Shown here piece after piece: positions 1-64,000 of a stretch of 64,000 nt of DNA. Made by a program: the position numbers and the translations under genes. Every line of letters begins with the position of its first letter. Position 1 is the first letter of the stretch. The notes beneath the pieces were generated by a model. It had not been told where the DNA came from and did not search any database. It worked only from the letters and a program-made list of their open reading frames with translations. Location: IMG/VR virus record IMGVR_UViG_3300005973_000002, one strand, 5' to 3'. The DNA comes from a virus. Taxonomy: Duplodnaviria; Caudoviricetes.

Positions 1-3
1 ATA

Positions 4-1017
4 GTGAGAACTAAAAAAGAACTGAAAAATTATAAAAAAGACCATAGATTTCATATTCATGAAAATAAACCAGTGGAAATTAAGCTAGCTGGTTATGAAG
101 ACGAAGGAACAAAATCGCAAACAAGATTGGAAGCCCAGGTGCAACTGCCCTCAGGACATTCTGTTTCTATTAGTCAAGATGTTTTTATCAATGCTTTGCT
201 AAAAGGTGGTTTAGGACCTGGCGGAAAGCTGCCTGGGAAATATGTGTTTGCTACTGTTAACAGAAGAGTTAAATTGGTTCAAGTTGACTCTGGGCTCTAT
301 AATGCCATCTGCAAACAAGTTAAAAACCGTTCTCGTAAACCCTTAGCTATGGAACAAATGGACGTTGGAAAAGTTTATAAAACTGCTGCGGGAACCACGG
401 GCTTGTTTCTTGGGTTTGTTACTACCGAAACTATGAAGGTGGATTTACCATCAGACGCTAAAAGATACTGGTCCATCCTGGATCTTCAAAGAATCAATTT
501 AGAACCACTTGCGGACTTTGGAGTACGATTTTTACCACAAAAATTAGCATCCTTATGGTACTTGATTAATATTAATAAGTGGTCTGGTGGTCAACTAACT
601 CAAGATGAATTACTTGAGAAATTACTCAAAGATATAACAAACGAAAAACTTAATAAGATTCAAGTAAATAAAACTCATCGTTATGTTGAAGAAGTTAAAG
701 GATACCATCTTGACTTTCCATTTGACATTGTAACAGCCATTCGTTCTATAGCTGTTAGGAAGGCCGAAACTTTAATTCATAAAGCACGAATCAGAAGAAC
801 CAATCCACAATTTGTAAATTACAAAAGTAAATTTGACGAGTCGACCGTTAAAAATAAGCCAGACATACTCCGGCACTATGATGCTTGTTTGATTGAACTT
901 GACGCTGCTCTCGCAAACATGTCATTGTTCGGCTCGGGGCTTGTACGTTCAGAACCTTTTAAAATGTTTGAACGTTGGGAAACGAAGCACGATAAATTCA
1001 AAAAGGCGAAGAAATGA
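4..1017 (+). CDS. hypothetical protein, tandem paralog of 1014-2201 (may extend beyond window start)
   Basis: 337-aa ORF; shares blocks with next ORF (GGxxPGxxxxA-V---KL, VGxxYxTA----FLGF, LAxLW, HxYVEE). Confidence 0.75.
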   Translation: MRTKKELKNYKKDHRFHIHENKPVEIKLAGYEDEGTKSQTRLEAQVQLPSGHSVSISQDVFINALLKGGLGPGGKLPGKYVFATVNRRVKLVQVDSGLYNAICKQVKNRSRKPLAMEQMDVGKVYKTAAGTTGLFLGFVTTETMKVDLPSDAKRYWSILDLQRINLEPLADFGVRFLPQKLASLWYLININKWSGGQLTQDELLEKLLKDITNEKLNKIQVNKTHRYVEEVKGYHLDFPFDIVTAIRSIAVRKAETLIHKARIRRTNPQFVNYKSKFDESTVKNKPDILRHYDACLIELDAALANMSLFGSGLVRSEPFKMFERWETKHDKFKKAKK

Positions 1018-2201
1018 TACTGAAATCTGACATTCCTGAAACGGTAAATTACCTTCCAGAGAAAAAGATTCGCAACTTTAAATTTGAGTGGGATCTTCGT
1101 GATGACAAATACAATGGTGATTTTGACAAACACTTTAACGGTGTATTCGGAAGAGACTGTACGGTTCTCGTGCCAAATAGTAAGGCCGCTTCAAAGAAAG
1201 AAATTGTTAGCCTTCCAAATAAGCCAATGAAGGGACTTAGGTTCGTTGGTCGTTCACGTTATTCCACAAATTCTGATCATGTTTTAGTGCTCCTTCCTAA
1301 TGGTTATGTCGTTGAAATGGGCTTAGATTCATTTACTGAGGTTGTCTTAAACGAAGGTTTGCAACTAGGCGGGGTCATTCCAGGAGAATGGATTTGGGCA
1401 AGAGTGCTTGGTTCAATGAAGTTGATTAGAATCGGTACCGGCTTTCATCAATCGGTTCTTGATTATCTTAAAAGAGAATCAAAACCTGAATACAAACTTC
1501 AACAATTGAATGTTGGCAACATTTATGCAACCGCAGATAAAAAATTTGCAGTTTTTTTAGGATTTATTAACACTTTTTCAATGCAAGTTCGTTGCCATCC
1601 AGATGATAAAGAATATATAAGTTGGCGAAACAACCAATACGATATAGATTGGCAAAAAAAGAAAAAGCTAATACGATATGATGTTAATTTTAAAAAAGTT
1701 GATTTGGCCACTTTATGGTTTGATCTTTGGTATGAAGAATCTAACTTATTCGACAGAAGAAGTCAAATAGAACACCAAATTAAGAGTTTTAACAAATATT
1801 CTTTCATAGTAAAAAAGAAGCATGACTATGTTGAAGAATTAAAACTAAAAAAACTATCAATCCAAGATGACATTATTCTCTCGATTAGAAAGTCGACGGA
1901 GAAAGCAGCGATTCAGTCATTAAAGTTTCAAGCCGCTATGGAGAGTACCCAGCATAATCACAGCTATGGATTCACCCAGCAGCCGGATAAGATTGATCTT
2001 AATTCATATAACCCAAGTTACGAAGCAGCAACTTATATTCGTTCTGAAGCAATGAAGGCTTGTATGGTCCCATTTGGTGTTGAACCAATAATTCCTGACA
2101 TATTGAAAAAGTTCAATCCCTTTCTAAGACAAGAAAATTCAGAGTTGTCCAAGGCTCTTGAAAAAGAAAAACTCTTTAAGAGAAAGAATAAAAAGAGCTG
2201 A
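1014..2201 (+). CDS. hypothetical protein, paralog of 4-1017
   Basis: 395-aa ORF, ATGA overlap with upstream stop, shared motif blocks. Confidence 0.8.
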   Translation: MILKSDIPETVNYLPEKKIRNFKFEWDLRDDKYNGDFDKHFNGVFGRDCTVLVPNSKAASKKEIVSLPNKPMKGLRFVGRSRYSTNSDHVLVLLPNGYVVEMGLDSFTEVVLNEGLQLGGVIPGEWIWARVLGSMKLIRIGTGFHQSVLDYLKRESKPEYKLQQLNVGNIYATADKKFAVFLGFINTFSMQVRCHPDDKEYISWRNNQYDIDWQKKKKLIRYDVNFKKVDLATLWFDLWYEESNLFDRRSQIEHQIKSFNKYSFIVKKKHDYVEELKLKKLSIQDDIILSIRKSTEKAAIQSLKFQAAMESTQHNHSYGFTQQPDKIDLNSYNPSYEAATYIRSEAMKACMVPFGVEPIIPDILKKFNPFLRQENSELSKALEKEKLFKRKNKKS

Positions 2202-2268
2202 CAATAGTCGGATTTTTCCTTTATCTATTCGTAACCCATACTTATTCATGTTGCCTAAGAGGACCAAC

Positions 2269-3180
2269 ATGGATTTGAAAAAGATCATTGAGACTTCAGT
2301 AAAGGAGTCCTTGAGAAAGTCAGGAAAGCTTCCTGAAAGCAACAGAACTCAGAAGCCAAAGCTTCAAGAGGCTGTTAAAAAGCCACAGCCAGTTCTGAAG
2401 GAAGCACTTGTAGCAACACCTCAATCATTCAATCTTACAACTGAGCGACTTTCTGAAGAAACAAAACGAGCACACGAACAACTTTATCAGGGTTATGTTG
2501 AGAAATTCAATAGGTCAAGCTCTGGACTTGATGCTGTTAACATTCATGATGCAAACGCAAATCGAAGTGATTACAGATCACTAAAAAATGATGAAACCTA
2601 TAATCTCAATGCTATGAAGCTTCACGAGCTTTATTTCAACAACATCTCTGATTTGTCATCAGAGATTGGAGTTGATTCTCTCCCCTACATGCGTCTTTCA
2701 AGGGATTTTGGTACATTTGAAAAATGGCAGTTTGACTTCATGGCTGCTTGCAAATCAGCTAGAAACGGTTGGGGACTTGTTGTTTACGAACCATATAAAG
2801 GCGTTTACATGAACGTTATTGTTGACCTTCATAATGTAAACATTCCATTGGGCACCATTCCTGTGTTAGTAATAGACATGTGGGAACATGCTTATTACAA
2901 CGATTATCAAAACAATAAAGATGATTATCTTGTTGCAATGATGCGAGAAATAAACTGGAACGTAGTAGAAGCTAGGATGGTTTTAGCAGAACGTTCAGAT
3001 TTAAGTGCTCTTTACATGATTAAACCTGTTTATAACATGGAACCTAAAAAGATGCTAGATACTGCCACCTCTCCACCCATTGACCGAGTAACTACTTCGG
3101 GACAAGTGGAAGTACCTAGCACTTCACCACCTGGACCTGAAGTAATTGCACCAAATCTTAGACGGGAGCCACAGCAATGA
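2269..3180 (+). CDS. sod: Fe/Mn superoxide dismutase family protein with basic N-terminal extension
   Basis: HxxLYxGYV, LHELYF and DMWEHAYY metal-ligand motifs; ATG 2269 follows AAGAGGA SD. Confidence 0.85.
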   Translation: MDLKKIIETSVKESLRKSGKLPESNRTQKPKLQEAVKKPQPVLKEALVATPQSFNLTTERLSEETKRAHEQLYQGYVEKFNRSSSGLDAVNIHDANANRSDYRSLKNDETYNLNAMKLHELYFNNISDLSSEIGVDSLPYMRLSRDFGTFEKWQFDFMAACKSARNGWGLVVYEPYKGVYMNVIVDLHNVNIPLGTIPVLVIDMWEHAYYNDYQNNKDDYLVAMMREINWNVVEARMVLAERSDLSALYMIKPVYNMEPKKMLDTATSPPIDRVTTSGQVEVPSTSPPGPEVIAPNLRREPQQ

Positions 3181-3860
3181 AGAACACCCAAAATCTCAAG
3201 AGGCTCTTGGAGCAACTTCTTAATGAAGCCGAACCAGTTGAAAGACCTAAGTCCATGGCTGACTTTGCGCCAACTGAAGATAAGCCCGTTTCGTTGGATC
3301 AGGCCATAGATCGCTATTTTGTCCAGTATGAACGTGAATCTATTCCTACCAGTGAAATGTTTGAAAGTAATGTAAGCAAGCTAATTGGATATCTTTTTGA
3401 ACAGGATATAGAAGAACCAGAGGGCGAAGACGTTGGAGCAGGTGATGAAGGTGGGCTTGACATTGACGCTCCAGCCGGTGATTTGGGTCTTGGAGCTGAT
3501 GCTGATCCAGCAGGCGGCGAAGACCTTGGGTTTGGCGATGATGCAACCCCACCAGCAGGTGAAGGAGATGACGCCGAGCAACCTGTGGTAAACACGCCGC
3601 AAATAAACCTACAAGACTTTACAAGAAGCGTTGCTAGACTTGTCAACAATGCACAATCTTTAATAGATTTTAGAACGCTTATCTTGAACAGAGCTGAAGC
3701 TTACATCAGAAGCAACTACAATGAAAGAACGGCTAATGAAATGATGAGCATTCTTGATAACCAGTGGGATCTAAGGCCAGAATCTGTAGAGACTAGCTCA
3801 ACTCCTTCTTCAGAATATCCTCAACCACGAACGGCGGTCACCGGCCCCATGGGTGGATAA
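3177..3860 (+). CDS. acidic hypothetical protein with LKRLLEQLLNEA leader (probable virion/prohead protein)
   Basis: 227-aa ORF, D/E/G/A-rich central linker, start overlaps upstream stop. Confidence 0.75.
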   Translation: MKNTQNLKRLLEQLLNEAEPVERPKSMADFAPTEDKPVSLDQAIDRYFVQYERESIPTSEMFESNVSKLIGYLFEQDIEEPEGEDVGAGDEGGLDIDAPAGDLGLGADADPAGGEDLGFGDDATPPAGEGDDAEQPVVNTPQINLQDFTRSVARLVNNAQSLIDFRTLILNRAEAYIRSNYNERTANEMMSILDNQWDLRPESVETSSTPSSEYPQPRTAVTGPMGG

Positions 3861-4154
3861 ATGTCCATCAAAAAAACAAAAATAGTTTTTGACTTTGATG
3901 CTGATTCGCTCAAGGAACTTCGAAGAGTCCTTTTTGCGAAAGGTCTCAACCCACAACAGTTCCTAACTTATATAGTAGAGTTAGTTTCCATGAGAGATTC
4001 CCGCATTTTGGGAATCTTGGATGAAGCTATATTAAACAAGGATATACATCGTGGTAAAGGTCGTGCAAACACGACTGATGCTGAAACGATTTATGAATTA
4101 ATCAAGCAAGAACTTGATGAACAACAAAAGAATGGGGTGAACCATGACTCTTAA
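3861..4154 (+). CDS. hypothetical protein
   Basis: 97-aa ORF abutting neighbours. Confidence 0.65.
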   Translation: MSIKKTKIVFDFDADSLKELRRVLFAKGLNPQQFLTYIVELVSMRDSRILGILDEAILNKDIHRGKGRANTTDAETIYELIKQELDEQQKNGVNHDS

Positions 4155-4488
4155 GAGCAAGGTCGTAAAAGCACTCGAAATTTTACTTTCGGATGAAGAA
4201 TCGAAATTTTCTGTAGGAGGTGAGCAAACTTATGAAAATCTTCTTGCTCAGTTTACAGATAATAATGATTCTCAAAAGATAAGAGAGTTGCAAAATGTAG
4301 TCTATGGGTTAAGCTCTAAAGTAACTTTGTTGACTGATAAAGTTCATGAACTCAATGACCAGATTGTAAATCTAACCACACTCCATGAGGAACTCATGTA
4401 TATCCTTGATCAAGGAATTGGTCAGCAGGAAGACAATGATACTTCGATGAGTCTAAACTTCAAAACAAAGAAGTATGAACTCAACTGA
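4144..4488 (+). CDS. hypothetical coiled-coil protein
   Basis: 114-aa ORF with heptad-like segment; GGGGTGA SD. Confidence 0.65.
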   Translation: MTLKSKVVKALEILLSDEESKFSVGGEQTYENLLAQFTDNNDSQKIRELQNVVYGLSSKVTLLTDKVHELNDQIVNLTTLHEELMYILDQGIGQQEDNDTSMSLNFKTKKYELN

Positions 4489-4957
4489 AAAATCTACTGA
4501 AGGTAAAGAAACTAAACCAAAAGAAAAAAAGGAGTCAGGGAACAAAAAAGTTCTAAACTTCTTAAAGAAGATGTTCGGAGCCATTTGGGAATGGCTCAAG
4601 AGCAACTGGCTCCCTTTATTCTTAATGTTTGCAGTCGCTGCACTTTTTGCAAAAGGTTGCGAGCGAACTCAAACATATAATTCTCTTTTTGAGCAATATC
4701 AAGAGCAAAGTATTGACCATCAACGACAATTAAAAGAGTTGCGTGAACTTCAACAAGCTGAACGTGAAGAGCTGGATAGGCAGCTTCATCAATACTTTGA
4801 AAATATGAATCGCATCGAACGAGAATACAAACAAGAAATTCAGAGAATTGAGTCTTCAAGGGAAAGTAGGCGTGTTACCATCATAAGAGACCATGATAGG
4901 GACCCAACTACGCTAACAGATGAAGTTAGGCGTGTCTTTGGAATTCCCGTGGAGTGA
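4475..4957 (+). CDS. single-TM coiled-coil membrane protein (i-spanin-like)
   Basis: basic N-terminus, hydrophobic LPLFLMFAVAALFA, long Q/E/R coiled coil. Confidence 0.6.
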   Translation: MNSTEKSTEGKETKPKEKKESGNKKVLNFLKKMFGAIWEWLKSNWLPLFLMFAVAALFAKGCERTQTYNSLFEQYQEQSIDHQRQLKELRELQQAEREELDRQLHQYFENMNRIEREYKQEIQRIESSRESRRVTIIRDHDRDPTTLTDEVRRVFGIPVE

Positions 4958-4961
4958 TCCT

Positions 4962-5609
4962 ATGAAAGATTCACGTTTATTAATATTTTTTACAGTTGTT
5001 TCCATGTTTGTCACAGCCTGTGGAGCGCCAGCTATCGCTCAAACCCCAGAGGTTTCTGTTTCTGAACAAACCTCTGGGACTGAAACAGAAGAAGTAGTCA
5101 CGGAAGCATCGAACGAACCCGAAACAGAAGTGTTGGTTGATTACGAACCTGCTCCACTTGATGAAGTAGAATTAGACCCGCCGCATAGAACCAATGGTGA
5201 AAATGGTGAAAGACAAACATATCTTGCAAATGGCGAACCTGCGCCTTTTGCAGGACTTCTGCTTAATCCAGAGGCTATTGCTTTTATTGTTTCGGAGTGG
5301 GAAGCTTATCAGCTTAGAGCTACAGCAGCATTACGTCTGCAACGTGAATCTGACATGAACAGATTGAGGCTAGAAGTTGGTCGACTTCATCTTAGATTGC
5401 AAACGGTTGAAAGAGAACGTGAAGTTGCAATTGAAGGACTTCAAAGAGAAAATCAACGACTTATACAAATACATGAAGATTATATTGAAGAGCAAACTGG
5501 TGGATTTTGGAATACAGATTTCGGTCAGGTATTACAATATGGTCTTATCGTAATCAGTTCGGTAGCAATAGGTGCTGTTGTTGGTTATGTTGCTAGCGCT
5601 TTACAATAG
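4962..5609 (+). CDS. lipoprotein with C-terminal TM helix (spanin-like)
   Basis: signal peptide with lipobox VTA|C, coiled coil, C-terminal TM YGLIVISSVAIGAVVGYVA; GGAG SD before ATG 4962. Confidence 0.6.
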   Translation: MKDSRLLIFFTVVSMFVTACGAPAIAQTPEVSVSEQTSGTETEEVVTEASNEPETEVLVDYEPAPLDEVELDPPHRTNGENGERQTYLANGEPAPFAGLLLNPEAIAFIVSEWEAYQLRATAALRLQRESDMNRLRLEVGRLHLRLQTVEREREVAIEGLQRENQRLIQIHEDYIEEQTGGFWNTDFGQVLQYGLIVISSVAIGAVVGYVASALQ

Positions 5610-5617
5610 GAGGCGAC

Positions 5618-5953
5618 ATGGTTTTAAAGATTTATGGAGCTTCGGATGACCTGGTAGAAATTGAAGGTCACTTTTCCGAAGAAGTTGATTGCTATGATCA
5701 AAACGTACTAATAACCGTTGGTTGGACTGAGGCATCAGCCGGCAAAGATTCGCAAGGTGTTCATGTTTTAATGCGTTATGCTCCCAAATGGGTCAACGCA
5801 GGTGTGTGGACAGCAGAAGTTTCACCAATTGATGAAGATGTTGAAATACCATGGCCAGTAACGGTAAAACTTAGCGAAAGAGGGTATTCAGCTGAAGTTT
5901 CAATACTTTGCCCGGATGATGTTCCTGTTTCATTTAAAAAGTTAAGCTTGTAG
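5618..5953 (+). CDS. hypothetical protein
   Basis: 111-aa ORF with AGGAGG SD. Confidence 0.75.
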   Translation: MVLKIYGASDDLVEIEGHFSEEVDCYDQNVLITVGWTEASAGKDSQGVHVLMRYAPKWVNAGVWTAEVSPIDEDVEIPWPVTVKLSERGYSAEVSILCPDDVPVSFKKLSL

Positions 5954-5998
5954 GTTTAACATTATTTTATGCGATGAAAGTATGAACTTGAGGTAAAC

Positions 5999-6616
5999 AT
6001 GAGTCAACAAGAACTTATTGAAAAGCTTGAGAAGAACTATGACCTTTTCGTTAGTCTCGTAGGTCGAATTAAAAATGAAGACGCCAGAGAGGCGCTTCTA
6101 GCGTTGTGTAACGAACAAAAAGATAGACTGGCAGCGGCACCAGCTTCTACACGTTTAGACTATGTTGGAGCATATCCTGGTGGTTTGGTTGAATACAGTC
6201 TAAGTGTATTGAAAATAGCCAAAGATCTAAACAAGGTTTTCGGTGCTAATATTGACACGGATTCACTTATTATTACGAGTTTGTTTCATGACCTTGGAAA
6301 GCTCGGCGACACTGAAAATGACTACTACGTAGAACAGGAATCTGATTGGCACCGAACAAAACTTGGTATGATGTATGATTTCAATCCTGAAGTTTCACGG
6401 ATTCCCGTCTGCCAACGTTCGTTATGGTGGTTAAATGGTGCTGGGTGTCCTCTTTCTTTAGATGAAGTCGCAGCTATCTCTAGCCTTCATCATATGAATC
6501 AAATGTATGCATCCGAAGTCTATGAATCGCCGATGTTGTCTGTGATTCTACAGACCGCAGTCCGTGTTGCGTGCATAAATGGCAAAGGAAAAACTTCTGT
6601 CCTTGACAAGGGATGA
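5999..6616 (+). CDS. HD-domain phosphohydrolase (YhaM-like), first His replaced
   Basis: YPGGLVEYSL and FHDLGK motifs. Confidence 0.8.
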   Translation: MSQQELIEKLEKNYDLFVSLVGRIKNEDAREALLALCNEQKDRLAAAPASTRLDYVGAYPGGLVEYSLSVLKIAKDLNKVFGANIDTDSLIITSLFHDLGKLGDTENDYYVEQESDWHRTKLGMMYDFNPEVSRIPVCQRSLWWLNGAGCPLSLDEVAAISSLHHMNQMYASEVYESPMLSVILQTAVRVACINGKGKTSVLDKG

Positions 6617-6776
6617 ACTACCCAAGCTCATTTATGAGTATAAGTTTCACTTAGCCTGTAGAAGGGTAGTGAAATTTAGTAGCAGTATTGCTAACATTCT
6701 ATCGAACCGCTAAAACTGCAAAATAATACTATTCTTGGAAGAATTTTGGAGTGGTTTAAGCGATGAAACAGGGCCT

Positions 6777-6810
6777 AAAATTACCCTCTTTTTGTGGGTA
6801 AATTTTTTTT
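6777..6810 (+). terminator. putative intrinsic terminator
   Basis: AATTACCC...GGGTAAATT hairpin followed by T8. Confidence 0.55.
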
Positions 6811-7012
6811 CTACACGCTCGTAAGTGCCTGAAATCATTGAGGATAAATCTTAAGTTTATATTCGTCAACTTAGGCATTTAGAGGGTGCAGTACAATACT
6901 TATTAGTACCTGAGAGACAACCGTTTCAATGGTAATTTCTCAAATCTAATAAACTAATATAACAAATAAATACAATAACTTTAAATAAGAAAAATAAATA
7001 GGAGAAAATAAA

Positions 7013-7888
7013 ATGGCATATAATCTTGATGCAATTAAGCAGAAGATCGCTGACCTCAATGGCGGTCGTAAACCTGGTGACAAGAAAAGAGCAAACAGAC
7101 CTAAGCTGGCTTGGTTCAAGCCAAGTCTTGGTCCAAGTGATTCTCCAAACTCGTATGAGATTCGTTTCCTTCCATACACAGATGCAAACGAGCAGCCCTT
7201 TCAAGAAGTAAGTTATTACGATAACAAGCAGCTTCATGAACATCGTCTTGTTGCTCCTGCACAGTTCGGTATGAAGGACCCTATTTTTGAGTTACTTGAT
7301 GAACTTAGAAAAGAAGGCACCCGTGAGTCTTGGAGACTTTGGGGAACGCTTCGTCCAAAAGACCGTTTTTATGCACCAGTTCTTGTTCGTGGTGAAGAAG
7401 ATAGGGGTGTTCAGGTATGGGAATTGAATGCTAAAATTCTCAAAGATATTTACTCGGTTCTAGCGCATCCCGATTATGCGGATGAAAACATGATGGATGT
7501 TGAGAATGGTTTCGACTTTACGCTCAACGTTACTGATTCGGGTAAGAAGTTCAACCAATACACAATCAAGAATTACGATATTCAACCACGACGCAAGCCA
7601 AGCAAGCTTGCTTCAACGCAAAAAGCTCGTGATGAACTTGTTAACTCTGTTCCAAATCTTGAAGAATATTTCAAGAGCATGGTTCGTGACCCTGAGTATC
7701 TTGATAAAGTAGTAGAGAATTTCGTAGCAAAGACACTTGGTTCAACATCGGATGATAATGATGAGGATACAAGTTCTGACAATTTGAGCGTCGCTCGGGG
7801 ACGAAATTCATCAGATGAAGATGAAAAGGCTCTAAAGAGTATTGATGATGCATTCGATGACTTAGATGACGAAGATTCACCATTCTGA
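7013..7888 (+). CDS. single-stranded DNA-binding protein, T4 gp32-like
   Basis: W(F)KP, IRFLP, RFYAPVLVRGEED-GVQVW, DVENGFDF motifs; acidic tail ending DSPF; AGGAG SD. Confidence 0.9.
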   Translation: MAYNLDAIKQKIADLNGGRKPGDKKRANRPKLAWFKPSLGPSDSPNSYEIRFLPYTDANEQPFQEVSYYDNKQLHEHRLVAPAQFGMKDPIFELLDELRKEGTRESWRLWGTLRPKDRFYAPVLVRGEEDRGVQVWELNAKILKDIYSVLAHPDYADENMMDVENGFDFTLNVTDSGKKFNQYTIKNYDIQPRRKPSKLASTQKARDELVNSVPNLEEYFKSMVRDPEYLDKVVENFVAKTLGSTSDDNDEDTSSDNLSVARGRNSSDEDEKALKSIDDAFDDLDDEDSPF

Positions 7889-7910
7889 GTTTCGGTAAAG
7901 ACTGAGTAAT

Positions 7911-7944
7911 AAGAGCCCAGCCCTAAAAAGCTGGGTTTCTTTTT
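7911..7944 (+). terminator. intrinsic terminator after SSB gene
   Basis: GCCCAGC/GCTGGGT stem followed by a T-rich tail. Confidence 0.85.
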
Positions 7945-7952
7945 CTCAACTG

Positions 7953-7981
7953 TTTATACTTCAAACTTAGCTTGTTACCAT
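7953..7981 (+). promoter_or_regulatory. sigma70-like promoter for recA
   Basis: TTTATA-N17-TACCAT; same geometry at 12641, 33864, 34328, 38088. Confidence 0.5.
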
Positions 7982-8001
7982 CATTGAATAAGAGGTAGAC
8001 T

Positions 8002-9210
8002 GTGGCCAAAAAGAAAAAAGATGAAGAAGACAAAGATGATTTTACTCTGAACCTTATCAAGCAACTTAATAAAGAAAATGGCGAAAGAGTTGCTTTTAAC
8101 TTAAGGTCGGATGATGCACCCACCAATATCAAAAGGTGGATCAGTACAGGTTCTCAACAGCTTGATTTTATTATTGCAAACAAATTAGGTGGCGGCCTTC
8201 CTGAGGGGCGAGTAATTGAGATTCAAGGACCCACGTCAAGTGGTAAGAGTCACATTGCTTTTGAGGCTGCCAAAGATACACAGAGGCAGGGTGGAATTGT
8301 AGTCTACATTGATACAGAAAATGCCACAAGTTTAGATAATCTTCAAGCACTGGGAATTGATGTTACAAAAAGATTTGTATTTTGTCAAACGGCATGCACA
8401 GAAGAGATTTTTGCAATCATAGAATCAACGATTCTAAAAGCTCGTGCGATGATCAAGGATGTTCCAGTTACAATCATTTGGGACTCTGTTGCAGCTTCAT
8501 CGCCAAAAGCAGAACTCGAAGGTGATTATGACCAAAACACCATTGGTCTACAGGCACGTGTGTTGGGTAAAGGAATGCGCAAGATTGTCAATATCATCGG
8601 CAATCAAAATGTTACCTTGCTGCTCATTAACCAACAACGACAAAAGATAGGTGTGATGTTTGGTGATCCAACTACTACACCAGGTGGCATGGCCATCCCC
8701 TATGCTTCGTCAGTTCGAATTCGCATTGCCTCAGAAGGGCAAACCAAAATAAAAGATAAAAAGAATAACGTCATCGGTATCAAAGTAAAAGCTAAGACGA
8801 TCAAAAATCGTGTTGCTCGACCATTCCGTGAATGTGAATTTCAAATCATTTTCGGCGTCGGGGTTGTAGAAACCGAAGAAGTATTTGATCTCTTTAGAAG
8901 TCATTGTGATGCTGTGCAGAAAGCGACAAATAACGGAGTAGAGTTTGAGAAAACTTATGTCTCGGTAAATGGAACAGCTGCTTGGAAATACTTTACAGTT
9001 ACGGATGCTGACACTGGAGAACTATTGATTGAAGAGAAGTTTTACAAGACTGATTTCGGGAATGTTCTCTATAAGCCTGAGTACAAAAAGTACATGGATG
9101 CACTTTTTGAGAGTGCATTGAGAATGGATCCAAACGATATGAAACACCCAACCTTCTCTGGAATCAATTCGGATTCAATTGAAGAAGCGGAAGCGGTGCA
9201 GGGTGATTAA
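8002..9210 (+). CDS. recA: RecA/UvsX recombinase
   Basis: ISTG..LD, Walker A GPTSSGKS, YIDTE, IIWDSVA, INQ, TTPGG motifs; GTG start. Confidence 0.95.
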   Translation: MAKKKKDEEDKDDFTLNLIKQLNKENGERVAFNLRSDDAPTNIKRWISTGSQQLDFIIANKLGGGLPEGRVIEIQGPTSSGKSHIAFEAAKDTQRQGGIVVYIDTENATSLDNLQALGIDVTKRFVFCQTACTEEIFAIIESTILKARAMIKDVPVTIIWDSVAASSPKAELEGDYDQNTIGLQARVLGKGMRKIVNIIGNQNVTLLLINQQRQKIGVMFGDPTTTPGGMAIPYASSVRIRIASEGQTKIKDKKNNVIGIKVKAKTIKNRVARPFRECEFQIIFGVGVVETEEVFDLFRSHCDAVQKATNNGVEFEKTYVSVNGTAAWKYFTVTDADTGELLIEEKFYKTDFGNVLYKPEYKKYMDALFESALRMDPNDMKHPTFSGINSDSIEEAEAVQGD

Positions 9211-9222
9211 TGTGAGTCAAAT

Positions 9223-9450
9223 ATGAAAAAGACGTCCGTAAAGAATATCCTGAAAAGGCAAGACCCGGCATTCGAACCGCTGTATTGGTCACGACTCCCA
9301 GGTAAATTTGTGGATAAATTCAGTGGTGAACAAATGATGAAGCTACCAATATCTGATCCTCTTCAGTGGAATAGAACATTAGTTGAAGTAGTGAAAGATG
9401 CAACCACTTTGATACACAAGAAATCCCTCAGCTTCCAGCTAATTTCCTAG
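9223..9450 (+). CDS. hypothetical protein
   Basis: 75-aa ORF filling the operon gap. Confidence 0.55.
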   Translation: MKKTSVKNILKRQDPAFEPLYWSRLPGKFVDKFSGEQMMKLPISDPLQWNRTLVEVVKDATTLIHKKSLSFQLIS

Positions 9451-9782
9451 TGTCTAATGGTCTTGGGTTTGTATTATTGGAATCCAGCGTGACTTATCGT
9501 CCCTTCTTGACCGAGGAAGAAGAAATGGATGTCGGAGTAAATTTTTCTGATGCTAAACAGATGGGTGTGCTCAATAGCAAAATAGCGATCTTTAAATCGA
9601 ACTGTATCCCAGAAAACCAAATCTTAGTGGCTTTGGCAGGAAATGGAACAGAAATTGTTACGCTTGAAGATCCTTCTTTGCTGGGAGTGCCCCATATTGA
9701 GGTAAAGACTTCTAAGAAACCACATAAGCAGGTTGGACAAGTTGAACATTGGGGTTTAATTGAGATTCTTGATGTTTTTTGA
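9450..9782 (+). CDS. hypothetical protein
   Basis: 110-aa ORF, GTG start overlapping upstream stop. Confidence 0.55.
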   Translation: MSNGLGFVLLESSVTYRPFLTEEEEMDVGVNFSDAKQMGVLNSKIAIFKSNCIPENQILVALAGNGTEIVTLEDPSLLGVPHIEVKTSKKPHKQVGQVEHWGLIEILDVF

Positions 9783-9792
9783 TAGGTAACAC

Positions 9793-10320
9793 ATGTCTAA
9801 GAAAATAAAAGTAAGCTACAGAGCGGACTATAAAACGGATGACCCAAATTGGTGGACGCCAACGAATAGGGCGTTATTAGGTAATAACGTGGCAGTAGAG
9901 TTCAAACGGCTCAATGAGCAAGCAAAGATACCACAATATAAAACGGCTCAAGCTGCTGGTATGGATGTTGCCTCAGTTGAGCAGGTTGTGTTGCCATCGG
10001 GTAAATTTACAATGGTTGGAACTGGCCTTGCCATGGCACTGCCCGATGGTTACGAGGCACAAGTGCGCCCTCGTTCTGGCTTGGCTGCAAAATATGGGGT
10101 AACTGTTTTAAATGCTCCAGGAACTATTGATGCTGATTATCGTGGTGAGATAAAAGTAATTTTAATCAATCATGGGCCAGAAGACTTTAAAATTGAAATA
10201 GGTGATAGAATTGCACAGCTCGTAATCAAAAAAGTTGAACAGCTAAAAGTATTCGAAGTTGAAAAGCTCGATGACACCGAACGAGGAACGGGTGGTTTTG
10301 GTTCCACGGGAGTTAAATGA
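9793..10320 (+). CDS. dut: trimeric dUTPase
   Basis: AGMD, RPRSGLA, GTIDADYRGE, RGTGGFGSTG motifs. Confidence 0.97.
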   Translation: MSKKIKVSYRADYKTDDPNWWTPTNRALLGNNVAVEFKRLNEQAKIPQYKTAQAAGMDVASVEQVVLPSGKFTMVGTGLAMALPDGYEAQVRPRSGLAAKYGVTVLNAPGTIDADYRGEIKVILINHGPEDFKIEIGDRIAQLVIKKVEQLKVFEVEKLDDTERGTGGFGSTGVK

Positions 10321-10381
10321 AGATAGCCAACACTATCAATTGCAGAGTGAATGTGAACAATGCCATTACTTAATTTAAGTA

Positions 10382-10927
10382 ATGGCAAAATCACTTGGGG
10401 AAGTCCTAAACATAGCACCAGGTACTTTAATCAAAGGATTGAAAGTTACCAGCTGTGGTAAAGTCGTTTTTTGTATAAACGGATGGGAGTTTGAACAACG
10501 ACGATTGGTAAAATCAATCATAACCCCAAACGACAGAGAACGATTTTGCTATACCTATTACAAAAATTCAAAAGTAAATGAATGTATTTCCAATAAATCT
10601 ATTCACATAACCAATAGAACAAATATTTCATATAACACTCTTAGGAGTAATGGAGAATCCTTCTTTAAAGATGTTCAAACTTGGTTTGCACGGGGATTGA
10701 TTGACAACGGTGAATGTCTTGGTATGTCCCTTGGAGAAAATTTTATAGCTATTCAACCAGCACATTATGATATGTATCGATCTGATTTTTATGAGTTGTA
10801 CGTTTTTCACAAAATATTAAATGAAGGTTCAATCAAATGGATCGTTTTGCAAGCTAAACAGGTTAGTAAACAATTAATTCTGTGTCACAATCCAGGATTG
10901 ATGGACATTATCCTGGAGATGCTATGA
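10382..10927 (+). CDS. hypothetical protein
   Basis: 181-aa ORF. Confidence 0.65.
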   Translation: MAKSLGEVLNIAPGTLIKGLKVTSCGKVVFCINGWEFEQRRLVKSIITPNDRERFCYTYYKNSKVNECISNKSIHITNRTNISYNTLRSNGESFFKDVQTWFARGLIDNGECLGMSLGENFIAIQPAHYDMYRSDFYELYVFHKILNEGSIKWIVLQAKQVSKQLILCHNPGLMDIILEML

Positions 10928-11946
10928 ACCATAAAACAATGCGACCTTATATTTTTATTGATGGTCTTAACGTTTTCATTCGCCACTATCTTGTAAACGA
11001 AACCCTGAACTCAAAAAGTGAGCCCATTGGGGGTGCTGTTGGCTTTTTGAAATTTGTTGATTACATAACCCGAGTAATGACTCCCTCGAAAGTCTTTGTG
11101 GTTTGGGAGTCTGGTGGAGGTTCGGCAAGACGTCGAAGCATATTCAAAGAGTACAAAAAAGATCGAGGCAAAATAAAAGAATTAAAAAAGATTCACAACG
11201 GAACAGCATCGATTCGAGATCAACTTGCTAATGATGAAGAGTGTAAGATAAAGCAGCTTTCACTTATCTACAAGCTTTTGAAAAACACGCCAGTGTGTCA
11301 GGTGTTCGTTAGTGGAACTGAATGTGATGACATCATTGCATATCTTGTAAAACACCAATTTAGTAATAATGGTGACATCGAAAAAATTGTCGTATCAGGT
11401 GATAAAGACTTCTATCAGCTACTTGATGATGATACCGTAAAGATTTACGATCCTGCTCGTAAAACGCTCTTAGACGGTGATTGGGTATTTAAGAAGTTCG
11501 GCATAGCTCCAAGAAACTTTTGTTTGGCCAGGGCTCTTGTAGGCGATAAGAGCGACAACATTGAAGGTGTTCCAGGGGTTGGCCTAAAGACTGTTGCAAA
11601 ACGTTTTCCCGATGTTGCCGATCGAACTCGTGATTTAAATGTTGATGACATATTGAAAACATGCGATGAACAAATAACATCAAAAGCTAAACAAAAGGTT
11701 TTCAAACAGATCAAGGAATCCGAGTCGATAGTCCGACGAAATTGGAAGTTGATGTTTCTGTCATCGAACATGTTGTCCGGAAAAGAGATATCAAAAATCA
11801 ATTATGCAGTTGAGAGTCACGAGCCTAAGATGAATAAAGTAAATCTCATCAAGGAAGTGATAGCTAATGGCATTTCAATTGCATTTGATTACGATACATT
11901 CTCAACTCAAATGAGAATGATGGCAAGTGTTAGCGACTCTGAATGA
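10924..11946 (+). CDS. 5'-3' exonuclease / T4 RNase H-like flap nuclease
   Basis: IDGLN, ECDD, SGDKDFYQL, GDKSDNIEGVPGVGLKT motifs. Confidence 0.93.
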   Translation: MNHKTMRPYIFIDGLNVFIRHYLVNETLNSKSEPIGGAVGFLKFVDYITRVMTPSKVFVVWESGGGSARRRSIFKEYKKDRGKIKELKKIHNGTASIRDQLANDEECKIKQLSLIYKLLKNTPVCQVFVSGTECDDIIAYLVKHQFSNNGDIEKIVVSGDKDFYQLLDDDTVKIYDPARKTLLDGDWVFKKFGIAPRNFCLARALVGDKSDNIEGVPGVGLKTVAKRFPDVADRTRDLNVDDILKTCDEQITSKAKQKVFKQIKESESIVRRNWKLMFLSSNMLSGKEISKINYAVESHEPKMNKVNLIKEVIANGISIAFDYDTFSTQMRMMASVSDSE

Positions 11947-12478
11947 TTTCTATTATCTTTTCGCCAGAATTAGCCAAGAGTAATTGAACCCCAAAATGTA
12001 ATGGATTTGGCAAATTTTTTAACTCAAACCGGTCTGCCGAGGAACTTTCCCAATTTAACGAAGGCTCAAATTCGGAAAGAACCACACCAATAAAGTTATA
12101 GTATTTGAAGTTGCCTGCTTTAAAAACATGAGCAGGTATCAAACGAATAGAACCCGAGTAACCGAGTTCTTCTTTTGCCTCTCTTGTGGCAGCTGAACTT
12201 GGTGATTCGCTTTCCCTGTCGATCTTTCCTCCAGGGATACCACACGTGCCAGGCTCATTTACATATTTGCTTCGAAGAGTCAATAATAAACGTCCAGTGT
12301 CTTTAGCAATGAGAAGAATCCCAGCTCCACGATTACCCCAGAATCTCGGATCATTGCCATGTGTAGCATGGTACTCGCCCTCTTTATCAGGAAGAAGGTG
12401 TGATTCGTCACTGTCAGAAATTTCTTCAAGAAATTTAAAAAGTGCGATTTCTATTAACTGTTTTAGTTTTGCACTCAC
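11930..12478 (-). CDS. Nudix hydrolase with LKQLIE..FLEE leader
   Basis: Nudix box GGKID...AATREAKEELG. Confidence 0.9.
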   Translation of the reverse strand: MSAKLKQLIEIALFKFLEEISDSDESHLLPDKEGEYHATHGNDPRFWGNRGAGILLIAKDTGRLLLTLRSKYVNEPGTCGIPGGKIDRESESPSSAATREAKEELGYSGSIRLIPAHVFKAGNFKYYNFIGVVLSEFEPSLNWESSSADRFELKNLPNPLHFGVQLLLANSGEKIIEIIQSR

Positions 12479-12640
12479 TCTGTATATAAATAGCTATTTT
12501 TTCCCTGAAAATACAAGAGTTACTAATAAAAATTTCTTAAAGACTCAACCGGAATTTTCTCACTCGAAGATCTCTTTAACCTACGATGCTTCAGCACCAC
12601 TCATTTTGTTGCTCGTAGGTTATTGTCTAATAAACTCTTG

Positions 12641-12669
12641 TTTATACACCTTTACGAGGATGGTAAAGT
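12641..12669 (+). promoter_or_regulatory. sigma70-like (extended -10) promoter for helicase
   Basis: TTTATA-N17-TAAAGT with upstream TG. Confidence 0.5.
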
Positions 12670-12697
12670 TTTCCCTACAGTACAATATTGAGGAGAT

Positions 12698-14095
12698 ATG
12701 ATGTCAGAAGAAATGCCTGAACAAACTACAAAATTCGCATTTGATAAAGCCTTCCAAGAGAAGATCGTACAAGCAATGCTTGTAGACCGTCAATGGGGAG
12801 CACAGTTCGCTGAGGTTGTGGATGTTGATTACTTTGATTATGGTTATCTGAAGCTTGTTTCGGCAGTACACCTTCGATATTACACTAAATACAAAGAGTT
12901 TCCATCAGTCGAACTCCTCATCACTCAATTGAAAGATGAGTTAAAAAACGACAAAGATGGTGTTCTCTTAGATCAAGTTAAGACTTTTCTAAAGCGAGTT
13001 AAAACAAACCAAGATTTGGGCGATTTACCATTGGTAAAAGAGAAGGCGCTAGATTTCTGTAAAAAGGTCCGTTTGCAGAAAGCATTGGAGCACAGCGTTG
13101 ATCTCATTGAGAAAGAAAATTATGAAAAAATTGTTGATGTGGTCCGTGAGGCAATTCATGCAGGCAATCATCATTCGCCAGGTCTTGATCTTTTTGAAGA
13201 TGTCGAAGCTAGATACTCAGAGACCTATCGCAGAACAATTCCGACCGGAATTCAAGAGTTGGATCAAAGAAAAATTCTGAACGGCGGTCTTGGTGCTGGA
13301 GAACTAGGTGTAGTTGTTGCACCAACAGGTGTTGGCAAGTCTCATGTGTTAGTTCACGTAGGCGCCCAAGCTATCCTACAGGGAAAAAACGTGCTTCATT
13401 ACACATTTGAGTTAAATGAAAGAGCAATGGGTATTCGATATGACTCACACATCATGGACATTGCCTCTCTTGAATGTTACGATTGCAAAGAGGAAATTAA
13501 CCAATACTATCAGGAAAACAGAGACAAGCTTGGTCGACTTCGTATCAAATATTATCCAACGTCTACAGCAACTGCAATGACACTTAGGACTCATATTGAC
13601 AAGCTTGCTTCCACACAGAAGTTTATTCCAGATGTTATAGTAGTAGATTATGCTGGAATTATGCGCTCGTCAGATAGGCACGAGCTACTAAGAATGGAAC
13701 TCAAAAAAGTTATGGAGGAACTGAGAGCCCTTGCTACAGAATTAGATGTTCCTCTCTGGACTGCAATTCAATCAAACAAAGAAGGTGCCCAAGCGGATAT
13801 CGTCGATCTTACTAACATGGCCGAAGGATACTCCCAGGCGCACGTGGCAGATTTCGTCCTTGGTTTGATGCGTAAATCAGCACAAAAAGCAACGGGATTT
13901 GGAAATATCTTTATTGCGAAAAACAGAGCTGGGATGGACGGCATCAAATACCAAATTCATCTAGACACCTCTAAATCAAAGCTGCGTGTTTTGACTGATG
14001 AAGAGATTGCAGATAGAGACTCTGTGACAGAAGAAGATGACGAAACGCAATCATTTCTTCGTCGAAAGCTTAAAGATATCCAGAGTAAGAAGTAA
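12698..14095 (+). CDS. replicative DnaB-family helicase, T4 gp41-like
   Basis: IPTG..LD, APTGVGKS, VVDYAG, WTAIQSN, AKNRAG motifs. Confidence 0.93.
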   Translation: MMSEEMPEQTTKFAFDKAFQEKIVQAMLVDRQWGAQFAEVVDVDYFDYGYLKLVSAVHLRYYTKYKEFPSVELLITQLKDELKNDKDGVLLDQVKTFLKRVKTNQDLGDLPLVKEKALDFCKKVRLQKALEHSVDLIEKENYEKIVDVVREAIHAGNHHSPGLDLFEDVEARYSETYRRTIPTGIQELDQRKILNGGLGAGELGVVVAPTGVGKSHVLVHVGAQAILQGKNVLHYTFELNERAMGIRYDSHIMDIASLECYDCKEEINQYYQENRDKLGRLRIKYYPTSTATAMTLRTHIDKLASTQKFIPDVIVVDYAGIMRSSDRHELLRMELKKVMEELRALATELDVPLWTAIQSNKEGAQADIVDLTNMAEGYSQAHVADFVLGLMRKSAQKATGFGNIFIAKNRAGMDGIKYQIHLDTSKSKLRVLTDEEIADRDSVTEEDDETQSFLRRKLKDIQSKK

Positions 14096-14118
14096 CAAGA
14101 TTTAATCAGTATTAATAT

Positions 14119-17100
14119 ATGGAGAAAAAAATGGTAACTTATGAAGAGGCTTTGAAAGAATCACTTGCATACTTCAACGGAGACGATTTAGCGGCGCAAG
14201 TCTTTCTTAAGAAGTATGCTTTACAGACGCCGGAAGGTGTTTATATGGAAAAAACGCCTGAAGATATGCACCGTAGGCTAGCAAAAGAGTTTGCAAGAAT
14301 TGAAGCCAAATACGAAAACCCGTTAAGTGAAGAAAAAATATACTCGTATTTGAAAAATTTTAAATATATAGTTCCGCAAGGGTCGCCAATGGCAGGTGTT
14401 GGCAACCCATACCAAGTGATGTCACTTTCTAATTGTTTTGTTATTGAATCTCCATATGATTCTTATGGTGGTATTTGCAAGACTGATCAAGAACAAGCAC
14501 AATTGATGAAACGTCGTGGTGGGGTTGGCTTTGACATTTCTTCAATTCGACCAAAAGGGTTGTTAACAGCTAATGCCGCAAAAACAACCGATGGCATTGG
14601 GTTGTTCATGGAAAGATATTCCAACACCTGCCGGGAAGTTGCACAGGGCGGTCGCCGAGGCGCATTAATGTTAACAATTTCGGTACACCATCCTGAGATT
14701 CGTACATTTGTAAACATTAAACGAGACCTTGGAAAAGTTACAGGTGCAAATATTTCAGTTCGCCTCTCTGATGAATTCATGCAAGCTGTTAAAGACGACA
14801 AAGACGTCGAATTACGTTGGCCTGTTGAAGAAAAGAAAAATCCCTCAGTCAAAGGCAGAGTCAACGCAAGACAACTTTGGCATGAAATAATTGAATCAGC
14901 CCATGCTAGCGCAGAGCCTGGACTTTTATTTTGGGACACTGTCAGGAACTGGTCTCCTGCTGACGCTTATGAAAAACTCGGATTTGGTACAACTTCCACC
15001 AATCCGTGTGGCGAAATCACCCTTTCTCCTTATGATTCTTGCCGACTTTTGCTGGTAAATGTTGTTTCTTTCGTTAAAGAACCTTTTACCAGCAAGGCAG
15101 AAATTGATTGGAAATTGTTTGCCGAAGTTGTGCAAGCTGCTCAAAAAATGATGGACGATATCGTCGATCTTGAACTTGAGTGTATTGACAAAATTCTTGA
15201 CAAAATTGAAAAGGACCCGGAGCCAGACGACGTCAAAGCTTTAGAAAAAGCTCTTTGGAACAAAATAAAGCAGTCAGCAGCTGACGGAAGAAGAACCGGA
15301 CTTGGAGTTACAGCCATTGGTGATGCGTTGGCTGCACTCAACATTCGTTACGGAAGCGATGAATCCGTTAAAATGGTAAATGAAATTTATAAGAATCTTG
15401 CAATTAATTCCTACCGTTCGTCGGTACGTATGGCTAAAGAACGTGGCGCCTTTCCTGTGTATGATTATGAGCTTGAAAGAAATCATCCATTTATCAATAG
15501 AATAATGGATGAAGATAAAGAACTAAGAAAAATGTGGGAAAAGTATGGCAGGAGAAACATTGCAAATACTACGACAGCACCAGCTGGTTCTGTCTCAGTT
15601 TTAACACAAACCACATCGGGAATTGAGCCAGCCTTTCTTCTTTCATACACCAGAAGACGAAAAATTAATCCAGATGATGTAGATGCAAGAGTTGATTTCG
15701 TTGATGACCTTGGTGATAAATGGCAAGAATACAAGGTCTATCACCATGGATTTAAAAAATGGATGGAGGTTACCGGAAAATCAAACCCAGAAGAAAGTCC
15801 ATATCATGGTGCAACCTCTAATGATATCAACTGGGTTAATAAAGTTCGAGCCCAGGCAGCAGCCCAAAAATGGATTTGTCATTCAATTTCTAATTGTGTC
15901 TCCGCCGATACGTCCATAATGACAAACCAAGGACTTTATAAAATAGAAGAGCTAGCTCAGCACGCTAAAGTTAAAAAATTTGCTCCAATCAAACAGGATG
16001 AACTTTATTCTAGGAACAAAAATGGTCTGGTCGCAAAGATAACCGAAGCATACAATAATGGGGTTGAACAAACTTTGCGAATTCAATGCGTTGGGGGTTA
16101 TGAAATTCAATGCACTCCAAGACATCAACTGGTGACGCTCAATTTAAATGGAGATAGAATATGGAAACGAGCAGACGAACTATCCCCAGGAGATATTGTT
16201 GTTGGGCAAAAGGGACATCAACTTTGGAATTCTAAGGTTGGCGAACAAACATTAGAGGAGCTGAACGGCAGCAAGTTCAATTTTGTTAAAAACATGCAAC
16301 ACAAATCAATTAAATTTCCAAAGAAAATGAGCAAAAAGCTTGCCCGACTTCTTGGTTATATGTGCTCTGATGGTTTTGTAACCAAAACCGGAATTGGTCT
16401 TTCGCAAAGTAGAAACAATGTAAGCGAAGATTTCCAGAATTTGATTGCTGATTTGTTTGTATTACAAACTACTGTCACAAAGGATAAACGTTCGAAAACA
16501 TTACATTCTTATCGGGTTAATTCAAAGGAACTTTCACAATTTTTCCAATGGCTTGGCATAACCAAGCATGACAAAATTGAAGTTCCAAGAGTTGTGCGCC
16601 TTGCTGGTAAAAGCCATGTCAAAGAATTCATTAAGGGATTGACCTTGGATGGCCATGTTACTAAGGACAATTTGTGTGTTGCAACATCAATTAGTAAACC
16701 AATGTTGCAGCAAGTTCAAATGTTGTTGTTGAACATGGGCATAGTGGCAAATCTGATCAAAACTCACAATGGTGGAAAAGTTACGTTCCCATCTGGAAAT
16801 GTAAGCAATACACAACCGGCTTGGTCTTTATATATTTCAGACAGTGCCGAAGCTGCACGTTTCTTACGAGCAGTCGGTTTTGCAGAGACAGATAAAACCA
16901 ACAAGGCAAAAACTCTCTTTAAGAAATCTTCTAGACTAAAATTGAAGGGCGAGGTACCTGATTTTGAATTTCGTAAGAAGTTCCGACAAGGTCCGCTTAA
17001 AAAACTCAAATCAAATTCATTGTATGAAAAGTTTCAGAGTCTTTCTCACCCATCAAAGGATGGTATGAAGCTTTCACGTGAGACGCTTTTGGAAATGGCA

Positions 17101-17943
17101 GACGTGGGTCTGAAATTGCCGGAAGAATTTATATCACAAAATTGGATTTTTTGGACAATCAAATCTGTTGAAGATGCAGGAATGGTTCAAACTTATGACC
17201 TTTCTGTTCCAAACGGAAATGCATACCTGGCCAATGGGTTTACTTCACATAACACAACAAACGTGCCTGAAGATACTACCATAGAAACCATTAAAAACAT
17301 TTACATGACTGGGTGGGAAACGGGATGCAAGGGTGTAACTGTTTACCGTGATAAGAGTCGTAGCGGTGTTCTTGTTAGCTCTTCTTCTACTTCACGTGAA
17401 AAAAAGAATTTCTCTGAGAATCATGCACCGAAGCGCCCAAAAGTTCTTCCGTGCGACATTTACCATGTTCAAGTAAAAGGTGAGAAGTGGAATTTCTTTG
17501 TTGGATTGTATGAAGACAAACCTTATGAAATCTTTGCAGGAAGAGCAAAACACATTCATCTGCCAAGAAGTCGAAAGAATGGTGTTATAAAAAAGAATGG
17601 TCATTACAATCTTTACACTGGAGATGGTGAAAATGAATTGAAGATTGAAGACTTGGCCACGGTTTTTGAAAATCCAACTGAAAGTGCCTTTACTAGAACC
17701 GTATCTCTTTCATTAAGACATGGTGTTCCAATCCAATATCTTGTTGAACAAATAGAAAAGGGAGCTGATAAAGAAAATGATATGTTCTCTCTTTCAAAGG
17801 GATTGATGAGAATTCTTAAAAGGTACATTAAGGATGGCACCAAACCTTCAACAAAGAAATGTCCAGAATGTGGTTCAGCAGAACTCGCATACCAAGAAGG
17901 ATGTTTGACTTGTAAGTCATGTGGTTATTCTAAATGTGGGTAA
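14119..17943 (+). CDS. nrdJ: class II (B12-dependent) ribonucleotide reductase containing an intein
   Basis: SLSNCFV, GGVG, TNPCGE, SCRL, TTAPAGS, TSGIEP, GCKGVTVYRD and C-terminal CPECG...CxxCGYSKC. Confidence 0.95.
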   Translation: MEKKMVTYEEALKESLAYFNGDDLAAQVFLKKYALQTPEGVYMEKTPEDMHRRLAKEFARIEAKYENPLSEEKIYSYLKNFKYIVPQGSPMAGVGNPYQVMSLSNCFVIESPYDSYGGICKTDQEQAQLMKRRGGVGFDISSIRPKGLLTANAAKTTDGIGLFMERYSNTCREVAQGGRRGALMLTISVHHPEIRTFVNIKRDLGKVTGANISVRLSDEFMQAVKDDKDVELRWPVEEKKNPSVKGRVNARQLWHEIIESAHASAEPGLLFWDTVRNWSPADAYEKLGFGTTSTNPCGEITLSPYDSCRLLLVNVVSFVKEPFTSKAEIDWKLFAEVVQAAQKMMDDIVDLELECIDKILDKIEKDPEPDDVKALEKALWNKIKQSAADGRRTGLGVTAIGDALAALNIRYGSDESVKMVNEIYKNLAINSYRSSVRMAKERGAFPVYDYELERNHPFINRIMDEDKELRKMWEKYGRRNIANTTTAPAGSVSVLTQTTSGIEPAFLLSYTRRRKINPDDVDARVDFVDDLGDKWQEYKVYHHGFKKWMEVTGKSNPEESPYHGATSNDINWVNKVRAQAAAQKWICHSISNCVSADTSIMTNQGLYKIEELAQHAKVKKFAPIKQDELYSRNKNGLVAKITEAYNNGVEQTLRIQCVGGYEIQCTPRHQLVTLNLNGDRIWKRADELSPGDIVVGQKGHQLWNSKVGEQTLEELNGSKFNFVKNMQHKSIKFPKKMSKKLARLLGYMCSDGFVTKTGIGLSQSRNNVSEDFQNLIADLFVLQTTVTKDKRSKTLHSYRVNSKELSQFFQWLGITKHDKIEVPRVVRLAGKSHVKEFIKGLTLDGHVTKDNLCVATSISKPMLQQVQMLLLNMGIVANLIKTHNGGKVTFPSGNVSNTQPAWSLYISDSAEAARFLRAVGFAETDKTNKAKTLFKKSSRLKLKGEVPDFEFRKKFRQGPLKKLKSNSLYEKFQSLSHPSKDGMKLSRETLLEMADVGLKLPEEFISQNWIFWTIKSVEDAGMVQTYDLSVPNGNAYLANGFTSHNTTNVPEDTTIETIKNIYMTGWETGCKGVTVYRDKSRSGVLVSSSSTSREKKNFSENHAPKRPKVLPCDIYHVQVKGEKWNFFVGLYEDKPYEIFAGRAKHIHLPRSRKNGVIKKNGHYNLYTGDGENELKIEDLATVFENPTESAFTRTVSLSLRHGVPIQYLVEQIEKGADKENDMFSLSKGLMRILKRYIKDGTKPSTKKCPECGSAELAYQEGCLTCKSCGYSKCG
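15895..17253 (+). mobile_element. LAGLIDADG intein (453 aa) in RNR
   Basis: HSISN|CVSADT ... YDLSV...NGFTSHN|TTNVP; LLGYMCSDG and FIKGLTLDG endonuclease motifs. Confidence 0.95.
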
Positions 17944-17986
17944 TTTGAAGCACTAGTCCACTGTTGTAACAATTTGCCACCTTCCC

Positions 17987-17993
17987 CTATTTA
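17987..17993 (+). promoter_or_regulatory. CTAYTTA putative late promoter (representative copy)
   Basis: CTATTTA/CTACTTA recurs shortly upstream of starts at 12487-93(-), 17987, 24123, 26638-44(-), 32665, 33843-49(-), 36424, 39522-28(-), 50314. Confidence 0.65.
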
Positions 17994-18030
17994 TATTCTG
18001 TACCAATGTTGAGGTTCAGAAGGAAGCAGT

Positions 18031-18885
18031 GTGGGAAGGTGGCATTTTTTTAGTAGTCTAACGTGTATCGCTACACTAATAAGTCTGACCCTTGTGATGG
18101 GGTGTGGTAGTTCACTATCCTATCTATCCCGTCCAGGCAATCCAGAACAATATGAGCATTACAGAAATGCTACCGTGGCACTCGTAGAACTTACCTCGGG
18201 TGGGAACATGGTTGGTCCAAATTGTTCTGGTTTTTTTATTTCTCCTAGACGATTAGTGACCGCCGAACACTGTGTTGTGGATCAAGGACAGGTGCTTGAA
18301 TTTGCACCAGGCGTAGGACGCAGAATAATACCCGTAACACCTGAACCAACTATAGGTCGTGAAATTCTTTTCGTGTCATACGAAGATGAAGAAGACTTTT
18401 TCAGCAGGGAACACAGACCAAGCCGAGGTCCAAACTACCATCGTTCAAAAGTTATTGCTGTTGATACAGAAAACGATGTTGCCATCCTAGAATTAATTGA
18501 CGGCGAAGAGGATTGGGTAAGTTGGTTTGAGATGAGAAATCTTGAACAAGAGCCTGTGCTTGTAGGTGAAAGAGTCTTTGCCATCAGTGATCCCGTTGGG
18601 CAAACTTTTATGCTCGGCGAAGGAATCATTTCCAGAGTAAGAGTGATAGAAAACAAGGTCAGAATTTTTCATCAAGTGAGAGTAGGGCCAGGTTCTTCAG
18701 GAAGTGTCCTTTTGGATAGACAAGCAAGAGTTATAGGTGTAAACGTAGCTATTTCTCGTAACAACATATTGACAATAACCATACCTGCTACATACATCCA
18801 AGCTCAATTGAATACCCTTGAAACCCAGCGTGAGTCTCAAACAGTAGATGAAAATGCTGGACTTTCGGAGGATTTACATGAATAG
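18031..18885 (+). CDS. trypsin-like (S1) serine protease lipoprotein
   Basis: lipobox VMG|C; TAEHC, NDVAIL, GPGSSGS catalytic triad. Confidence 0.9.
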   Translation: MGRWHFFSSLTCIATLISLTLVMGCGSSLSYLSRPGNPEQYEHYRNATVALVELTSGGNMVGPNCSGFFISPRRLVTAEHCVVDQGQVLEFAPGVGRRIIPVTPEPTIGREILFVSYEDEEDFFSREHRPSRGPNYHRSKVIAVDTENDVAILELIDGEEDWVSWFEMRNLEQEPVLVGERVFAISDPVGQTFMLGEGIISRVRVIENKVRIFHQVRVGPGSSGSVLLDRQARVIGVNVAISRNNILTITIPATYIQAQLNTLETQRESQTVDENAGLSEDLHE

Positions 18886-19750
18886 ATTTTTATCATTTTT
18901 GTTTGCTTTTATTTTATCGGTTGGATGCTCAAATTCATCAGTTGGTAGTTATAGATACATTGACAATATCAATAATGTAGTGCATCTACAGCACTCTGTT
19001 GTTGTTATTGTAAACAAAAATGAAAATGGTAGATTGAGCACTCCACAATGTACAGCCTTTTATGTGTCACCTAGACGATTAGCAACAGCTCTTCACTGTG
19101 TTCAAAATTCCACTGCTCAAATGGCTACAGTAGCACCAGGTATTATAATACAAATTAATGAAGATGCAGAATCTGAACCAGTAATTGGTCGTGAAGTCTT
19201 ATTTGTAGATTGGGAAGAACATCGTAGGTTTATTCAAAATTTTGATTCAAATAGCGATCCAATAGCAAGGCATTCAACAGTTGTTGGAGTTGATCCCGAA
19301 AATGATATTGCGCTAATTGAGTTAAAAGAAGAAGAAGAAAGTTCAAGACATTGGCTTTCACTTGCCACTGATGTTAATGTAGGTGAAAAAACCTACACCA
19401 TGGGTATGCCGAGTAATCAAATATGGTTGTTGTCTGAGGGAATTGTTTCCTCAATTAGGGTTTTTCCAGACGAACGGCGTCGCATTTTATTTCAAGGCTT
19501 GGTAGCCCCAGGGGCTTCTGGTAGCCCTGTTATTGATAACTTTGGGCATGTTGTTGGTGTCACCATACAATACGTTAGAGAAGTACCGGATCTGGGGGTT
19601 GCGTCGTCGAGTCATGATTTGTTACAGCTAATGGAGCAAAACATTCAAACCGTTATTACTTTACCAATGAACAATTTAGAAGAACAAGAAGACCCAACAA
19701 CTTGCGATTCAAGTGTTTCTTCTTGTTCATTGCCAGATTCTGAAGAATAG
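18878..19750 (+). CDS. second trypsin-like serine protease lipoprotein (paralog)
   Basis: lipobox SVG|C; TALHC, NDIALI, PGASGSP; GGAGG SD before ATG 18878. Confidence 0.9.
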   Translation: MNRFLSFLFAFILSVGCSNSSVGSYRYIDNINNVVHLQHSVVVIVNKNENGRLSTPQCTAFYVSPRRLATALHCVQNSTAQMATVAPGIIIQINEDAESEPVIGREVLFVDWEEHRRFIQNFDSNSDPIARHSTVVGVDPENDIALIELKEEEESSRHWLSLATDVNVGEKTYTMGMPSNQIWLLSEGIVSSIRVFPDERRRILFQGLVAPGASGSPVIDNFGHVVGVTIQYVREVPDLGVASSSHDLLQLMEQNIQTVITLPMNNLEEQEDPTTCDSSVSSCSLPDSEE

Positions 19751-19758
19751 TTATATGC

Positions 19759-20445
19759 GTGATTTACACGTCTAATAGCTTACTTGAAACTTTAATAACA
19801 AAAGAAGTTTCTTCAATTCTTGAATCATTCAGAGGCTTTGATTTAGAAAAGTTAAAGCGATTAGAATATCCAAGAGAAATGACAGAATATGCCAGAAAAT
19901 ATCTTCCTAGGCTCGGCGCTGGTTCCTCTAGAGAAGTTTTCGGTTGGAAAGCTGGTAAAGTAATAAAGATAGTTCATTCCCATCATAACACTTTTCAAAA
20001 TAAAGAAGAGATTGGAGTGTATGTCAATAATCCAAATTTGCGACCGTATCTTGCCAAGATATTCGATTTCGATCAGCAGAATTATTATTGGATAATAGCT
20101 GAAGGTGTGCAGGTTATCATTGATAATGCACACTTACGTAACAAATTTACTTTACCCGAACAAATATTAACTCAATTTATGCTTCGGATGAGGAAAAACA
20201 ATCTTCCGTTTGAGGAAGTTTTAGAAGAGGCACTTGAAAGCTATAATGAAAGCTATGCTGATTTCTACGTAAAGGGTCCAAAATCTGTATCTAAAGAAGA
20301 TTTAAATTCGCTTGATTTAGAGCTGTATAAAAAATTTTTTGACTTAACTAGAATGGGCATCGATGATATCGATCGCTATGACCACTGGGGCATGACAACA
20401 TCTGGACGCATTGTTGTAGTTGATTATGGATTGACGAATGAATAA
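19759..20445 (+). CDS. protein-kinase-like fold protein
   Basis: LGAGSSREVF Gly loop, KVIKI, helix-C Glu, D..D.WG catalytic loop, VVDYG. Confidence 0.75.
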   Translation: MIYTSNSLLETLITKEVSSILESFRGFDLEKLKRLEYPREMTEYARKYLPRLGAGSSREVFGWKAGKVIKIVHSHHNTFQNKEEIGVYVNNPNLRPYLAKIFDFDQQNYYWIIAEGVQVIIDNAHLRNKFTLPEQILTQFMLRMRKNNLPFEEVLEEALESYNESYADFYVKGPKSVSKEDLNSLDLELYKKFFDLTRMGIDDIDRYDHWGMTTSGRIVVVDYGLTNE

Positions 20446-21379
20446 TATTAAACTAAAAAGCCTAATTGAAAGTTTGGCTACGGACATTATTTTTGAAGCT
20501 ATCAATAAGTCGCCAAATGTATTTTGGCTGGTGACAGGAGTTAGTAATAGAAATCCCGAACGTATGGAGCAGCTTGCATCGGGAATCTTGCCAGGCGTTA
20601 AAGGCATTTCCGACAATAAAAAGATTCTCATGCATTTCCTTGGTATAGGAAGGAATGCAGTTTTAGTCATGCCTGCTTCAAAAGTTATTGAATTAAACGA
20701 CATATACAAAATTGACTACGAAGAACCTGAAGATTTGCTTGACAACGATATGATGCTGTTGTCAAGAATTTGGAACAAAGAACATGGAACCCCGATGGGT
20801 CGTCGAGGTGTTTTAGTAAATTTATCAGATAGGATTGCTGAAATTTTGAAGAAGAATTCAGACAGGAACATTTCTTCTATTGGCTCGGCAATTACAGGCG
20901 GTTACATTTCTCTGGAATCTAATGTACCGGAAATAAACAGTGTTACAGATCTTGCGGAGCATGTTAGAGAACGAGTTTTGGAAGGTTCTAACCAATTTAA
21001 CAGAGAAAAAAGAGAACGACTTCCTTTACAGTGGTGGAAACGAGTGGTTTCTGACGCTGTAATTGCTGGTATGCGCACATATCGCTCCGAAGGTGAGTGG
21101 GTAGTTGAAAATGATACACTCAGGGTTCCCGAAGGTTCTAGGTTGCTCGTAACGGTTACCAAACGTCCTCAAGATTTTCCTGGAGAGGTGCGAGCGCAAT
21201 TAAAAATGGGTGAGTTCCCAGGCTTTAAAGGAATAACACAAGCGCATATTTATTCCGGGCATATCATCGCAACTGTTTACAAGTATGGTTTAGATAAACG
21301 ATATGATGTAAGGTTTATAGATGCAAAGAAGTTTGAAGAAATTCAACTTAAACTACAGATGAAGCACCAATACGGATGA
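20438..21379 (+). CDS. hypothetical protein with LKSLIE..IFEA leader
   Basis: 313-aa ORF. Confidence 0.75.
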   Translation: MNNIKLKSLIESLATDIIFEAINKSPNVFWLVTGVSNRNPERMEQLASGILPGVKGISDNKKILMHFLGIGRNAVLVMPASKVIELNDIYKIDYEEPEDLLDNDMMLLSRIWNKEHGTPMGRRGVLVNLSDRIAEILKKNSDRNISSIGSAITGGYISLESNVPEINSVTDLAEHVRERVLEGSNQFNREKRERLPLQWWKRVVSDAVIAGMRTYRSEGEWVVENDTLRVPEGSRLLVTVTKRPQDFPGEVRAQLKMGEFPGFKGITQAHIYSGHIIATVYKYGLDKRYDVRFIDAKKFEEIQLKLQMKHQYG

Positions 21380-22044
21380 AACATTTAATCAAAATGATGG
21401 TAGAACAAGTTCTTGACGAACTTATCAGTTCAAAGGAGCCTACGGTTTACTTTGACATGGATGGTGTGCTGGCTGATTTCCAGGGTAAAGTTGAGCAAGA
21501 CATTGCCTATCAACGAGCCAAACAAGAATTTGAAAATTTAGCAGCCAAAGCTAAGCCGGAATTGCTTTCAGTACATACTGACGATTTAAAGGACATCTTC
21601 AAAGGCCGACAAGAAGATCCGGTGATGGCTAAATTAAAAAAGCTTTGGAATAAAAAACGCAATGCTTCATATGCCGTTGCTGGAAAACTTGGTCATTTTA
21701 AAAATCTTGATATTTTACCTGGCGCTAAAGAAATGATGATGGCAGCAGCTGATCTAACTAGAAAAAAGCCACACATCCTTACAGCTCCGATGGAAAGTCA
21801 TTCCAGATGCGAAGAAGAGAAAAGAGAGTGGGTTGACGAGCATTTAGCAGGTTTGTTTGATCAGTTTCATTGCACCCAGGACAAACATAATTTTGCCAAC
21901 AATGAGTGGGATATTCTTATTGATGACCGACCAAAATATGTAAATAAGTTCCGTGACGCCGGGGGTACTGCAATACTACATGTTGATCCAGGTGAAACTA
22001 TACAAAAGCTGCAAGAGTTGATTGCTAATTTGAAGGCGCAATAG
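21376..22044 (+). CDS. HAD 5'(3')-deoxyribonucleotidase (NT5C-like) with leader
   Basis: FDMDGVLADF, ILTAP, K..W, ILIDD motifs. Confidence 0.88.
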   Translation: MKHLIKMMVEQVLDELISSKEPTVYFDMDGVLADFQGKVEQDIAYQRAKQEFENLAAKAKPELLSVHTDDLKDIFKGRQEDPVMAKLKKLWNKKRNASYAVAGKLGHFKNLDILPGAKEMMMAAADLTRKKPHILTAPMESHSRCEEEKREWVDEHLAGLFDQFHCTQDKHNFANNEWDILIDDRPKYVNKFRDAGGTAILHVDPGETIQKLQELIANLKAQ

Positions 22045-22064
22045 CGTGAAGGGTATTTGTCTAC

Positions 22065-23921
22065 ATGACCAAGTCACTTGAAAAATTGATTGAAGAGCTT
22101 GCAAAGGAAGCGTTGGATGAGGCTAATGCTATTTCTGCTGGTGGTGGTTCTTTACAACCTTCAGGCCAAGTAAGTGGAACCGGGGGAAACCCTCTTGGGA
22201 GAGATATGTCTGATCAACATGAAATAATGTGGTCGGGCGACGAGCCAGAAAAAAAGAAAAGAAGTTTAAAAGAAGAGGTTCTTGAGGAAGACGATCTCGA
22301 CGAGATAAGCGCTATTGGCACTGGAGCTGTTGTAGGTTATACCTTACCTCTTGGTATGAAACCTGACCATGAAACAATGGGGACCAAGAAGAAGAAAAAG
22401 AAAAGACCTAGACGCTGGTATGACGTGCATAAGGAATCACGAAATCGAACGAGGAAAAACGAACAGGTTCGAATTAAAGTATATAATGAAAAAAAAGAAA
22501 AAGTCGCTACAGCAGCAATAAAGTTTGATGGTAAAATTGCATTTTTAGATAGTGTATTCGTTGTCCCTGAGTATCATAAACAAGGGATTGGAAAACAACT
22601 TTACAAGGAAGCCAATGTTGAAGCAAAAAAACAATTTGGAGTTCCTTTAACATCAAGTGATTTCTTGACTCCGCATTCAAAAAAGATGTGGTATCACTTA
22701 TCCAAAGAAGGCGCTGCCAACAAGGTTAGTGAATCTTATCAAATGAAAGAAAGAGAGCTTGATGAGCAAGTTAGGATGCCTGGCAAATACAATTGGGGGC
22801 TGCATCCAATAGAAGGGCCACACTGGTGGAAGCATTTTTCAAAAACAGCAGACAAGATGGTTTTTGCACCTCACGCACTGACTCAAGAAGCATATGAAGA
22901 GCATAATTTGGACATTGAAGACAAAGGTATATGGGGACCAGCATCAATGTTGCGTGGACCTTCCAGACTGGTACTAGCCTACCCTAAAGAAAAAAAGATA
23001 GATATTCTTACAAACCTTAGGGATCCCAGACTAGCTTACCTACTTTCTACGAGTTTGAAATATATTCCAGAGCTTGCCGACTTCAAAGTTTATTTGGCAT
23101 CAAAATCCCCCATGTATGATGAAGACAAATTTTTGGGTAACCCTAAAGAGTTGTTAGCAAAGATTAAAGTAATTTCTGGAAGATCGCCACAATGGTCACG
23201 AGACGATGATAAAGTAGAATACACTGAGTTCAAATTTGAAGTCTTGGAAGATGTAGATGATGTTGATTGGTATCATGCAACAAGCCTTAAAAACTTAGAT
23301 TCAATAAAATCAAAAGGACTATTAACATCAAAGGAGTTTGAACAAGGCACTGGTTGGACACAGCTCAATCTACATTTGCAAGACGCAGTATATTTGACCT
23401 CTGATGAAGACTATGCACTAAGAATTGCTGAAACATTATTGGCTAGAACTGGAGTACCAGGTCTTGTCTTGAAGGTTTCAGGGCAAGCCCTAAAAGATAA
23501 AGAAAAGCTTATTGTTGATGAAGACCGTCTGAGAAATCAATATGACAGTATGTTATCCGCCGGTGAATTATTGGCTGGCATGCCTGATTATTTAAGTTCT
23601 GTGTTGGATTCGAAACTCGAAGCAGTTGGATACAAAGGAAAGATTGATCCTGGGTTCATTTCACCAGCATATGTTGTTGATGTTGAAAGAGATGAAGAGG
23701 GTAATTTTGCGGGCGAAGAAGCTGACATCTACACTTGGCAAGAGTGGAAAGCAAACTCAAGAAAGGTTGATGAAGAGTTTATTGGAAAACGAGGTGGTGT
23801 AAGCTATTTCCAAATTGGGGGTTCTTTGCCTGACCATCTATACAATAGAACCGATGATGGCAAACCAACGAGAGATCCGGGGGTTGTAGGACTTAAAAGA
23901 CCTAAAAAAAAGAAAAAATGA
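22065..23921 (+). CDS. multidomain protein: Gly/Lys repeats + GNAT + unknown + Tpt1/DarT-like ART fold
   Basis: VFVVPEYHKQGIGKQLY (GNAT motif A); WYHATSLKNLDSIKSKGL...VYLT...YKGKIDP (ART-like). Confidence 0.7.
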   Translation: MTKSLEKLIEELAKEALDEANAISAGGGSLQPSGQVSGTGGNPLGRDMSDQHEIMWSGDEPEKKKRSLKEEVLEEDDLDEISAIGTGAVVGYTLPLGMKPDHETMGTKKKKKKRPRRWYDVHKESRNRTRKNEQVRIKVYNEKKEKVATAAIKFDGKIAFLDSVFVVPEYHKQGIGKQLYKEANVEAKKQFGVPLTSSDFLTPHSKKMWYHLSKEGAANKVSESYQMKERELDEQVRMPGKYNWGLHPIEGPHWWKHFSKTADKMVFAPHALTQEAYEEHNLDIEDKGIWGPASMLRGPSRLVLAYPKEKKIDILTNLRDPRLAYLLSTSLKYIPELADFKVYLASKSPMYDEDKFLGNPKELLAKIKVISGRSPQWSRDDDKVEYTEFKFEVLEDVDDVDWYHATSLKNLDSIKSKGLLTSKEFEQGTGWTQLNLHLQDAVYLTSDEDYALRIAETLLARTGVPGLVLKVSGQALKDKEKLIVDEDRLRNQYDSMLSAGELLAGMPDYLSSVLDSKLEAVGYKGKIDPGFISPAYVVDVERDEEGNFAGEEADIYTWQEWKANSRKVDEEFIGKRGGVSYFQIGGSLPDHLYNRTDDGKPTRDPGVVGLKRPKKKKK

Positions 23922-24135
23922 AGTCTGAAGGGCTTTGGCACTCTTGTGAAACCGTTTGGAAAGAATGAAGTGTGCCAAAAATTTTGACATTGCAACCAAA
24001 TACATTCATGAATAGAAATTTATTCATATTTTTATGAACGGCAGTTTGAGTATATGTAATATTATAGTTGGGACATAGCATCATGATGTGTGTGGAATCC
24101 TGACGTTGTTCAAAGTTTTTCTCTACTTAAAGAGG

Positions 24136-25944
24136 ATGAAGCCGAGTCTTAAATCGATATTTTTTGGTGAGGGAATTGTACCGCAAGGTGATGCTGATGA
24201 GCGTCCGCTCCATGGGGCTCCTGTTTATTACTATCCTACAGGTCGTTCTCTGCCAAAAAAACTCCAGGATCAAGGGGCTTTGAAAAAGGCCAGGAAATGG
24301 AATGAAGATAACAGTCTTCTTGACGTTGATAACCTTGAGAAAAAAACTAAAAAGAAGAAGCGCTGGTACGCCTCTGAGGCGAAAAGCAAGAACACAAGTG
24401 CAAATTCAAACGAAACTTCTCTCAAAGAGTTTAATGCTTTATCAACTGCGGCAATCGAAGCTTCTAATATCCCACCAGGAGCTTGGGATAGAGACGATGC
24501 TCCTCGTATTGACCAAAAAAAGATCAAGAAAAATAAAGAATATGTTAAAAAACTAGACGTAACTGAAGTTGAAGGTAAAAACGGGATTGATGTTCACATC
24601 GATCACATGGATCCGCAATATAAAAGACAAGTAAGTATCGTTAAAAATCCCGAAGACCCAATTGAATGGAAAGAACCTGAATATCTTGATGGTCGAGGTG
24701 AGCATCGTATTTCACAATTGGGCTACGCCAAGATTGCTGATCGTCAAGGTGATCTTAAGATGGATGTATATCTGGCGCCCTACGATCCAAATTGGCGGCG
24801 CTCTGAAGATATGATGCAGCAGGTAATCAAGCATTGGATCGCAAATCATGGCAACCGTGATCGTATTATGCCTGAACCAGATGCTACAATGTTTGTTTCA
24901 ATCAAAGAAGAATGGGAATCACTCAAGAACGAACTTTTTTCTGAGGCTGCTCTTGACAGCAGTGAAAACATCGAGCAACATTTGAAAAAACGAGGCTTGG
25001 ACCCTGAAAAAACAAAGGTTATTATAGACATTGCTACAAACACCGCAGTGTTTCTGCTCTATAACCTCTCGGGTAAATTAATTGGTTACCAACAGTATTT
25101 GCCATCAGGGTCGAAAAAAACCAAGGCTGGCGAGGATCCAAGATTAGCTAAATATTTTACCTGGATTTCACGTGAAGGTGAAACAAACAAAAGAAAAGCA
25201 TTAGGCGTATGGGGACTTGAAAGTGTTGATGAGCGCCCATTTATTTTTATTACCGAAGGCATCTTTGATGCTATAAAACTTCAAAACGAAGGTTTGCCTG
25301 CGATAGCATCTTTGACCAATGATCCAAAGCTCCTTCGTCCTTGGTTGAAAGCAATGCAAAAGTACATAATTGTCGTTGCTGATAACGATGCAGCAGGAAG
25401 AAAGCTTAAAAAGCTTGGCGACCTTGCTCTAACAACACCGGAACCATACAAAGATCTTGGAGAGATGCCACAAAACAAAGTCAGGGATTGGTTGTCGACA
25501 GCGGTACCAACCTCAATTTTAGAAAATAAAAATATTGCAAATGAATTGTGGCGTACTCTAAAAGAGTATTACCCGCACGACCCAGCCGTCAATTACCACG
25601 AAACTGAACCAGGTGTTGAAGGTGAATTTTACTCGATGACTGAAACATATTACCATGGAACAAATCGAGAATTTGCTCCGGGTGATTACATCTTGCCGCC
25701 TGCTGAGACTGGTGAAATTTCTGAAAAGGGAAGAAAAAAGAACTTGGACAAGGTGTTTTTCACTTTGGACAAAGGCAGTGCAAAGATATATGCCGGTCGA
25801 GCTACCAAGTCCTTTGGTACTGGCAGTCCTAATATTTACAAGGTTCAACCTATTGGTTCGATCGAATGGCTTAACAAACAAAAAGGCACAACTGTTTTGA
25901 TGGCACCAATGGCAAAAGTCATTGAAAAGGTTAGTAATCAGTAG
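24136..25944 (+). CDS. multidomain protein: unknown N-terminal part + DnaG-type Toprim + Arr-like ADP-ribosyltransferase
   Basis: ITEGIFDA, VADNDAAG, KDLGE (Toprim); YYHGT..F.PGD.ILP...VFFT...IYKVQP.G (Arr-like); AGAGG SD before ATG 24136. Confidence 0.75.
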   Translation: MKPSLKSIFFGEGIVPQGDADERPLHGAPVYYYPTGRSLPKKLQDQGALKKARKWNEDNSLLDVDNLEKKTKKKKRWYASEAKSKNTSANSNETSLKEFNALSTAAIEASNIPPGAWDRDDAPRIDQKKIKKNKEYVKKLDVTEVEGKNGIDVHIDHMDPQYKRQVSIVKNPEDPIEWKEPEYLDGRGEHRISQLGYAKIADRQGDLKMDVYLAPYDPNWRRSEDMMQQVIKHWIANHGNRDRIMPEPDATMFVSIKEEWESLKNELFSEAALDSSENIEQHLKKRGLDPEKTKVIIDIATNTAVFLLYNLSGKLIGYQQYLPSGSKKTKAGEDPRLAKYFTWISREGETNKRKALGVWGLESVDERPFIFITEGIFDAIKLQNEGLPAIASLTNDPKLLRPWLKAMQKYIIVVADNDAAGRKLKKLGDLALTTPEPYKDLGEMPQNKVRDWLSTAVPTSILENKNIANELWRTLKEYYPHDPAVNYHETEPGVEGEFYSMTETYYHGTNREFAPGDYILPPAETGEISEKGRKKNLDKVFFTLDKGSAKIYAGRATKSFGTGSPNIYKVQPIGSIEWLNKQKGTTVLMAPMAKVIEKVSNQ

Positions 25945-26632
25945 TTTCCAACCCCGCCTTTTCTATAATTGACAATCCGACATTGGAAAGAAGAACTGTT
26001 TGGTTTTTCGTATTTATTTCTCCAACATAAACCAAAGTAGTTGGTTCTGTTAGCCAACTTTCTTTTGTTTCGTCAGCATCTGGAACACAGTGTTCGAAGT
26101 CACTGGAAAGATAGTGCGGCAATCCAGCGGGCGTTACTTTACCACGACCCCGAGGGCCTCTGTCCAACCACTGTCTAACGGTTGCGTTAGCTGGTGCTTT
26201 AATTTCACCAGCCTCAAGTTTGTCTTCGAGCCATTTTGACATCGCAAAATCGGTATTGTACTGCATGTCATCAGTTTTAGGACAACCTTCTTGTTTTGCT
26301 TTAACATCCGGTTGACCAAATCCTGCATATAAATGTAGCCATTCACCTGGGGCATGTTGTCCTTCAATAGATTCAAGTGCATTTTTCACGTCAGGTGCTA
26401 CAGAAATTCGACTCGTAAAATCATCTTCTATAATGTTCCCTTCATCATCTTCGTAAGGATAGCGTGGCAATCTTGGAGTAAAGGTGAACGAATCCTCGGT
26501 AGACAGCTTTGCAGATGATATGTGAAAAAACCCGAATACTTTCTTAAGTTTTTCAGCGTCTACCAATTGTGGCGATATTCCTTCATAAAGAAAACGTTTC
26601 CACTTCTCTTCCCACGATTGTTGTTTACGCAT
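25931..26632 (-). CDS. hypothetical protein, possible ART fold
   Basis: 233-aa ORF; FHIS, FTPR.P, RISVA, VPDA..T.E.W pattern. Confidence 0.6.
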   Translation of the reverse strand: MRKQQSWEEKWKRFLYEGISPQLVDAEKLKKVFGFFHISSAKLSTEDSFTFTPRLPRYPYEDDEGNIIEDDFTSRISVAPDVKNALESIEGQHAPGEWLHLYAGFGQPDVKAKQEGCPKTDDMQYNTDFAMSKWLEDKLEAGEIKAPANATVRQWLDRGPRGRGKVTPAGLPHYLSSDFEHCVPDADETKESWLTEPTTLVYVGEINTKNQTVLLSNVGLSIIEKAGLETTDY

Positions 26633-26654
26633 ACAAGTAAGTAGTTACATCAAA

Positions 26655-27026
26655 TTGGATACCTGGTATACTCGATCAATGGGATTCCTAAGTAAATTCT
26701 TTAAAAAGAAAATAAAAAAACCGACAAGGGAAGTTTTAAAAGAGCTAATTCCTGGCGATTTAGTTTACATTAAGTTTAAAGCACCTCCCGATATTGGAAT
26801 TGTCAGTGGACATGACTTATCATTAATGAGGCTAAACCCCTTAGAAGCCTCTAAAAGAGAAATTGTGGGCACAATTTCTTTTAACAAAACAATGGAAGCT
26901 CCTTTGTTTTCTAGAGTAATTGAAATAGTAACCTTATCAAGTCCAGATATGCCTGGCAAAACCAGAAGAATGACATTCTTAGAAGATGAAATTGAGATTG
27001 TGAGGAAAATAAAAAATGAGCAATGA
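26655..27026 (+). CDS. hypothetical protein
   Basis: 123-aa ORF. Confidence 0.6.
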   Translation: MDTWYTRSMGFLSKFFKKKIKKPTREVLKELIPGDLVYIKFKAPPDIGIVSGHDLSLMRLNPLEASKREIVGTISFNKTMEAPLFSRVIEIVTLSSPDMPGKTRRMTFLEDEIEIVRKIKNEQ

Positions 27027-27747
27027 TGCTAACGAAAACACATTTGGAGTTGACAATAAAGTTGAACTGATCGGGTATTATGGATCAGACCTGACTCATG
27101 CCTTGTCCGCTTGGACATCCACTTCACGTGATCTTGACACGGTAGACAAAAACGGCAAAACAAAACGAGAACGTGCTCCAGCATTACTCAACATGTTGGC
27201 CTCTGAGGGCCATCATTCTCCCTTTGAAAAAAGCTCACTGCATTTTTTAGTGACTTCAGATATCGCAAGCCACATTCATATTTTGAAACATCGTGTAGGA
27301 GTTTCTGTCAATGGAGAAAGTGCAAGATACAAAGAATTAAAAGATGATAAGCTTTACATGCCCTTGGAATGGCCAGAAGAAGAGAAAGAAAATTATCTTC
27401 GTCACATGGAAGAGACATACAGAAATTATCACAGATCATTAAAGTCTCTCACAGAACACTATATTTCAGTTGAAGGACTTGATAAGCGAAATGCTCGAAA
27501 ACGTGCTAAAGAGTGTGCAAGGTTTTACTTGCCTTATGGCAATCAAATTACTTGTGATGTAATGTTTAATTTTCGAAGTTTTGCTCACTTTATTAATCTT
27601 CGATATAGTAATCATGCACAAAGAGAAATTTGTAATCTTGCAAGACAAATGCTTGAGCAGGTTCAAGCAACAGGAGACTTTGACGAAACATTAAAAGCTT
27701 TTGGATTTGTAGACAACAATGGTGTAATCGTTCCACCATTTGAATAA
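27016..27747 (+). CDS. thyX: FAD-dependent thymidylate synthase
   Basis: GHHSPFE, KHRVGVSVNGESARY, ARFYLP, NFRSF..FI.LR, AQREI. Confidence 0.95.
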   Translation: MSNDANENTFGVDNKVELIGYYGSDLTHALSAWTSTSRDLDTVDKNGKTKRERAPALLNMLASEGHHSPFEKSSLHFLVTSDIASHIHILKHRVGVSVNGESARYKELKDDKLYMPLEWPEEEKENYLRHMEETYRNYHRSLKSLTEHYISVEGLDKRNARKRAKECARFYLPYGNQITCDVMFNFRSFAHFINLRYSNHAQREICNLARQMLEQVQATGDFDETLKAFGFVDNNGVIVPPFE

Positions 27748-27977
27748 TGGTCAAAGGCGAACTCAAACGTGAAATCAAACGAACTGCTTTGCAAATAAGA
27801 CTTCTTGAAGATGCACTTTTGAAGTTCGCTACACAATTGAAGATATCTACCCTCAAACCTACAGGCGCCCTATCTTCGGTAACCAAATCATATGCTGATC
27901 TTCAATGGTTAAAGAAAAAAGTAAAGTATTTGAAAGTATTGTTATGGATAGAAGAAAAAAAAGAGGATACAGATTGA
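27747..27977 (+). CDS. hypothetical protein
   Basis: 76-aa ORF with TAATG coupling. Confidence 0.55.
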   Translation: MVKGELKREIKRTALQIRLLEDALLKFATQLKISTLKPTGALSSVTKSYADLQWLKKKVKYLKVLLWIEEKKEDTD

Positions 27978-28396
27978 TGATTCAATCTGGACTATCTGAA
28001 GAACAGTTTGAGGCTGCAATGAAGTTTGCATCAAACTGGCGTGATGATATGGAAAAAACAAACTTCTCTTGGAAAAATCGAACAAGAGGTGGGTGGGCAT
28101 CTGAACTCAGACGTCATGCTTATGGATATGTTATCAAAGTGGATGGTCATGGACACCATCGACATGTCTCTTCCCAATCAGAATCAGCAAACTTGCTGTT
28201 CAGACGTGTATCTGTTAGGCGACGTATATTCGGCATTGTAAAGGAAGATGAGGTTATAAAGGTCAAATCCGATCCTGAAAACGATCCGGGCTGTCCTTGT
28301 CTTCGCTGTACTCGCTTGGAAAAGTTTGGTTGGAAAAATGGAACAGCTCCAGAAATGTACACACTTTTCGAATTTGGGGAAATTGAAGGCCAATGA
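27977..28396 (+). CDS. hypothetical protein
   Basis: ATG 27977 coupled to upstream TGA, AGAGG SD. Confidence 0.6.
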   Translation: MIQSGLSEEQFEAAMKFASNWRDDMEKTNFSWKNRTRGGWASELRRHAYGYVIKVDGHGHHRHVSSQSESANLLFRRVSVRRRIFGIVKEDEVIKVKSDPENDPGCPCLRCTRLEKFGWKNGTAPEMYTLFEFGEIEGQ

Positions 28397-28674
28397 ATGA
28401 ACGGATAAGAACTTGGTTTTATCTCAATACTTCTCCAGAAATGCGACAAGATATGAAGGTCATATACAAACTAGATGAAAAGTTTTTTATACCTTTTATC
28501 GAGAGAGCGGGAGCTGAACACATCCTGAATAAGAATCTCAATTTCAGATTGCAATATCACGGAAGTAGTATGGGAGCTGATAGTTTAACTCATCATCATA
28601 TGTCTGTTGCTATTATTCAAGACAATGAAGCAATTTACAGCGAACAATACACTGTAACGAATAGGACAGCGTAG
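28393..28674 (+). CDS. hypothetical protein
   Basis: 93-aa ORF, ATGA overlap. Confidence 0.6.
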   Translation: MNERIRTWFYLNTSPEMRQDMKVIYKLDEKFFIPFIERAGAEHILNKNLNFRLQYHGSSMGADSLTHHHMSVAIIQDNEAIYSEQYTVTNRTA

Positions 28675-29547
28675 ATGAATAAAACTCAAACTAATTTTGT
28701 AATCTTTAGCAAAGACAGAGCTTGTCAGTTACATGCTTGCCTTGAGTCCCTGAGTAAACACTTCAAGAGTGATAAAGAACCAACAACTACGATTATTTAC
28801 AAGGCATCTACACCAGAGTTTGACAATGGATATGAAAAACTAAAACAGTCGTTTCCAGAAACTGATAATTTTGTTTGGGCTCCCGAGAAGGATTTCAAAC
28901 ATCAGACCGTTAAGGCAGTGCATGGATTTCCATGGGCACCGTCACAATTCACAATATTTCTTGTGGACGATATTATTTTCGTCAATGACGTCAATACGTC
29001 TGATAAACAATTTGAACTTATTCGTAATAATTCAATGATCGTTGGCATAAGTCTAAGACTTCACAATGGAGTAAATCATTGTTACGCAACAAACGAAATT
29101 CAAAACGTACCACGGTTTGTAAAAGATGTTGTTTGGGCCTGGGATCAATGTAATGGCGATTGGGGTTATCCAATGTCAGTAGATGGCAATGTTTACAACA
29201 CTGATTTCATTTCTTCTTTTGTTGACAGTCTTGATTATTACAATCCAAATACATTTGAAGCGGCTCTAGACTCAGTTAAGCATCAAACAAACATACCGTC
29301 ATATCTTTGTTGTTATCCAGAAGCTCCCAAGCTTATTAATGTTCCAGCCAATCGAGTTCAAAGTGCATATAAAAATCGATATGCAAAAGGATACACAGTT
29401 GAAGAGTTGAATAAATTTTATCTTGAAGGTAGAACAATTGATGTTGATGCTTATCAAGGTTTAAAGCCAAACACGGTTCATGTGCCAATCGATCTTAAGT
29501 TTAAAGATGATAGCAGCTACAATATGCAAGTAGCATTTACAGGATAA
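28675..29547 (+). CDS. GT-A-fold glycosyltransferase-like protein
   Basis: IFSKDRA.QL...LES, FLVDD, WGYPMSVDG motifs. Confidence 0.65.
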   Translation: MNKTQTNFVIFSKDRACQLHACLESLSKHFKSDKEPTTTIIYKASTPEFDNGYEKLKQSFPETDNFVWAPEKDFKHQTVKAVHGFPWAPSQFTIFLVDDIIFVNDVNTSDKQFELIRNNSMIVGISLRLHNGVNHCYATNEIQNVPRFVKDVVWAWDQCNGDWGYPMSVDGNVYNTDFISSFVDSLDYYNPNTFEAALDSVKHQTNIPSYLCCYPEAPKLINVPANRVQSAYKNRYAKGYTVEELNKFYLEGRTIDVDAYQGLKPNTVHVPIDLKFKDDSSYNMQVAFTG

Positions 29548-29548
29548 A

Positions 29549-29634
29549 ATGTACATTAATTTTCGACGTTGTATTCAAGAAGCAGGCGGACGCCTTTCAA
29601 AGGAGTAATTCATATTGGTGCTTTTGAGACCTGA
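29549..29634 (+). pseudogene. relic 5' end of FkbM methyltransferase
   Basis: MYINFRRCIQEAG(G)/PFKGVIHIGA across a frameshift matches MYISMKQCIESIGHPIRGIIHIGA at 30357. Confidence 0.8.
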
Positions 29635-29643
29635 TCATATTTA

Positions 29644-30357
29644 ATGGACATGAAATGTATATTTGAAGGAAATGCTAATAAGGGTGGTGTTTATCAAATC
29701 ACAAACAAGATTAATAAAAAGACCTACATTGGCAGTGCCAAATGCTTTAAGAAGAGAGCTTACCAACATCGTTCCGCATTGAGAAATGGGAAACATCACA
29801 ACAAACATTTACAACGTGCTTTTAACAAGTACGGCAAAGAAGCGTTTGAATTTAGAGTGTTACAAGTGACTGAAGGCAATAGAGACAGTAGACTAAAAGA
29901 AGAACAAAAATATCTTAATAATTTTCTTCTAGAAGATAGATGGAATTTGTGTTATAATTTATTAAAACAATCTAATTGTGGAAATGGTTTCATCGAAAAC
30001 ATTGGCAAAATACCTTGGAATAAGGGAAAAACAAATATCTATTCCGAAGAAACCCTACTAAAAATAAGCAATTCTGTAAAAACAAGTGGAAACCCAAATT
30101 GGGGAAAGGCTCGTTCACAAGAAACTAAAGAAAAAATTGCAAAAAAGAATAAAGGTGAGAAAAACGGAATGTATGGTAAAATAGGAAAAAAACATCCACG
30201 AGCGAAGTCATACAATCTTCTATCTCCCGAAGGAAAGAATTTTAAAGGAATTGGTCTTAGAAATTTTTGTAATGAACATGGATTGGACCAAAGATCAATG
30301 TGGAGAGTCATTTCAGGTCAAAGAAATCATTACAAGGGATGGAGAAAGTGTAATTAA
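29644..30357 (+). CDS. free-standing GIY-YIG homing endonuclease with NUMOD3-like repeats
   Basis: GVYQI...YIGSA, H...L, PWNKGK, SQETKEKI, C-terminal HTH. Confidence 0.92.
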   Translation: MDMKCIFEGNANKGGVYQITNKINKKTYIGSAKCFKKRAYQHRSALRNGKHHNKHLQRAFNKYGKEAFEFRVLQVTEGNRDSRLKEEQKYLNNFLLEDRWNLCYNLLKQSNCGNGFIENIGKIPWNKGKTNIYSEETLLKISNSVKTSGNPNWGKARSQETKEKIAKKNKGEKNGMYGKIGKKHPRAKSYNLLSPEGKNFKGIGLRNFCNEHGLDQRSMWRVISGQRNHYKGWRKCN

Positions 30358-31001
30358 TGTATATTTCAATGAAACAATGTATTGAATCAATTGGTCATCC
30401 AATACGTGGAATTATTCACATCGGTGCGCACCGAGGTCAAGAGGCCGAAGACTATGCTAACAATGGCGTGAAAGAAGTTCTTTGGGTCGAGGCCAACAAG
30501 AAAATGATGAAGCACCTTTATGACAAAACATGCAATGTGCCTACCAAGTCACACTACTTTTGCGCAACCCTCTCAGACAGGGATAATGAAACAGTAACTC
30601 TAAATGTTACCAATAACGAGCAATCGACATCCATCCTTGAACTTGGAACTCATGCAACTATGTATCCCCATATCACCATCTCGGAAAGGATACAGGTTCA
30701 AACCAAACGATTTGAAACTCTTTGGAGAGAGAATGTAAATGAAATCGATTTAGACTCTTATGATTTTGTAAATATTGATGTACAAGGTGCGGAATTAAAA
30801 GTTCTAAAAGGCTTTGGTGAAATCTGGAATAGAGTTCCTATTAGAGCAGTATATGCAGAAGTTAATTTTGAACATGTTTACAAAGGTTGTTGCTTGGTTG
30901 AAGACCTCGACGAGTACCTTGGCGAATTTGGATTCCAAAGAGTGCTTACAGCCGCCCCTGAAGGAACATGGGGTGACGCCTTATATTTGCGGAGAGTCTA
31001 A
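30357..31001 (+). CDS. FkbM-family methyltransferase
   Basis: IHIGAHRGQE, WVEAN, IDVQGAELKVLKG, EVN, WGDALY. Confidence 0.92.
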   Translation: MYISMKQCIESIGHPIRGIIHIGAHRGQEAEDYANNGVKEVLWVEANKKMMKHLYDKTCNVPTKSHYFCATLSDRDNETVTLNVTNNEQSTSILELGTHATMYPHITISERIQVQTKRFETLWRENVNEIDLDSYDFVNIDVQGAELKVLKGFGEIWNRVPIRAVYAEVNFEHVYKGCCLVEDLDEYLGEFGFQRVLTAAPEGTWGDALYLRRV

Positions 31002-31155
31002 ATCCTTACCTGATCTTTGCAAAAGATACCGCACTCTTGTCCATTTTAGGAAGCAGGATCACAATCGTTTAGTAGATACCGGTTATGTTTATGCCCCATG
31101 TGTTCCATTGATTGTTACGCCGACGTTCTTGAGCGGTAGCGGAAAGACAAAATGA
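30973..31155 (+). CDS. small ORF resembling the C-terminal segment of a gp23-like major capsid protein
   Basis: DTGYVYAPCVPLIVTPT resembles MCP G(Y/A)VYAPYVPL..TPT; possible GTG start with AAGGA SD. Confidence 0.55.
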   Translation: MTPYICGESKSLPDLCKRYRTLVHFRKQDHNRLVDTGYVYAPCVPLIVTPTFLSGSGKTK

Positions 31156-31233
31156 TACATAAAGGTCCAGATTCCCAAAATTAGAATGAGCACATATGTA
31201 AGAAAACAAGATCTTGCAATATGGAGGAGATGA

Positions 31234-32130
31234 ATGTCCGAACAAGAAACAATGACTGAAGAACAGCAAAGAGAGTTGCGAAATTCAATTTTCGCCGCTA
31301 AGAAAGCAGCTGAAGGTGCGCAAGGAGCGACTGAAGTATCGAGAGAGCAATACGCAAAGCAAGAGCTTGGGCTTGATATTCCGGTTGATGCAGTTCCACT
31401 TCCATCCGCTGGACAGATTTATCCAGCAGGTCACGCATTGCATGACGCCAAGAGAGTTGAATTTAGAGCAATGACAGCTCGTGAAGAGGATATTCTCATG
31501 AGCCGTGCATATATCAAGCGTGGTACGGTTATTACCGAACTTATCAAATCATGTTTAATCAACCGAAACGTAGATGTAAACTCAATGATTTCTGGTGATC
31601 GCAATGCATTGATGATTGCCATTCGTATTTCCGGCTATGGTGCAAACTACCAACCACAGTACACTTGCCCTAATTGTGAAACCATGAATGAACTCAATAT
31701 CAATCTTGCCGAGCTTCCAATTAAGCCTTTATCATTACAGCCAGCAGAAGCTTTTACTAACCTATTTCGTTTCAAACTTCCTAAAACCGGGAAAACCGTT
31801 GGTTTTCGTTTTCTAACGGGCGAAGAGGAAGAAAAACTTCTTAAAGCCATGGAAGTAAAAAAGAAAAAAGGAATTCAAAACGACAACATCGTAACCACTC
31901 GACTTCTTTCGTCGATTGTTGAAATTGACGGGGTAACTGATAGAAACCAAATCTCTAAATTTGTTCAGTATATGCCGGCACTCGATTCACTTTCTTTAAG
32001 GAAGCATATTGACGACAATGAACCTGGCGTTAATATGACTGTTGAATTCGTTTGTCAAAATTGTGACCATGTGGCAGACATCACGCTGCCCATGGGTCCA
32101 TCGTTTTTTTGGCCTAATGCCCGAACATAG
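31234..32130 (+). CDS. T4 gp26-like baseplate hub / tail assembly chaperone
   Basis: VPLPS.G..YP, MTAREEDIL, GDRNALM.AIR..GYG, two CxxC, ends FFWP. Confidence 0.85.
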   Translation: MSEQETMTEEQQRELRNSIFAAKKAAEGAQGATEVSREQYAKQELGLDIPVDAVPLPSAGQIYPAGHALHDAKRVEFRAMTAREEDILMSRAYIKRGTVITELIKSCLINRNVDVNSMISGDRNALMIAIRISGYGANYQPQYTCPNCETMNELNINLAELPIKPLSLQPAEAFTNLFRFKLPKTGKTVGFRFLTGEEEEKLLKAMEVKKKKGIQNDNIVTTRLLSSIVEIDGVTDRNQISKFVQYMPALDSLSLRKHIDDNEPGVNMTVEFVCQNCDHVADITLPMGPSFFWPNART

Positions 32131-32395
32131 AGAAGCGGTTCTACTTGAACCATTTTTCTTGCTCGGGTACTACTTCGGCATGGATTGGGACACTTATTAT
32201 TATAAGTTTCCAATCAGTTACAAACGATGGCTCATTGAGCGAATACAAAGAGAGATACAAGAAGCCGCAAAAGCAAATGAACAAGGTGGCTCGCAAGTAC
32301 CGTCACGAGGCGCACATCATAATACTCCAGACATGAGAGCGCTGTCTGGCAAACATAGAGCCCAAACTCCCGCAAAGTTGAGACGGTTTACGTAG
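32117..32395 (+). CDS. chaperone partner ORF, possibly reached by frameshift
   Basis: EPFFLLGYYFG..W..YY.FPI.Y.RWL; frame is open from upstream of the T7 run at 32104. Confidence 0.7.
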   Translation: MPEHREAVLLEPFFLLGYYFGMDWDTYYYKFPISYKRWLIERIQREIQEAAKANEQGGSQVPSRGAHHNTPDMRALSGKHRAQTPAKLRRFT

Positions 32396-32420
32396 CTCAA
32401 GGATATCCATCCTATTCAAG

Positions 32421-32452
32421 AAAGCCTATAGTATGTAACTATAGGCTTTTTT
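32421..32452 (+). terminator. intrinsic terminator
   Basis: perfect 11-bp stem AAAGCCTATAG/CTATAGGCTTT plus T tail. Confidence 0.9.
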
Positions 32453-32653
32453 ATGAGCAAAACACTTTCAAATTTAGTAAAGAAATACCGACGGGCGAAG
32501 ATTGGAAACAAGTTTCAGTTCCCGCATGTTAGAAAGGTTAGCCCAACACTGATATCACAGCAGGTTGTATCAGTCCAACCAATGAGTCTTCCTTCTGGTT
32601 TGCTGTTCTACTTAGACTACTCCTATACAAGTGGAAGTAATAAACAGGAATGA
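32453..32653 (+). CDS. 66-aa ORF resembling an internal segment of a gp23-like major capsid protein
   Basis: FPHVRKV...LI...VVSVQPMSLPSGLLFYLDY matches the MCP VQPMxxPxGxxFxL motif. Confidence 0.75.
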   Translation: MSKTLSNLVKKYRRAKIGNKFQFPHVRKVSPTLISQQVVSVQPMSLPSGLLFYLDYSYTSGSNKQE

Positions 32654-32689
32654 GCGCCAGCATTCTATTTACTTTAAACGGAGAATGTA

Positions 32690-33045
32690 ATGCCAGATAA
32701 TCAAAACAAAAGCCCGGATGTTGTCGGTAAAGTTGGAGATTTTATAAAAACTTGGCTTCCAATAGTAATCACCATTGGTGGTCTTGTCACAGGGTATTTT
32801 GTTTTAAGGCTGAGACAAAGCACCAATTTGAACTTCAAAGAGTAGAAGTTACATCTCTAAGAAATGAGCTATCTTCCCTTAGAAATCAAATTGAAACCGA
32901 TAGAAGAGAATGGCAACGTGGTGTTGAGGCCGAATTGAGGACGCTTCGTGAACAATCCATTCGTAGAGATTTTAGAATTCAATCACTTGAAAACCAACGA
33001 AGTGGAGGAAACTCTAATCCGAATGGTTTCACTCCAATAAATTAA
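32690..33045 (+). pseudogene. TM + coiled-coil membrane protein split by a 1-nt frameshift (holin/spanin-like?)
   Basis: ATG 32690 ORF has TM WLPIVITIGGLVTGYFVL and stops at 32845; -1 frame continues KAETKHQFELQRVE... to 33045. Confidence 0.65.
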
Positions 33046-33289
33046 AAATATGCCAATGTAGATGGTCTGGTATATTTCTTTGCTGGGTTCTTAATTCAAT
33101 ATTTTTACCAAAAACTCTTTGACTGACATCAACCAGATGATAAATAATTTTTGGCGTTATTCTAACTGTATGTTTGCGAAGAACTATCATGGGAACTCTA
33201 CATGAAAGACAGTCACAAATGACAATCAGATCGTCTTCATAGTACCAACGTGTTTTTTGATCTAAGATACAGAGATCGCATTCTTTCAT
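33029..33289 (-). CDS. small HIT-family protein
   Basis: CxxC, CxxC and HLHWH histidine triad. Confidence 0.75.
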   Translation of the reverse strand: MKECDLCILDQKTRWYYEDDLIVICDCLSCRVPMIVLRKHTVRITPKIIYHLVDVSQRVFGKNIELRTQQRNIPDHLHWHIFNLLE

Positions 33290-33825
33290 AACAAATCCAA
33301 GTAATCAAGGCCGGCATATGCACAGTCAAACCCTCTTATACTTCCATTCTTAATGTTATTTCTGAATTTACCAAGTGGCCACTTAACTACTTGCAAAAAT
33401 TCATTTTCATCAAGTTCTAATCCATCAACTTTGCGACAGTTGTGTGCAACGAACATGTGTCGCATTCCAGTAGAATATGGATTGTAATTTTGCTTACCAA
33501 GGTAATGAATCTCACCTTCATATCCGGTTTCTTCTTTCAGCTCTCGGATGGCAGATTCCATAGGATCTTCACCCTTTTCCATCCCACCACCTGGTAATTC
33601 TATACAATAGTTTTCAACACCAGGTCTAAATTGCCTTACCGTGAGAACTTTATTGTCATCTGTTACTGCAAAAATTTGGACGGAATCTTTATTGTCATCG
33701 ATAAAAAAGTTCTCGATGATGCCATTTGGTAAACGAAATGTCTTAACAATAAAGTCTTTATCGTACCCAGAAAGGTTATCCTTGATTTTATACTTTTTTT
33801 CGTTTATTTTTTTATAGTCGCCCAT
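33286..33825 (-). CDS. Nudix hydrolase, ADP-ribose pyrophosphatase (NudF-like)
   Basis: VRQFRPG...ELPGG...A.RELKEETGY, ELDENEFL.V. Confidence 0.9.
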   Translation of the reverse strand: MGDYKKINEKKYKIKDNLSGYDKDFIVKTFRLPNGIIENFFIDDNKDSVQIFAVTDDNKVLTVRQFRPGVENYCIELPGGGMEKGEDPMESAIRELKEETGYEGEIHYLGKQNYNPYSTGMRHMFVAHNCRKVDGLELDENEFLQVVKWPLGKFRNNIKNGSIRGFDCAYAGLDYLDLL

Positions 33826-33899
33826 GATATCACTTCTCACTGTAAATAGAGTTTTATTGTCGGTTTCAACAAATTGAAACGTGTTCTATACTTTCTATC

Positions 33900-34313
33900 A
33901 TGAGTAAGTTTAAAGAACTTGGAAACAGAGTCGGAGAACTCGTTGATGAAAAAAATGCTGCTTATGGAAATTCTTTTGGCGAAGCTGGAGAGTTTTTGAA
34001 GATTCTATATCCTGATGGCATCAATCCAGATCAATACACAGATATGCTTTGCGTAGTTCGAATATTTGATAAGATGAAAAGGATCGCCACTAAAAAAGAT
34101 GCATTTGGTGAAAGTCCATATCAAGACATTGTTGGATATGCCCTTTTGGGACTGAACCTCTCAGAGGGTAAAATTACAGATGCAATGATGTGTACAGTTT
34201 GCAACAAACCTATAGGTGGGAATGATGCCTTTGTAGGCACGGGTGATGACACAGGTCGCAAATTTGCGCATCAACAATGTTGCAAAACTTACAAAACTGA
34301 ACCAGAAGACTGA
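33900..34313 (+). CDS. nucleotide-modification-associated domain protein (Nmad1/DUF1599-like)
   Basis: KNAAYGNSF, RIFDK..RI, DIVGYA motifs. Confidence 0.6.
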   Translation: MSKFKELGNRVGELVDEKNAAYGNSFGEAGEFLKILYPDGINPDQYTDMLCVVRIFDKMKRIATKKDAFGESPYQDIVGYALLGLNLSEGKITDAMMCTVCNKPIGGNDAFVGTGDDTGRKFAHQQCCKTYKTEPED

Positions 34314-34382
34314 AACTCGAAAATAAGTTAAAACTCGTATAAGCTTGTGATATGGTAACTTGACCTATATTGGAGGTTCATC

Positions 34383-36383
34383 ATGGCTAAGAAATGGAAT
34401 TTTGATCCTTTTAAAGGCTACAAAGGAAATCTTGATTGGTTGGAGAAGCGAACCATTTTCGTAACTGTGCATGGATCACAAGCTTATGGCACCTCCATGC
34501 CTGAATCTGACATTGATGTCAAAGGCTTGGCTATTCCCCCCAAGGAATATTTCCATGGTTTTGTAAAGAATTTTGAGCAAGCAGAAGGCAAGGAACCATA
34601 TGATATGGTTATTTATGGTCTTCGTAAGTTCATGAAGCTTGCTTCGAATTGCAACCCAAACATCATTGAAGTTTTATTTACCGACCCAGATGATTGGGTT
34701 GTTGACACCGTTATTTTTCGAAAACTTTGGGAGCATCGTGATCTTTTTTTAAGCAAAAAGGCTAGATTCACGTTTAGTGGATATGCAAATCAGCAGCTAA
34801 AACGAATCAAGGGTCACAAGCGTTGGCTTTTGGAGCCGCCTACACATAAGCCGACCCGAGAAGAATTTGGTCTTCCTGTTGAACGTAAGATGAGTCAGTC
34901 AGAAATCGGGGCTACGCAAAAATTGGTTGACGATGGTGCCCCATTGGCTGAAGACATTATGAGACTCTTTCACAAAGAACAGAAGTATTATAGTGCAAGG
35001 CGTGAATGGGAACAATACCAAAAGTGGAAGCGCACTCGTAACGAAAAGCGAGCAAAGCTTGAAGCTGATTTTGGTTATGATTGTTATTTGGATGACACAG
35101 AATTTTTGACGGAACGTGGTTGGCTGCCTTACGAGCAAATCACCAAAGCAGATAAGCTGGCAACGGTTCGTCAAAAAACAGGGGAACTGGAGTTCCAGAA
35201 GTTTAGCGAACGAGTCCGAAAGCCTTATAGTGGAGAAATTCTTCACTTCGAAACCCAAGATAGTCTGTGCTCTGTAACTCCCAATCACAGAATGCTGGTG
35301 TCTCCCATGTGCCGCAGCAGAAAAAACGGGTTTTCAACAAGGTATCGGCAGCAGACTGCCAAGTGGCAAATCAAAAGAGCAGATGAGCTTCTCAATGAGT
35401 ATAAAAGCCATTATCATATTCGGTTGACGGCACATCAAACCAAAGACAACACAGAAATTTCTGAAAACCTTCTTTGGATCGTGGGTACCTATGTTAGTGA
35501 AGGTTGTGTTGGGAAACGACTCAAGAACGGCGCACCATCTGTCTTGAGGTTCTCGCAAAAGGAATCCAATAGGCAGCAGGTGTTTTTGGACTCCTTGTGT
35601 GAGAGCACCGAAATGCGGAAAATCACCCATTTTCGTGAAGACAAGGGGTATAATGAACTGATTTATACCTTGGCTGACCGCAGTTTAGCCAAACAGGTTG
35701 TTGAATGGTGCGGCGAATATTCCAGGAACAAACGACTGCCACCGTGGATCACCACCCTGTCAAGTCAACAAGCAAATAGCTTGTTGAATGTCATGATTGC
35801 TGGGGACGGCACAGAGCGTAAATATAGCTCCATTTACTACACAATTTCGCAAGCTCTGGCTAATGATGTCCAGACACTTGGGGTCATTGCGGGAAGGCCC
35901 ACTAAAATTTGGGGGCCTTACGAGGACGGCATGTATCAGGTATATCTTGGCGATCCAGAGGCAACAGATTCTCTTGTGGCTACCAAATACGGTCATGTTA
36001 CTAGTGAAGAAGTTGTTGATCGCCACATTGTTTGCTTTACTGTACCTAATGAGATTTTGATCACACGTCGGAAGGGTAAGCTGGCAATTCAGGGCAACAC
36101 CAAACATGCTGGTCATCTAGTTCGTCTTATGCGAATGTGTCGAGAAATTCTTAGTGAAGGCAAGGTTTACGTTCGACGACCGGATGCTGATGAACTCATG
36201 GCTATTCGTAAGGGAGCATGGACTTATGATGAGCTAATTGAATGGGCCGACAAACAAGATAAAGAAATGCAAAAACTATACGAGACTTCTCCACTTCCTG
36301 AAAAGCCTCAAGTAGAAAAAATTGACAAGGTTTGCCAAATGCTTGTAGAAGAGGCTTTACGGCACGAGTCACTTCGGTTCTAA
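34383..36383 (+). CDS. Pol-beta-superfamily nucleotidyltransferase (RlaP/PF10127-like) with intein
   Basis: HGSQAYG...ESDIDVKG, NPNIIEVL, GYD|TKHA.HLVRL. Confidence 0.9.
   Translation: MAKKWNFDPFKGYKGNLDWLEKRTIFVTVHGSQAYGTSMPESDIDVKGLAIPPKEYFHGFVKNFEQAEGKEPYDMVIYGLRKFMKLASNCNPNIIEVLFTDPDDWVVDTVIFRKLWEHRDLFLSKKARFTFSGYANQQLKRIKGHKRWLLEPPTHKPTREEFGLPVERKMSQSEIGATQKLVDDGAPLAEDIMRLFHKEQKYYSARREWEQYQKWKRTRNEKRAKLEADFGYDCYLDDTEFLTERGWLPYEQITKADKLATVRQKTGELEFQKFSERVRKPYSGEILHFETQDSLCSVTPNHRMLVSPMCRSRKNGFSTRYRQQTAKWQIKRADELLNEYKSHYHIRLTAHQTKDNTEISENLLWIVGTYVSEGCVGKRLKNGAPSVLRFSQKESNRQQVFLDSLCESTEMRKITHFREDKGYNELIYTLADRSLAKQVVEWCGEYSRNKRLPPWITTLSSQQANSLLNVMIAGDGTERKYSSIYYTISQALANDVQTLGVIAGRPTKIWGPYEDGMYQVYLGDPEATDSLVATKYGHVTSEEVVDRHIVCFTVPNEILITRRKGKLAIQGNTKHAGHLVRLMRMCREILSEGKVYVRRPDADELMAIRKGAWTYDELIEWADKQDKEMQKLYETSPLPEKPQVEKIDKVCQMLVEEALRHESLRF
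35082..36098 (+). mobile_element. LAGLIDADG intein (339 aa) in nucleotidyltransferase
   Basis: GYD|CYLDDTEFLTERGW, VTPNHRM block B, VGTYVSEG and MIAGDG, CFTVPN...IQGN|T. Confidence 0.93.
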
Positions 36384-36449
36384 CGTCAATAAACATAGCA
36401 CACAGCCTTCCAGGTTTTGCTGTCTACTTATTGTGGAAAAGGAGAAAAC

Positions 36450-37118
36450 ATGGAAGGCTCAATCATATTAATTGCTACCATAGCAGCATTCGTAGCTATC
36501 GGTATTTACATGCTTGTGAGGATTTTGAAGGGACCAAAATTACCAGAAGGCCATCAATTTGTAGCAGAACACAAAGGTAATAAAGCAATTGTTATAATTG
36601 ATAAAAACCTTGAAGGTGCTATCAAAAACAAAGATGGTAGTGTTATTTCTTGGGTTTTAAATGGTAAGTTTTACTATGGCAATGATCTTGCAATAAAATG
36701 TGCTAAGGCAATCAAAGCAACAGAGCTAGCTTTTAAAGAAAAAGGAGTTGAAAAGGCTGATGTGAGTGAGGTAGTATTCTTATTCAGCACAGATGCTACC
36801 TTTGAAGCGGGATCAAAATGGTGGCAAGCCTGGGCAGCAGGAGCAGCAGCGTATTCTACAGAATTGGTGGGAGATTTTAGAATTAAAGTTCTACCAATGG
36901 CTGTGATACGTACAAAATATATTAAAACTGTATCTGAAAGAGGACAGCCGGCAATACATGAGCTTGTTCATTTGCTTAATAAACAAGCTAATGGAGATTA
37001 TAGTCACAGTCACACCGATCCCAAGTTATGGCTTGGACCTGGTGGAACAGGATCAGTCGAAGGAATTGGTGTACAAAAATGGAAAGAAATCGTAGGTACA
37101 CCTGATGACCAAAACTAA
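36450..37118 (+). CDS. membrane-anchored protein with HExxH motif (possible zinc peptidase)
   Basis: N-terminal TM IILIATIAAFVAIGIYML; IHELVH; AAGGAG SD. Confidence 0.7.
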   Translation: MEGSIILIATIAAFVAIGIYMLVRILKGPKLPEGHQFVAEHKGNKAIVIIDKNLEGAIKNKDGSVISWVLNGKFYYGNDLAIKCAKAIKATELAFKEKGVEKADVSEVVFLFSTDATFEAGSKWWQAWAAGAAAYSTELVGDFRIKVLPMAVIRTKYIKTVSERGQPAIHELVHLLNKQANGDYSHSHTDPKLWLGPGGTGSVEGIGVQKWKEIVGTPDDQN

Positions 37119-37126
37119 ATACCAGC
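37105..37126 (+). repeat. 22-bp direct repeat, copy 1 (duplicated start of nucleotidase gene)
   Basis: ATGACCAAAACTAAATACCAGC identical to 38134-38155. Confidence 0.97.
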
Positions 37127-37127
37127 A

Positions 37128-38012
37128 CTATTGAAGCTTCCAAACATAACCTTTGTATGATTTATTGTATTTTATTGCTAAACTAATTCCATTATATTGA
37201 CAATTGTTTTGTCGTGCGGCTTCGCTCATACTTGGCCAAACTTTGATCAGTTTGCCTGTTGGTTCAAACTGTTTAACAGGTTTAGCATTATTGTAACACA
37301 ATTTTCTATTTTCATTTAATTGTGCATGAGATGATAGCCTATCGTCGACAATATCTTTTGAATCAGGCCAGCGCCAATAAAATCCACCGACGGTTCGATG
37401 CGGATTTTGGTTGATGGAATAGGAAATATTGCGCCAACTTTTATATCCAATTCCAAGACCAGCTTGTCTGGTCGATGGCCAGTTTTTAATAACTTTACCT
37501 GTTTGAGGGCAAATTTGTAAAACTTCTTTCGAAGTTGCTTTTCCGCCTGGGTTGTACTTTCTAAGTTTTTCTTTATGTTCTTTTGTATGTTTGGTTGGAA
37601 TGATTTCCCCCGTTTCTAACTTTAGTTTACGAGTTTTTGATATTTTTTTCCTTGTTTCTTCGGGAGTTTGTGACCATGGACCTTCTTTTTGAATGACTTT
37701 TCTCTTGTGGTTCAAAAAATTTGAATCATCCCAAAATTTGTCAACATATTGTTGTTCGACAGTTCTTCTTTTCAGAGTTGTTCCTTCAATTGTTTCAATA
37801 ACTTCAAACAAAAATTCCTCTGGCTTATATTTGGACCATAAATGCAACAAATGCTTGTTATGATGTTTTCCTACATTTAATCTGCTTTGATGCTGTGAGG
37901 CTCTAACTTTGAAGCGCTTCGCACTTCCAATATAAAATTTGCTAGTTGTTAAATGTGTTATTTTATATATTCCACCTTTGTTAGCATCTCCTTTAAACTC
38001 TTTCTTCGTAAT
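37128..38012 (-). CDS. GIY-YIG homing endonuclease with NUMOD/HTH repeats; start codon out of frame
   Basis: frame open from ATT 38012: KGDANKGGIYKI..FYIGSA; nearest ATG (38016) is shifted by 1 nt. Confidence 0.85.
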   Translation of the reverse strand: MTKKEFKGDANKGGIYKITHLTTSKFYIGSAKRFKVRASQHQSRLNVGKHHNKHLLHLWSKYKPEEFLFEVIETIEGTTLKRRTVEQQYVDKFWDDSNFLNHKRKVIQKEGPWSQTPEETRKKISKTRKLKLETGEIIPTKHTKEHKEKLRKYNPGGKATSKEVLQICPQTGKVIKNWPSTRQAGLGIGYKSWRNISYSINQNPHRTVGGFYWRWPDSKDIVDDRLSSHAQLNENRKLCYNNAKPVKQFEPTGKLIKVWPSMSEAARQNNCQYNGISLAIKYNKSYKGYVWKLQ

Positions 38013-38133
38013 TCATCCTTGTTTTAGAGAAAATATTTTTATCTTCTCGATTGCAAGAATAATATTGTAAAGGTTACCAGTTTTCTCTTCAAACATCGAT
38101 AACTATGTGATAACGTTAGAAACATAGGTAAAA

Positions 38134-38766
38134 ATGACCAAAACTAAATACCAGCTCTTTGTGGACATGGATGGAGTCCTTGTAGATTACATGGGTGGCG
38201 TTTTGCCGACCATGAATGAATTTGTTGCAGAGGTCGCAGCAGCTCCGAATCGCTTTAAGACAGAAAAACCAGACCTTTATAAGGCTGCAAAGAAAGCAAT
38301 TGCCGAAATGGGTGGTAATGTTGATGAAGGCTACGTTGGTACTGAAATAAAATACCACGATGTCGGCAAGGGAACGGAAAAGAAAAAGGTTCGTTCTTTG
38401 ATGTACACCCTTGTTTCTAACAACTACCAGTGGTGGGTTAATCTTGATTGGATGCCAGATGGCCGTGAACTATGGAATCACATCAAAAGACATAATCCAA
38501 TTATTCTTACAGGACCCCAAGGTCCCAATTCCAAAAAGGGTAAGAAAGATTGGGTAAATCGTGAGCTTGGTCTGGGGAAAGATCGAATTATTATCACGCA
38601 TACAAAGCATGAAGAAGTTCGCCCAATGCTTAAAAAAGGAATTATGCCAGTTTTGATCGACGATCTACCCAAATACGTCGTTCCCTTTAGAAATGCGGGT
38701 GGTATTTGCATTCATCACATCAACACCGAGCAAACAATTCGAGAACTGGAAGCGTTTGGATTTTAG
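38134..38766 (+). CDS. second HAD 5'(3')-deoxyribonucleotidase (no leader)
   Basis: FVDMDGVLVD, ILTG, KKDW, LIDD...F..AGG motifs. Confidence 0.9.
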   Translation: MTKTKYQLFVDMDGVLVDYMGGVLPTMNEFVAEVAAAPNRFKTEKPDLYKAAKKAIAEMGGNVDEGYVGTEIKYHDVGKGTEKKKVRSLMYTLVSNNYQWWVNLDWMPDGRELWNHIKRHNPIILTGPQGPNSKKGKKDWVNRELGLGKDRIIITHTKHEEVRPMLKKGIMPVLIDDLPKYVVPFRNAGGICIHHINTEQTIRELEAFGF

Positions 38767-39507
38767 TTACTTCTTTTTCTTTCCGGTAAAGAGGTTACTA
38801 ACCCACTTATCGAGCCAGCCTTTCTTTTGAGGGGCTGGTTTTTTCTTATTAACCTTAGGCTTGTTAAGTTTTGGTTTCGGTTCCGGCTCCTGTTGTACTT
38901 CAGGAGTGGTAACTTTGAGCCTGTTTCTGCGTTCTTCGACCCATTCTTCAACATATGGCCCAGGACATGTAGCCTTGTTTTTTCTTGCACCCCATTGCTT
39001 AGCTTCGGCATGAAAACTTAGACCATCAGGCAAATTAAGTTCGTGACGATCAACAAGCCAGTCAGTCAAGGCTTCCGCCATCTTAAACTGTTCATCAGAT
39101 GGCTGCCCAGTTTTTCCAGGGTGTAAATTTCCCTGCCACACAACGCCGACACCTTCATCATTGCAACGCTGACCGGTGTGCCACGCTCTTTCATCATCCT
39201 GAGCTAGTCTGTAGATAATCATGTTGCCATCATCATCATACTCGGGCTTATAGGACAACCAATAATGATATGGTCTGGCACCAAAGTTTCTTTTTTGAAT
39301 AACGTAACGTATTGAATTTCTAGCTCCCTCGAAGCCATCAGCACCATAAGCTCCAGAGTTGTGAAAGAAAACTCTTACGATTTTAATTCCAATTGGTCTG
39401 CGGTTTGAACGTGGGTTTGTTGGCTTTGGTAAGATGTCACTGACATCATAAATTGCAATTTTTCCTGGCAAAACAACTTCAAGTCTTGCTTCTTTTGGTA
39501 AAGTCAT
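38767..39507 (-). CDS. N-acetylmuramoyl-L-alanine amidase (Amidase_2-type endolysin)
   Basis: FFHNSG, YHY, AWHTG..N..G.G, H.E, TCPG zinc ligands; AGGAGG SD. Confidence 0.88.
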   Translation of the reverse strand: MTLPKEARLEVVLPGKIAIYDVSDILPKPTNPRSNRRPIGIKIVRVFFHNSGAYGADGFEGARNSIRYVIQKRNFGARPYHYWLSYKPEYDDDGNMIIYRLAQDDERAWHTGQRCNDEGVGVVWQGNLHPGKTGQPSDEQFKMAEALTDWLVDRHELNLPDGLSFHAEAKQWGARKNKATCPGPYVEEWVEERRNRLKVTTPEVQQEPEPKPKLNKPKVNKKKPAPQKKGWLDKWVSNLFTGKKKK

Positions 39508-39530
39508 GTTTCCTCCTGATGTAAGTAGAA

Positions 39531-40409
39531 CTATATACCAAGCTGCTTCTTTATGTCCGCTTCAATGGCTTGAGCCGTCTTCCGACAAAGAACTTCATTC
39601 TCGCCATTCACTATTGCAATCCTATAAGTGTTCAAGTCATTATCTGCAAATGAAGAAAGTGGTTTGTTTTCTGCAATTGTATAGTGAACCTTGACTTCAT
39701 CAGTTGAATCAAAATTCAAATGCAAAGTTTTATCAGGCGAACATTGATCTTTGGCAACCCGTACTACAAAACTATATCCGGGGATGTTTTCGCTGGATTT
39801 ATTCCATGCCTTTTCGTCATACAATTTAATCATTGATGGTATGAAGTCATCACCATAAAAATCAACAAACTGTGTGGAGCATCTTAGATGAACTTCAATG
39901 ATTTTTGCTCCTATCGATTCTACATTGACAATACCGGTAAAATCATTCAAATGCTCTTGAATCCATTTGATTTCATTCTGGTGCAACCCTTTAGAAAAAT
40001 ACCAATGAGTAAAGCTACCATTTTTGTCTTTTTGGCCTGACATGGAATACGACCAAACCACCTCACCATCCAGTAACGCATAGTCAGTAGACGTGTGTCG
40101 CCCGTAAAATACTGGCATCCATAGATGCCCTGCTGTATATTCCCACTCATGACTAAACCAAACAACTTTCGCTCCAATGCTCATACCAAAGAGATTATAG
40201 ATCGGCTTGCTAAAAATAGGAAAATTGTTTGGCGTTATTCCATGAGGAAACGCTTCGTACCCCAGTTTTTGGTAAAGTTCAAGTTTATTGTATACCCAGC
40301 GATATTTTAAAAAAGTTTGATAAGCAGCAACATCGCCAGTTGGTATCAACGACTTAGGCGAATAATTTTCAAAAGATTTAGTAAAGTAGATGTCATCGTG
40401 AAGAAACAT
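39531..40409 (-). CDS. ATP-grasp-like hypothetical protein
   Basis: YNKL, PIFSKP..NL.GMS.GA, G.H.S.D, N.E......IEVHLR. Confidence 0.55.
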   Translation of the reverse strand: MFLHDDIYFTKSFENYSPKSLIPTGDVAAYQTFLKYRWVYNKLELYQKLGYEAFPHGITPNNFPIFSKPIYNLFGMSIGAKVVWFSHEWEYTAGHLWMPVFYGRHTSTDYALLDGEVVWSYSMSGQKDKNGSFTHWYFSKGLHQNEIKWIQEHLNDFTGIVNVESIGAKIIEVHLRCSTQFVDFYGDDFIPSMIKLYDEKAWNKSSENIPGYSFVVRVAKDQCSPDKTLHLNFDSTDEVKVHYTIAENKPLSSFADNDLNTYRIAIVNGENEVLCRKTAQAIEADIKKQLGI

Positions 40410-40428
40410 AATGTGGCAGCATTAAGTA

Positions 40429-41319
40429 TCAAATACTTGTCCAACCCTTATATTCTTCTTGCTTTCCTCTGGCTACTCTGCTCATTACTTGAGGAATAAG
40501 TTTAATTGAAGACTTCGCACAAAACTCTTGCATATTTGTGATAATAACTACTTCACCCTCTGGATTGCGAAGCTTATATGTCTTCTGTTTTAATTTTCGT
40601 AATCTATCTGAAGCTCGTTTTTTTCGTGCTTCATCTTTTGCCCAAGAACGCTTTCGACCTTCAATTACCTTTTCTCGGTACTCAGGATCTTGCCAAAGCT
40701 TCTTATTGAGCTTAGATACAGATTTAGAAATCTTCTTACGTGTTTCCTTTGAAACCTCTTTGCCTTGAGCAGCTTTAGACAGCTTTTTACGGTACTCAGG
40801 CTTCTGTGTAAAATTTCGGATGGCCTCAACATGTTTCTCTCGGTACTCAGCGTCTTGCCAAAGCTCTTTCGTCTTCTTCGATTGAAACTCACTTTGAAAC
40901 TTACGATATTCGGGGTCTTTCCACCTTTTTTTCATTGAAATTGACATCTTCTTTCGAGTTTCTTTTGGAGTTTTTGAACGACACGAACGTCCGTTTCGGT
41001 TTGTTTTTTTGTCTATGTTATAGCACTTTTGCTGACTGTCATAGTGTTTATTGATTAGTTGTTGTTCAACTAGAAGTCTTGCTTTTTGTTCGCCCAATAC
41101 AACTTTAACAACATGAAATTCAAATGAAGACTCACCACATTTATTAAAATCATGTTGTAGAAACCGATTGGAATGTCGATTTTCCTGCAAAGCTTTTAGA
41201 TGTTCGGTAGAACGTTGCTTGAATACTTTACAGGAACCAATGTAAATGCGACCATTGGATATGTTGATTATTTTGTAGACGCCTGATTTGTTTGAATGTC
41301 CGTTGTATACTCTTTTCAT
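40429..41319 (-). CDS. third GIY-YIG homing endonuclease with WxDPEYR repeats
   Basis: SGVYKI..IYIGS, repeated W.D.EYR.K and SKETRKKIS, C-terminal HTH. Confidence 0.92.
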   Translation of the reverse strand: MKRVYNGHSNKSGVYKIINISNGRIYIGSCKVFKQRSTEHLKALQENRHSNRFLQHDFNKCGESSFEFHVVKVVLGEQKARLLVEQQLINKHYDSQQKCYNIDKKTNRNGRSCRSKTPKETRKKMSISMKKRWKDPEYRKFQSEFQSKKTKELWQDAEYREKHVEAIRNFTQKPEYRKKLSKAAQGKEVSKETRKKISKSVSKLNKKLWQDPEYREKVIEGRKRSWAKDEARKKRASDRLRKLKQKTYKLRNPEGEVVIITNMQEFCAKSSIKLIPQVMSRVARGKQEEYKGWTSI

Positions 41320-41355
41320 ACTTTATATTTAGTATGAGAGGTAATATTTGTATAT

Positions 41356-41712
41356 TCACAACGGCCACGGTTTATTAGTCAATTGTTGAAACTGATTCTT
41401 GCTTATATTTCTTAGGCGTAGTTTATCAATTACGCTATCAACTGTTGCGCCTGGTCTATTTAACTCTTGCTGAAACTTTTTGGAACTAACAACAGCATCA
41501 ACTACTGCTTTCATTTGTTGTGGAGTTCCACGGACCTTTATGGGCAGTTTTTGTTTTCTACCAGCCTTACCTGAAATGAACGCCGCAGCACCAGCGAAAA
41601 AAATCTTACCAGCCCAGCTAAGTTTAAATTCTTTAATTGGCTGTTCATTTTCTTCGCCTTTTACTTTAATTGGCGCTTCAACAAGCATTTCTTTTTTGTT
41701 GGCGTCAGACAT
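41356..41712 (-). CDS. hypothetical protein (LVEA leader)
   Basis: 118-aa ORF, AAGGA SD. Confidence 0.7.
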   Translation of the reverse strand: MSDANKKEMLVEAPIKVKGEENEQPIKEFKLSWAGKIFFAGAAAFISGKAGRKQKLPIKVRGTPQQMKAVVDAVVSSKKFQQELNRPGATVDSVIDKLRLRNISKNQFQQLTNKPWPL

Positions 41713-41776
41713 ATTTGGTCCTTCTAAAAAATCTATTCTTGTGTAATTATCACCAGTCCGAACGAAACGCTAAATT

Positions 41777-44700
41777 ATGGGTATTGAAGAGACAAAACAG
41801 TTGAATGAGTTGTTGGAAACTCAAAAAAAGCTGTACAATGAGCAGAATGCTGCTATCAAAAGTCAATTAAGCATGATGCAGCAAATGGTTAGCGTTTTGC
41901 GCTCTTTAGATTTGGAAAGAGTTGGAAGAAATATCGAAGGTCTTAATTCTGCTGTCAACAGTGCTGCTGAGTCAGTTGAAAAACTCGGACAAGGTCAGCA
42001 AACAATGCAACAAATTAATAGAGTTGCAGAAGAAATGGATGATAGTCTTGAAAGGTTGGCAGCAGGAGCTGAAAATTTCGGACAAAAATTATTAAAACTT
42101 GCCCCGGTAGTAGCTACCCTTGAGGGATTAGGTGCTGGACTTACCTTTTCCATGAATGTCATGGGAGGGTTAATAACTGTTGGCCAAAGTTTGGTCGGCA
42201 CTATGTTTAATTTAGCGGCATCGATTATATCTGTGCCGTTTAAGATGCTCAATGGCCTGATGGAAATGGCTGCTCAAGGAGGAGGGTCGGAACTTCGTCA
42301 AGCTATCGAAGATGTACGTCAAGAATTCGGTGATTTATATCAAAACGAAGCTAAGGGCGTCATGCAGTCATGGAGGCAGCTTGATCATTTTGGCGGACAA
42401 TTAGCTGAAACTGGTCTTTCTATTTGGCGTACCATGGGCAACATGGCTGAATCGCTTAAGCGTGTTCATGAGATGGCTACGCAGCTTGGACCTATATTTT
42501 CTAGTGTAACGAACGAATTTATGGGTCCAAAAGCTGTTGAGCGACTGCATGCTTATCAGAAAGGTTTGGGACTAACAGAAGAAGGCTTCCGGGCGATGGG
42601 CGAAGAAGCCGTAAGGCGTGGTGTATCTGTTCAAGAAATGGGCAGGGAAATAACCTCTATTGCATTTGCCATGGGTGAATCCTTTGGTATTAACGGCAAA
42701 CTGATTGGCCGTGAGATTGGAAACATGATTGACGACTTTGAACACTTTGGCAATATTGGTGTTCAAGAGTTGGCTCAAGTTGCTGTATACGCTCGTAAGT
42801 TGGGTGTAGAAGTTGAAAAACTTACTGGTGTGCTTGATCAGTTTGCAGATTTTGATAAGGCAGCTGAGTCTGTAGCACAACTTTCTCAGGCATTTGGCAT
42901 TCAACTTGATACTCTAAAAATGGTTCAAGAACAGGATCCAGCAGCGAACATTGAACGTTTGAGAAAAGCATTCTTTGCAGCTGGTCGTTCTGTTGAACAA
43001 ATGACAAGACAGGAGCGTGCTTTGTTGGCGACGCACACTGGCCTTGATCAAAAGACTCTTTCTCTGGTTTTCTCAGCCGAAAAACAAGGAATGACCTATG
43101 AAGACATTCAAAAGGGTGGAGAGGATGCTCAAAAACAACAGCTTTCTCAAGCTGAAGCTATGGAAAAGCTGTCCAATTCTATCGAACGGCTAGTGAAGTC
43201 GGGACAAGCGATGAAGGGAGGCTTTTTTGATATCTTCCTCCAGGGATTTATGAGGGGAATCAAGTGGACCAGAGAATTCTGGGGACTCATGTGGAATCTT
43301 CGTAGGGCTATGAGAGAAACCAGATGGGCTGGCGTGCGTGTTGGTCAGATGTTCGTTGAATACTTCCCAGGGGTAAGAGATATCCTAAAGGGTATTGCTG
43401 AGTTGTTTGATCCAAGAAGATTTAGAAAAATGCTTGATGGAGTTACCAGTGCATTTAGAACTTTCTTCAAGGCAATGTCTAGTGACCCAAGAACCGCATT
43501 ACCTGAATTGCTTAACAAACTAAAAGAAAGTTTCTTTAACTGGTTTAATACCAGTGAACCAGCCGGGCGTCAGATTTTAGAAGGGTTTAAATCATTTTTT
43601 AAAGCTGTGGGCCAAATTTTTGCTGGGTTGCTTAGGGAGGCAATGAAGGGTGCCACAAAAGCATTTAGATTCATGATTGACTTCATTAAAAACCCTAGTC
43701 AAGTTATTGGAGGAGTTACTCAAGCAACCGATGGGTTTTTAGGCTTTTTGATGGAAGTGCTTGAGCCTGCCTGGGAAGCATTGAGAGACGAATGGCCAGC
43801 ACTTAAAGAAGCATTCCTTGAATTAATGAAAACAGCATGGCAAAAGATCAAGCCGCCTTTAATAGATTTTCTAAAAGAAAATATGATTTACATATTAGGC
43901 GTTGCATTCGGGCCTGCAATTATTACTGGAGGGTTGCGTGGACTATCTACTGTACTACTTGCTGGATTGGTAAAAGCGACTGGTAAAGCAACAGCATCAT
44001 TTGTGCAAAGAGGTCCAAGTCTCGTTAGGTCTGCATTTCAAAAATTAGCAAGAAGAGCACCTGCTGGAGATGTAGCAGCTGGTGGTCGATCCGCAGCAGC
44101 TCTTACCGGTGCAACAAAAGCAGCAGGAGATGCTGCGAATGCAGCACGCCAAACAAGGGTTAGTATGGGCGATGTAGGCAAGATGGCCTTAATAGCTCTT
44201 GTAATTACTGCTGGCTTAATTGCGATTGGCGTAGCCATGGTCGAACTGGCCGATACGATACAAGAAAGAGGCATTACAACTGAGAACATAAGAAACGCTG
44301 CTGTGGTTATGATTGCAACTGGTGCAATCATGCTTGAATTGGCCGGCACCATAGCAATACTGGCTGCTGTCGGTCAAGCAATTCAATCGCAAGTTCAAGG
44401 TGTATTAATTGGTGTTGCGGCAGTTGGGGTAGTGGGTGCTGCCATGGCTTTTGGGGCAATGGGTATGATTGAGTTGTTCAAAGGCTATAGTGAAGGCGAG
44501 GTTAATAATGCAGTTAAAATTATGGGAGCTACGGCAGCATTCTTTTTGGCAGCCATTGCAGTTACCTTTGGTGCTGGAGTAATAGGAGCAATAATTTCTG
44601 CAACCTCGGGAATAGCTGCGGCCGTTGTTTTGGCTGGACTTGCAGCTCTTGGCGCCATGATGATTGGCATGACCGAAACAATAAAGCAGGTTATTGACGT

Positions 44701-46381
44701 TGTCAAGTCTGTTAGGGTCACAACTTCAGACATGAGAAGCTTAAAGGCATTCACAATTGTTTTAAGTTCGATGGGTGAATTTGCCGGCAACATTGCTCAC
44801 ATCACCGAAGCCACATCACCTGGTTTTGTTGATTTAATAAGAGGCGGTGAACCGATGACCGAACGTTTGAAAGAAACTACCAATCTTGTTCAAAGTATGG
44901 GTAGCGAGTTGCGTTCAATGGTTAGAACGGTAGTTGAACAAGCAAACATACTTGGAGGGGGTGAAGAAGATCTACGCAAAGTAGAAGTTATTGCCGGGGT
45001 GCTGACAACAATAGGAAGTGTGGCAAGAAATCTTAGACCGCCTGAGGAAATCATGGATGTTGGCTGGATAGAGCAGTTTGGAGGTGAGGACGTTTCAAGT
45101 CGCATTAGAGAAATGACAAATTATGTCACCAGCGTAGTTCAATCACTGCACAATTCTGTTATTGACATTACAAGAGAATTTAGTCAAATTGCCCAGGCAG
45201 GTGGGTTTACAGCAGAATCACTGGATGCGGCAAAAGCAATTGGAGCTATTCTTCAGTCGGTTGGTCTTATTGGCCGAGCCATGACTGTTTATATTTCACG
45301 TGAATATGCAACAACTGATCCAGATACACTGAGACGACTAGCACCTCAATTAGGTGCAGTGGTTGAAAGCATGATGTCGGCTATTGTGGGCCAAGGTGGT
45401 CACAACATTTTTTCAAGAATGGCAGGGGTGATCAGATTCATTCTTGATGGAATGAGAGACGTTTCTCCAGCTGAAGCTCGACGTGTTGAGCAATTTACAC
45501 CAATGATTCAGTCAGCATTTACAGCTATCGCAGGTATATCAACATTGCTAGGCAATGTTGGTTTAGGCGCTGCTGTGCAAGGTGACCCTGAGAGAACCAA
45601 ACAAAATATTGATCAAATGATCAGAATGGCCAATACTGTAACATATGGGGTGGGTAATAACATTAAGGGAATTATAACATCCATAGTTGAAAACTTTAGT
45701 GGTCTTGACCGTGGACAAATTTCTAATGTGAAAAGTGGAATGGAAGCTGTTAAGTCGGTCCTTGAATCAATTAGTCAATTCACTGGCATTGCCGATTCTT
45801 TGAAAGGCTTAGGAGGAGGCGCTGCCGCAGGTCAAGAGATTTTAACTGGACGAGACGCATTATCTACTGCTTTTGGAGCAATAGTCACCTTGATATCAGG
45901 AGTAGGTGATAAGATGGGATTGGAAGGTTTTATCGATGGCATCCTTCCAGGGCTCAACAACATAGGAACAAAAATAGAGCCTTTGTCTGATGCGTTACCT
46001 GATTTTATAGAAGCAATGCGTCTAACAAAGGGAGCAATCACGGCTGTCGACAGAGTCTACAGTGGAGAAGTGTTCCAAAATGTAAGCCAAATTGATGAAG
46101 CCGTGTTGACCAAAACCAAAGATGCAGTCACTTCAATGGTTACCAACATTAATGAAATTGGTCAAGCTCTAAGGGGTGTTAGAGGATTCAATATTAATTC
46201 AGAGCTGCAAGCTGTAAACAATAGATTGAATCTAGGCTCCTCGGGTAGGCTTCAAATTGCCCATCAGCCAGTTCAATTCAATGTTAGCTGGAGAATTACT
46301 CTTGATTCTGAAGAACTTGAAAAGGCACTTGTGGAAAGACAAGGGAGTACGATTCAAACAAAACGTGATACTGTAACTTGA
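41777..46381 (+). CDS. tail tape measure protein
   Basis: 1534 aa, helical A/G/L-rich with hydrophobic segments, directly upstream of baseplate genes. Confidence 0.8.
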   Translation: MGIEETKQLNELLETQKKLYNEQNAAIKSQLSMMQQMVSVLRSLDLERVGRNIEGLNSAVNSAAESVEKLGQGQQTMQQINRVAEEMDDSLERLAAGAENFGQKLLKLAPVVATLEGLGAGLTFSMNVMGGLITVGQSLVGTMFNLAASIISVPFKMLNGLMEMAAQGGGSELRQAIEDVRQEFGDLYQNEAKGVMQSWRQLDHFGGQLAETGLSIWRTMGNMAESLKRVHEMATQLGPIFSSVTNEFMGPKAVERLHAYQKGLGLTEEGFRAMGEEAVRRGVSVQEMGREITSIAFAMGESFGINGKLIGREIGNMIDDFEHFGNIGVQELAQVAVYARKLGVEVEKLTGVLDQFADFDKAAESVAQLSQAFGIQLDTLKMVQEQDPAANIERLRKAFFAAGRSVEQMTRQERALLATHTGLDQKTLSLVFSAEKQGMTYEDIQKGGEDAQKQQLSQAEAMEKLSNSIERLVKSGQAMKGGFFDIFLQGFMRGIKWTREFWGLMWNLRRAMRETRWAGVRVGQMFVEYFPGVRDILKGIAELFDPRRFRKMLDGVTSAFRTFFKAMSSDPRTALPELLNKLKESFFNWFNTSEPAGRQILEGFKSFFKAVGQIFAGLLREAMKGATKAFRFMIDFIKNPSQVIGGVTQATDGFLGFLMEVLEPAWEALRDEWPALKEAFLELMKTAWQKIKPPLIDFLKENMIYILGVAFGPAIITGGLRGLSTVLLAGLVKATGKATASFVQRGPSLVRSAFQKLARRAPAGDVAAGGRSAAALTGATKAAGDAANAARQTRVSMGDVGKMALIALVITAGLIAIGVAMVELADTIQERGITTENIRNAAVVMIATGAIMLELAGTIAILAAVGQAIQSQVQGVLIGVAAVGVVGAAMAFGAMGMIELFKGYSEGEVNNAVKIMGATAAFFLAAIAVTFGAGVIGAIISATSGIAAAVVLAGLAALGAMMIGMTETIKQVIDVVKSVRVTTSDMRSLKAFTIVLSSMGEFAGNIAHITEATSPGFVDLIRGGEPMTERLKETTNLVQSMGSELRSMVRTVVEQANILGGGEEDLRKVEVIAGVLTTIGSVARNLRPPEEIMDVGWIEQFGGEDVSSRIREMTNYVTSVVQSLHNSVIDITREFSQIAQAGGFTAESLDAAKAIGAILQSVGLIGRAMTVYISREYATTDPDTLRRLAPQLGAVVESMMSAIVGQGGHNIFSRMAGVIRFILDGMRDVSPAEARRVEQFTPMIQSAFTAIAGISTLLGNVGLGAAVQGDPERTKQNIDQMIRMANTVTYGVGNNIKGIITSIVENFSGLDRGQISNVKSGMEAVKSVLESISQFTGIADSLKGLGGGAAAGQEILTGRDALSTAFGAIVTLISGVGDKMGLEGFIDGILPGLNNIGTKIEPLSDALPDFIEAMRLTKGAITAVDRVYSGEVFQNVSQIDEAVLTKTKDAVTSMVTNINEIGQALRGVRGFNINSELQAVNNRLNLGSSGRLQIAHQPVQFNVSWRITLDSEELEKALVERQGSTIQTKRDTVT

Positions 46382-46392
46382 TAGGAATATAA

Positions 46393-46560
46393 ATGACTGA
46401 AAAATTATTTGATAGACTTTTGAAAGACAAAGAATATAAGAAGCTTCTTGAGCAATTACCGGAGGATGAAAGAGTTGTAGTGATCAAATCTCTTAAAGAA
46501 ATTACAGAAAGATTTGAAAACGAAGTCTATGCTCCGCTTAAGAATTACTTGAGCAAGTAA
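46393..46560 (+). CDS. 55-aa hypothetical protein (not in ORF track)
   Basis: MTEKLFDRLLKDKEY...YLSK*, AGGA SD, fills the operon gap. Confidence 0.7.
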   Translation: MTEKLFDRLLKDKEYKKLLEQLPEDERVVVIKSLKEITERFENEVYAPLKNYLSK

Positions 46561-46573
46561 TTAACACCTAACC

Positions 46574-49500
46574 ATGATTGATCGTGATGACATTCCGCAG
46601 AAAATTCTGCTAGAAAACTCTGAAGAAGAACGAAGCTCAACCTCTGAAGGTGCTTTGGTCGTATTCGAGCAAGATGATTATGCCGAAGAGACCAAGCAAA
46701 CGATCGGTGATTTCTTTAGAACAAAGTTGCAAGAAGAAAACAAACGGAGTGTTGCTCAAATCAGCGACGGGCCTGAGTTGGAAATTTTCAACGAAACAAA
46801 TCCGGAAGACTCAAACAATTCATATATCGCCAAACGACCTGATGAACAAAGAGTAGCCTTTGAAAGGCAATCACAAAGTGGATTTTTTAATAGAGATGTG
46901 GTGCCTGGTAAGGCAGTAGTTGGAATTGGCCAAAATGAAATACAGGCTTCTGCCTTATTGGACATTGTAAACGAAACTCCAGGATTCATTGCTAGTGAGG
47001 TTGAAAACACCATTGGTGAAAATGCTTCATTTGGACCAAATCAAAAGTACATTTCAAATTCAGAAAACTCCGAAGATACGTTTGTTACTGAAGAAGTCGC
47101 AGGCACAAGGCGTCACCTAATTCAAACAGAATTTGGCACTCATGGACCTCAAAAACTATTTGATAATGTCCAAGTCGAAGAAGGGATTACACCTACCCTA
47201 ACAATACAACAACTTAAAAATTTGGGCGGTCAAATTTTATTAGAAGCTTCTGGAGAAGTATTTATTCCATCGGACCCATCAAACATAGAACAAGCTTTGG
47301 CGGCCAGAGGAACTACGGCTGCGGTTCCTGGTGCTGCACGTTTAGGTTTCAAAGTTGATCGAAACAGGTTTGGAGCGTTGCAAACACTCCAAGCAAATAC
47401 AAATCCCGATCTAATCAAGCCTGGAGTGGATATAGATTTGTCCTCACCCTCACGGGGATCTTATGGTTCGTTCAACAATCCATTCGTACCATTCGATGGA
47501 ATACTCACCGGGCTTTCCAGTGCTGTTGCAGGAACACTACTGGCTATAACGTTCTCAGAAATTTTTATACTTTTATCAGAAATCCTTTCCTTTGAGAGGG
47601 GAACTGGTGAAGCATTGTCAGAAATAAACAGTATTGAAAATGGAAAGCCACCCGAAGATTCGGATACAATCGCCACCAGAAGACGACGCCTAGGTTCATA
47701 CGTTCCAAAGAGACCAGAAGAAGATCCAAATCTGGAACGTGATCCAGGAGATTTGGGATTTGCTTTATTGGGTATTGATAATGCTAATTTTTTGACAGAC
47801 ACACAATTTTCATATAGAGATGCATTGCAGCAAGGTGTAAAAATATTTTTTGGATTGAGTAATGAAAATTTTATTCCAGGCGTTGCATCAGCAGCCACCA
47901 AAATTGTAGAAACTCCGGGATATTACAATGGAATATTAAGAAGTTTGACACGTGCAGTGACGGATCCCCTGTTTGATATTGCTGGAAGTGTTGCTTCCCT
48001 TTCCGGTGAAGATCTCAGTCTTCAGGCATCTGATCCGGGAAACGTCAACCCCATTACGGGGCCATCGAGTGATCCAACAAGCTTGGTTGGTATCATAGAT
48101 GTTTTGAGAGATTCGAAGTTCTTAAAGTTTATGAATGTTCTTGCTGCGATCGGGGATATAGCTTTAAGACAAGGAACGCTCATTTCTGATATTGATTCTA
48201 TAAGAGATACTATCGAAAACCCGAATCAGCAAGAAGGCGAGCCAGAATTAATAGTTAATATTTCTTCTCTGCATAAGAAAAATCGTCTTTCCAATAGAGT
48301 GGAGCCGCAATTTAGAGGTGCGCTTGCTTGGGGTTCTAACACGGTTCGCTCTATGTTTTTATTGAATGACAAAATTACACAAGCTGAAGACATTTATAGT
48401 CCAGAGACAAGCAACTATACTAGGCTTGCAGGCAATAGAAATGTCAAATTAACAAAAGAGCGTAGATTGTCTCAAACAGAAGTCAGACTAATGGAGCGAG
48501 AACTTGATTCTTATTATGTTCCATTTTATTTTCATGATTTAAGAACAAACGAAATAATATCTTTTCATGCATTTTTAGAAAACATAACTGATTCGTATGA
48601 TGTCATTTATAATGAATCAGAAGGGTATGGAAGAATTGGTAAAGTATACAGTTACCAAAACACCGATAGAACAATAACTCTTTCATTCAAGGCCGTATCG
48701 ACAAATCCAGGTGATTTTAGCGAAATGTGGTATAAAATCAATAAGCTGGTTATGTTGCTGTATCCACAGTACACAGCGGGTCGTTCGGTGTCATTTGATA
48801 GCCAAAAATTCATTCAACCATTTTCGCAAATACCTTCATCAACTCCCTTGATTCGACTTAGGGTTGGAGATCTCATCAAGAGTAACTACAGCGATTTTGA
48901 TCTGGCAAGACTTTTTGGCATTGGAACAGAAAGTTTCCAACTTTCTGAGCAGGCAAGAGAGCAAAATGCAGAAGCGCAAGAACGATTAAGGTTAGGTCAA
49001 ACAGAAGCTCGAATACAATTTGAATTATACAATTTTCAAGTCGGAGATATTTTTACTTTTGCTCGACCAATTGATCAAGTTGGCTCCACCGTACCCCGAA
49101 GTTCGCCAGAGTCTATTATTAAAGTTATTGAAAACGAACAACAATTCAGGGAAAGGACGAGACAAAGAGGAAGACAGCGACATAACAGAACAAGGCTTCC
49201 AAGCATACCTGTTGGTGCTAGAGCCAGAGTCGTTGGTGCAGAAGCTGCTGCGCAGAAAAAATATCGTATTATATTCGTTCCTGCACTTACAGGCACTGAT
49301 GGCGGCACACAATATGAAATTGATTTCAGTGGGGAGTCGGCCGGGATGATAATTCCCGACCCTATATCTTTACTTGAAAACGCACAAAGGAACGCACAGG
49401 TCTTACAAGAAGAAGATGGCACGGCAACTGATCAGCAAATTACAGATTTTAACAACAACGAAAGTGTTAGAAACTTTTTTGCAACAACAGACAGGGATGC

Positions 49501-49882
49501 AGAAGCTGTAGATGCCAATCCAATATTCAAAGCTTTTGATTCCACGAGAGGTCAAGGTTTAGCAGGTGTAATAAAAAGTCTTGCTTTCAACTGGGACGGT
49601 GCAATTTGGGAGACTGAAGGTTTAAACAATCGGGCTCCAAAGTGGTGCACAATTGATATTACATTTGCACCGGTTTACGACATCAACCCAGGACTTGATG
49701 CCAATGGCAATATGATTGGTGCTCCTTATAACATCGGCACTATACTTGATCAAATTAAAATTACAAGAAATCGGGATGCTGAAAAGTTGGCAGCGGCCGT
49801 AAATAACAATAGGCAGGCTTCTGTTTCCCTGGACGATGAAGAGGATATAGATCCTGACGCTTTGGCTAATTTCTTAGGATAA
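46574..49882 (+). CDS. large tail tube-initiator/baseplate protein
   Basis: YVPFYFHDLR..IISF.AFL..ITD.Y...GYGR..VY.Y..T.R.I.LSF...LYPQY...P.IRLR.GD tube-like domain. Confidence 0.65.
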   Translation: MIDRDDIPQKILLENSEEERSSTSEGALVVFEQDDYAEETKQTIGDFFRTKLQEENKRSVAQISDGPELEIFNETNPEDSNNSYIAKRPDEQRVAFERQSQSGFFNRDVVPGKAVVGIGQNEIQASALLDIVNETPGFIASEVENTIGENASFGPNQKYISNSENSEDTFVTEEVAGTRRHLIQTEFGTHGPQKLFDNVQVEEGITPTLTIQQLKNLGGQILLEASGEVFIPSDPSNIEQALAARGTTAAVPGAARLGFKVDRNRFGALQTLQANTNPDLIKPGVDIDLSSPSRGSYGSFNNPFVPFDGILTGLSSAVAGTLLAITFSEIFILLSEILSFERGTGEALSEINSIENGKPPEDSDTIATRRRRLGSYVPKRPEEDPNLERDPGDLGFALLGIDNANFLTDTQFSYRDALQQGVKIFFGLSNENFIPGVASAATKIVETPGYYNGILRSLTRAVTDPLFDIAGSVASLSGEDLSLQASDPGNVNPITGPSSDPTSLVGIIDVLRDSKFLKFMNVLAAIGDIALRQGTLISDIDSIRDTIENPNQQEGEPELIVNISSLHKKNRLSNRVEPQFRGALAWGSNTVRSMFLLNDKITQAEDIYSPETSNYTRLAGNRNVKLTKERRLSQTEVRLMERELDSYYVPFYFHDLRTNEIISFHAFLENITDSYDVIYNESEGYGRIGKVYSYQNTDRTITLSFKAVSTNPGDFSEMWYKINKLVMLLYPQYTAGRSVSFDSQKFIQPFSQIPSSTPLIRLRVGDLIKSNYSDFDLARLFGIGTESFQLSEQAREQNAEAQERLRLGQTEARIQFELYNFQVGDIFTFARPIDQVGSTVPRSSPESIIKVIENEQQFRERTRQRGRQRHNRTRLPSIPVGARARVVGAEAAAQKKYRIIFVPALTGTDGGTQYEIDFSGESAGMIIPDPISLLENAQRNAQVLQEEDGTATDQQITDFNNNESVRNFFATTDRDAEAVDANPIFKAFDSTRGQGLAGVIKSLAFNWDGAIWETEGLNNRAPKWCTIDITFAPVYDINPGLDANGNMIGAPYNIGTILDQIKITRNRDAEKLAAAVNNNRQASVSLDDEEDIDPDALANFLG

Positions 49883-49886
49883 TAAA

Positions 49887-50180
49887 ATGGCCCTAAATCG
49901 CTATGCAAGAACAAGAATAATTGGACTTAATTTCCGGTATGCTACTTCTTTTGCCATACCAGCAATAAGAGAAAATATAGCAAATGGCAATATACGATTT
50001 TCTGAAATAATTTTGGATGAAAGAGTTCGTTTGGATATATTAGCTGGTGAAGCATATGGGGATGGACGACTAAGTTGGGTTATTGCAGCCGCTTCAGGTA
50101 TTGGTTGGCAACTACAAGCACCACCTGGAACGTTGATTCGCATACCAGAACTTGAAGATGTTGCACGTTACGTGGCTTAA
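49887..50180 (+). CDS. LysM-like baseplate wedge protein (gp53/tail X-like)
   Basis: RLDILA..AYGDG.L.WVIA.AS...PG..IRIP. Confidence 0.85.
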   Translation: MALNRYARTRIIGLNFRYATSFAIPAIRENIANGNIRFSEIILDERVRLDILAGEAYGDGRLSWVIAAASGIGWQLQAPPGTLIRIPELEDVARYVA

Positions 50181-50284
50181 ATGATACAACATATCCTAAT
50201 TTGTTAGCAGCCAGTTTAAACGTATGTAATATTTTAAATGGCAAAAGAGCGTCTACCAAAGGATATACACTTATTAGAATATAA
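50180..50284 (+). pseudogene. remnant of homing-endonuclease C-terminal HTH
   Basis: TYPNLLAAS...NVCNILNGKRASTKGY resembles the ends of the GIY-YIG proteins here (RVISGQRNHYKGW, RVARGKQEEYKGW). Confidence 0.5.
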
Positions 50285-50328
50285 GCGAACAAATTTGCAA
50301 TATTGTATCTACACTATTTACCTAAGAA

Positions 50329-53300
50329 ATGATCAACCGTCAACAAAGACTCGCACAGGCAGTAAACGTGCTATCCAAATATTTTGGGATTCACACAGTA
50401 AGCGATCTTGCTGCAAGAATTGCTCTTGATCAATTTGATGGTTCGGTTAGCGATGGTCAGGGTCGAGGCGCACAAAGTCAAGGTTCTGGTGATGACCAAC
50501 GAACAACAGCAATTGCTCCTACAAATATAGAAAAAAGGCTTATAGAACTAATGTTCGACACTTCTGAAGGAGGGCGAACAATCTATCAACTTATTAATGA
50601 TCTCAATGAACAAATAAATGCCGCAGAGGATAGCGAACAATTGAGACAAGCTTTTGGAAGGCTTGTTCAAATACACTATGCAAATGGTCCAAATGGACCC
50701 ATTAGTTTGGTTGACCCCGAAGAGGTGAACGTTCCAGAACAACAAGAATCTGGTGATGGCGATTCTCCAACAATAACTGAGGTAGAACGAGTTTCGATTC
50801 GTCAAATGTTAGGTTACGGCGACAACGAAACCAGAATCAACAGCAGACCAACAGAACCTTCAAAAGAACATCCTGGGTTGTCAATTGTCTTATCTAACTC
50901 ACCCAGGGTTTCTCTTGAGAGTCAAAATGTCGGTGCTTCTACCATTTTCTTCAATGGGGTGCCAAACATTGAGTTATCAAGAGCTGTTCCGTATATTAAT
51001 ATTGACTTCTTCTTCCCAGCGCCTCCAACAGGACCAAATGATAGGATGCAAACACTTTCATTGACTAAATTTTTAGAAGGCGCTAAAGAAGTTAGGCAAG
51101 GTAGTCCATTAGAACTTATGACACAGGCAAACACCACAGAAGGTACGCTTGTGTCAACCCAGCAAGCAGAACCGGATCAGCCAGTTCCAGAAATATATTC
51201 GGTAGCTGGCATGGAATTGTTTACTTCACCACAAACCCTTGTGAATGCAGACGTATCTGCTGCACCAAGTGCAGAAAGGTCAAATCCGGTTCTTGATAAA
51301 TTCAGACCGTTAATGTCGTTACAAGATTTGACCATTTCCGTAGCACCGTCAGCAGGAATGATGGCTTTCAAACGAGGTGAAATGACAATAATTCTGCATG
51401 ATCGTTCACGTCTCCCAGAGGTTGCAAGGTTTGTTAAGCCAGATCTTTATGGACAAAATGAAATCCAAATTGAATATGGATGGTCCCATCCAGATGGCGG
51501 CCTTGTTACCACAGTAAATGGAATATCCACCTCAAGAAATGGTTCTTTAAATCCTTATGGAGATCTTATCGATGGAATGAGAGTTAAAGAAAAATATATG
51601 GTGGTAAATTCTTCGTTTAACTTTGATAGTTCAGGTCAGGTTATTATTAAATTAAATATCGCAATGCGAGGCGCAGCAGCATTTAATACTGAACTTATGT
51701 CAAGCGATAATCAAACGTTCGGAAACTTAATTCAGGAAATTGAAGAATTGCAAAACACAATTGCAGAACTCCGTGAAAGAGTTTTCCCACCAAGTACAGC
51801 TTCTACTCAAAGGGAAATTAGAGGTCGACAAATATTAGATGCAGCACAGGATGCAATGTCTCATCCCAATCTTACAAATGATCTACGTGAAGCATTAAGA
51901 GATTTTAGAAGAGCTTATCAAAATTCATCCAATCCAAGCGCAAGAGAACTTGTTCAAAGAATAGAAAGTATTTTCGGCGATGATGTACGTCGCCGTCGGC
52001 GAGGTGAAACCTTAGAACCAAGACTTTCCAGTGGCGAACCAACTGTAGTTCAAAGATTGAGAAACACAATTGCTGACAGTGTTAGAAGAAAGATGTCAGT
52101 CATTCAAAGTAGTCCTGATCCGTTTCTTGTTAATGATGCTGAAATGGGACAAAGGAGACTTTTAGCTGCCAATGAAAGCGAAGGGCTTTCTGCTGCCGAA
52201 AGTAGGCGCTTGCGTCAATTTGAGAGCAGTGCATTACAAGTTACCTTAACAAGTCAACAGCCTGTTTCTTTGGCAAAGCTACTGCTTGCATTTGTCGGCG
52301 AGCCTTTAGCGAATTCTGGCCAGTACGACGACATTCAGCTTATTTTTTATCCTTTCAATGAAAAGGCTGGTAAAGCAAATCGATTAAATATAGGAAATTT
52401 TATTGTTGATGCAGATTATTTCGCTGACGAATTGGCAAGATATAGACTTAGTCATGTTGGCAGGTCATCAGTTATGTCTCTTAGAGAATTTGTGCAATTC
52501 GTGGGAGATACCATAGTAGATGATCCAGCTGCACCTTCGTATGGCTTGAAAGACGAAAGGGGTCCGCTGTTTGAAGCTTTTGTTGACGATGATGGCAGAG
52601 TAAGAGGAACTAGAGCTGTAGACGAAGCTCCCAATCACCAAACACGCTTACAGGCCGTTTTACAAGGCGTAACGCCTGACGGCACATTTGCCGCACCTCA
52701 AATTGAACTGTATGTTGAAGCCTTGCCTCAGTTGGGTGGCACAGCTGACGGCGAAGATACATCAGCAAATAATGGAAAAACGATTCTACGGCTTCATTTT
52801 TTTGATCGGCAAAGCACATCATATGAAAGTTTAGGACGCCTCTTGAGGTCTACCAGAACCGAAACACTGCAATCTGTTGGCCGGTTCCCTCCCATCCAAG
52901 GTGGTAATACAGGTGCTATAAATATCAGACGTGATATTGCAAACACGACTTTAGCAGCTGCTGAAGCCACGGGACTTGTTCAAAAAATCCCAGCAAATTC
53001 TCCGCCTGGACAAGAACATCCTTCGCCAGTTGACGTTCAATATAGATTAATAGGCGGCCCACAAAAACTGAAAGAATTCATCATGCAAAATTCACCATAT
53101 ATCATCTATGGTGCTGCTGGTACAACAGTAAAAAATGCGCAATTAGCTTCGTTACAAGAACCTGCTTTGAATACAGTTAACCTTATCAGAAGCTTTAGAA
53201 GAGAAGAAAGCATTACACCAAACGGTGAAGATGCTGGCGGCTTACCAATGCAAATTATACCAACTCAATTGTCTGTTGAATGTTTCGGAAATCCTTTATT

Positions 53301-53571
53301 GCAATATGCTCAACAATACTTTATTGATTTTCAATCAGGTACTACAGCAGATAACTTTTATTCAGTAATTGGCATAGATCATAGTTTCAAACAAGGAGAT
53401 TTTACAACGCAAATTAGCTTTGGACCAGCGGACGCCTGGGGAGAGTATCGTTCGTTTATTGGAAGCATTCAACAAGCGCTTGATGTTCTTCGAGAAGTTG
53501 AAAACGAACAACAACAAGCTGGTGTTGATAATGATACAGGTCAATCACGACCTGGTACCGGACAGACATAA
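50329..53571 (+). CDS. baseplate hub-like protein (gp27/late control D-like)
   Basis: IEYGWSHP, C-terminal G.P......FIDF...T..DN.Y.VIGIDHSF..G.FTT; position after LysM gene. Confidence 0.7.
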   Translation: MINRQQRLAQAVNVLSKYFGIHTVSDLAARIALDQFDGSVSDGQGRGAQSQGSGDDQRTTAIAPTNIEKRLIELMFDTSEGGRTIYQLINDLNEQINAAEDSEQLRQAFGRLVQIHYANGPNGPISLVDPEEVNVPEQQESGDGDSPTITEVERVSIRQMLGYGDNETRINSRPTEPSKEHPGLSIVLSNSPRVSLESQNVGASTIFFNGVPNIELSRAVPYINIDFFFPAPPTGPNDRMQTLSLTKFLEGAKEVRQGSPLELMTQANTTEGTLVSTQQAEPDQPVPEIYSVAGMELFTSPQTLVNADVSAAPSAERSNPVLDKFRPLMSLQDLTISVAPSAGMMAFKRGEMTIILHDRSRLPEVARFVKPDLYGQNEIQIEYGWSHPDGGLVTTVNGISTSRNGSLNPYGDLIDGMRVKEKYMVVNSSFNFDSSGQVIIKLNIAMRGAAAFNTELMSSDNQTFGNLIQEIEELQNTIAELRERVFPPSTASTQREIRGRQILDAAQDAMSHPNLTNDLREALRDFRRAYQNSSNPSARELVQRIESIFGDDVRRRRRGETLEPRLSSGEPTVVQRLRNTIADSVRRKMSVIQSSPDPFLVNDAEMGQRRLLAANESEGLSAAESRRLRQFESSALQVTLTSQQPVSLAKLLLAFVGEPLANSGQYDDIQLIFYPFNEKAGKANRLNIGNFIVDADYFADELARYRLSHVGRSSVMSLREFVQFVGDTIVDDPAAPSYGLKDERGPLFEAFVDDDGRVRGTRAVDEAPNHQTRLQAVLQGVTPDGTFAAPQIELYVEALPQLGGTADGEDTSANNGKTILRLHFFDRQSTSYESLGRLLRSTRTETLQSVGRFPPIQGGNTGAINIRRDIANTTLAAAEATGLVQKIPANSPPGQEHPSPVDVQYRLIGGPQKLKEFIMQNSPYIIYGAAGTTVKNAQLASLQEPALNTVNLIRSFRREESITPNGEDAGGLPMQIIPTQLSVECFGNPLLQYAQQYFIDFQSGTTADNFYSVIGIDHSFKQGDFTTQISFGPADAWGEYRSFIGSIQQALDVLREVENEQQQAGVDNDTGQSRPGTGQT

Positions 53572-53621
53572 AACCCGAGACTGATATAAACTGGTAATAT
53601 GTTGGCTTAGACTGTGGTGTC

Positions 53622-54521
53622 ATGTCCAAACCATATGATTATGAAAAAAGTGTAGCATTAATCTACGAAAATGATTCGCATCGTGGACCAGGCAAAGTGG
53701 TTCAAAATCTAAAACTTGGCCTTGAGAAGATTGGTGTTTCGGTTATTCCTGAATATAGTGGCCACCCTTGGAAGTACACAGGTTGCTTACAGTTTTGTAA
53801 GCCGCAATTAATTTCAAGTTATGCATCTACTGGACGCCCTATGCTCATGGGCCCGAACTTGTTTGTTTTACCTACCGATAATCCATCTCTGTGCAAGCTA
53901 TTCCAGCACTTTGTTGTGCCATCTGAGTGGGTGAAAAAAACGTATCAAGAATTTGATTTGATGAATGGAAAAAACATTCATGTTTGGTCTGTTGGTATTG
54001 ACACTGATGTTTGGAAACCGTCCGAGCAAGGTAAAACAGGTGATATAGATTGCATCGTTTACTTTAAAAATCGTTCCGACCAAGACCTAGCTGTTGTTGA
54101 AGCGATTTGTCGAAAATTTGATTTAAAGTATGAGCTTTTCAAATATGGCAGTTATCTAGAACAGGATCTGCATAAGTCAGCCACAACAAAAGCCAAGTTT
54201 GCTATTCTTTGCACGGGAACAGAGAGTCAAGGTATTGCTTACATGCAGTTACTTTCGGCTGGGTTACCTTGTTATGTTTTTAACAATCCACTTTGGAAAT
54301 CTGAAGACGGGAAACATACAGCAGTAGCTTCTTCTGTGCCATATTTTGACGAACGTTGCGGATACGTAATCAACAACGTTGATCTTGATCACTTCAAAGA
54401 GTTCTTAAAAAATATTGATAATTTTCATCCAAGAGACTATATCCTAGATAAACACACTCTTGAAGAAGCAGCACAAAAATACTTTGACCTGTTGAGAACA
54501 AGCAATGGCGAACAACTCTGA
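53622..54521 (+). CDS. GT-B (GT4-like) glycosyltransferase
   Basis: VPSEWV, GIDTD.WKP, ESQGIA....SAG.P. Confidence 0.7.
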   Translation: MSKPYDYEKSVALIYENDSHRGPGKVVQNLKLGLEKIGVSVIPEYSGHPWKYTGCLQFCKPQLISSYASTGRPMLMGPNLFVLPTDNPSLCKLFQHFVVPSEWVKKTYQEFDLMNGKNIHVWSVGIDTDVWKPSEQGKTGDIDCIVYFKNRSDQDLAVVEAICRKFDLKYELFKYGSYLEQDLHKSATTKAKFAILCTGTESQGIAYMQLLSAGLPCYVFNNPLWKSEDGKHTAVASSVPYFDERCGYVINNVDLDHFKEFLKNIDNFHPRDYILDKHTLEEAAQKYFDLLRTSNGEQL

Positions 54522-55371
54522 AAAACCACTAGTATCTTGCATAACCCCATCTTTCCGCATGGAGAGATACCTTAAAACCTTTCTGGATCGATTGCCGGAG
54601 CAAACTATTTTTGATCGAATACAAGTGGTGCTTGATCATAATGAACCAACTGAACAAGAACTTTCCTGGGTTAAAGAATTTGAAGAAAAGTATCCTGGAG
54701 TTATCAAACACGTTGTGGTTGATCCGGTAGAGCCAATTGGTATTTCAATGAACCGTTGCATTAATTTGGCTGATGGAGATTTTGTTGCCATTTGGAACGT
54801 TGATGACTTACGCACTCCTGATAGTCTTGAAAAACAAGCTAATGTCTTGTTAGAAAATGAAGATGTTGATGTTGTGCATGGTAACTTTGTTATTGTTAAT
54901 TCATTTCCCCATTTCAAGGGAAAGATGATTGATCATAGTCAATACAAGTTCAATCAAAAAGAATATACACGCAGTATGGTTCTTGGGCCATTTTTTATGT
55001 GGCGCAAATCTCTTTGCGACAAGGCAGGAAAATTTGACGAGCAATTGAAGTCTGGAGCTGATTTTGATCTTGCAATCCGGTTGGCAATACACGGTAAAGT
55101 TGATATAGCGCACGGAGTGCTTGGCTACTACCTTGACGAAGGCCGGGGGGCTTCAACACGTGGTGACAGCATTCAACCAATTGAACGTACCTTGATTGAA
55201 ATGAGATACGGAATATTGGATAAACTTGTTCACAGTTGGATGCCCGAAGTGAACAAAAGAAAATACATTGTAGAAAAACTAGTCTTTGATAATAAAGCAC
55301 ACCGAATTGAAGATTATGTTCCGGACTATTCAAACTTTCGGCACAGAAACACCAAGCTGGCCAAATCCTGA
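54505..55371 (+). CDS. GT2 glycosyltransferase
   Basis: VSCITPSF, N..I..A.GDFV...DD, DFDL.IRL. Confidence 0.9.
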   Translation: MANNSEKPLVSCITPSFRMERYLKTFLDRLPEQTIFDRIQVVLDHNEPTEQELSWVKEFEEKYPGVIKHVVVDPVEPIGISMNRCINLADGDFVAIWNVDDLRTPDSLEKQANVLLENEDVDVVHGNFVIVNSFPHFKGKMIDHSQYKFNQKEYTRSMVLGPFFMWRKSLCDKAGKFDEQLKSGADFDLAIRLAIHGKVDIAHGVLGYYLDEGRGASTRGDSIQPIERTLIEMRYGILDKLVHSWMPEVNKRKYIVEKLVFDNKAHRIEDYVPDYSNFRHRNTKLAKS

Positions 55372-55380
55372 GAGGAAAGC

Positions 55381-56274
55381 ATGACAGAAAAAATGAGAAT
55401 TATGGCTTTATTGCCATTTCGAAATGAAGCCCATGTGCTTCCATCTTATTTTTCAACCGTTGCTCCACTGGTTGAAAAGATTATTGCAATTGATGATGGT
55501 TCCACAGACAATTCAGTAGAAATTATGAAAAAGGCTGGTGCTGACGTTTATTCTTGGGACAAAGAAAGAATGAAGTTCGGTTGGGCTGAATTGGGTATCC
55601 GGCAAAGACTTTTGGAGTTGGGCCGTGAGGCTGGAGGTACTCATTTTATTGTTTTAGATGCTGATGAAACGTTTACTCGCCCCTTTGTGGGAGTTTCGAC
55701 CAAAGTTTTCCGACAACTGGAGCCTGGTCAAAAAGTTTTAATGCAATGGTTAGCAATGTGGAAATCCGTTGACCATTACCGAGATGACAATAGTGTATGG
55801 AGTAACAACTATAAAGATTTCATTTTTAGGGATGATGGCGAAAGCAACTATCCAGAAGTTTGGATGCATACTCCACGAACTCCGGGTCGATTTGCGAATC
55901 ATGACCAAGATTTGACATTAAATCCAAAGTATGGTGCAGTAATGCACTTTCAATTTAGCAACTGGGATACATTTCAAATCAAACAGTGCTGGTGTCGAAT
56001 GTCTGAATTTATCAAAGATCCAGAATCGGCACAAAATGTCAATAACAAATATAGGATAACACTAGATGAAGATGCTGTAGTAATGCCACTGCCCGACAAT
56101 TGGAAAGAGGGCGTAAAACTACCAAAAATATCTTACCAAGATGACGTTTATTCTTTTTGGCGCTTAAAGGAAATAGAAAACTGGTTTGAAATTCATGGTG
56201 TAGATTTTTTCCGCAACCTAGAAATCTGGCATGTGCCACAAATTTGTGAGGTATCAAAGCGTTATGAAAAGTAA
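55381..56274 (+). CDS. GT2-like glycosyltransferase
   Basis: FRNEA, AIDDGSTDNS, LDADE, MHF. Confidence 0.85.
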   Translation: MTEKMRIMALLPFRNEAHVLPSYFSTVAPLVEKIIAIDDGSTDNSVEIMKKAGADVYSWDKERMKFGWAELGIRQRLLELGREAGGTHFIVLDADETFTRPFVGVSTKVFRQLEPGQKVLMQWLAMWKSVDHYRDDNSVWSNNYKDFIFRDDGESNYPEVWMHTPRTPGRFANHDQDLTLNPKYGAVMHFQFSNWDTFQIKQCWCRMSEFIKDPESAQNVNNKYRITLDEDAVVMPLPDNWKEGVKLPKISYQDDVYSFWRLKEIENWFEIHGVDFFRNLEIWHVPQICEVSKRYEK

Positions 56275-57256
56275 AGCACTTGTTACAGGCGCCGCAGGGT
56301 TATTTGGTGCTAACTACTGCAAATATCTTTGTGATAAGGGTTATGAAGTCATTGGAATGGACAACCTGTCTGGTGGTTATCGAGACTTTGTAGATTCACG
56401 TGTAGAATTCTACCCCTGGGATATAAAACACACTTTTAGCGTCAACGAAGTATTTGAAGCACACAAACCGGACTACGTTGTTCATTTTGCGGCATACGCA
56501 GCGTGTGGATTGTCGCCGTTTATTCGTATTTTTAACTACGAAAACAACATCATTACGTCTGCCAATCTAATCAACGAAGCCATTCGCTTTGATGTCAAGA
56601 AATTCATTTTTGCGTCGTCAATGACCGTTTATGGTGATAATCCACCGCCTTTTACCGAGGACATGCCTTACAATCCCTCAGACCCATATGCTATAGCTAA
56701 AATGGCTGTTGAACTTGATTTAAAAGATGCCCACCAGCGCCATGGGTTAGATTATGCAATTGTGCGCCCACATAACGTACATGGTATATATCAAAATATA
56801 TGGGATCGCTATCGTAACGTAATTGGGATCTTCATACGAAAAGCTCTCAACGAAGAGGACTTGCTTGTTTATGGTGATGGTTCACAAATTAGAGCATTTT
56901 CGGATGTAAAATACTATATGGAACCAATTGAGAAGTTAATGTTCGAACATTCAGCAGAAACATTTAATATTGGTGCAGATAAACCAGTAACCATCCTAGA
57001 GCTTGCACAGTTGGTACAAAAAGTGGCTTTCGAATACGGTTACAAAACAAACATCAAACATGCTGAGCCAAGAAAAGAAGTTCATACGGCCTACTGTGAT
57101 CATAGCAAGGCAAAGAAACTTTTAGATTTTGAGGATAAAACCGACCTAGAAGAACTTATTCGTAAAATGTTTGTTTGGGCAGAAGGTCAACCAAACAGAA
57201 AAGTTAAAAAGATGGACATTGAACTAGATAAAAGACTTTATTCATACTGGAAATAG
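56264..57256 (+). CDS. NAD-dependent epimerase/dehydratase
   Basis: GAAGLFG, ASS..VYG, YAIAK, RPHNV.G. Confidence 0.93.
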   Translation: MKSKALVTGAAGLFGANYCKYLCDKGYEVIGMDNLSGGYRDFVDSRVEFYPWDIKHTFSVNEVFEAHKPDYVVHFAAYAACGLSPFIRIFNYENNIITSANLINEAIRFDVKKFIFASSMTVYGDNPPPFTEDMPYNPSDPYAIAKMAVELDLKDAHQRHGLDYAIVRPHNVHGIYQNIWDRYRNVIGIFIRKALNEEDLLVYGDGSQIRAFSDVKYYMEPIEKLMFEHSAETFNIGADKPVTILELAQLVQKVAFEYGYKTNIKHAEPRKEVHTAYCDHSKAKKLLDFEDKTDLEELIRKMFVWAEGQPNRKVKKMDIELDKRLYSYWK

Positions 57257-57257
57257 T

Positions 57258-58127
57258 ATGAAGTTTATTCACGTTCAATACGACATCATACAATCTGATT
57301 GGAAGGTGTTGCAAGTAGGCGGATCACGTCAACCGTTCCGACGTGCTAATGTTGTTATTGATCCACGTCCATGGGCAGAACGCAGCAAAACAAATTCCTG
57401 GGTTCAAACCATTCCGGAATATTTTTCCGAAAGGACTTGGTTTACGCAGCCGCTCGAAGAAACTCCTTGGCCTTTTGCTGATGAAGAGTTTGATTATGTT
57501 ATAGTTGACGATGCTATCGTTTCAACACGTGATCCGATTGCAGTTTGTCGTGAGATGGAACGGGTTGCCAAGCGTGGATATATTGAATTTCCTAATGTAG
57601 TTGCACAGCATCTACGTGGTGTTGAAGACCCAAATTATACCGGATACATCAATCATCGTTGGTTCGCTGACGTGGTGGACAATGCCATTCGCTTTAGTTA
57701 TAAACACCCTTCGGTGCATGTTAAAAAAGACTTTTGGATAGACAATCCAAAGTTACCAGTGCAGCCCTGGATTAATCCAAAGAAGGCGGTGGAAGGTCTG
57801 TTTTGGGATGCAAGTCTTCAATCTTATGAAGATTATGAAAATATGGAATTTCCAGACTGGTTCTTCGAAGAAAACACTTGGAAATATAAAGAGCAAACTG
57901 CAAATGAACAGCAGTTTAAAAACTTTTGGAAGGTTGATGAACCAATCCCAGTCATGTTGGAATGTAGACCATTTCAGGCTGGCACTTTAGTTCGAGTAAA
58001 TGATTTGCCATTTAAATTTGCCGTTTCAATGTTCACAAATAAAAATGAGCGACACATGGAAATGTTGAAATTCGAGCATTACATCGCAGAGAACATAAAC
58101 AATAAATACCATAAGTACCAACTTTAA
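57258..58127 (+). CDS. class I methyltransferase-like protein
   Basis: VLQVGG, PWPFADEEFD, DP.....E..RV.K.GYIE.P. Confidence 0.7.
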   Translation: MKFIHVQYDIIQSDWKVLQVGGSRQPFRRANVVIDPRPWAERSKTNSWVQTIPEYFSERTWFTQPLEETPWPFADEEFDYVIVDDAIVSTRDPIAVCREMERVAKRGYIEFPNVVAQHLRGVEDPNYTGYINHRWFADVVDNAIRFSYKHPSVHVKKDFWIDNPKLPVQPWINPKKAVEGLFWDASLQSYEDYENMEFPDWFFEENTWKYKEQTANEQQFKNFWKVDEPIPVMLECRPFQAGTLVRVNDLPFKFAVSMFTNKNERHMEMLKFEHYIAENINNKYHKYQL

Positions 58128-58130
58128 TAC

Positions 58131-58730
58131 ATGAATTCGAAATATAAAAAAGAAAACTATGTTCACCTTGAAGATCATTGGAAAAAATATATGCCCAATG
58201 TTCTTTTTCAGCACTACAGAAAACTTTTTCAAGGCAAAATAGGAGATTTTGGCTGTAATACTGGGTTGTTTGATATCCATCTCGCAGAAATGGAAAGAGT
58301 AAACGAAGTTATTGGCTTTGATATAAATGAAGAAGCTATTAAAAAGGCAAAAGAATTTGCAGCAGTTTCACCAGTAAAATCAAAACTAAAATTTCACTGT
58401 CAAAACCTAACAGAAAAAATTGAATACGACAGTTACTTTGATTTTGTTATTTGTTTCCACACTATAGAACACATCTACCCTGAAGATGTTGATGATTGTG
58501 TACGTAATATTTTTACCTCGCTTAAAGTAGGGGGCTATGCACTGATAAATTTGCCTGATAAGCATTCATATCCTTGGGAGGAAACTCACGTATTCCATCC
58601 CAACAAAGAAGAATTATCAAAGCTCTTCGAAGTGCACGGTTTCTCTACGGTTGAAGCTTATGAAGATGAGCGAGGTGGCCAAGTTGGACACTCAAGAAAC
58701 ATCACTGCACTTTACCTAAAGGAGTTGTAA
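58131..58730 (+). CDS. class I SAM-dependent methyltransferase
   Basis: DFGCNTG, GFDIN, FD.V...HTIEH, LKVGG. Confidence 0.9.
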   Translation: MNSKYKKENYVHLEDHWKKYMPNVLFQHYRKLFQGKIGDFGCNTGLFDIHLAEMERVNEVIGFDINEEAIKKAKEFAAVSPVKSKLKFHCQNLTEKIEYDSYFDFVICFHTIEHIYPEDVDDCVRNIFTSLKVGGYALINLPDKHSYPWEETHVFHPNKEELSKLFEVHGFSTVEAYEDERGGQVGHSRNITALYLKEL

Positions 58731-59468
58731 ATGAATTTGGTGGCAAAAAATACATGGATTTTGCACCCGACTTCGGGTCATCCAAACAAAAATACGTTTG
58801 AAACACCTTGGTATAAATCTCCCATTAGAACAAAGGATGTTCCCATCTTTACGGGGTTTTTCAGGGTCGGAAATCATTATCTAATTGAATTGATTCAACG
58901 TTATTTTGAAGCTAATGTTTGGATTGATGGTAGGTTAAAGCCAGAAAACATTATATGCTTCTGGACCCATGATCATGATCATTGCTTGGAGGCTATAACA
59001 CCATGTATGTTTTTATACAGGAAAAATGTATGCCACATGATGTATTCTTTATATAAAAGTCAATATGTCGAGGCTAAAGCGTGTGATGTTAATGTAGAAA
59101 ATTTTATAAAATATAGAGTTAATGATTATAAATACAATACAAATAAATGGCTTAGGAATGCTGATTTAATAATTGAATATGAAAAGCTTGTTTATAAACC
59201 TCAAGAAGAATTTAAAAAAATTGCACAGTTTTTTGGAAAGTTATTTGTTCAAGAAAAATTTGAAAGGGTAAAGAAGGTTATCACACATGATTACGTAATC
59301 GGCAAGTGGAAGAATACGTTGCCAAACTATTTTTTTCATCGGGATGCAAACTACGTCCCTGACAGAAATAAATGGATTGAAAAATTTAAGCCCACTATTT
59401 TTAAACACTTTTTTGATGAAACGCACACTCCTGTTGGTAACTTGGCTGAATTTCTCACTTTAGAATGA
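58731..59468 (+). CDS. sulfotransferase-like protein
   Basis: GFFRVGNHYL (5'-PSB-like), R....MYS (3'-PB-like), IEYEKL..KP..E..KI..FFG. Confidence 0.65.
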   Translation: MNLVAKNTWILHPTSGHPNKNTFETPWYKSPIRTKDVPIFTGFFRVGNHYLIELIQRYFEANVWIDGRLKPENIICFWTHDHDHCLEAITPCMFLYRKNVCHMMYSLYKSQYVEAKACDVNVENFIKYRVNDYKYNTNKWLRNADLIIEYEKLVYKPQEEFKKIAQFFGKLFVQEKFERVKKVITHDYVIGKWKNTLPNYFFHRDANYVPDRNKWIEKFKPTIFKHFFDETHTPVGNLAEFLTLE

Positions 59469-60403
59469 TGTATGTAGCAAAATGTCCTTTGAGAATTTCT
59501 CTTGTTGGAGGAGGGACAGACCTTGATAATTTTATTAAAAAATACGGCAAAGGTTCAGTTATTAGCTTCCCTTCAACGCTTTATGTTTATGTTAGTATTC
59601 ATGATAACAACCGAAGTCAATATGTCCTAAACTATTCTAAGAACGAAGAAGTAGATGAATTATATGAAGTACAAAACACGCCTGCAAGAATAGTTCTTGG
59701 TCACTACAACACTGGACCAATTACTGTCTCGTTTCTTTCAGACATTATTTCCACAGGCTCAGGACTGGGCTCCTCTTCAGCTTACATGAATGCGCTAACG
59801 AAAGCTGTAACAATGTATAAGAGTGAACAGTTGACTGAATTTGAAGTTTGTAGACAAGCACTGGAACTTGAAAGAAAGTTCAATCCCGAGACTGGCTATC
59901 AAGATTCATATGGCTGTGGCGTTGGAGGATTCAAGCGCATCAACTTTATCAAAGATAGACGTCCCAATTTTTCGTTTTTAGATGGTGATTTTCTTAGAGA
60001 CAATTTTGACATGGCTCTCTATTACACAAAAATAACAAGAGACTCAAATGATATTTTAAAAACGATAAACACAGACCGTTGCTTGCCGCTTCTTACAATG
60101 GTTGATGATCTCGAACAAGCCATAGAAGAACAAAATACTGAAGGTTTCCTTGAAATATTCAACAGAGGTTGGGACATTAAAAAGACAACGTCACCATTAA
60201 TCGCAGATGATGAAAGGTTTCAGAAGTGGAATGAAGAGTTTCAGAAGCACAAAGATGTTCTCGGAATCAAACTTTGCGGAGCTGGTGGTGGTGGTTATTT
60301 TCTAGCTCTATGTAAGAAAGGCTGTGCGCCTAAACAAATAAATGGTTCACAAGCAATACCAATTGGAGTCAACGAAACTGGAGTAGTTGGCCAGAGGTTT
60401 TAA
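59465..60403 (+). CDS. hddA: GHMP sugar kinase, heptose-7-phosphate kinase-like
   Basis: PLRIS..GGGTD, GSGLGSSSA, G.QD.Y....GG, GAGGGG. Confidence 0.85.
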   Translation: MMYVAKCPLRISLVGGGTDLDNFIKKYGKGSVISFPSTLYVYVSIHDNNRSQYVLNYSKNEEVDELYEVQNTPARIVLGHYNTGPITVSFLSDIISTGSGLGSSSAYMNALTKAVTMYKSEQLTEFEVCRQALELERKFNPETGYQDSYGCGVGGFKRINFIKDRRPNFSFLDGDFLRDNFDMALYYTKITRDSNDILKTINTDRCLPLLTMVDDLEQAIEEQNTEGFLEIFNRGWDIKKTTSPLIADDERFQKWNEEFQKHKDVLGIKLCGAGGGGYFLALCKKGCAPKQINGSQAIPIGVNETGVVGQRF

Positions 60404-60912
60404 TGAACAAAGATGAATTGATAAGAGAAATAGAAAAGGTGTATTCTAAATCTGGTGCGCTTAAAAGCTTGATAGAAGACCATGAGGAAATCATTCTAAT
60501 TGGCAATGGAGCAAGTTGTGCCATAGCTAGCCACATGGCTGTCGATTACACCAAGCAATTAAAAAAGAAAGCATTTGCATTCACTGATGCTTCTAGACTT
60601 ACTTGTTATGTAAATGACTACGGTAGCAATAGAGCTTATGCACAATTTGTAAAAGAATTCGCAACTCCTGGAAAGACTTTAGTGATCCTGATCTCATCAT
60701 CAGGAAACTCCAAGAATATAACGAACGCAGCTAATCGTTGTGAGATTGATGGAGTGGCTTGGGTAGCTTTGTCTGGCAAAGATCACGACAACAAACTTCA
60801 TAGAACCAACTACATGTATAGGAAGTTAAATGTTTGGGTAGAAAGCCAAGACTACGGTGTGGTAGAATGTGTTCATCAAATTCTTTTGCACTCAATTATG
60901 GAAGTAAAGTAA
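60403..60912 (+). CDS. gmhA: SIS-domain phosphoheptose isomerase-like protein
   Basis: GNGAS..IASH, ND, ISSSGNS.NI, YG.VE..H. Confidence 0.8.
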   Translation: MNKDELIREIEKVYSKSGALKSLIEDHEEIILIGNGASCAIASHMAVDYTKQLKKKAFAFTDASRLTCYVNDYGSNRAYAQFVKEFATPGKTLVILISSSGNSKNITNAANRCEIDGVAWVALSGKDHDNKLHRTNYMYRKLNVWVESQDYGVVECVHQILLHSIMEVK

Positions 60913-61619
60913 TGGCAACTTTCTGTTTTGACATTGATGGAACAATCTGCACCAATACACTTGGCAAGTATTTGAACGCAAAGCCTTATCCTGATATGTT
61001 ACGACGCATTAATAATCTGTATGACTGTGGACACACCATCATTTTTATGACCGCAAGAGGATGTGTATCTCATGTTGATTATACAGAATTGACAGAAAAA
61101 CAGCTGAATGAATGGGGATTTAAATACCACAAATTAATCACAAATCAGAAGCCGCATGCAGATTTGTTTATTGACGACCGAGCCGTAAATGTGTGCGAAT
61201 GGCGGACTTTGGGTAAAAGAATTGGTTTTGTTGCTAGTTCTTTTGATCTGATTCATCCAGGATACATTATAATGCTCAAAGAAGCCAAGACGGTTTGTGA
61301 GCATCTTGTCTGTGCTCTTCATGTAGATCCATCCACAGAAAGAGACTCAAAAAACCAACCCATACAAACACTTGAAGAGCGGCTGATGGTTTTAGAATCA
61401 ATTCGTTATGTTGACGAAGTTATTATATATAAATCAGAAGATGATTTGTACCAACTTCTTAAAGAAATTTCTCCAGATGTTCGTATTCTTGGCAGTGATT
61501 ACAAAGAAAAAGATTTTACAGGTTCAGATCTCAGTATAGAAATACATTGGCATAACAGAGACCATAGCTGGTCAACGTCAAATCTCAGGCGGAGGATCGC
61601 TAACGCCGAAAACAAATAA
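60912..61619 (+). CDS. HAD phosphatase fused to HIGH-family nucleotidyltransferase
   Basis: FDIDGTIC...FIDD, then FDLIHPGY...R...L.SIRYVDEV...G.DY...STS. Confidence 0.85.
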   Translation: MATFCFDIDGTICTNTLGKYLNAKPYPDMLRRINNLYDCGHTIIFMTARGCVSHVDYTELTEKQLNEWGFKYHKLITNQKPHADLFIDDRAVNVCEWRTLGKRIGFVASSFDLIHPGYIIMLKEAKTVCEHLVCALHVDPSTERDSKNQPIQTLEERLMVLESIRYVDEVIIYKSEDDLYQLLKEISPDVRILGSDYKEKDFTGSDLSIEIHWHNRDHSWSTSNLRRRIANAENK

Positions 61620-61658
61620 ACTCCTGAAGTATAACCTTAGAACAACGACAGGTGTTTC

Positions 61659-62567
61659 ATGAAAAAGGTACTCGTAACAGGTGGCGCAGGGTTCATTGGT
61701 TCAAACGTTGTTGATCTTCTAGTAGAGAAAGGCCATGATGTTATCGTGGTAGATAATCTTTCTACTGGTTATACTGAAAACTTAAATCCTAAAGCTAAAT
61801 TTTGCAATTTAGATTTGCTTGACAGTAAATTGCTTTTTAAAAAAATGTTGACCGAGTTTGGTCAAATTGATGTTGTGTTTCATCTAGCTGCATTGCCAAG
61901 AGTTGAGCCGAGTATTCATGACCCCGTTGGCTCAAACGAACAGAATGTCACAGCAACACTAAACCTATTTGAAGCTTGTAGGAAAGCGGGAGTTAAAAAT
62001 ATAATCTATTCGTCTTCATCGTCAGTATATGGCGACGCCAAAAATGTTCCAACTGATGAAAACGAACCTGTTGATCCGATGAGTCCTTATGCCTTACAAA
62101 AGCTCATCGGCGATCAATATGCAGAACTGTTCTGTAGGCTATACGATATGAACATCACCTGCCTTCGTTACTTTAACGTCTATGGAAATCGAGAGCCTAC
62201 TGTTGGCGCTTATGTGCCTGTAATCGGTATTTGGTTTAGACAGCTTGCCGAAGGTAAACCTTTGACCATAACAGGAGATGGTAGACAAAGCCGAGATTTT
62301 GTTAACGTGCTTGACGTAGCGAAAGCAAATGTTATGTCTGCCGAAGCTGGATTGAGAGGATATAATGTTTTTAACATTGGTTCAGGAACTACACACGAAC
62401 TAAATTATTTAGCATTACTTATTTCTAAGAACATAACATACATTGCACCAAGGATGGAACCTAGACACACGTGTGCTGATATTTCTCTCATGAAAAACAT
62501 GATTGGATGGAAATCAACTATTAATATTAAAGCCTACATTAGAGAAAAGGTAAGAAATTTAAAATGA
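61659..62567 (+). CDS. NAD-dependent epimerase (UDP-Glc 4-epimerase-like)
   Basis: GGAGFIG, SSSSVYG, SPYALQK, LRYFNVYG, RDFV.V.D. Confidence 0.95.
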   Translation: MKKVLVTGGAGFIGSNVVDLLVEKGHDVIVVDNLSTGYTENLNPKAKFCNLDLLDSKLLFKKMLTEFGQIDVVFHLAALPRVEPSIHDPVGSNEQNVTATLNLFEACRKAGVKNIIYSSSSSVYGDAKNVPTDENEPVDPMSPYALQKLIGDQYAELFCRLYDMNITCLRYFNVYGNREPTVGAYVPVIGIWFRQLAEGKPLTITGDGRQSRDFVNVLDVAKANVMSAEAGLRGYNVFNIGSGTTHELNYLALLISKNITYIAPRMEPRHTCADISLMKNMIGWKSTINIKAYIREKVRNLK

Positions 62568-63299
62568 AGACTAAAACTTTACAGGATATATAAAAGAATA
62601 CGAAGATACGGAACTGTGCAATAGTTCAATTATTCTAGACTTTAATCTAGGAACCGATTCTGTTTCTTGGTTAAAAAATCACAGAGATTTTATTGAAACA
62701 TCTTATAAAAAGGGAGTCATCTATGGACATGGAGCAAGATGTTTGCAATACATGTGGAAACTGATCGTGGACCAAATGCCATCTGATTTTTCATTTTTAG
62801 AAATAGGAGTTTACAAAGGTCAAATTTTATCTTTAATTGAGTTATGTGCAAATAAAACAGAAAAAAATTCCAAAATGGTAGGGGTAACTCCACTTTTCGA
62901 TCCTGATTTTGCCAAGTATAACCGCATGCCTTATATTGAAGGAATATTTAAAAACTTTTCACTTACGATGGAAAACACGACCATCATTGATGGAAAGTCA
63001 CAAGATGAAAAGATTGTTGAAAAAGTAAATAATTTAGGTCCGTTTAATATTGTTTATATCGATGGAGATCACTCATATCAGGCAACTGTTGATGACATCA
63101 AAATTATGATAAATGTTTAAAATCGGGCGGTTTTATGATTGTGGATGATGCTAGTAATTTTAAAAAAATCCCAACTTACGCAAGTTCCTTCAAAGGAATC
63201 ATTGAAGTTTCAGAGGCAGTTAGAGATACCCTTGAGAAGGATTCATCTTATGAAGACTTGCTTACCTGTATGCATGTTCGCATTTTTAGAAAGAAATAA
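62564..63299 (+). pseudogene. Methyltransf_24-like methyltransferase with two 1-nt frameshifts
   Basis: FLEIGVYKGQ, IDGDHSY, then LKSGGFMIVDD in a shifted frame; restoring one nt near 62587 and one near 63100 gives a continuous ORF. Confidence 0.75.
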
Positions 63300-64000
63300 T
63301 GATGGAAAAGATAAAAATTGCATTCATTAAATTTTGTGGTTTGGCAGCAGGCGGAACTGAAAAGGCATTGCAAACCATTGCGGCAAATCTTCCGAAGGAT
63401 CGATTTGAAGTAGATTACTATTATTGTGACGCTGCACCATACCTTGGTTCGGATTACAAACATGCCGACACTGATCCATATAGAAAAGCTTATATGGAAA
63501 GTAAAAATGTGAATCTTGTAAAATTTAGTGTCGCCTATAAAGACGTGAGAGATTCAACACACAAATGGATCGATACTAATTTTTGGGAAATGTTTGATGA
63601 AAACAGGTATGACATCATTCAAACCGCCCGAGCAGGTCATCCAGAATATCCTTTTACTCAAATAAATTCAACTCCTCAAGTGGACTTGGTCACATTGCCT
63701 GGAATGGCTGAAAACAAAGTTAATGTAGTTAAAACTGTTCATATTTCAAAGCACCAAGCAGAAACTTGGGTCAAAGCTGGAGGAAATCCTAGTAAAATTG
63801 AAGTTATCCCACTATTTGATGAGCTTCCGACACCACCTAAATTGAACTTTAGAAAGGAATTTAAATTAGAAAATAAATTTGTGTTTGGCTTACATCAGAG
63901 AGTCGATGATGGAATTTTTTCTCCAATTCCATTAACAGCATTCAAAAAGCTTGAAGTCGAATTTGATAATGTTGCTTTCTTATTACTTGGTGGAAGCGAC
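63299..64000 (+). CDS. GT4-like glycosyltransferase, 5' part (runs off window)
   Basis: KIAFIKFCGLAAGGTEKALQTIA N-terminus; open to window end. Confidence 0.75.
   Translation, partial: MMEKIKIAFIKFCGLAAGGTEKALQTIAANLPKDRFEVDYYYCDAAPYLGSDYKHADTDPYRKAYMESKNVNLVKFSVAYKDVRDSTHKWIDTNFWEMFDENRYDIIQTARAGHPEYPFTQINSTPQVDLVTLPGMAENKVNVVKTVHISKHQAETWVKAGGNPSKIEVIPLFDELPTPPKLNFRKEFKLENKFVFGLHQRVDDGIFSPIPLTAFKKLEVEFDNVAFLLLGGSD

Follow-up and report, generated by a model that had tools for sequence, protein, structure and literature searches.

What does a tailed phage gain from a run of sugar-modifying genes placed immediately beyond its tail genes, and to what would their product be attached? The window (i.e., the whole 64,000-nucleotide stretch of DNA analysed) poses this question. 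A preliminary description of it proposed a glycan-building cluster encoding four glycosyltransferases (GTs), three methyltransferases, a sulfotransferase, two epimerases and a nucleotide-heptose pathway, with an outlying GT and FkbM gene at 28.7-31 kb. We found all of these gene classes on the plus strand where they had been placed, and all plus-strand genes at 53622-64000 encode glycan enzymes (Table 1). That this phage-encoded glycan-building island is genuine is near-certain, and the earlier interpretation as a whole is partly supported.

Origin, extent and surroundings of the island

The window is identical to contigs of 181 kb and 461 kb, and by following identical contigs past its end we delimited the island as 53622 to ~70233 in window-equivalent positions (16.6 kb); the original estimate of at least 10 kb is therefore correct as a minimum but too low as a size. 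Beyond the window end, the island adds Gmd and Fcl (GDP-fucose), a further SDR and another three GTs. Its genes are tightly packed (within the window, intergenic distances range from -17 to +39 nt), and most are intact and translationally coupled. The source is near-certainly an uncultured ~461-kb T4-related phage of hypersaline lakes, in which the island is accessory and operon-like.

Chimerism with host DNA, raised as a possible refutation, was checked and dismissed: the same junction is present in three related jumbo-phage contigs, so the island is phage DNA. More specifically, L001, L015 and L016 retain both the junction between tail genes and island and the island backbone, at 60-92% protein identity, with neighbouring tail proteins 61-85% identical. 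The island shares the window with phage genes for RNR, DnaB, RecA/UvsX, SSB, primase, baseplate hub and tape measure, and its GC content is 0.384 versus 0.397 for the remainder of the window. A 40-kb relative has a CheckV completeness of 9%. In unrelated phage lineages, the island recurs at 42-57% identity. A five-gene variable block (58131-61619) is missing from L001, which also shows signs of decay, its first GT being broken and its Fcl gene containing an in-frame TGA.

Positionally, the cluster does follow the baseplate genes: it is preceded, in order, by tape measure (41777), a 1102-aa protein, the 97-aa baseplate-spike-like protein and a 1080-aa protein. The 97-aa protein is conserved ahead of the 1080-aa gene in L001-L004 and L006. 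For the 1080-aa protein we obtained no family match, and its Atlas neighbours were all viral and unnamed; its L001 counterpart shares 74% identity with it, and in L015 and L016 a homologue stands ahead of the island. On the other side, a convergent block encodes large proteins rich in Ser/Thr, one of them with a LamG domain, and a gp55-like late sigma factor follows the island. In other phages, the homologous island adjoins non-structural genes (IMPDH-like, PDDEXK nuclease, PhoH and CCA-adding enzyme), indicating that a structural neighbourhood is not a general property. A late-promoter signal was searched for and none was found.

The outlying GT and FkbM pair was rightly attributed to the cluster, as both parts adjoin each other in other phages. 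The GT product (28675-29547) had no Pfam, NCBIfam or PHROG match, and its Atlas model fell among GT-D/GT-A clusters, including PF08759 GT-D (TM 0.82-0.86). Its homologues in L017 and L018 (37% and 28% identity, respectively) lie just upstream of a GT-B/GT2/GT2 triad, directly adjacent in L018 and separated by two genes in L017. One of these two is an FkbM gene, 53% identical to that of the window and directly before the GT-B gene. In the window, by comparison, the module halves lie on either side of the tail block (31.2-53.6 kb). The gene between the outlying GT and FkbM was rejected as a glycan gene, as it matches a group I intron endonuclease family.

Table 1. Genes of the island, its detached part and the preceding tail region (positions in the window)
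Feature	Position	Strand	Evidence
GT-D/GT-A-like glycosyltransferase, detached first module part	28675..29547	+	Atlas model fold match
GIY-YIG homing endonuclease, inserted between GT and FkbM	29644..30357	+	TIGR01453, E 2.5e-27, above cut-off
FkbM-family methyltransferase, detached module part	30357..31001	+	TIGR01444, 56.7 bits vs cut-off 37.7
Small baseplate-spike/wedge-like protein, 97 aa	49887..50180	+	phrog_7145, phrog_1269 'baseplate wedge subunit', E 2.5e-6
1080-aa phage-only tail-module protein, precedes island in all close relatives	50329..53571	+	
GT-B fold glycosyltransferase (GT4-like), first island gene	53622..54521	+	AF2 pLDDT 94.5, Foldseek
GT2 glycosyltransferase	54505..55371	+	PF00535, E 6e-11, above Pfam cut-off
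GT2 glycosyltransferase	55381..56274	+	PF00535, E 8.7e-9, above Pfam cut-off
SDR NDP-sugar epimerase/dehydratase	56231..57256	+	PF01370, E 4.5e-49
MetW-like class I SAM methyltransferase	57258..58127	+	PF07021, 29.5 bits vs cut-off 21
Class I SAM methyltransferase, opens five-gene variable block	58131..58730	+	Methyltransf_23/11/31/25, E ~1e-16
PAPS-type sulfotransferase, strain-variable	58731..59468	+	Homologue alignment, AF2 + Foldseek
HddA/WcbL-like GHMP heptose-7-phosphate kinase	59465..60403	+	NF049969, E 3.9e-25, below cut-off
GmhA-like sedoheptulose-7-phosphate isomerase (SIS)	60403..60912	+	TIGR00441, E 3.7e-16, below cut-off
HAD phosphatase + cytidylyltransferase-type nucleotidyltransferase fusion	60912..61619	+	PF01467, E 4e-13; HAD matches weak
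SDR epimerase, accompanies heptose cassette	61659..62567	+	PF01370, E 4.6e-65
Methyltransf_24 pseudogene, two frameshifts	62564..63299	+	Homology in three frames
GT1 (GT-B) glycosyltransferase, 386 aa, N-terminal part in window	63299..64000	+	

Enzymes and the predicted sugar chain

The four GTs first counted were recovered as a GT-B enzyme by fold, two GT2 enzymes by Pfam and a GT1 enzyme cut by the window end. For the first, the Foldseek top 50 were all glycosyltransferases (GT-B); T4 beta-GT was absent from these 50, and the fold neighbours include GtfC and Gtf3, enzymes that extend protein O-glycans. Its 294 homologues lie on contigs mostly of tens to hundreds of kb, and it shares 28% identity with a P-SSM2 ORF. 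The first GT2 shares 56% identity with its counterparts in L017 and L018 and has no TM segment; the second likewise has none and is thus not of the GtrB type. The GT1 gene is full-length in L008 (11641-12801) and in L001, and it matches PF00534 (E 3e-15). A 525-aa GT carries conserved Lys-rich N- and C-terminal tails.

Two of the three proposed methyltransferases are intact, whereas the third is broken by frameshifts near 62590 and 63100 (middle fragment 62743-63120), with identical split gene calls in six assemblies; its 245-aa gene is unbroken in L001, L015 and L016. The PF07021 match of the MetW-like protein covers a short stretch, and its motif I reads VLQVGG. The sulfotransferase, weak by Pfam alone (E 0.002), was borne out by homologue alignment and fold: (i) PF00685 is matched by 27/27 members of the alignment; (ii) R45, G47, H82, D83, R97 and S106 are invariant; and (iii) the Foldseek top 50 of its AF2 model (pLDDT 82) comprise PAPS sulfotransferases only. 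Occupying a variable slot, it is missing from L001, L015 and L016, and zero matches were found in 50,697 phage records.

The nucleotide-heptose pathway was recovered as an HddA-like kinase (top PDB matches 4n3o, 3k85 and 4usk), GmhA and a HAD-nucleotidyltransferase. Together with an SDR, these genes form a four-gene cassette (HddA-GmhA-HAD/NTase-SDR) syntenic with gp204-207 of the cultured Synechococcus phage SynMITS9220M01 at 41-44% identity (i.e., 41.5% for the kinase versus gp204 and 44% for the fusion versus gp206, with GmhA syntenic with gp205). The bacterial locus L014 has the same cassette, together with Wzx and Bac_transf. The fusion also matches TIGR02199 (rfaE domain II; E 3.5e-24, below cut-off) and belongs to a widespread family (628 homologues), for which no characterisation was found in the literature searched. 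As its C-terminal motif is SWSTS rather than GRSTT, the nucleotide cannot be inferred. The two epimerases correspond to the two SDR genes of the window. Gene callers start the first at 56264, and its top PDB matches are UDP-hexose 4-epimerases; the second, placed identically in SynMITS9220M01, L014 and L017, best matches the 4-epimerases WbpP and WbgU, with HldD scoring below.

Judged from enzyme families, the predicted product is a methylated, sulfated sugar chain containing fucose and heptose; the heptose, O-methyl and sulfate chemistry first proposed fits these families, to which GDP-fucose is added. The island's own enzymes would supply the activated sugars. Sedoheptulose-7-P would pass from GmhA to the HddA-type kinase, the HAD phosphatase domain and the cytidylyltransferase-type domain, giving an NDP-heptose that the SDR may then tailor; Gmd and Fcl would yield GDP-L-fucose, and the remaining SDRs epimerised NDP-hexoses. 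Seven soluble GTs would assemble the oligosaccharide on the cytoplasmic side, to be decorated by SAM methyltransferases and, in this strain, by the PAPS sulfotransferase. The description of the pathway as self-sufficient did not hold: the island lacks a priming phosphoglycosyl transferase, flippase (Wzx), polymerase (Wzy), ligase and ABC exporter, as well as genes supplying PAPS, sedoheptulose-7-P or GDP-mannose.

Candidate acceptors of the glycan

No island product has a TM segment and no membrane protein is encoded. Given this, and the lack of a flippase, polymerase and priming transferase, the acceptor must be accessible from the cytoplasm. Our preferred guess, with a probability of roughly 0.4, is a late-infection, cytoplasmic glycosylation of proteins of the virion itself, whether of the tail, fibre or capsid. 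Virion proteins are glycosylated by the virus's own enzymes in chloroviruses, mimiviruses and some mycobacteriophages. The evidence mildly favours a virion target over the host envelope or DNA, the pointers being (i) the absence of TM and export genes, as opposed to L014 with its Wzx and Bac_transf; (ii) the tail-flanking position and the late sigma factor; (iii) the splitting of the module around the tail block; and (iv) the GT-D fold of the outlying GT and the GtfC/Gtf3 neighbours of the first island GT. Against a virion acceptor, no glycosylation-type Ser/Thr tract was found in the tail and fibre proteins examined; the non-structural neighbours elsewhere, the lack of a late-promoter signal and the gene decay also count against it.

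Remodelling of the host envelope is a possibility that we consider somewhat less likely. With lipid A-core or an undecaprenyl carrier as the base, soluble GTs could build equally well at the inner membrane face, from which host MsbA/Lpt or Wzx/WaaL would export the product; the altered surface of the infected cell might shut out other phages or keep progeny off debris. The enzyme families are all typical of O-antigen, core and capsule loci, a bacterial Wzx/PGT polysaccharide locus holds the same heptose cassette, and in other phages homologous islands have phoH or nucleotide-metabolism genes, not structural ones, nearby. However, to our knowledge, all characterised phage seroconversion systems include at least one membrane protein (GtrA/B/C, Oac or Wzy), whereas the island encodes none and is missing the priming transferase, flippase, polymerase and ligase. 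Such remodelling would also be costly for a lytic phage, for which small exclusion proteins would suffice, and the island sits within the tail-gene region, adjoining the late sigma factor. Host cell-surface modification is the standard reading of the homologous cyanophage clusters, and that literature argues against a virion acceptor (PMC1079782, PMC12801897).

It is improbable that the island is dispensable or serves another purpose, whether as the source of a soluble or lipid-linked glycoconjugate (compatible solute or decoy) or as drifting "stuffer" cargo of a very large genome, an idea that Sullivan et al. (2010) raised for cyanophage clusters (PMC3037559). The Methyltransf_24 pseudogene, the lesions in L001, the five-gene indel and the variable slot holding the sulfotransferase are in keeping with decay and flux. 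In contrast, backbone order and sequence were kept in phages whose tail proteins are now only 60-75% identical, the island recurs in unrelated lineages, and the majority of its genes are intact and translationally coupled.

Pyle et al. reconstituted phage pathways that place mono- or di-heptose on 5hmC by means of a HAD/kinase enzyme, a cytidylyltransferase and a GT-B enzyme, in clusters that can adjoin structural genes (bioRxiv 10.1101/2023.12.21.572611). The island resembles these in its HAD enzyme, sugar kinase, cytidylyltransferase and GT-B enzymes able to deliver heptose, and the Lys-rich tails of the 525-aa GT could bind nucleic acid; yet hypermodification of DNA, in which GTs would put heptose-containing glycans on hydroxymethylated pyrimidines to evade restriction or CRISPR, is very improbable, since no cytosine C5-methyltransferase (or 5mYOX partner), TET-like dioxygenase or ThyA-type hydroxymethylase (ThyS) was found in the island or the scanned window ORFs, the phage encodes ThyX, T4 beta-GT is absent from the best 50 fold matches of the first GT, ordinary polysaccharide loci also use the heptose cassette, and seven GTs, five SDRs, O-methyltransferases and a sulfotransferase make the island much larger than those clusters and far exceed the known DNA glycans of one to three sugars.

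Relation to known systems

The ADP-beta heptose route comprises GmhA, HldE, GmhB and HldD, and the GDP-alpha route GmhA, HddA, GmhB and HddC. The island shares the four chemical steps and enzyme superfamilies of these bacterial pathways and of the viral HBEs of Tang et al. (PMC11573728), but is a hybrid, in which a GHMP (HddA-type) kinase is combined with an HldE-domain-II-type cytidylyltransferase fused to a HAD phosphatase, with neither a PfkB kinase nor an HddC-type NTP_transferase.

By description, the virion glycosylation that we prefer would resemble the autonomous glycosylation of chloroviruses and mimiviruses, with a virus-encoded GDP-fucose pathway, several cytoplasmic GTs and sugar methyltransferases, and without membrane or export machinery. 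Those viruses infect eukaryotes and have unrelated capsids. PBCV-1, for instance, encodes GMD, GMER and soluble GTs that carry methyltransferase domains. Similarly, and again by description, soluble GTs (and methyltransferases) adjoin structural genes in mycobacteriophages and a virion glycan coat is proposed. According to a summary of Freeman et al. (2023) (PMC12619734), those systems use few GTs and host sugar nucleotides and place glycans on the C-termini of capsid and tail-tube proteins; for the island, unlike these, no acceptor motif was found.

A cluster of this kind was expected to be remarkable in a tailed phage, a view that we cannot share. The annotations of the cultured T4-like cyanophages SynMITS9220M01, P-SSM2, P-TIM68 and S-CAM1/3 include homologous clusters with partial synteny, and viral NDP-heptose enzymes and phage sulfotransferases are on record (PMC11573728, PMC10580990). 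"LPS" or cell-wall glycan clusters are reported in the cyanomyoviruses P-SSM2, S-SSM7, S-SM2, SynMITS9220M01 and S-SCSM2R (PMC1079782, PMC3037559, PMC7378029, PMC12801897). Unlike these clusters, the island belongs to a ~461-kb phage of hypersaline lakes, is embedded among tail and fibre genes with its two parts flanking the tail module, and carries a sulfotransferase. Both consist of extensive blocks, differing between lineages, in which GTs, SDR epimerases/dehydratases, methyltransferases and heptose genes are grouped within the genomes of big T4-related myoviruses, and they are directly homologous in the heptose cassette and the first GT. The island is not unprecedented: related blocks in ocean phages have been known since 2005, when the P-SSM2 "LPS clusters" were described (PMC1079782), and such glycan-type phage clusters have been discussed ever since (PMC1079782, PMC3037559, PMC12801897).

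Extent, gene content and phage setting of the island

From 53622 to the end of the window, genes run without a break on the plus strand, either overlapping or separated by gaps of at most 39 nt. As 181-kb and 461-kb contigs, identical to the window over 12,342 nt, continue past its end, we could delimit the island proper to window-equivalent 53622-70233 (16.6 kb). It comprises 18 genes and one pseudogene, which together with the detached 28675 gene described below provide seven glycosyltransferases (GTs), five SDRs, methyltransferases and both heptose and fucose routes, the latter being a GDP-L-fucose pathway (Gmd and Fcl) just past the window end. The glycan cluster of at least 10 kb proposed in the preliminary description is therefore confirmed and enlarged, with Gmd, Fcl, a further SDR and further GTs lying beyond the window.

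Genes of the glycan island and selected surrounding genes (L008, contig identical to the window that extends past its end; L019, downstream stretch of the same phage)
Product	Position	Strand	Basis
ThyX	27016-27747		PF02511, E 3.7e-36
GT4-like, weak match	53622	+	Pfam/NCBIfam
GT2	54505	+	Pfam/NCBIfam
GT2 (GT2_297)	55381	+	Pfam/NCBIfam
SDR epimerase/dehydratase (SDR330)	56231	+	Pfam/NCBIfam
MetW-like methyltransferase	57258	+	Pfam/NCBIfam
Class I methyltransferase, strong match	58131	+	Pfam/NCBIfam
Sulfotransferase, weak match	58731	+	Pfam/NCBIfam
GHMP kinase, nearest HddA	59465	+	Pfam/NCBIfam
GmhA-like SIS isomerase	60403	+	Pfam/NCBIfam
HAD + cytidylyltransferase-type fusion	60912 (ATG start per gene callers)	+	Pfam/NCBIfam
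Second SDR (SDR302)	61659	+	Pfam/NCBIfam
Methyltransf_24 fragment	62743	+	Pfam/NCBIfam
GT1, cut by window end	63299	+	Pfam/NCBIfam
Remainder of 386-aa GT1	past window end		identical contigs
Additional SDR	past window end		identical contigs
GDP-L-fucose synthase (Fcl)	L008:13668-14606		E 1.6e-78 to solved Fcl structures
GDP-mannose 4,6-dehydratase (Gmd)	L008:14640-15629		E 1e-108 to solved Gmd structures
525-aa GT1-like enzyme	L008:15698-17275 (window-equivalent 67356-68933)		phrog_2170, E 9e-13
432-aa GT1	past window end		identical contigs
gp55-like late sigma factor, 267 aa, basic	L008:18999-19802 (window-equivalent 70657-71460)		phrog_234, E 1.9e-5
1155-aa protein, 19% Ser+Thr	L019:322-3789 (~17 kb past window end)	opposite	Laminin_G_3

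The gene inventory of that description was borne out, the two weak calls (the GT at 53622 and the sulfotransferase at 58731) being backed by structure. More specifically, the predicted structure of the first island protein (299 aa; pLDDT 94.5) showed a GT-B enzyme fold upon fold comparison. As for the three methyltransferases listed, two are intact, whereas the third (62564-63299) is, by its sequence, a pseudogene with two frameshifts: Methyltransf_24 homology passes from one reading frame to a second near 62590 and to a third near 63100, whereas L001, L015 and L016, three close jumbo-phage relatives, encode an uninterrupted 245-aa protein. The split gene calls were identical in six assemblies. 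The overlapping ORF listed as 63139-63330 is out of frame, and the true C-terminal Methyltransf_24 piece ends at 63299. The 525-aa GT carries KKKKK at residues 22-26 and a ~45-residue C-terminal tail rich in Lys, Ser and Thr, the character of which, not the sequence, is kept in L015 and L016; such Lys-rich tails could bind membranes, DNA or acidic proteins.

A detached pair of genes at 28.7-31 kb also belongs to this module. The 28675 product had no family match, and its Atlas model fits glycosyltransferase clusters, including GT-D (PF08759), with TM values of 0.82-0.86; the gene at 30357 encodes FkbM, and a GIY-YIG homing endonuclease gene lies between the two. Homologues of 28675 are located just upstream of the GT-B/GT2/GT2 triad in the phage contigs L017 (151 kb) and L018 (98 kb), as is an FkbM homologue in L017, and the order after the triad is kinase, isomerase, methyltransferase, SDR302 and the 386-aa GT1. 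This synteny links the pair to the cluster, as had been suspected, and identifies it as part of the same glycan module, which in our phage is split, its two parts bracketing a tail/baseplate block (31.2-53.6 kb).

A chimera with host DNA, a reservation raised initially, was ruled out on the basis of phage genes, a conserved junction, identical long contigs and similar GC content (0.384 in the island versus 0.397 in the rest of the window). Besides a putatively intein-bearing RNR, DnaB, RecA/UvsX, SSB, primase and ThyX, the window encodes tail proteins (baseplate hub, tape measure of 1534 aa, baseplate-spike-like protein), and exact window proteins were found on contigs of up to 461 kb. We found the same junction, from a 1080-aa tail protein into the island, in L001 and in the 507-kb and 254-kb contigs L015 and L016, in which island proteins are 60-92% identical to ours and neighbouring tail proteins are comparably so. 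CheckV rated a 40-kb relative as 9% complete. The sequencing runs containing the phage are hypersaline-lake metagenomes, and megablast of the island against the phage collection returned no nucleotide match. In the RNR large subunit (14119-17943, 1274 aa), residues ~733-886 match endonuclease/intein-type PHROGs, consistent with an intein; free-standing GIY-YIG and HNH homing endonucleases are encoded at 29644-30357, 37128-37850 (minus strand) and 40429-41319 (minus strand), and the product of 2158-3180 has an Fe/Mn superoxide dismutase domain after an N-terminal extension of ~100 residues.

On the 3' side, the island is followed by a gene for a 149-aa protein with a hydrophobic N-terminal helix, and the gp55-like protein is encoded one gene beyond the island. 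Past this sigma factor, a convergent block on the opposite strand encodes homing endonucleases together with large proteins rich in Ser and Thr, which look like fibre proteins and one of which has a LamG domain; the 1155-aa Laminin_G_3 protein is probably a tail-fibre protein and hence a candidate glycan acceptor.

Predicted chemistry of the heptose cassette and the sulfotransferase

Enzyme families support the phage glycan pathway with heptose, methyl and sulfate chemistry that had been proposed, and the following steps are read from them. GmhA would isomerise sedoheptulose-7-P, the HddA/WcbL-type GHMP kinase would phosphorylate the heptose at C1, and the HAD domain of the fusion would dephosphorylate it at C7, upon which the cytidylyltransferase-type domain would activate it. 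Gmd and Fcl would yield GDP-L-fucose, and an oligosaccharide built by seven GTs (28675 included) would be decorated by the sulfotransferase and two or three O-methyltransferases. The term "self-sufficient" used in the preliminary description does not hold, as export and priming genes are lacking and PAPS, SAM, S7P and GDP-mannose would be supplied by the host.

The closest PDB relatives of the heptose kinase are 4n3o, 3k85 and 4usk, with HddA and WcbL as best matches. Similarity was clear for both the kinase (E 3.9e-25) and GmhA (E 3.7e-16), each scoring far under the equivalog cut-offs, and the cytidylyltransferase-type domain reached 85 bits against the TIGR02199 cut-off of 181.5. The HxGH motif of the transferase is HPGY (FDLIHPGY) and its C-terminal motif is SWSTS. 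A GRSTT motif ("STTR5") is the hallmark of promiscuous heptose nucleotidyltransferases (PMC11573728); with FDLIHPGY, and SWSTS in place of GRSTT, the motifs point to no particular nucleotide for the activated heptose. In the ADP-L-glycero-beta-D-manno-heptose pathway (GmhA, HldE, GmhB, HldD) the kinase is of the PfkB type, which is absent here, the island kinase being GHMP-type; the GDP-D-glycero-alpha-D-manno-heptose pathway (GmhA, HddA, GmhB, HddC) relies on an HddC-type NTP_transferase, likewise absent, and no island gene matched PF00483. The predicted layout thus mixes elements of both textbook routes, and the cassette probably represents a third, uncharacterised route to an activated heptose. 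SDR302 travels with the cassette every time and resembles C4-epimerases more than HldD, an assignment that is not supported, as 4-epimerases score higher; SDR330 resembles UDP-hexose 4-epimerases. The HAD-nucleotidyltransferase fusion has 628 homologues, and the kinase/GmhA/fusion/SDR cassette is common to phages and bacteria, with hundreds of copies.

The 245-aa sulfotransferase was assessed by its fold, PAPS-binding loop, catalytic His and 3'-phosphate-binding Arg...Ser. A word-based homologue search returned the query alone, a PDB sequence search gave no match, and a comparison with 50,697 phage records likewise found none. An exhaustive HMMER search recovered 31 relatives; PF00685 matched all 27 of the 27 aligned homologues, and R45 and G47 (R45-x-G47), H82, D83, R97 and S106 were invariant in the alignment. 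Consistently, the best 50 Foldseek matches to the AF2 model (pLDDT 82) were all PAPS sulfotransferases. The modelled 58731 product therefore has the fold of a PAPS-dependent sulfotransferase (PF00685/PF13469 type), the corresponding activity being predicted. Phage sulfotransferases with no assigned role are already on record (PMC10580990).

Variability of the island and its relation to known systems

In L003, one of the distant relatives, polA, HD, RecA and dUTPase genes directly follow the tail gene and the island is absent; likewise, no island gene had a tblastn match in any of the five distant relatives (L002-L006). The island is therefore a lineage-specific accessory insertion. Among the close relatives, L001 lacks exactly five genes (58131-61619: methyltransferase, sulfotransferase, kinase, isomerase and fusion), L015 has no gene in the sulfotransferase slot, and L016 has a GT fragment in its place and, in addition, two extra methyltransferases. 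A sulfotransferase is also present within the homologous island of the large phage contig L020. Such presence, absence and swapping of genes is, at the level of gene content, a pattern typical of glycan loci, and the strain-variable sulfotransferase is a feature worth follow-up. In L001, the first GT (13293-14871) appears frameshifted and truncated, adjoining an inserted HNH/NUMOD3 endonuclease gene, and Fcl (22133-23068) has an in-frame TGA where the window phage has Glu.

The preliminary description had called such a pathway remarkable in a tailed phage; homologous, partly syntenic clusters in cultured cyanophages, described since 2005, speak against this. The cultured Synechococcus phage SynMITS9220M01 has the four genes of the heptose cassette in the same order (gp204-207, 41-44% identity) within a ~22-kb glycan cluster, and its authors list them under "heptose-related lipopolysaccharide synthesis" (PMC7378029). 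Further phages with heptose genes are P-SSM2, P-SSM5, P-TIM68, S-CAM1/3 and Caulobacter phage Cr30, and a homologue of the first GT is present in P-SSM2 and P-SSM5. The 24 "LPS genes" of P-SSM2 were read in 2005 as serving host-surface modification (PMC1079782), and a 2025 cyanophage paper again proposes surface modification (PMC12801897). Like these cyanomyovirus "LPS" islands, ours combines many GT and NDP-sugar genes near T4-like replication and tail genes, and it shares their accessory, lineage-variable character, given its absence from the L002-L006 searches and the indel in L001. By gene content, the island belongs to the known class of large-phage glycan islands; the hybrid heptose cassette and the division of the module into two parts on either side of the tail genes are what make it noteworthy and worth follow-up.

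The same kinase-isomerase-fusion-SDR cassette occurs in a 6-Mb bacterial genome (L014:8545-11645, CP023435.1), adjoining Wzx, GT2, methyltransferase and Bac_transf priming-enzyme genes. It also lies beside hadABC-like, secE, nusG, rplK and rplA genes, a neighbourhood that resembles mycobacterial ones. The priming transferase, flippase or exporter, and polymerase of Wzx/Wzy- or ABC-dependent polysaccharide loci are present in L014 but absent from the phage island.

Candidate acceptors of the glycan

A hydropathy scan of the island products detected no transmembrane protein, and genes for a priming transferase, a flippase, a polymerase, a ligase and an ABC exporter are absent from the island. 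The acceptor must therefore be accessible from the cytoplasm. Characterised seroconverting phage systems (GtrABC, Oac, phage Wzy), in contrast, have at least one integral membrane enzyme. We also rejected a GtrB-type bactoprenol transferase as identity for GT2_297, which has no transmembrane helix and whose similarity to GtrB is limited to the N-terminal ~50 residues.

We tentatively favour virion proteins as the acceptor. The module surrounds the tail genes and faces fibre-like genes, followed by the late sigma factor. The fold neighbours of the first GT include GtfC and Gtf3, other neighbours acting on polysaccharides or small molecules; the GT-D fold, GtfC and Gtf3 are used in cytoplasmic extension of protein O-glycans. 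GT genes adjoin the structural block in our phage, as in mycobacteriophages with glycosylated virions. Other observations speak against a virion target. Structural genes are not the neighbours of the homologous islands in L017, L020 and an NCBI contig, which adjoin IMPDH-like, nuclease, PhoH and CCA-enzyme genes instead. Ser/Thr-rich acceptor tracts were absent from the hub protein, the tape measure and the 1102-aa and 1080-aa proteins, as well as from the downstream 1155-, 638-, 419-, 286- and 276-aa proteins, in which Ser/Thr content is generally high. The T4-type late promoter TATAAATA occurs 4 times (3 expected), none of them in the gap upstream of a structural gene, and its variants ATATAAA, TATAAAT, ATAAATA and TATAAA showed no concentration upstream of starts. 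Sigma-70 and terminator scans were at background level, and we draw no inference on expression timing. Despite the nearby gp55-like sigma factor gene, TATAAATA-like late promoters show no enrichment in the window.

Modification of the host envelope is somewhat less likely; in its favour, soluble GTs could extend the lipid A-core or an undecaprenyl intermediate, with host exporters doing the rest. Another acceptor, or none, is unlikely. Phage DNA is a very improbable acceptor: although the Lys-rich tails of the 525-aa GT are conserved in character and comparable enzyme types (a HAD/kinase enzyme, a cytidylyltransferase and a GT-B) make heptosylated 5hmC (Pyle et al., bioRxiv 10.1101/2023.12.21.572611), neither the island nor the scanned window ORFs hold a C5-methyltransferase, TET-like/5mYOX or ThyA-type gene, the ThyX encoded suggests ordinary thymine in the DNA, and the island is far more elaborate than known DNA glycans.

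Taken as a whole, the island of this T4-related jumbo phage from hypersaline lakes may encode an autonomous cytoplasmic system that attaches a methylated and sulfated oligosaccharide of fucose and heptose, as a coat, to tail, fibre or capsid proteins of the phage itself, its heptose made via a hybrid NDP-heptose route; we put the probability of this reading at roughly 0.35. Records of big glycan islands in large aquatic phages go back to 2005. The present island is unusually complete, combining two routes to activated sugars with seven GTs and with enzymes for methylation and sulfation; because it has no membrane parts and is wrapped around the tail genes, it is a good test case for distinguishing a virion coat from host-surface remodelling. 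If true, the virion-coat reading would also explain the long-puzzling "LPS clusters" of marine cyanomyoviruses.
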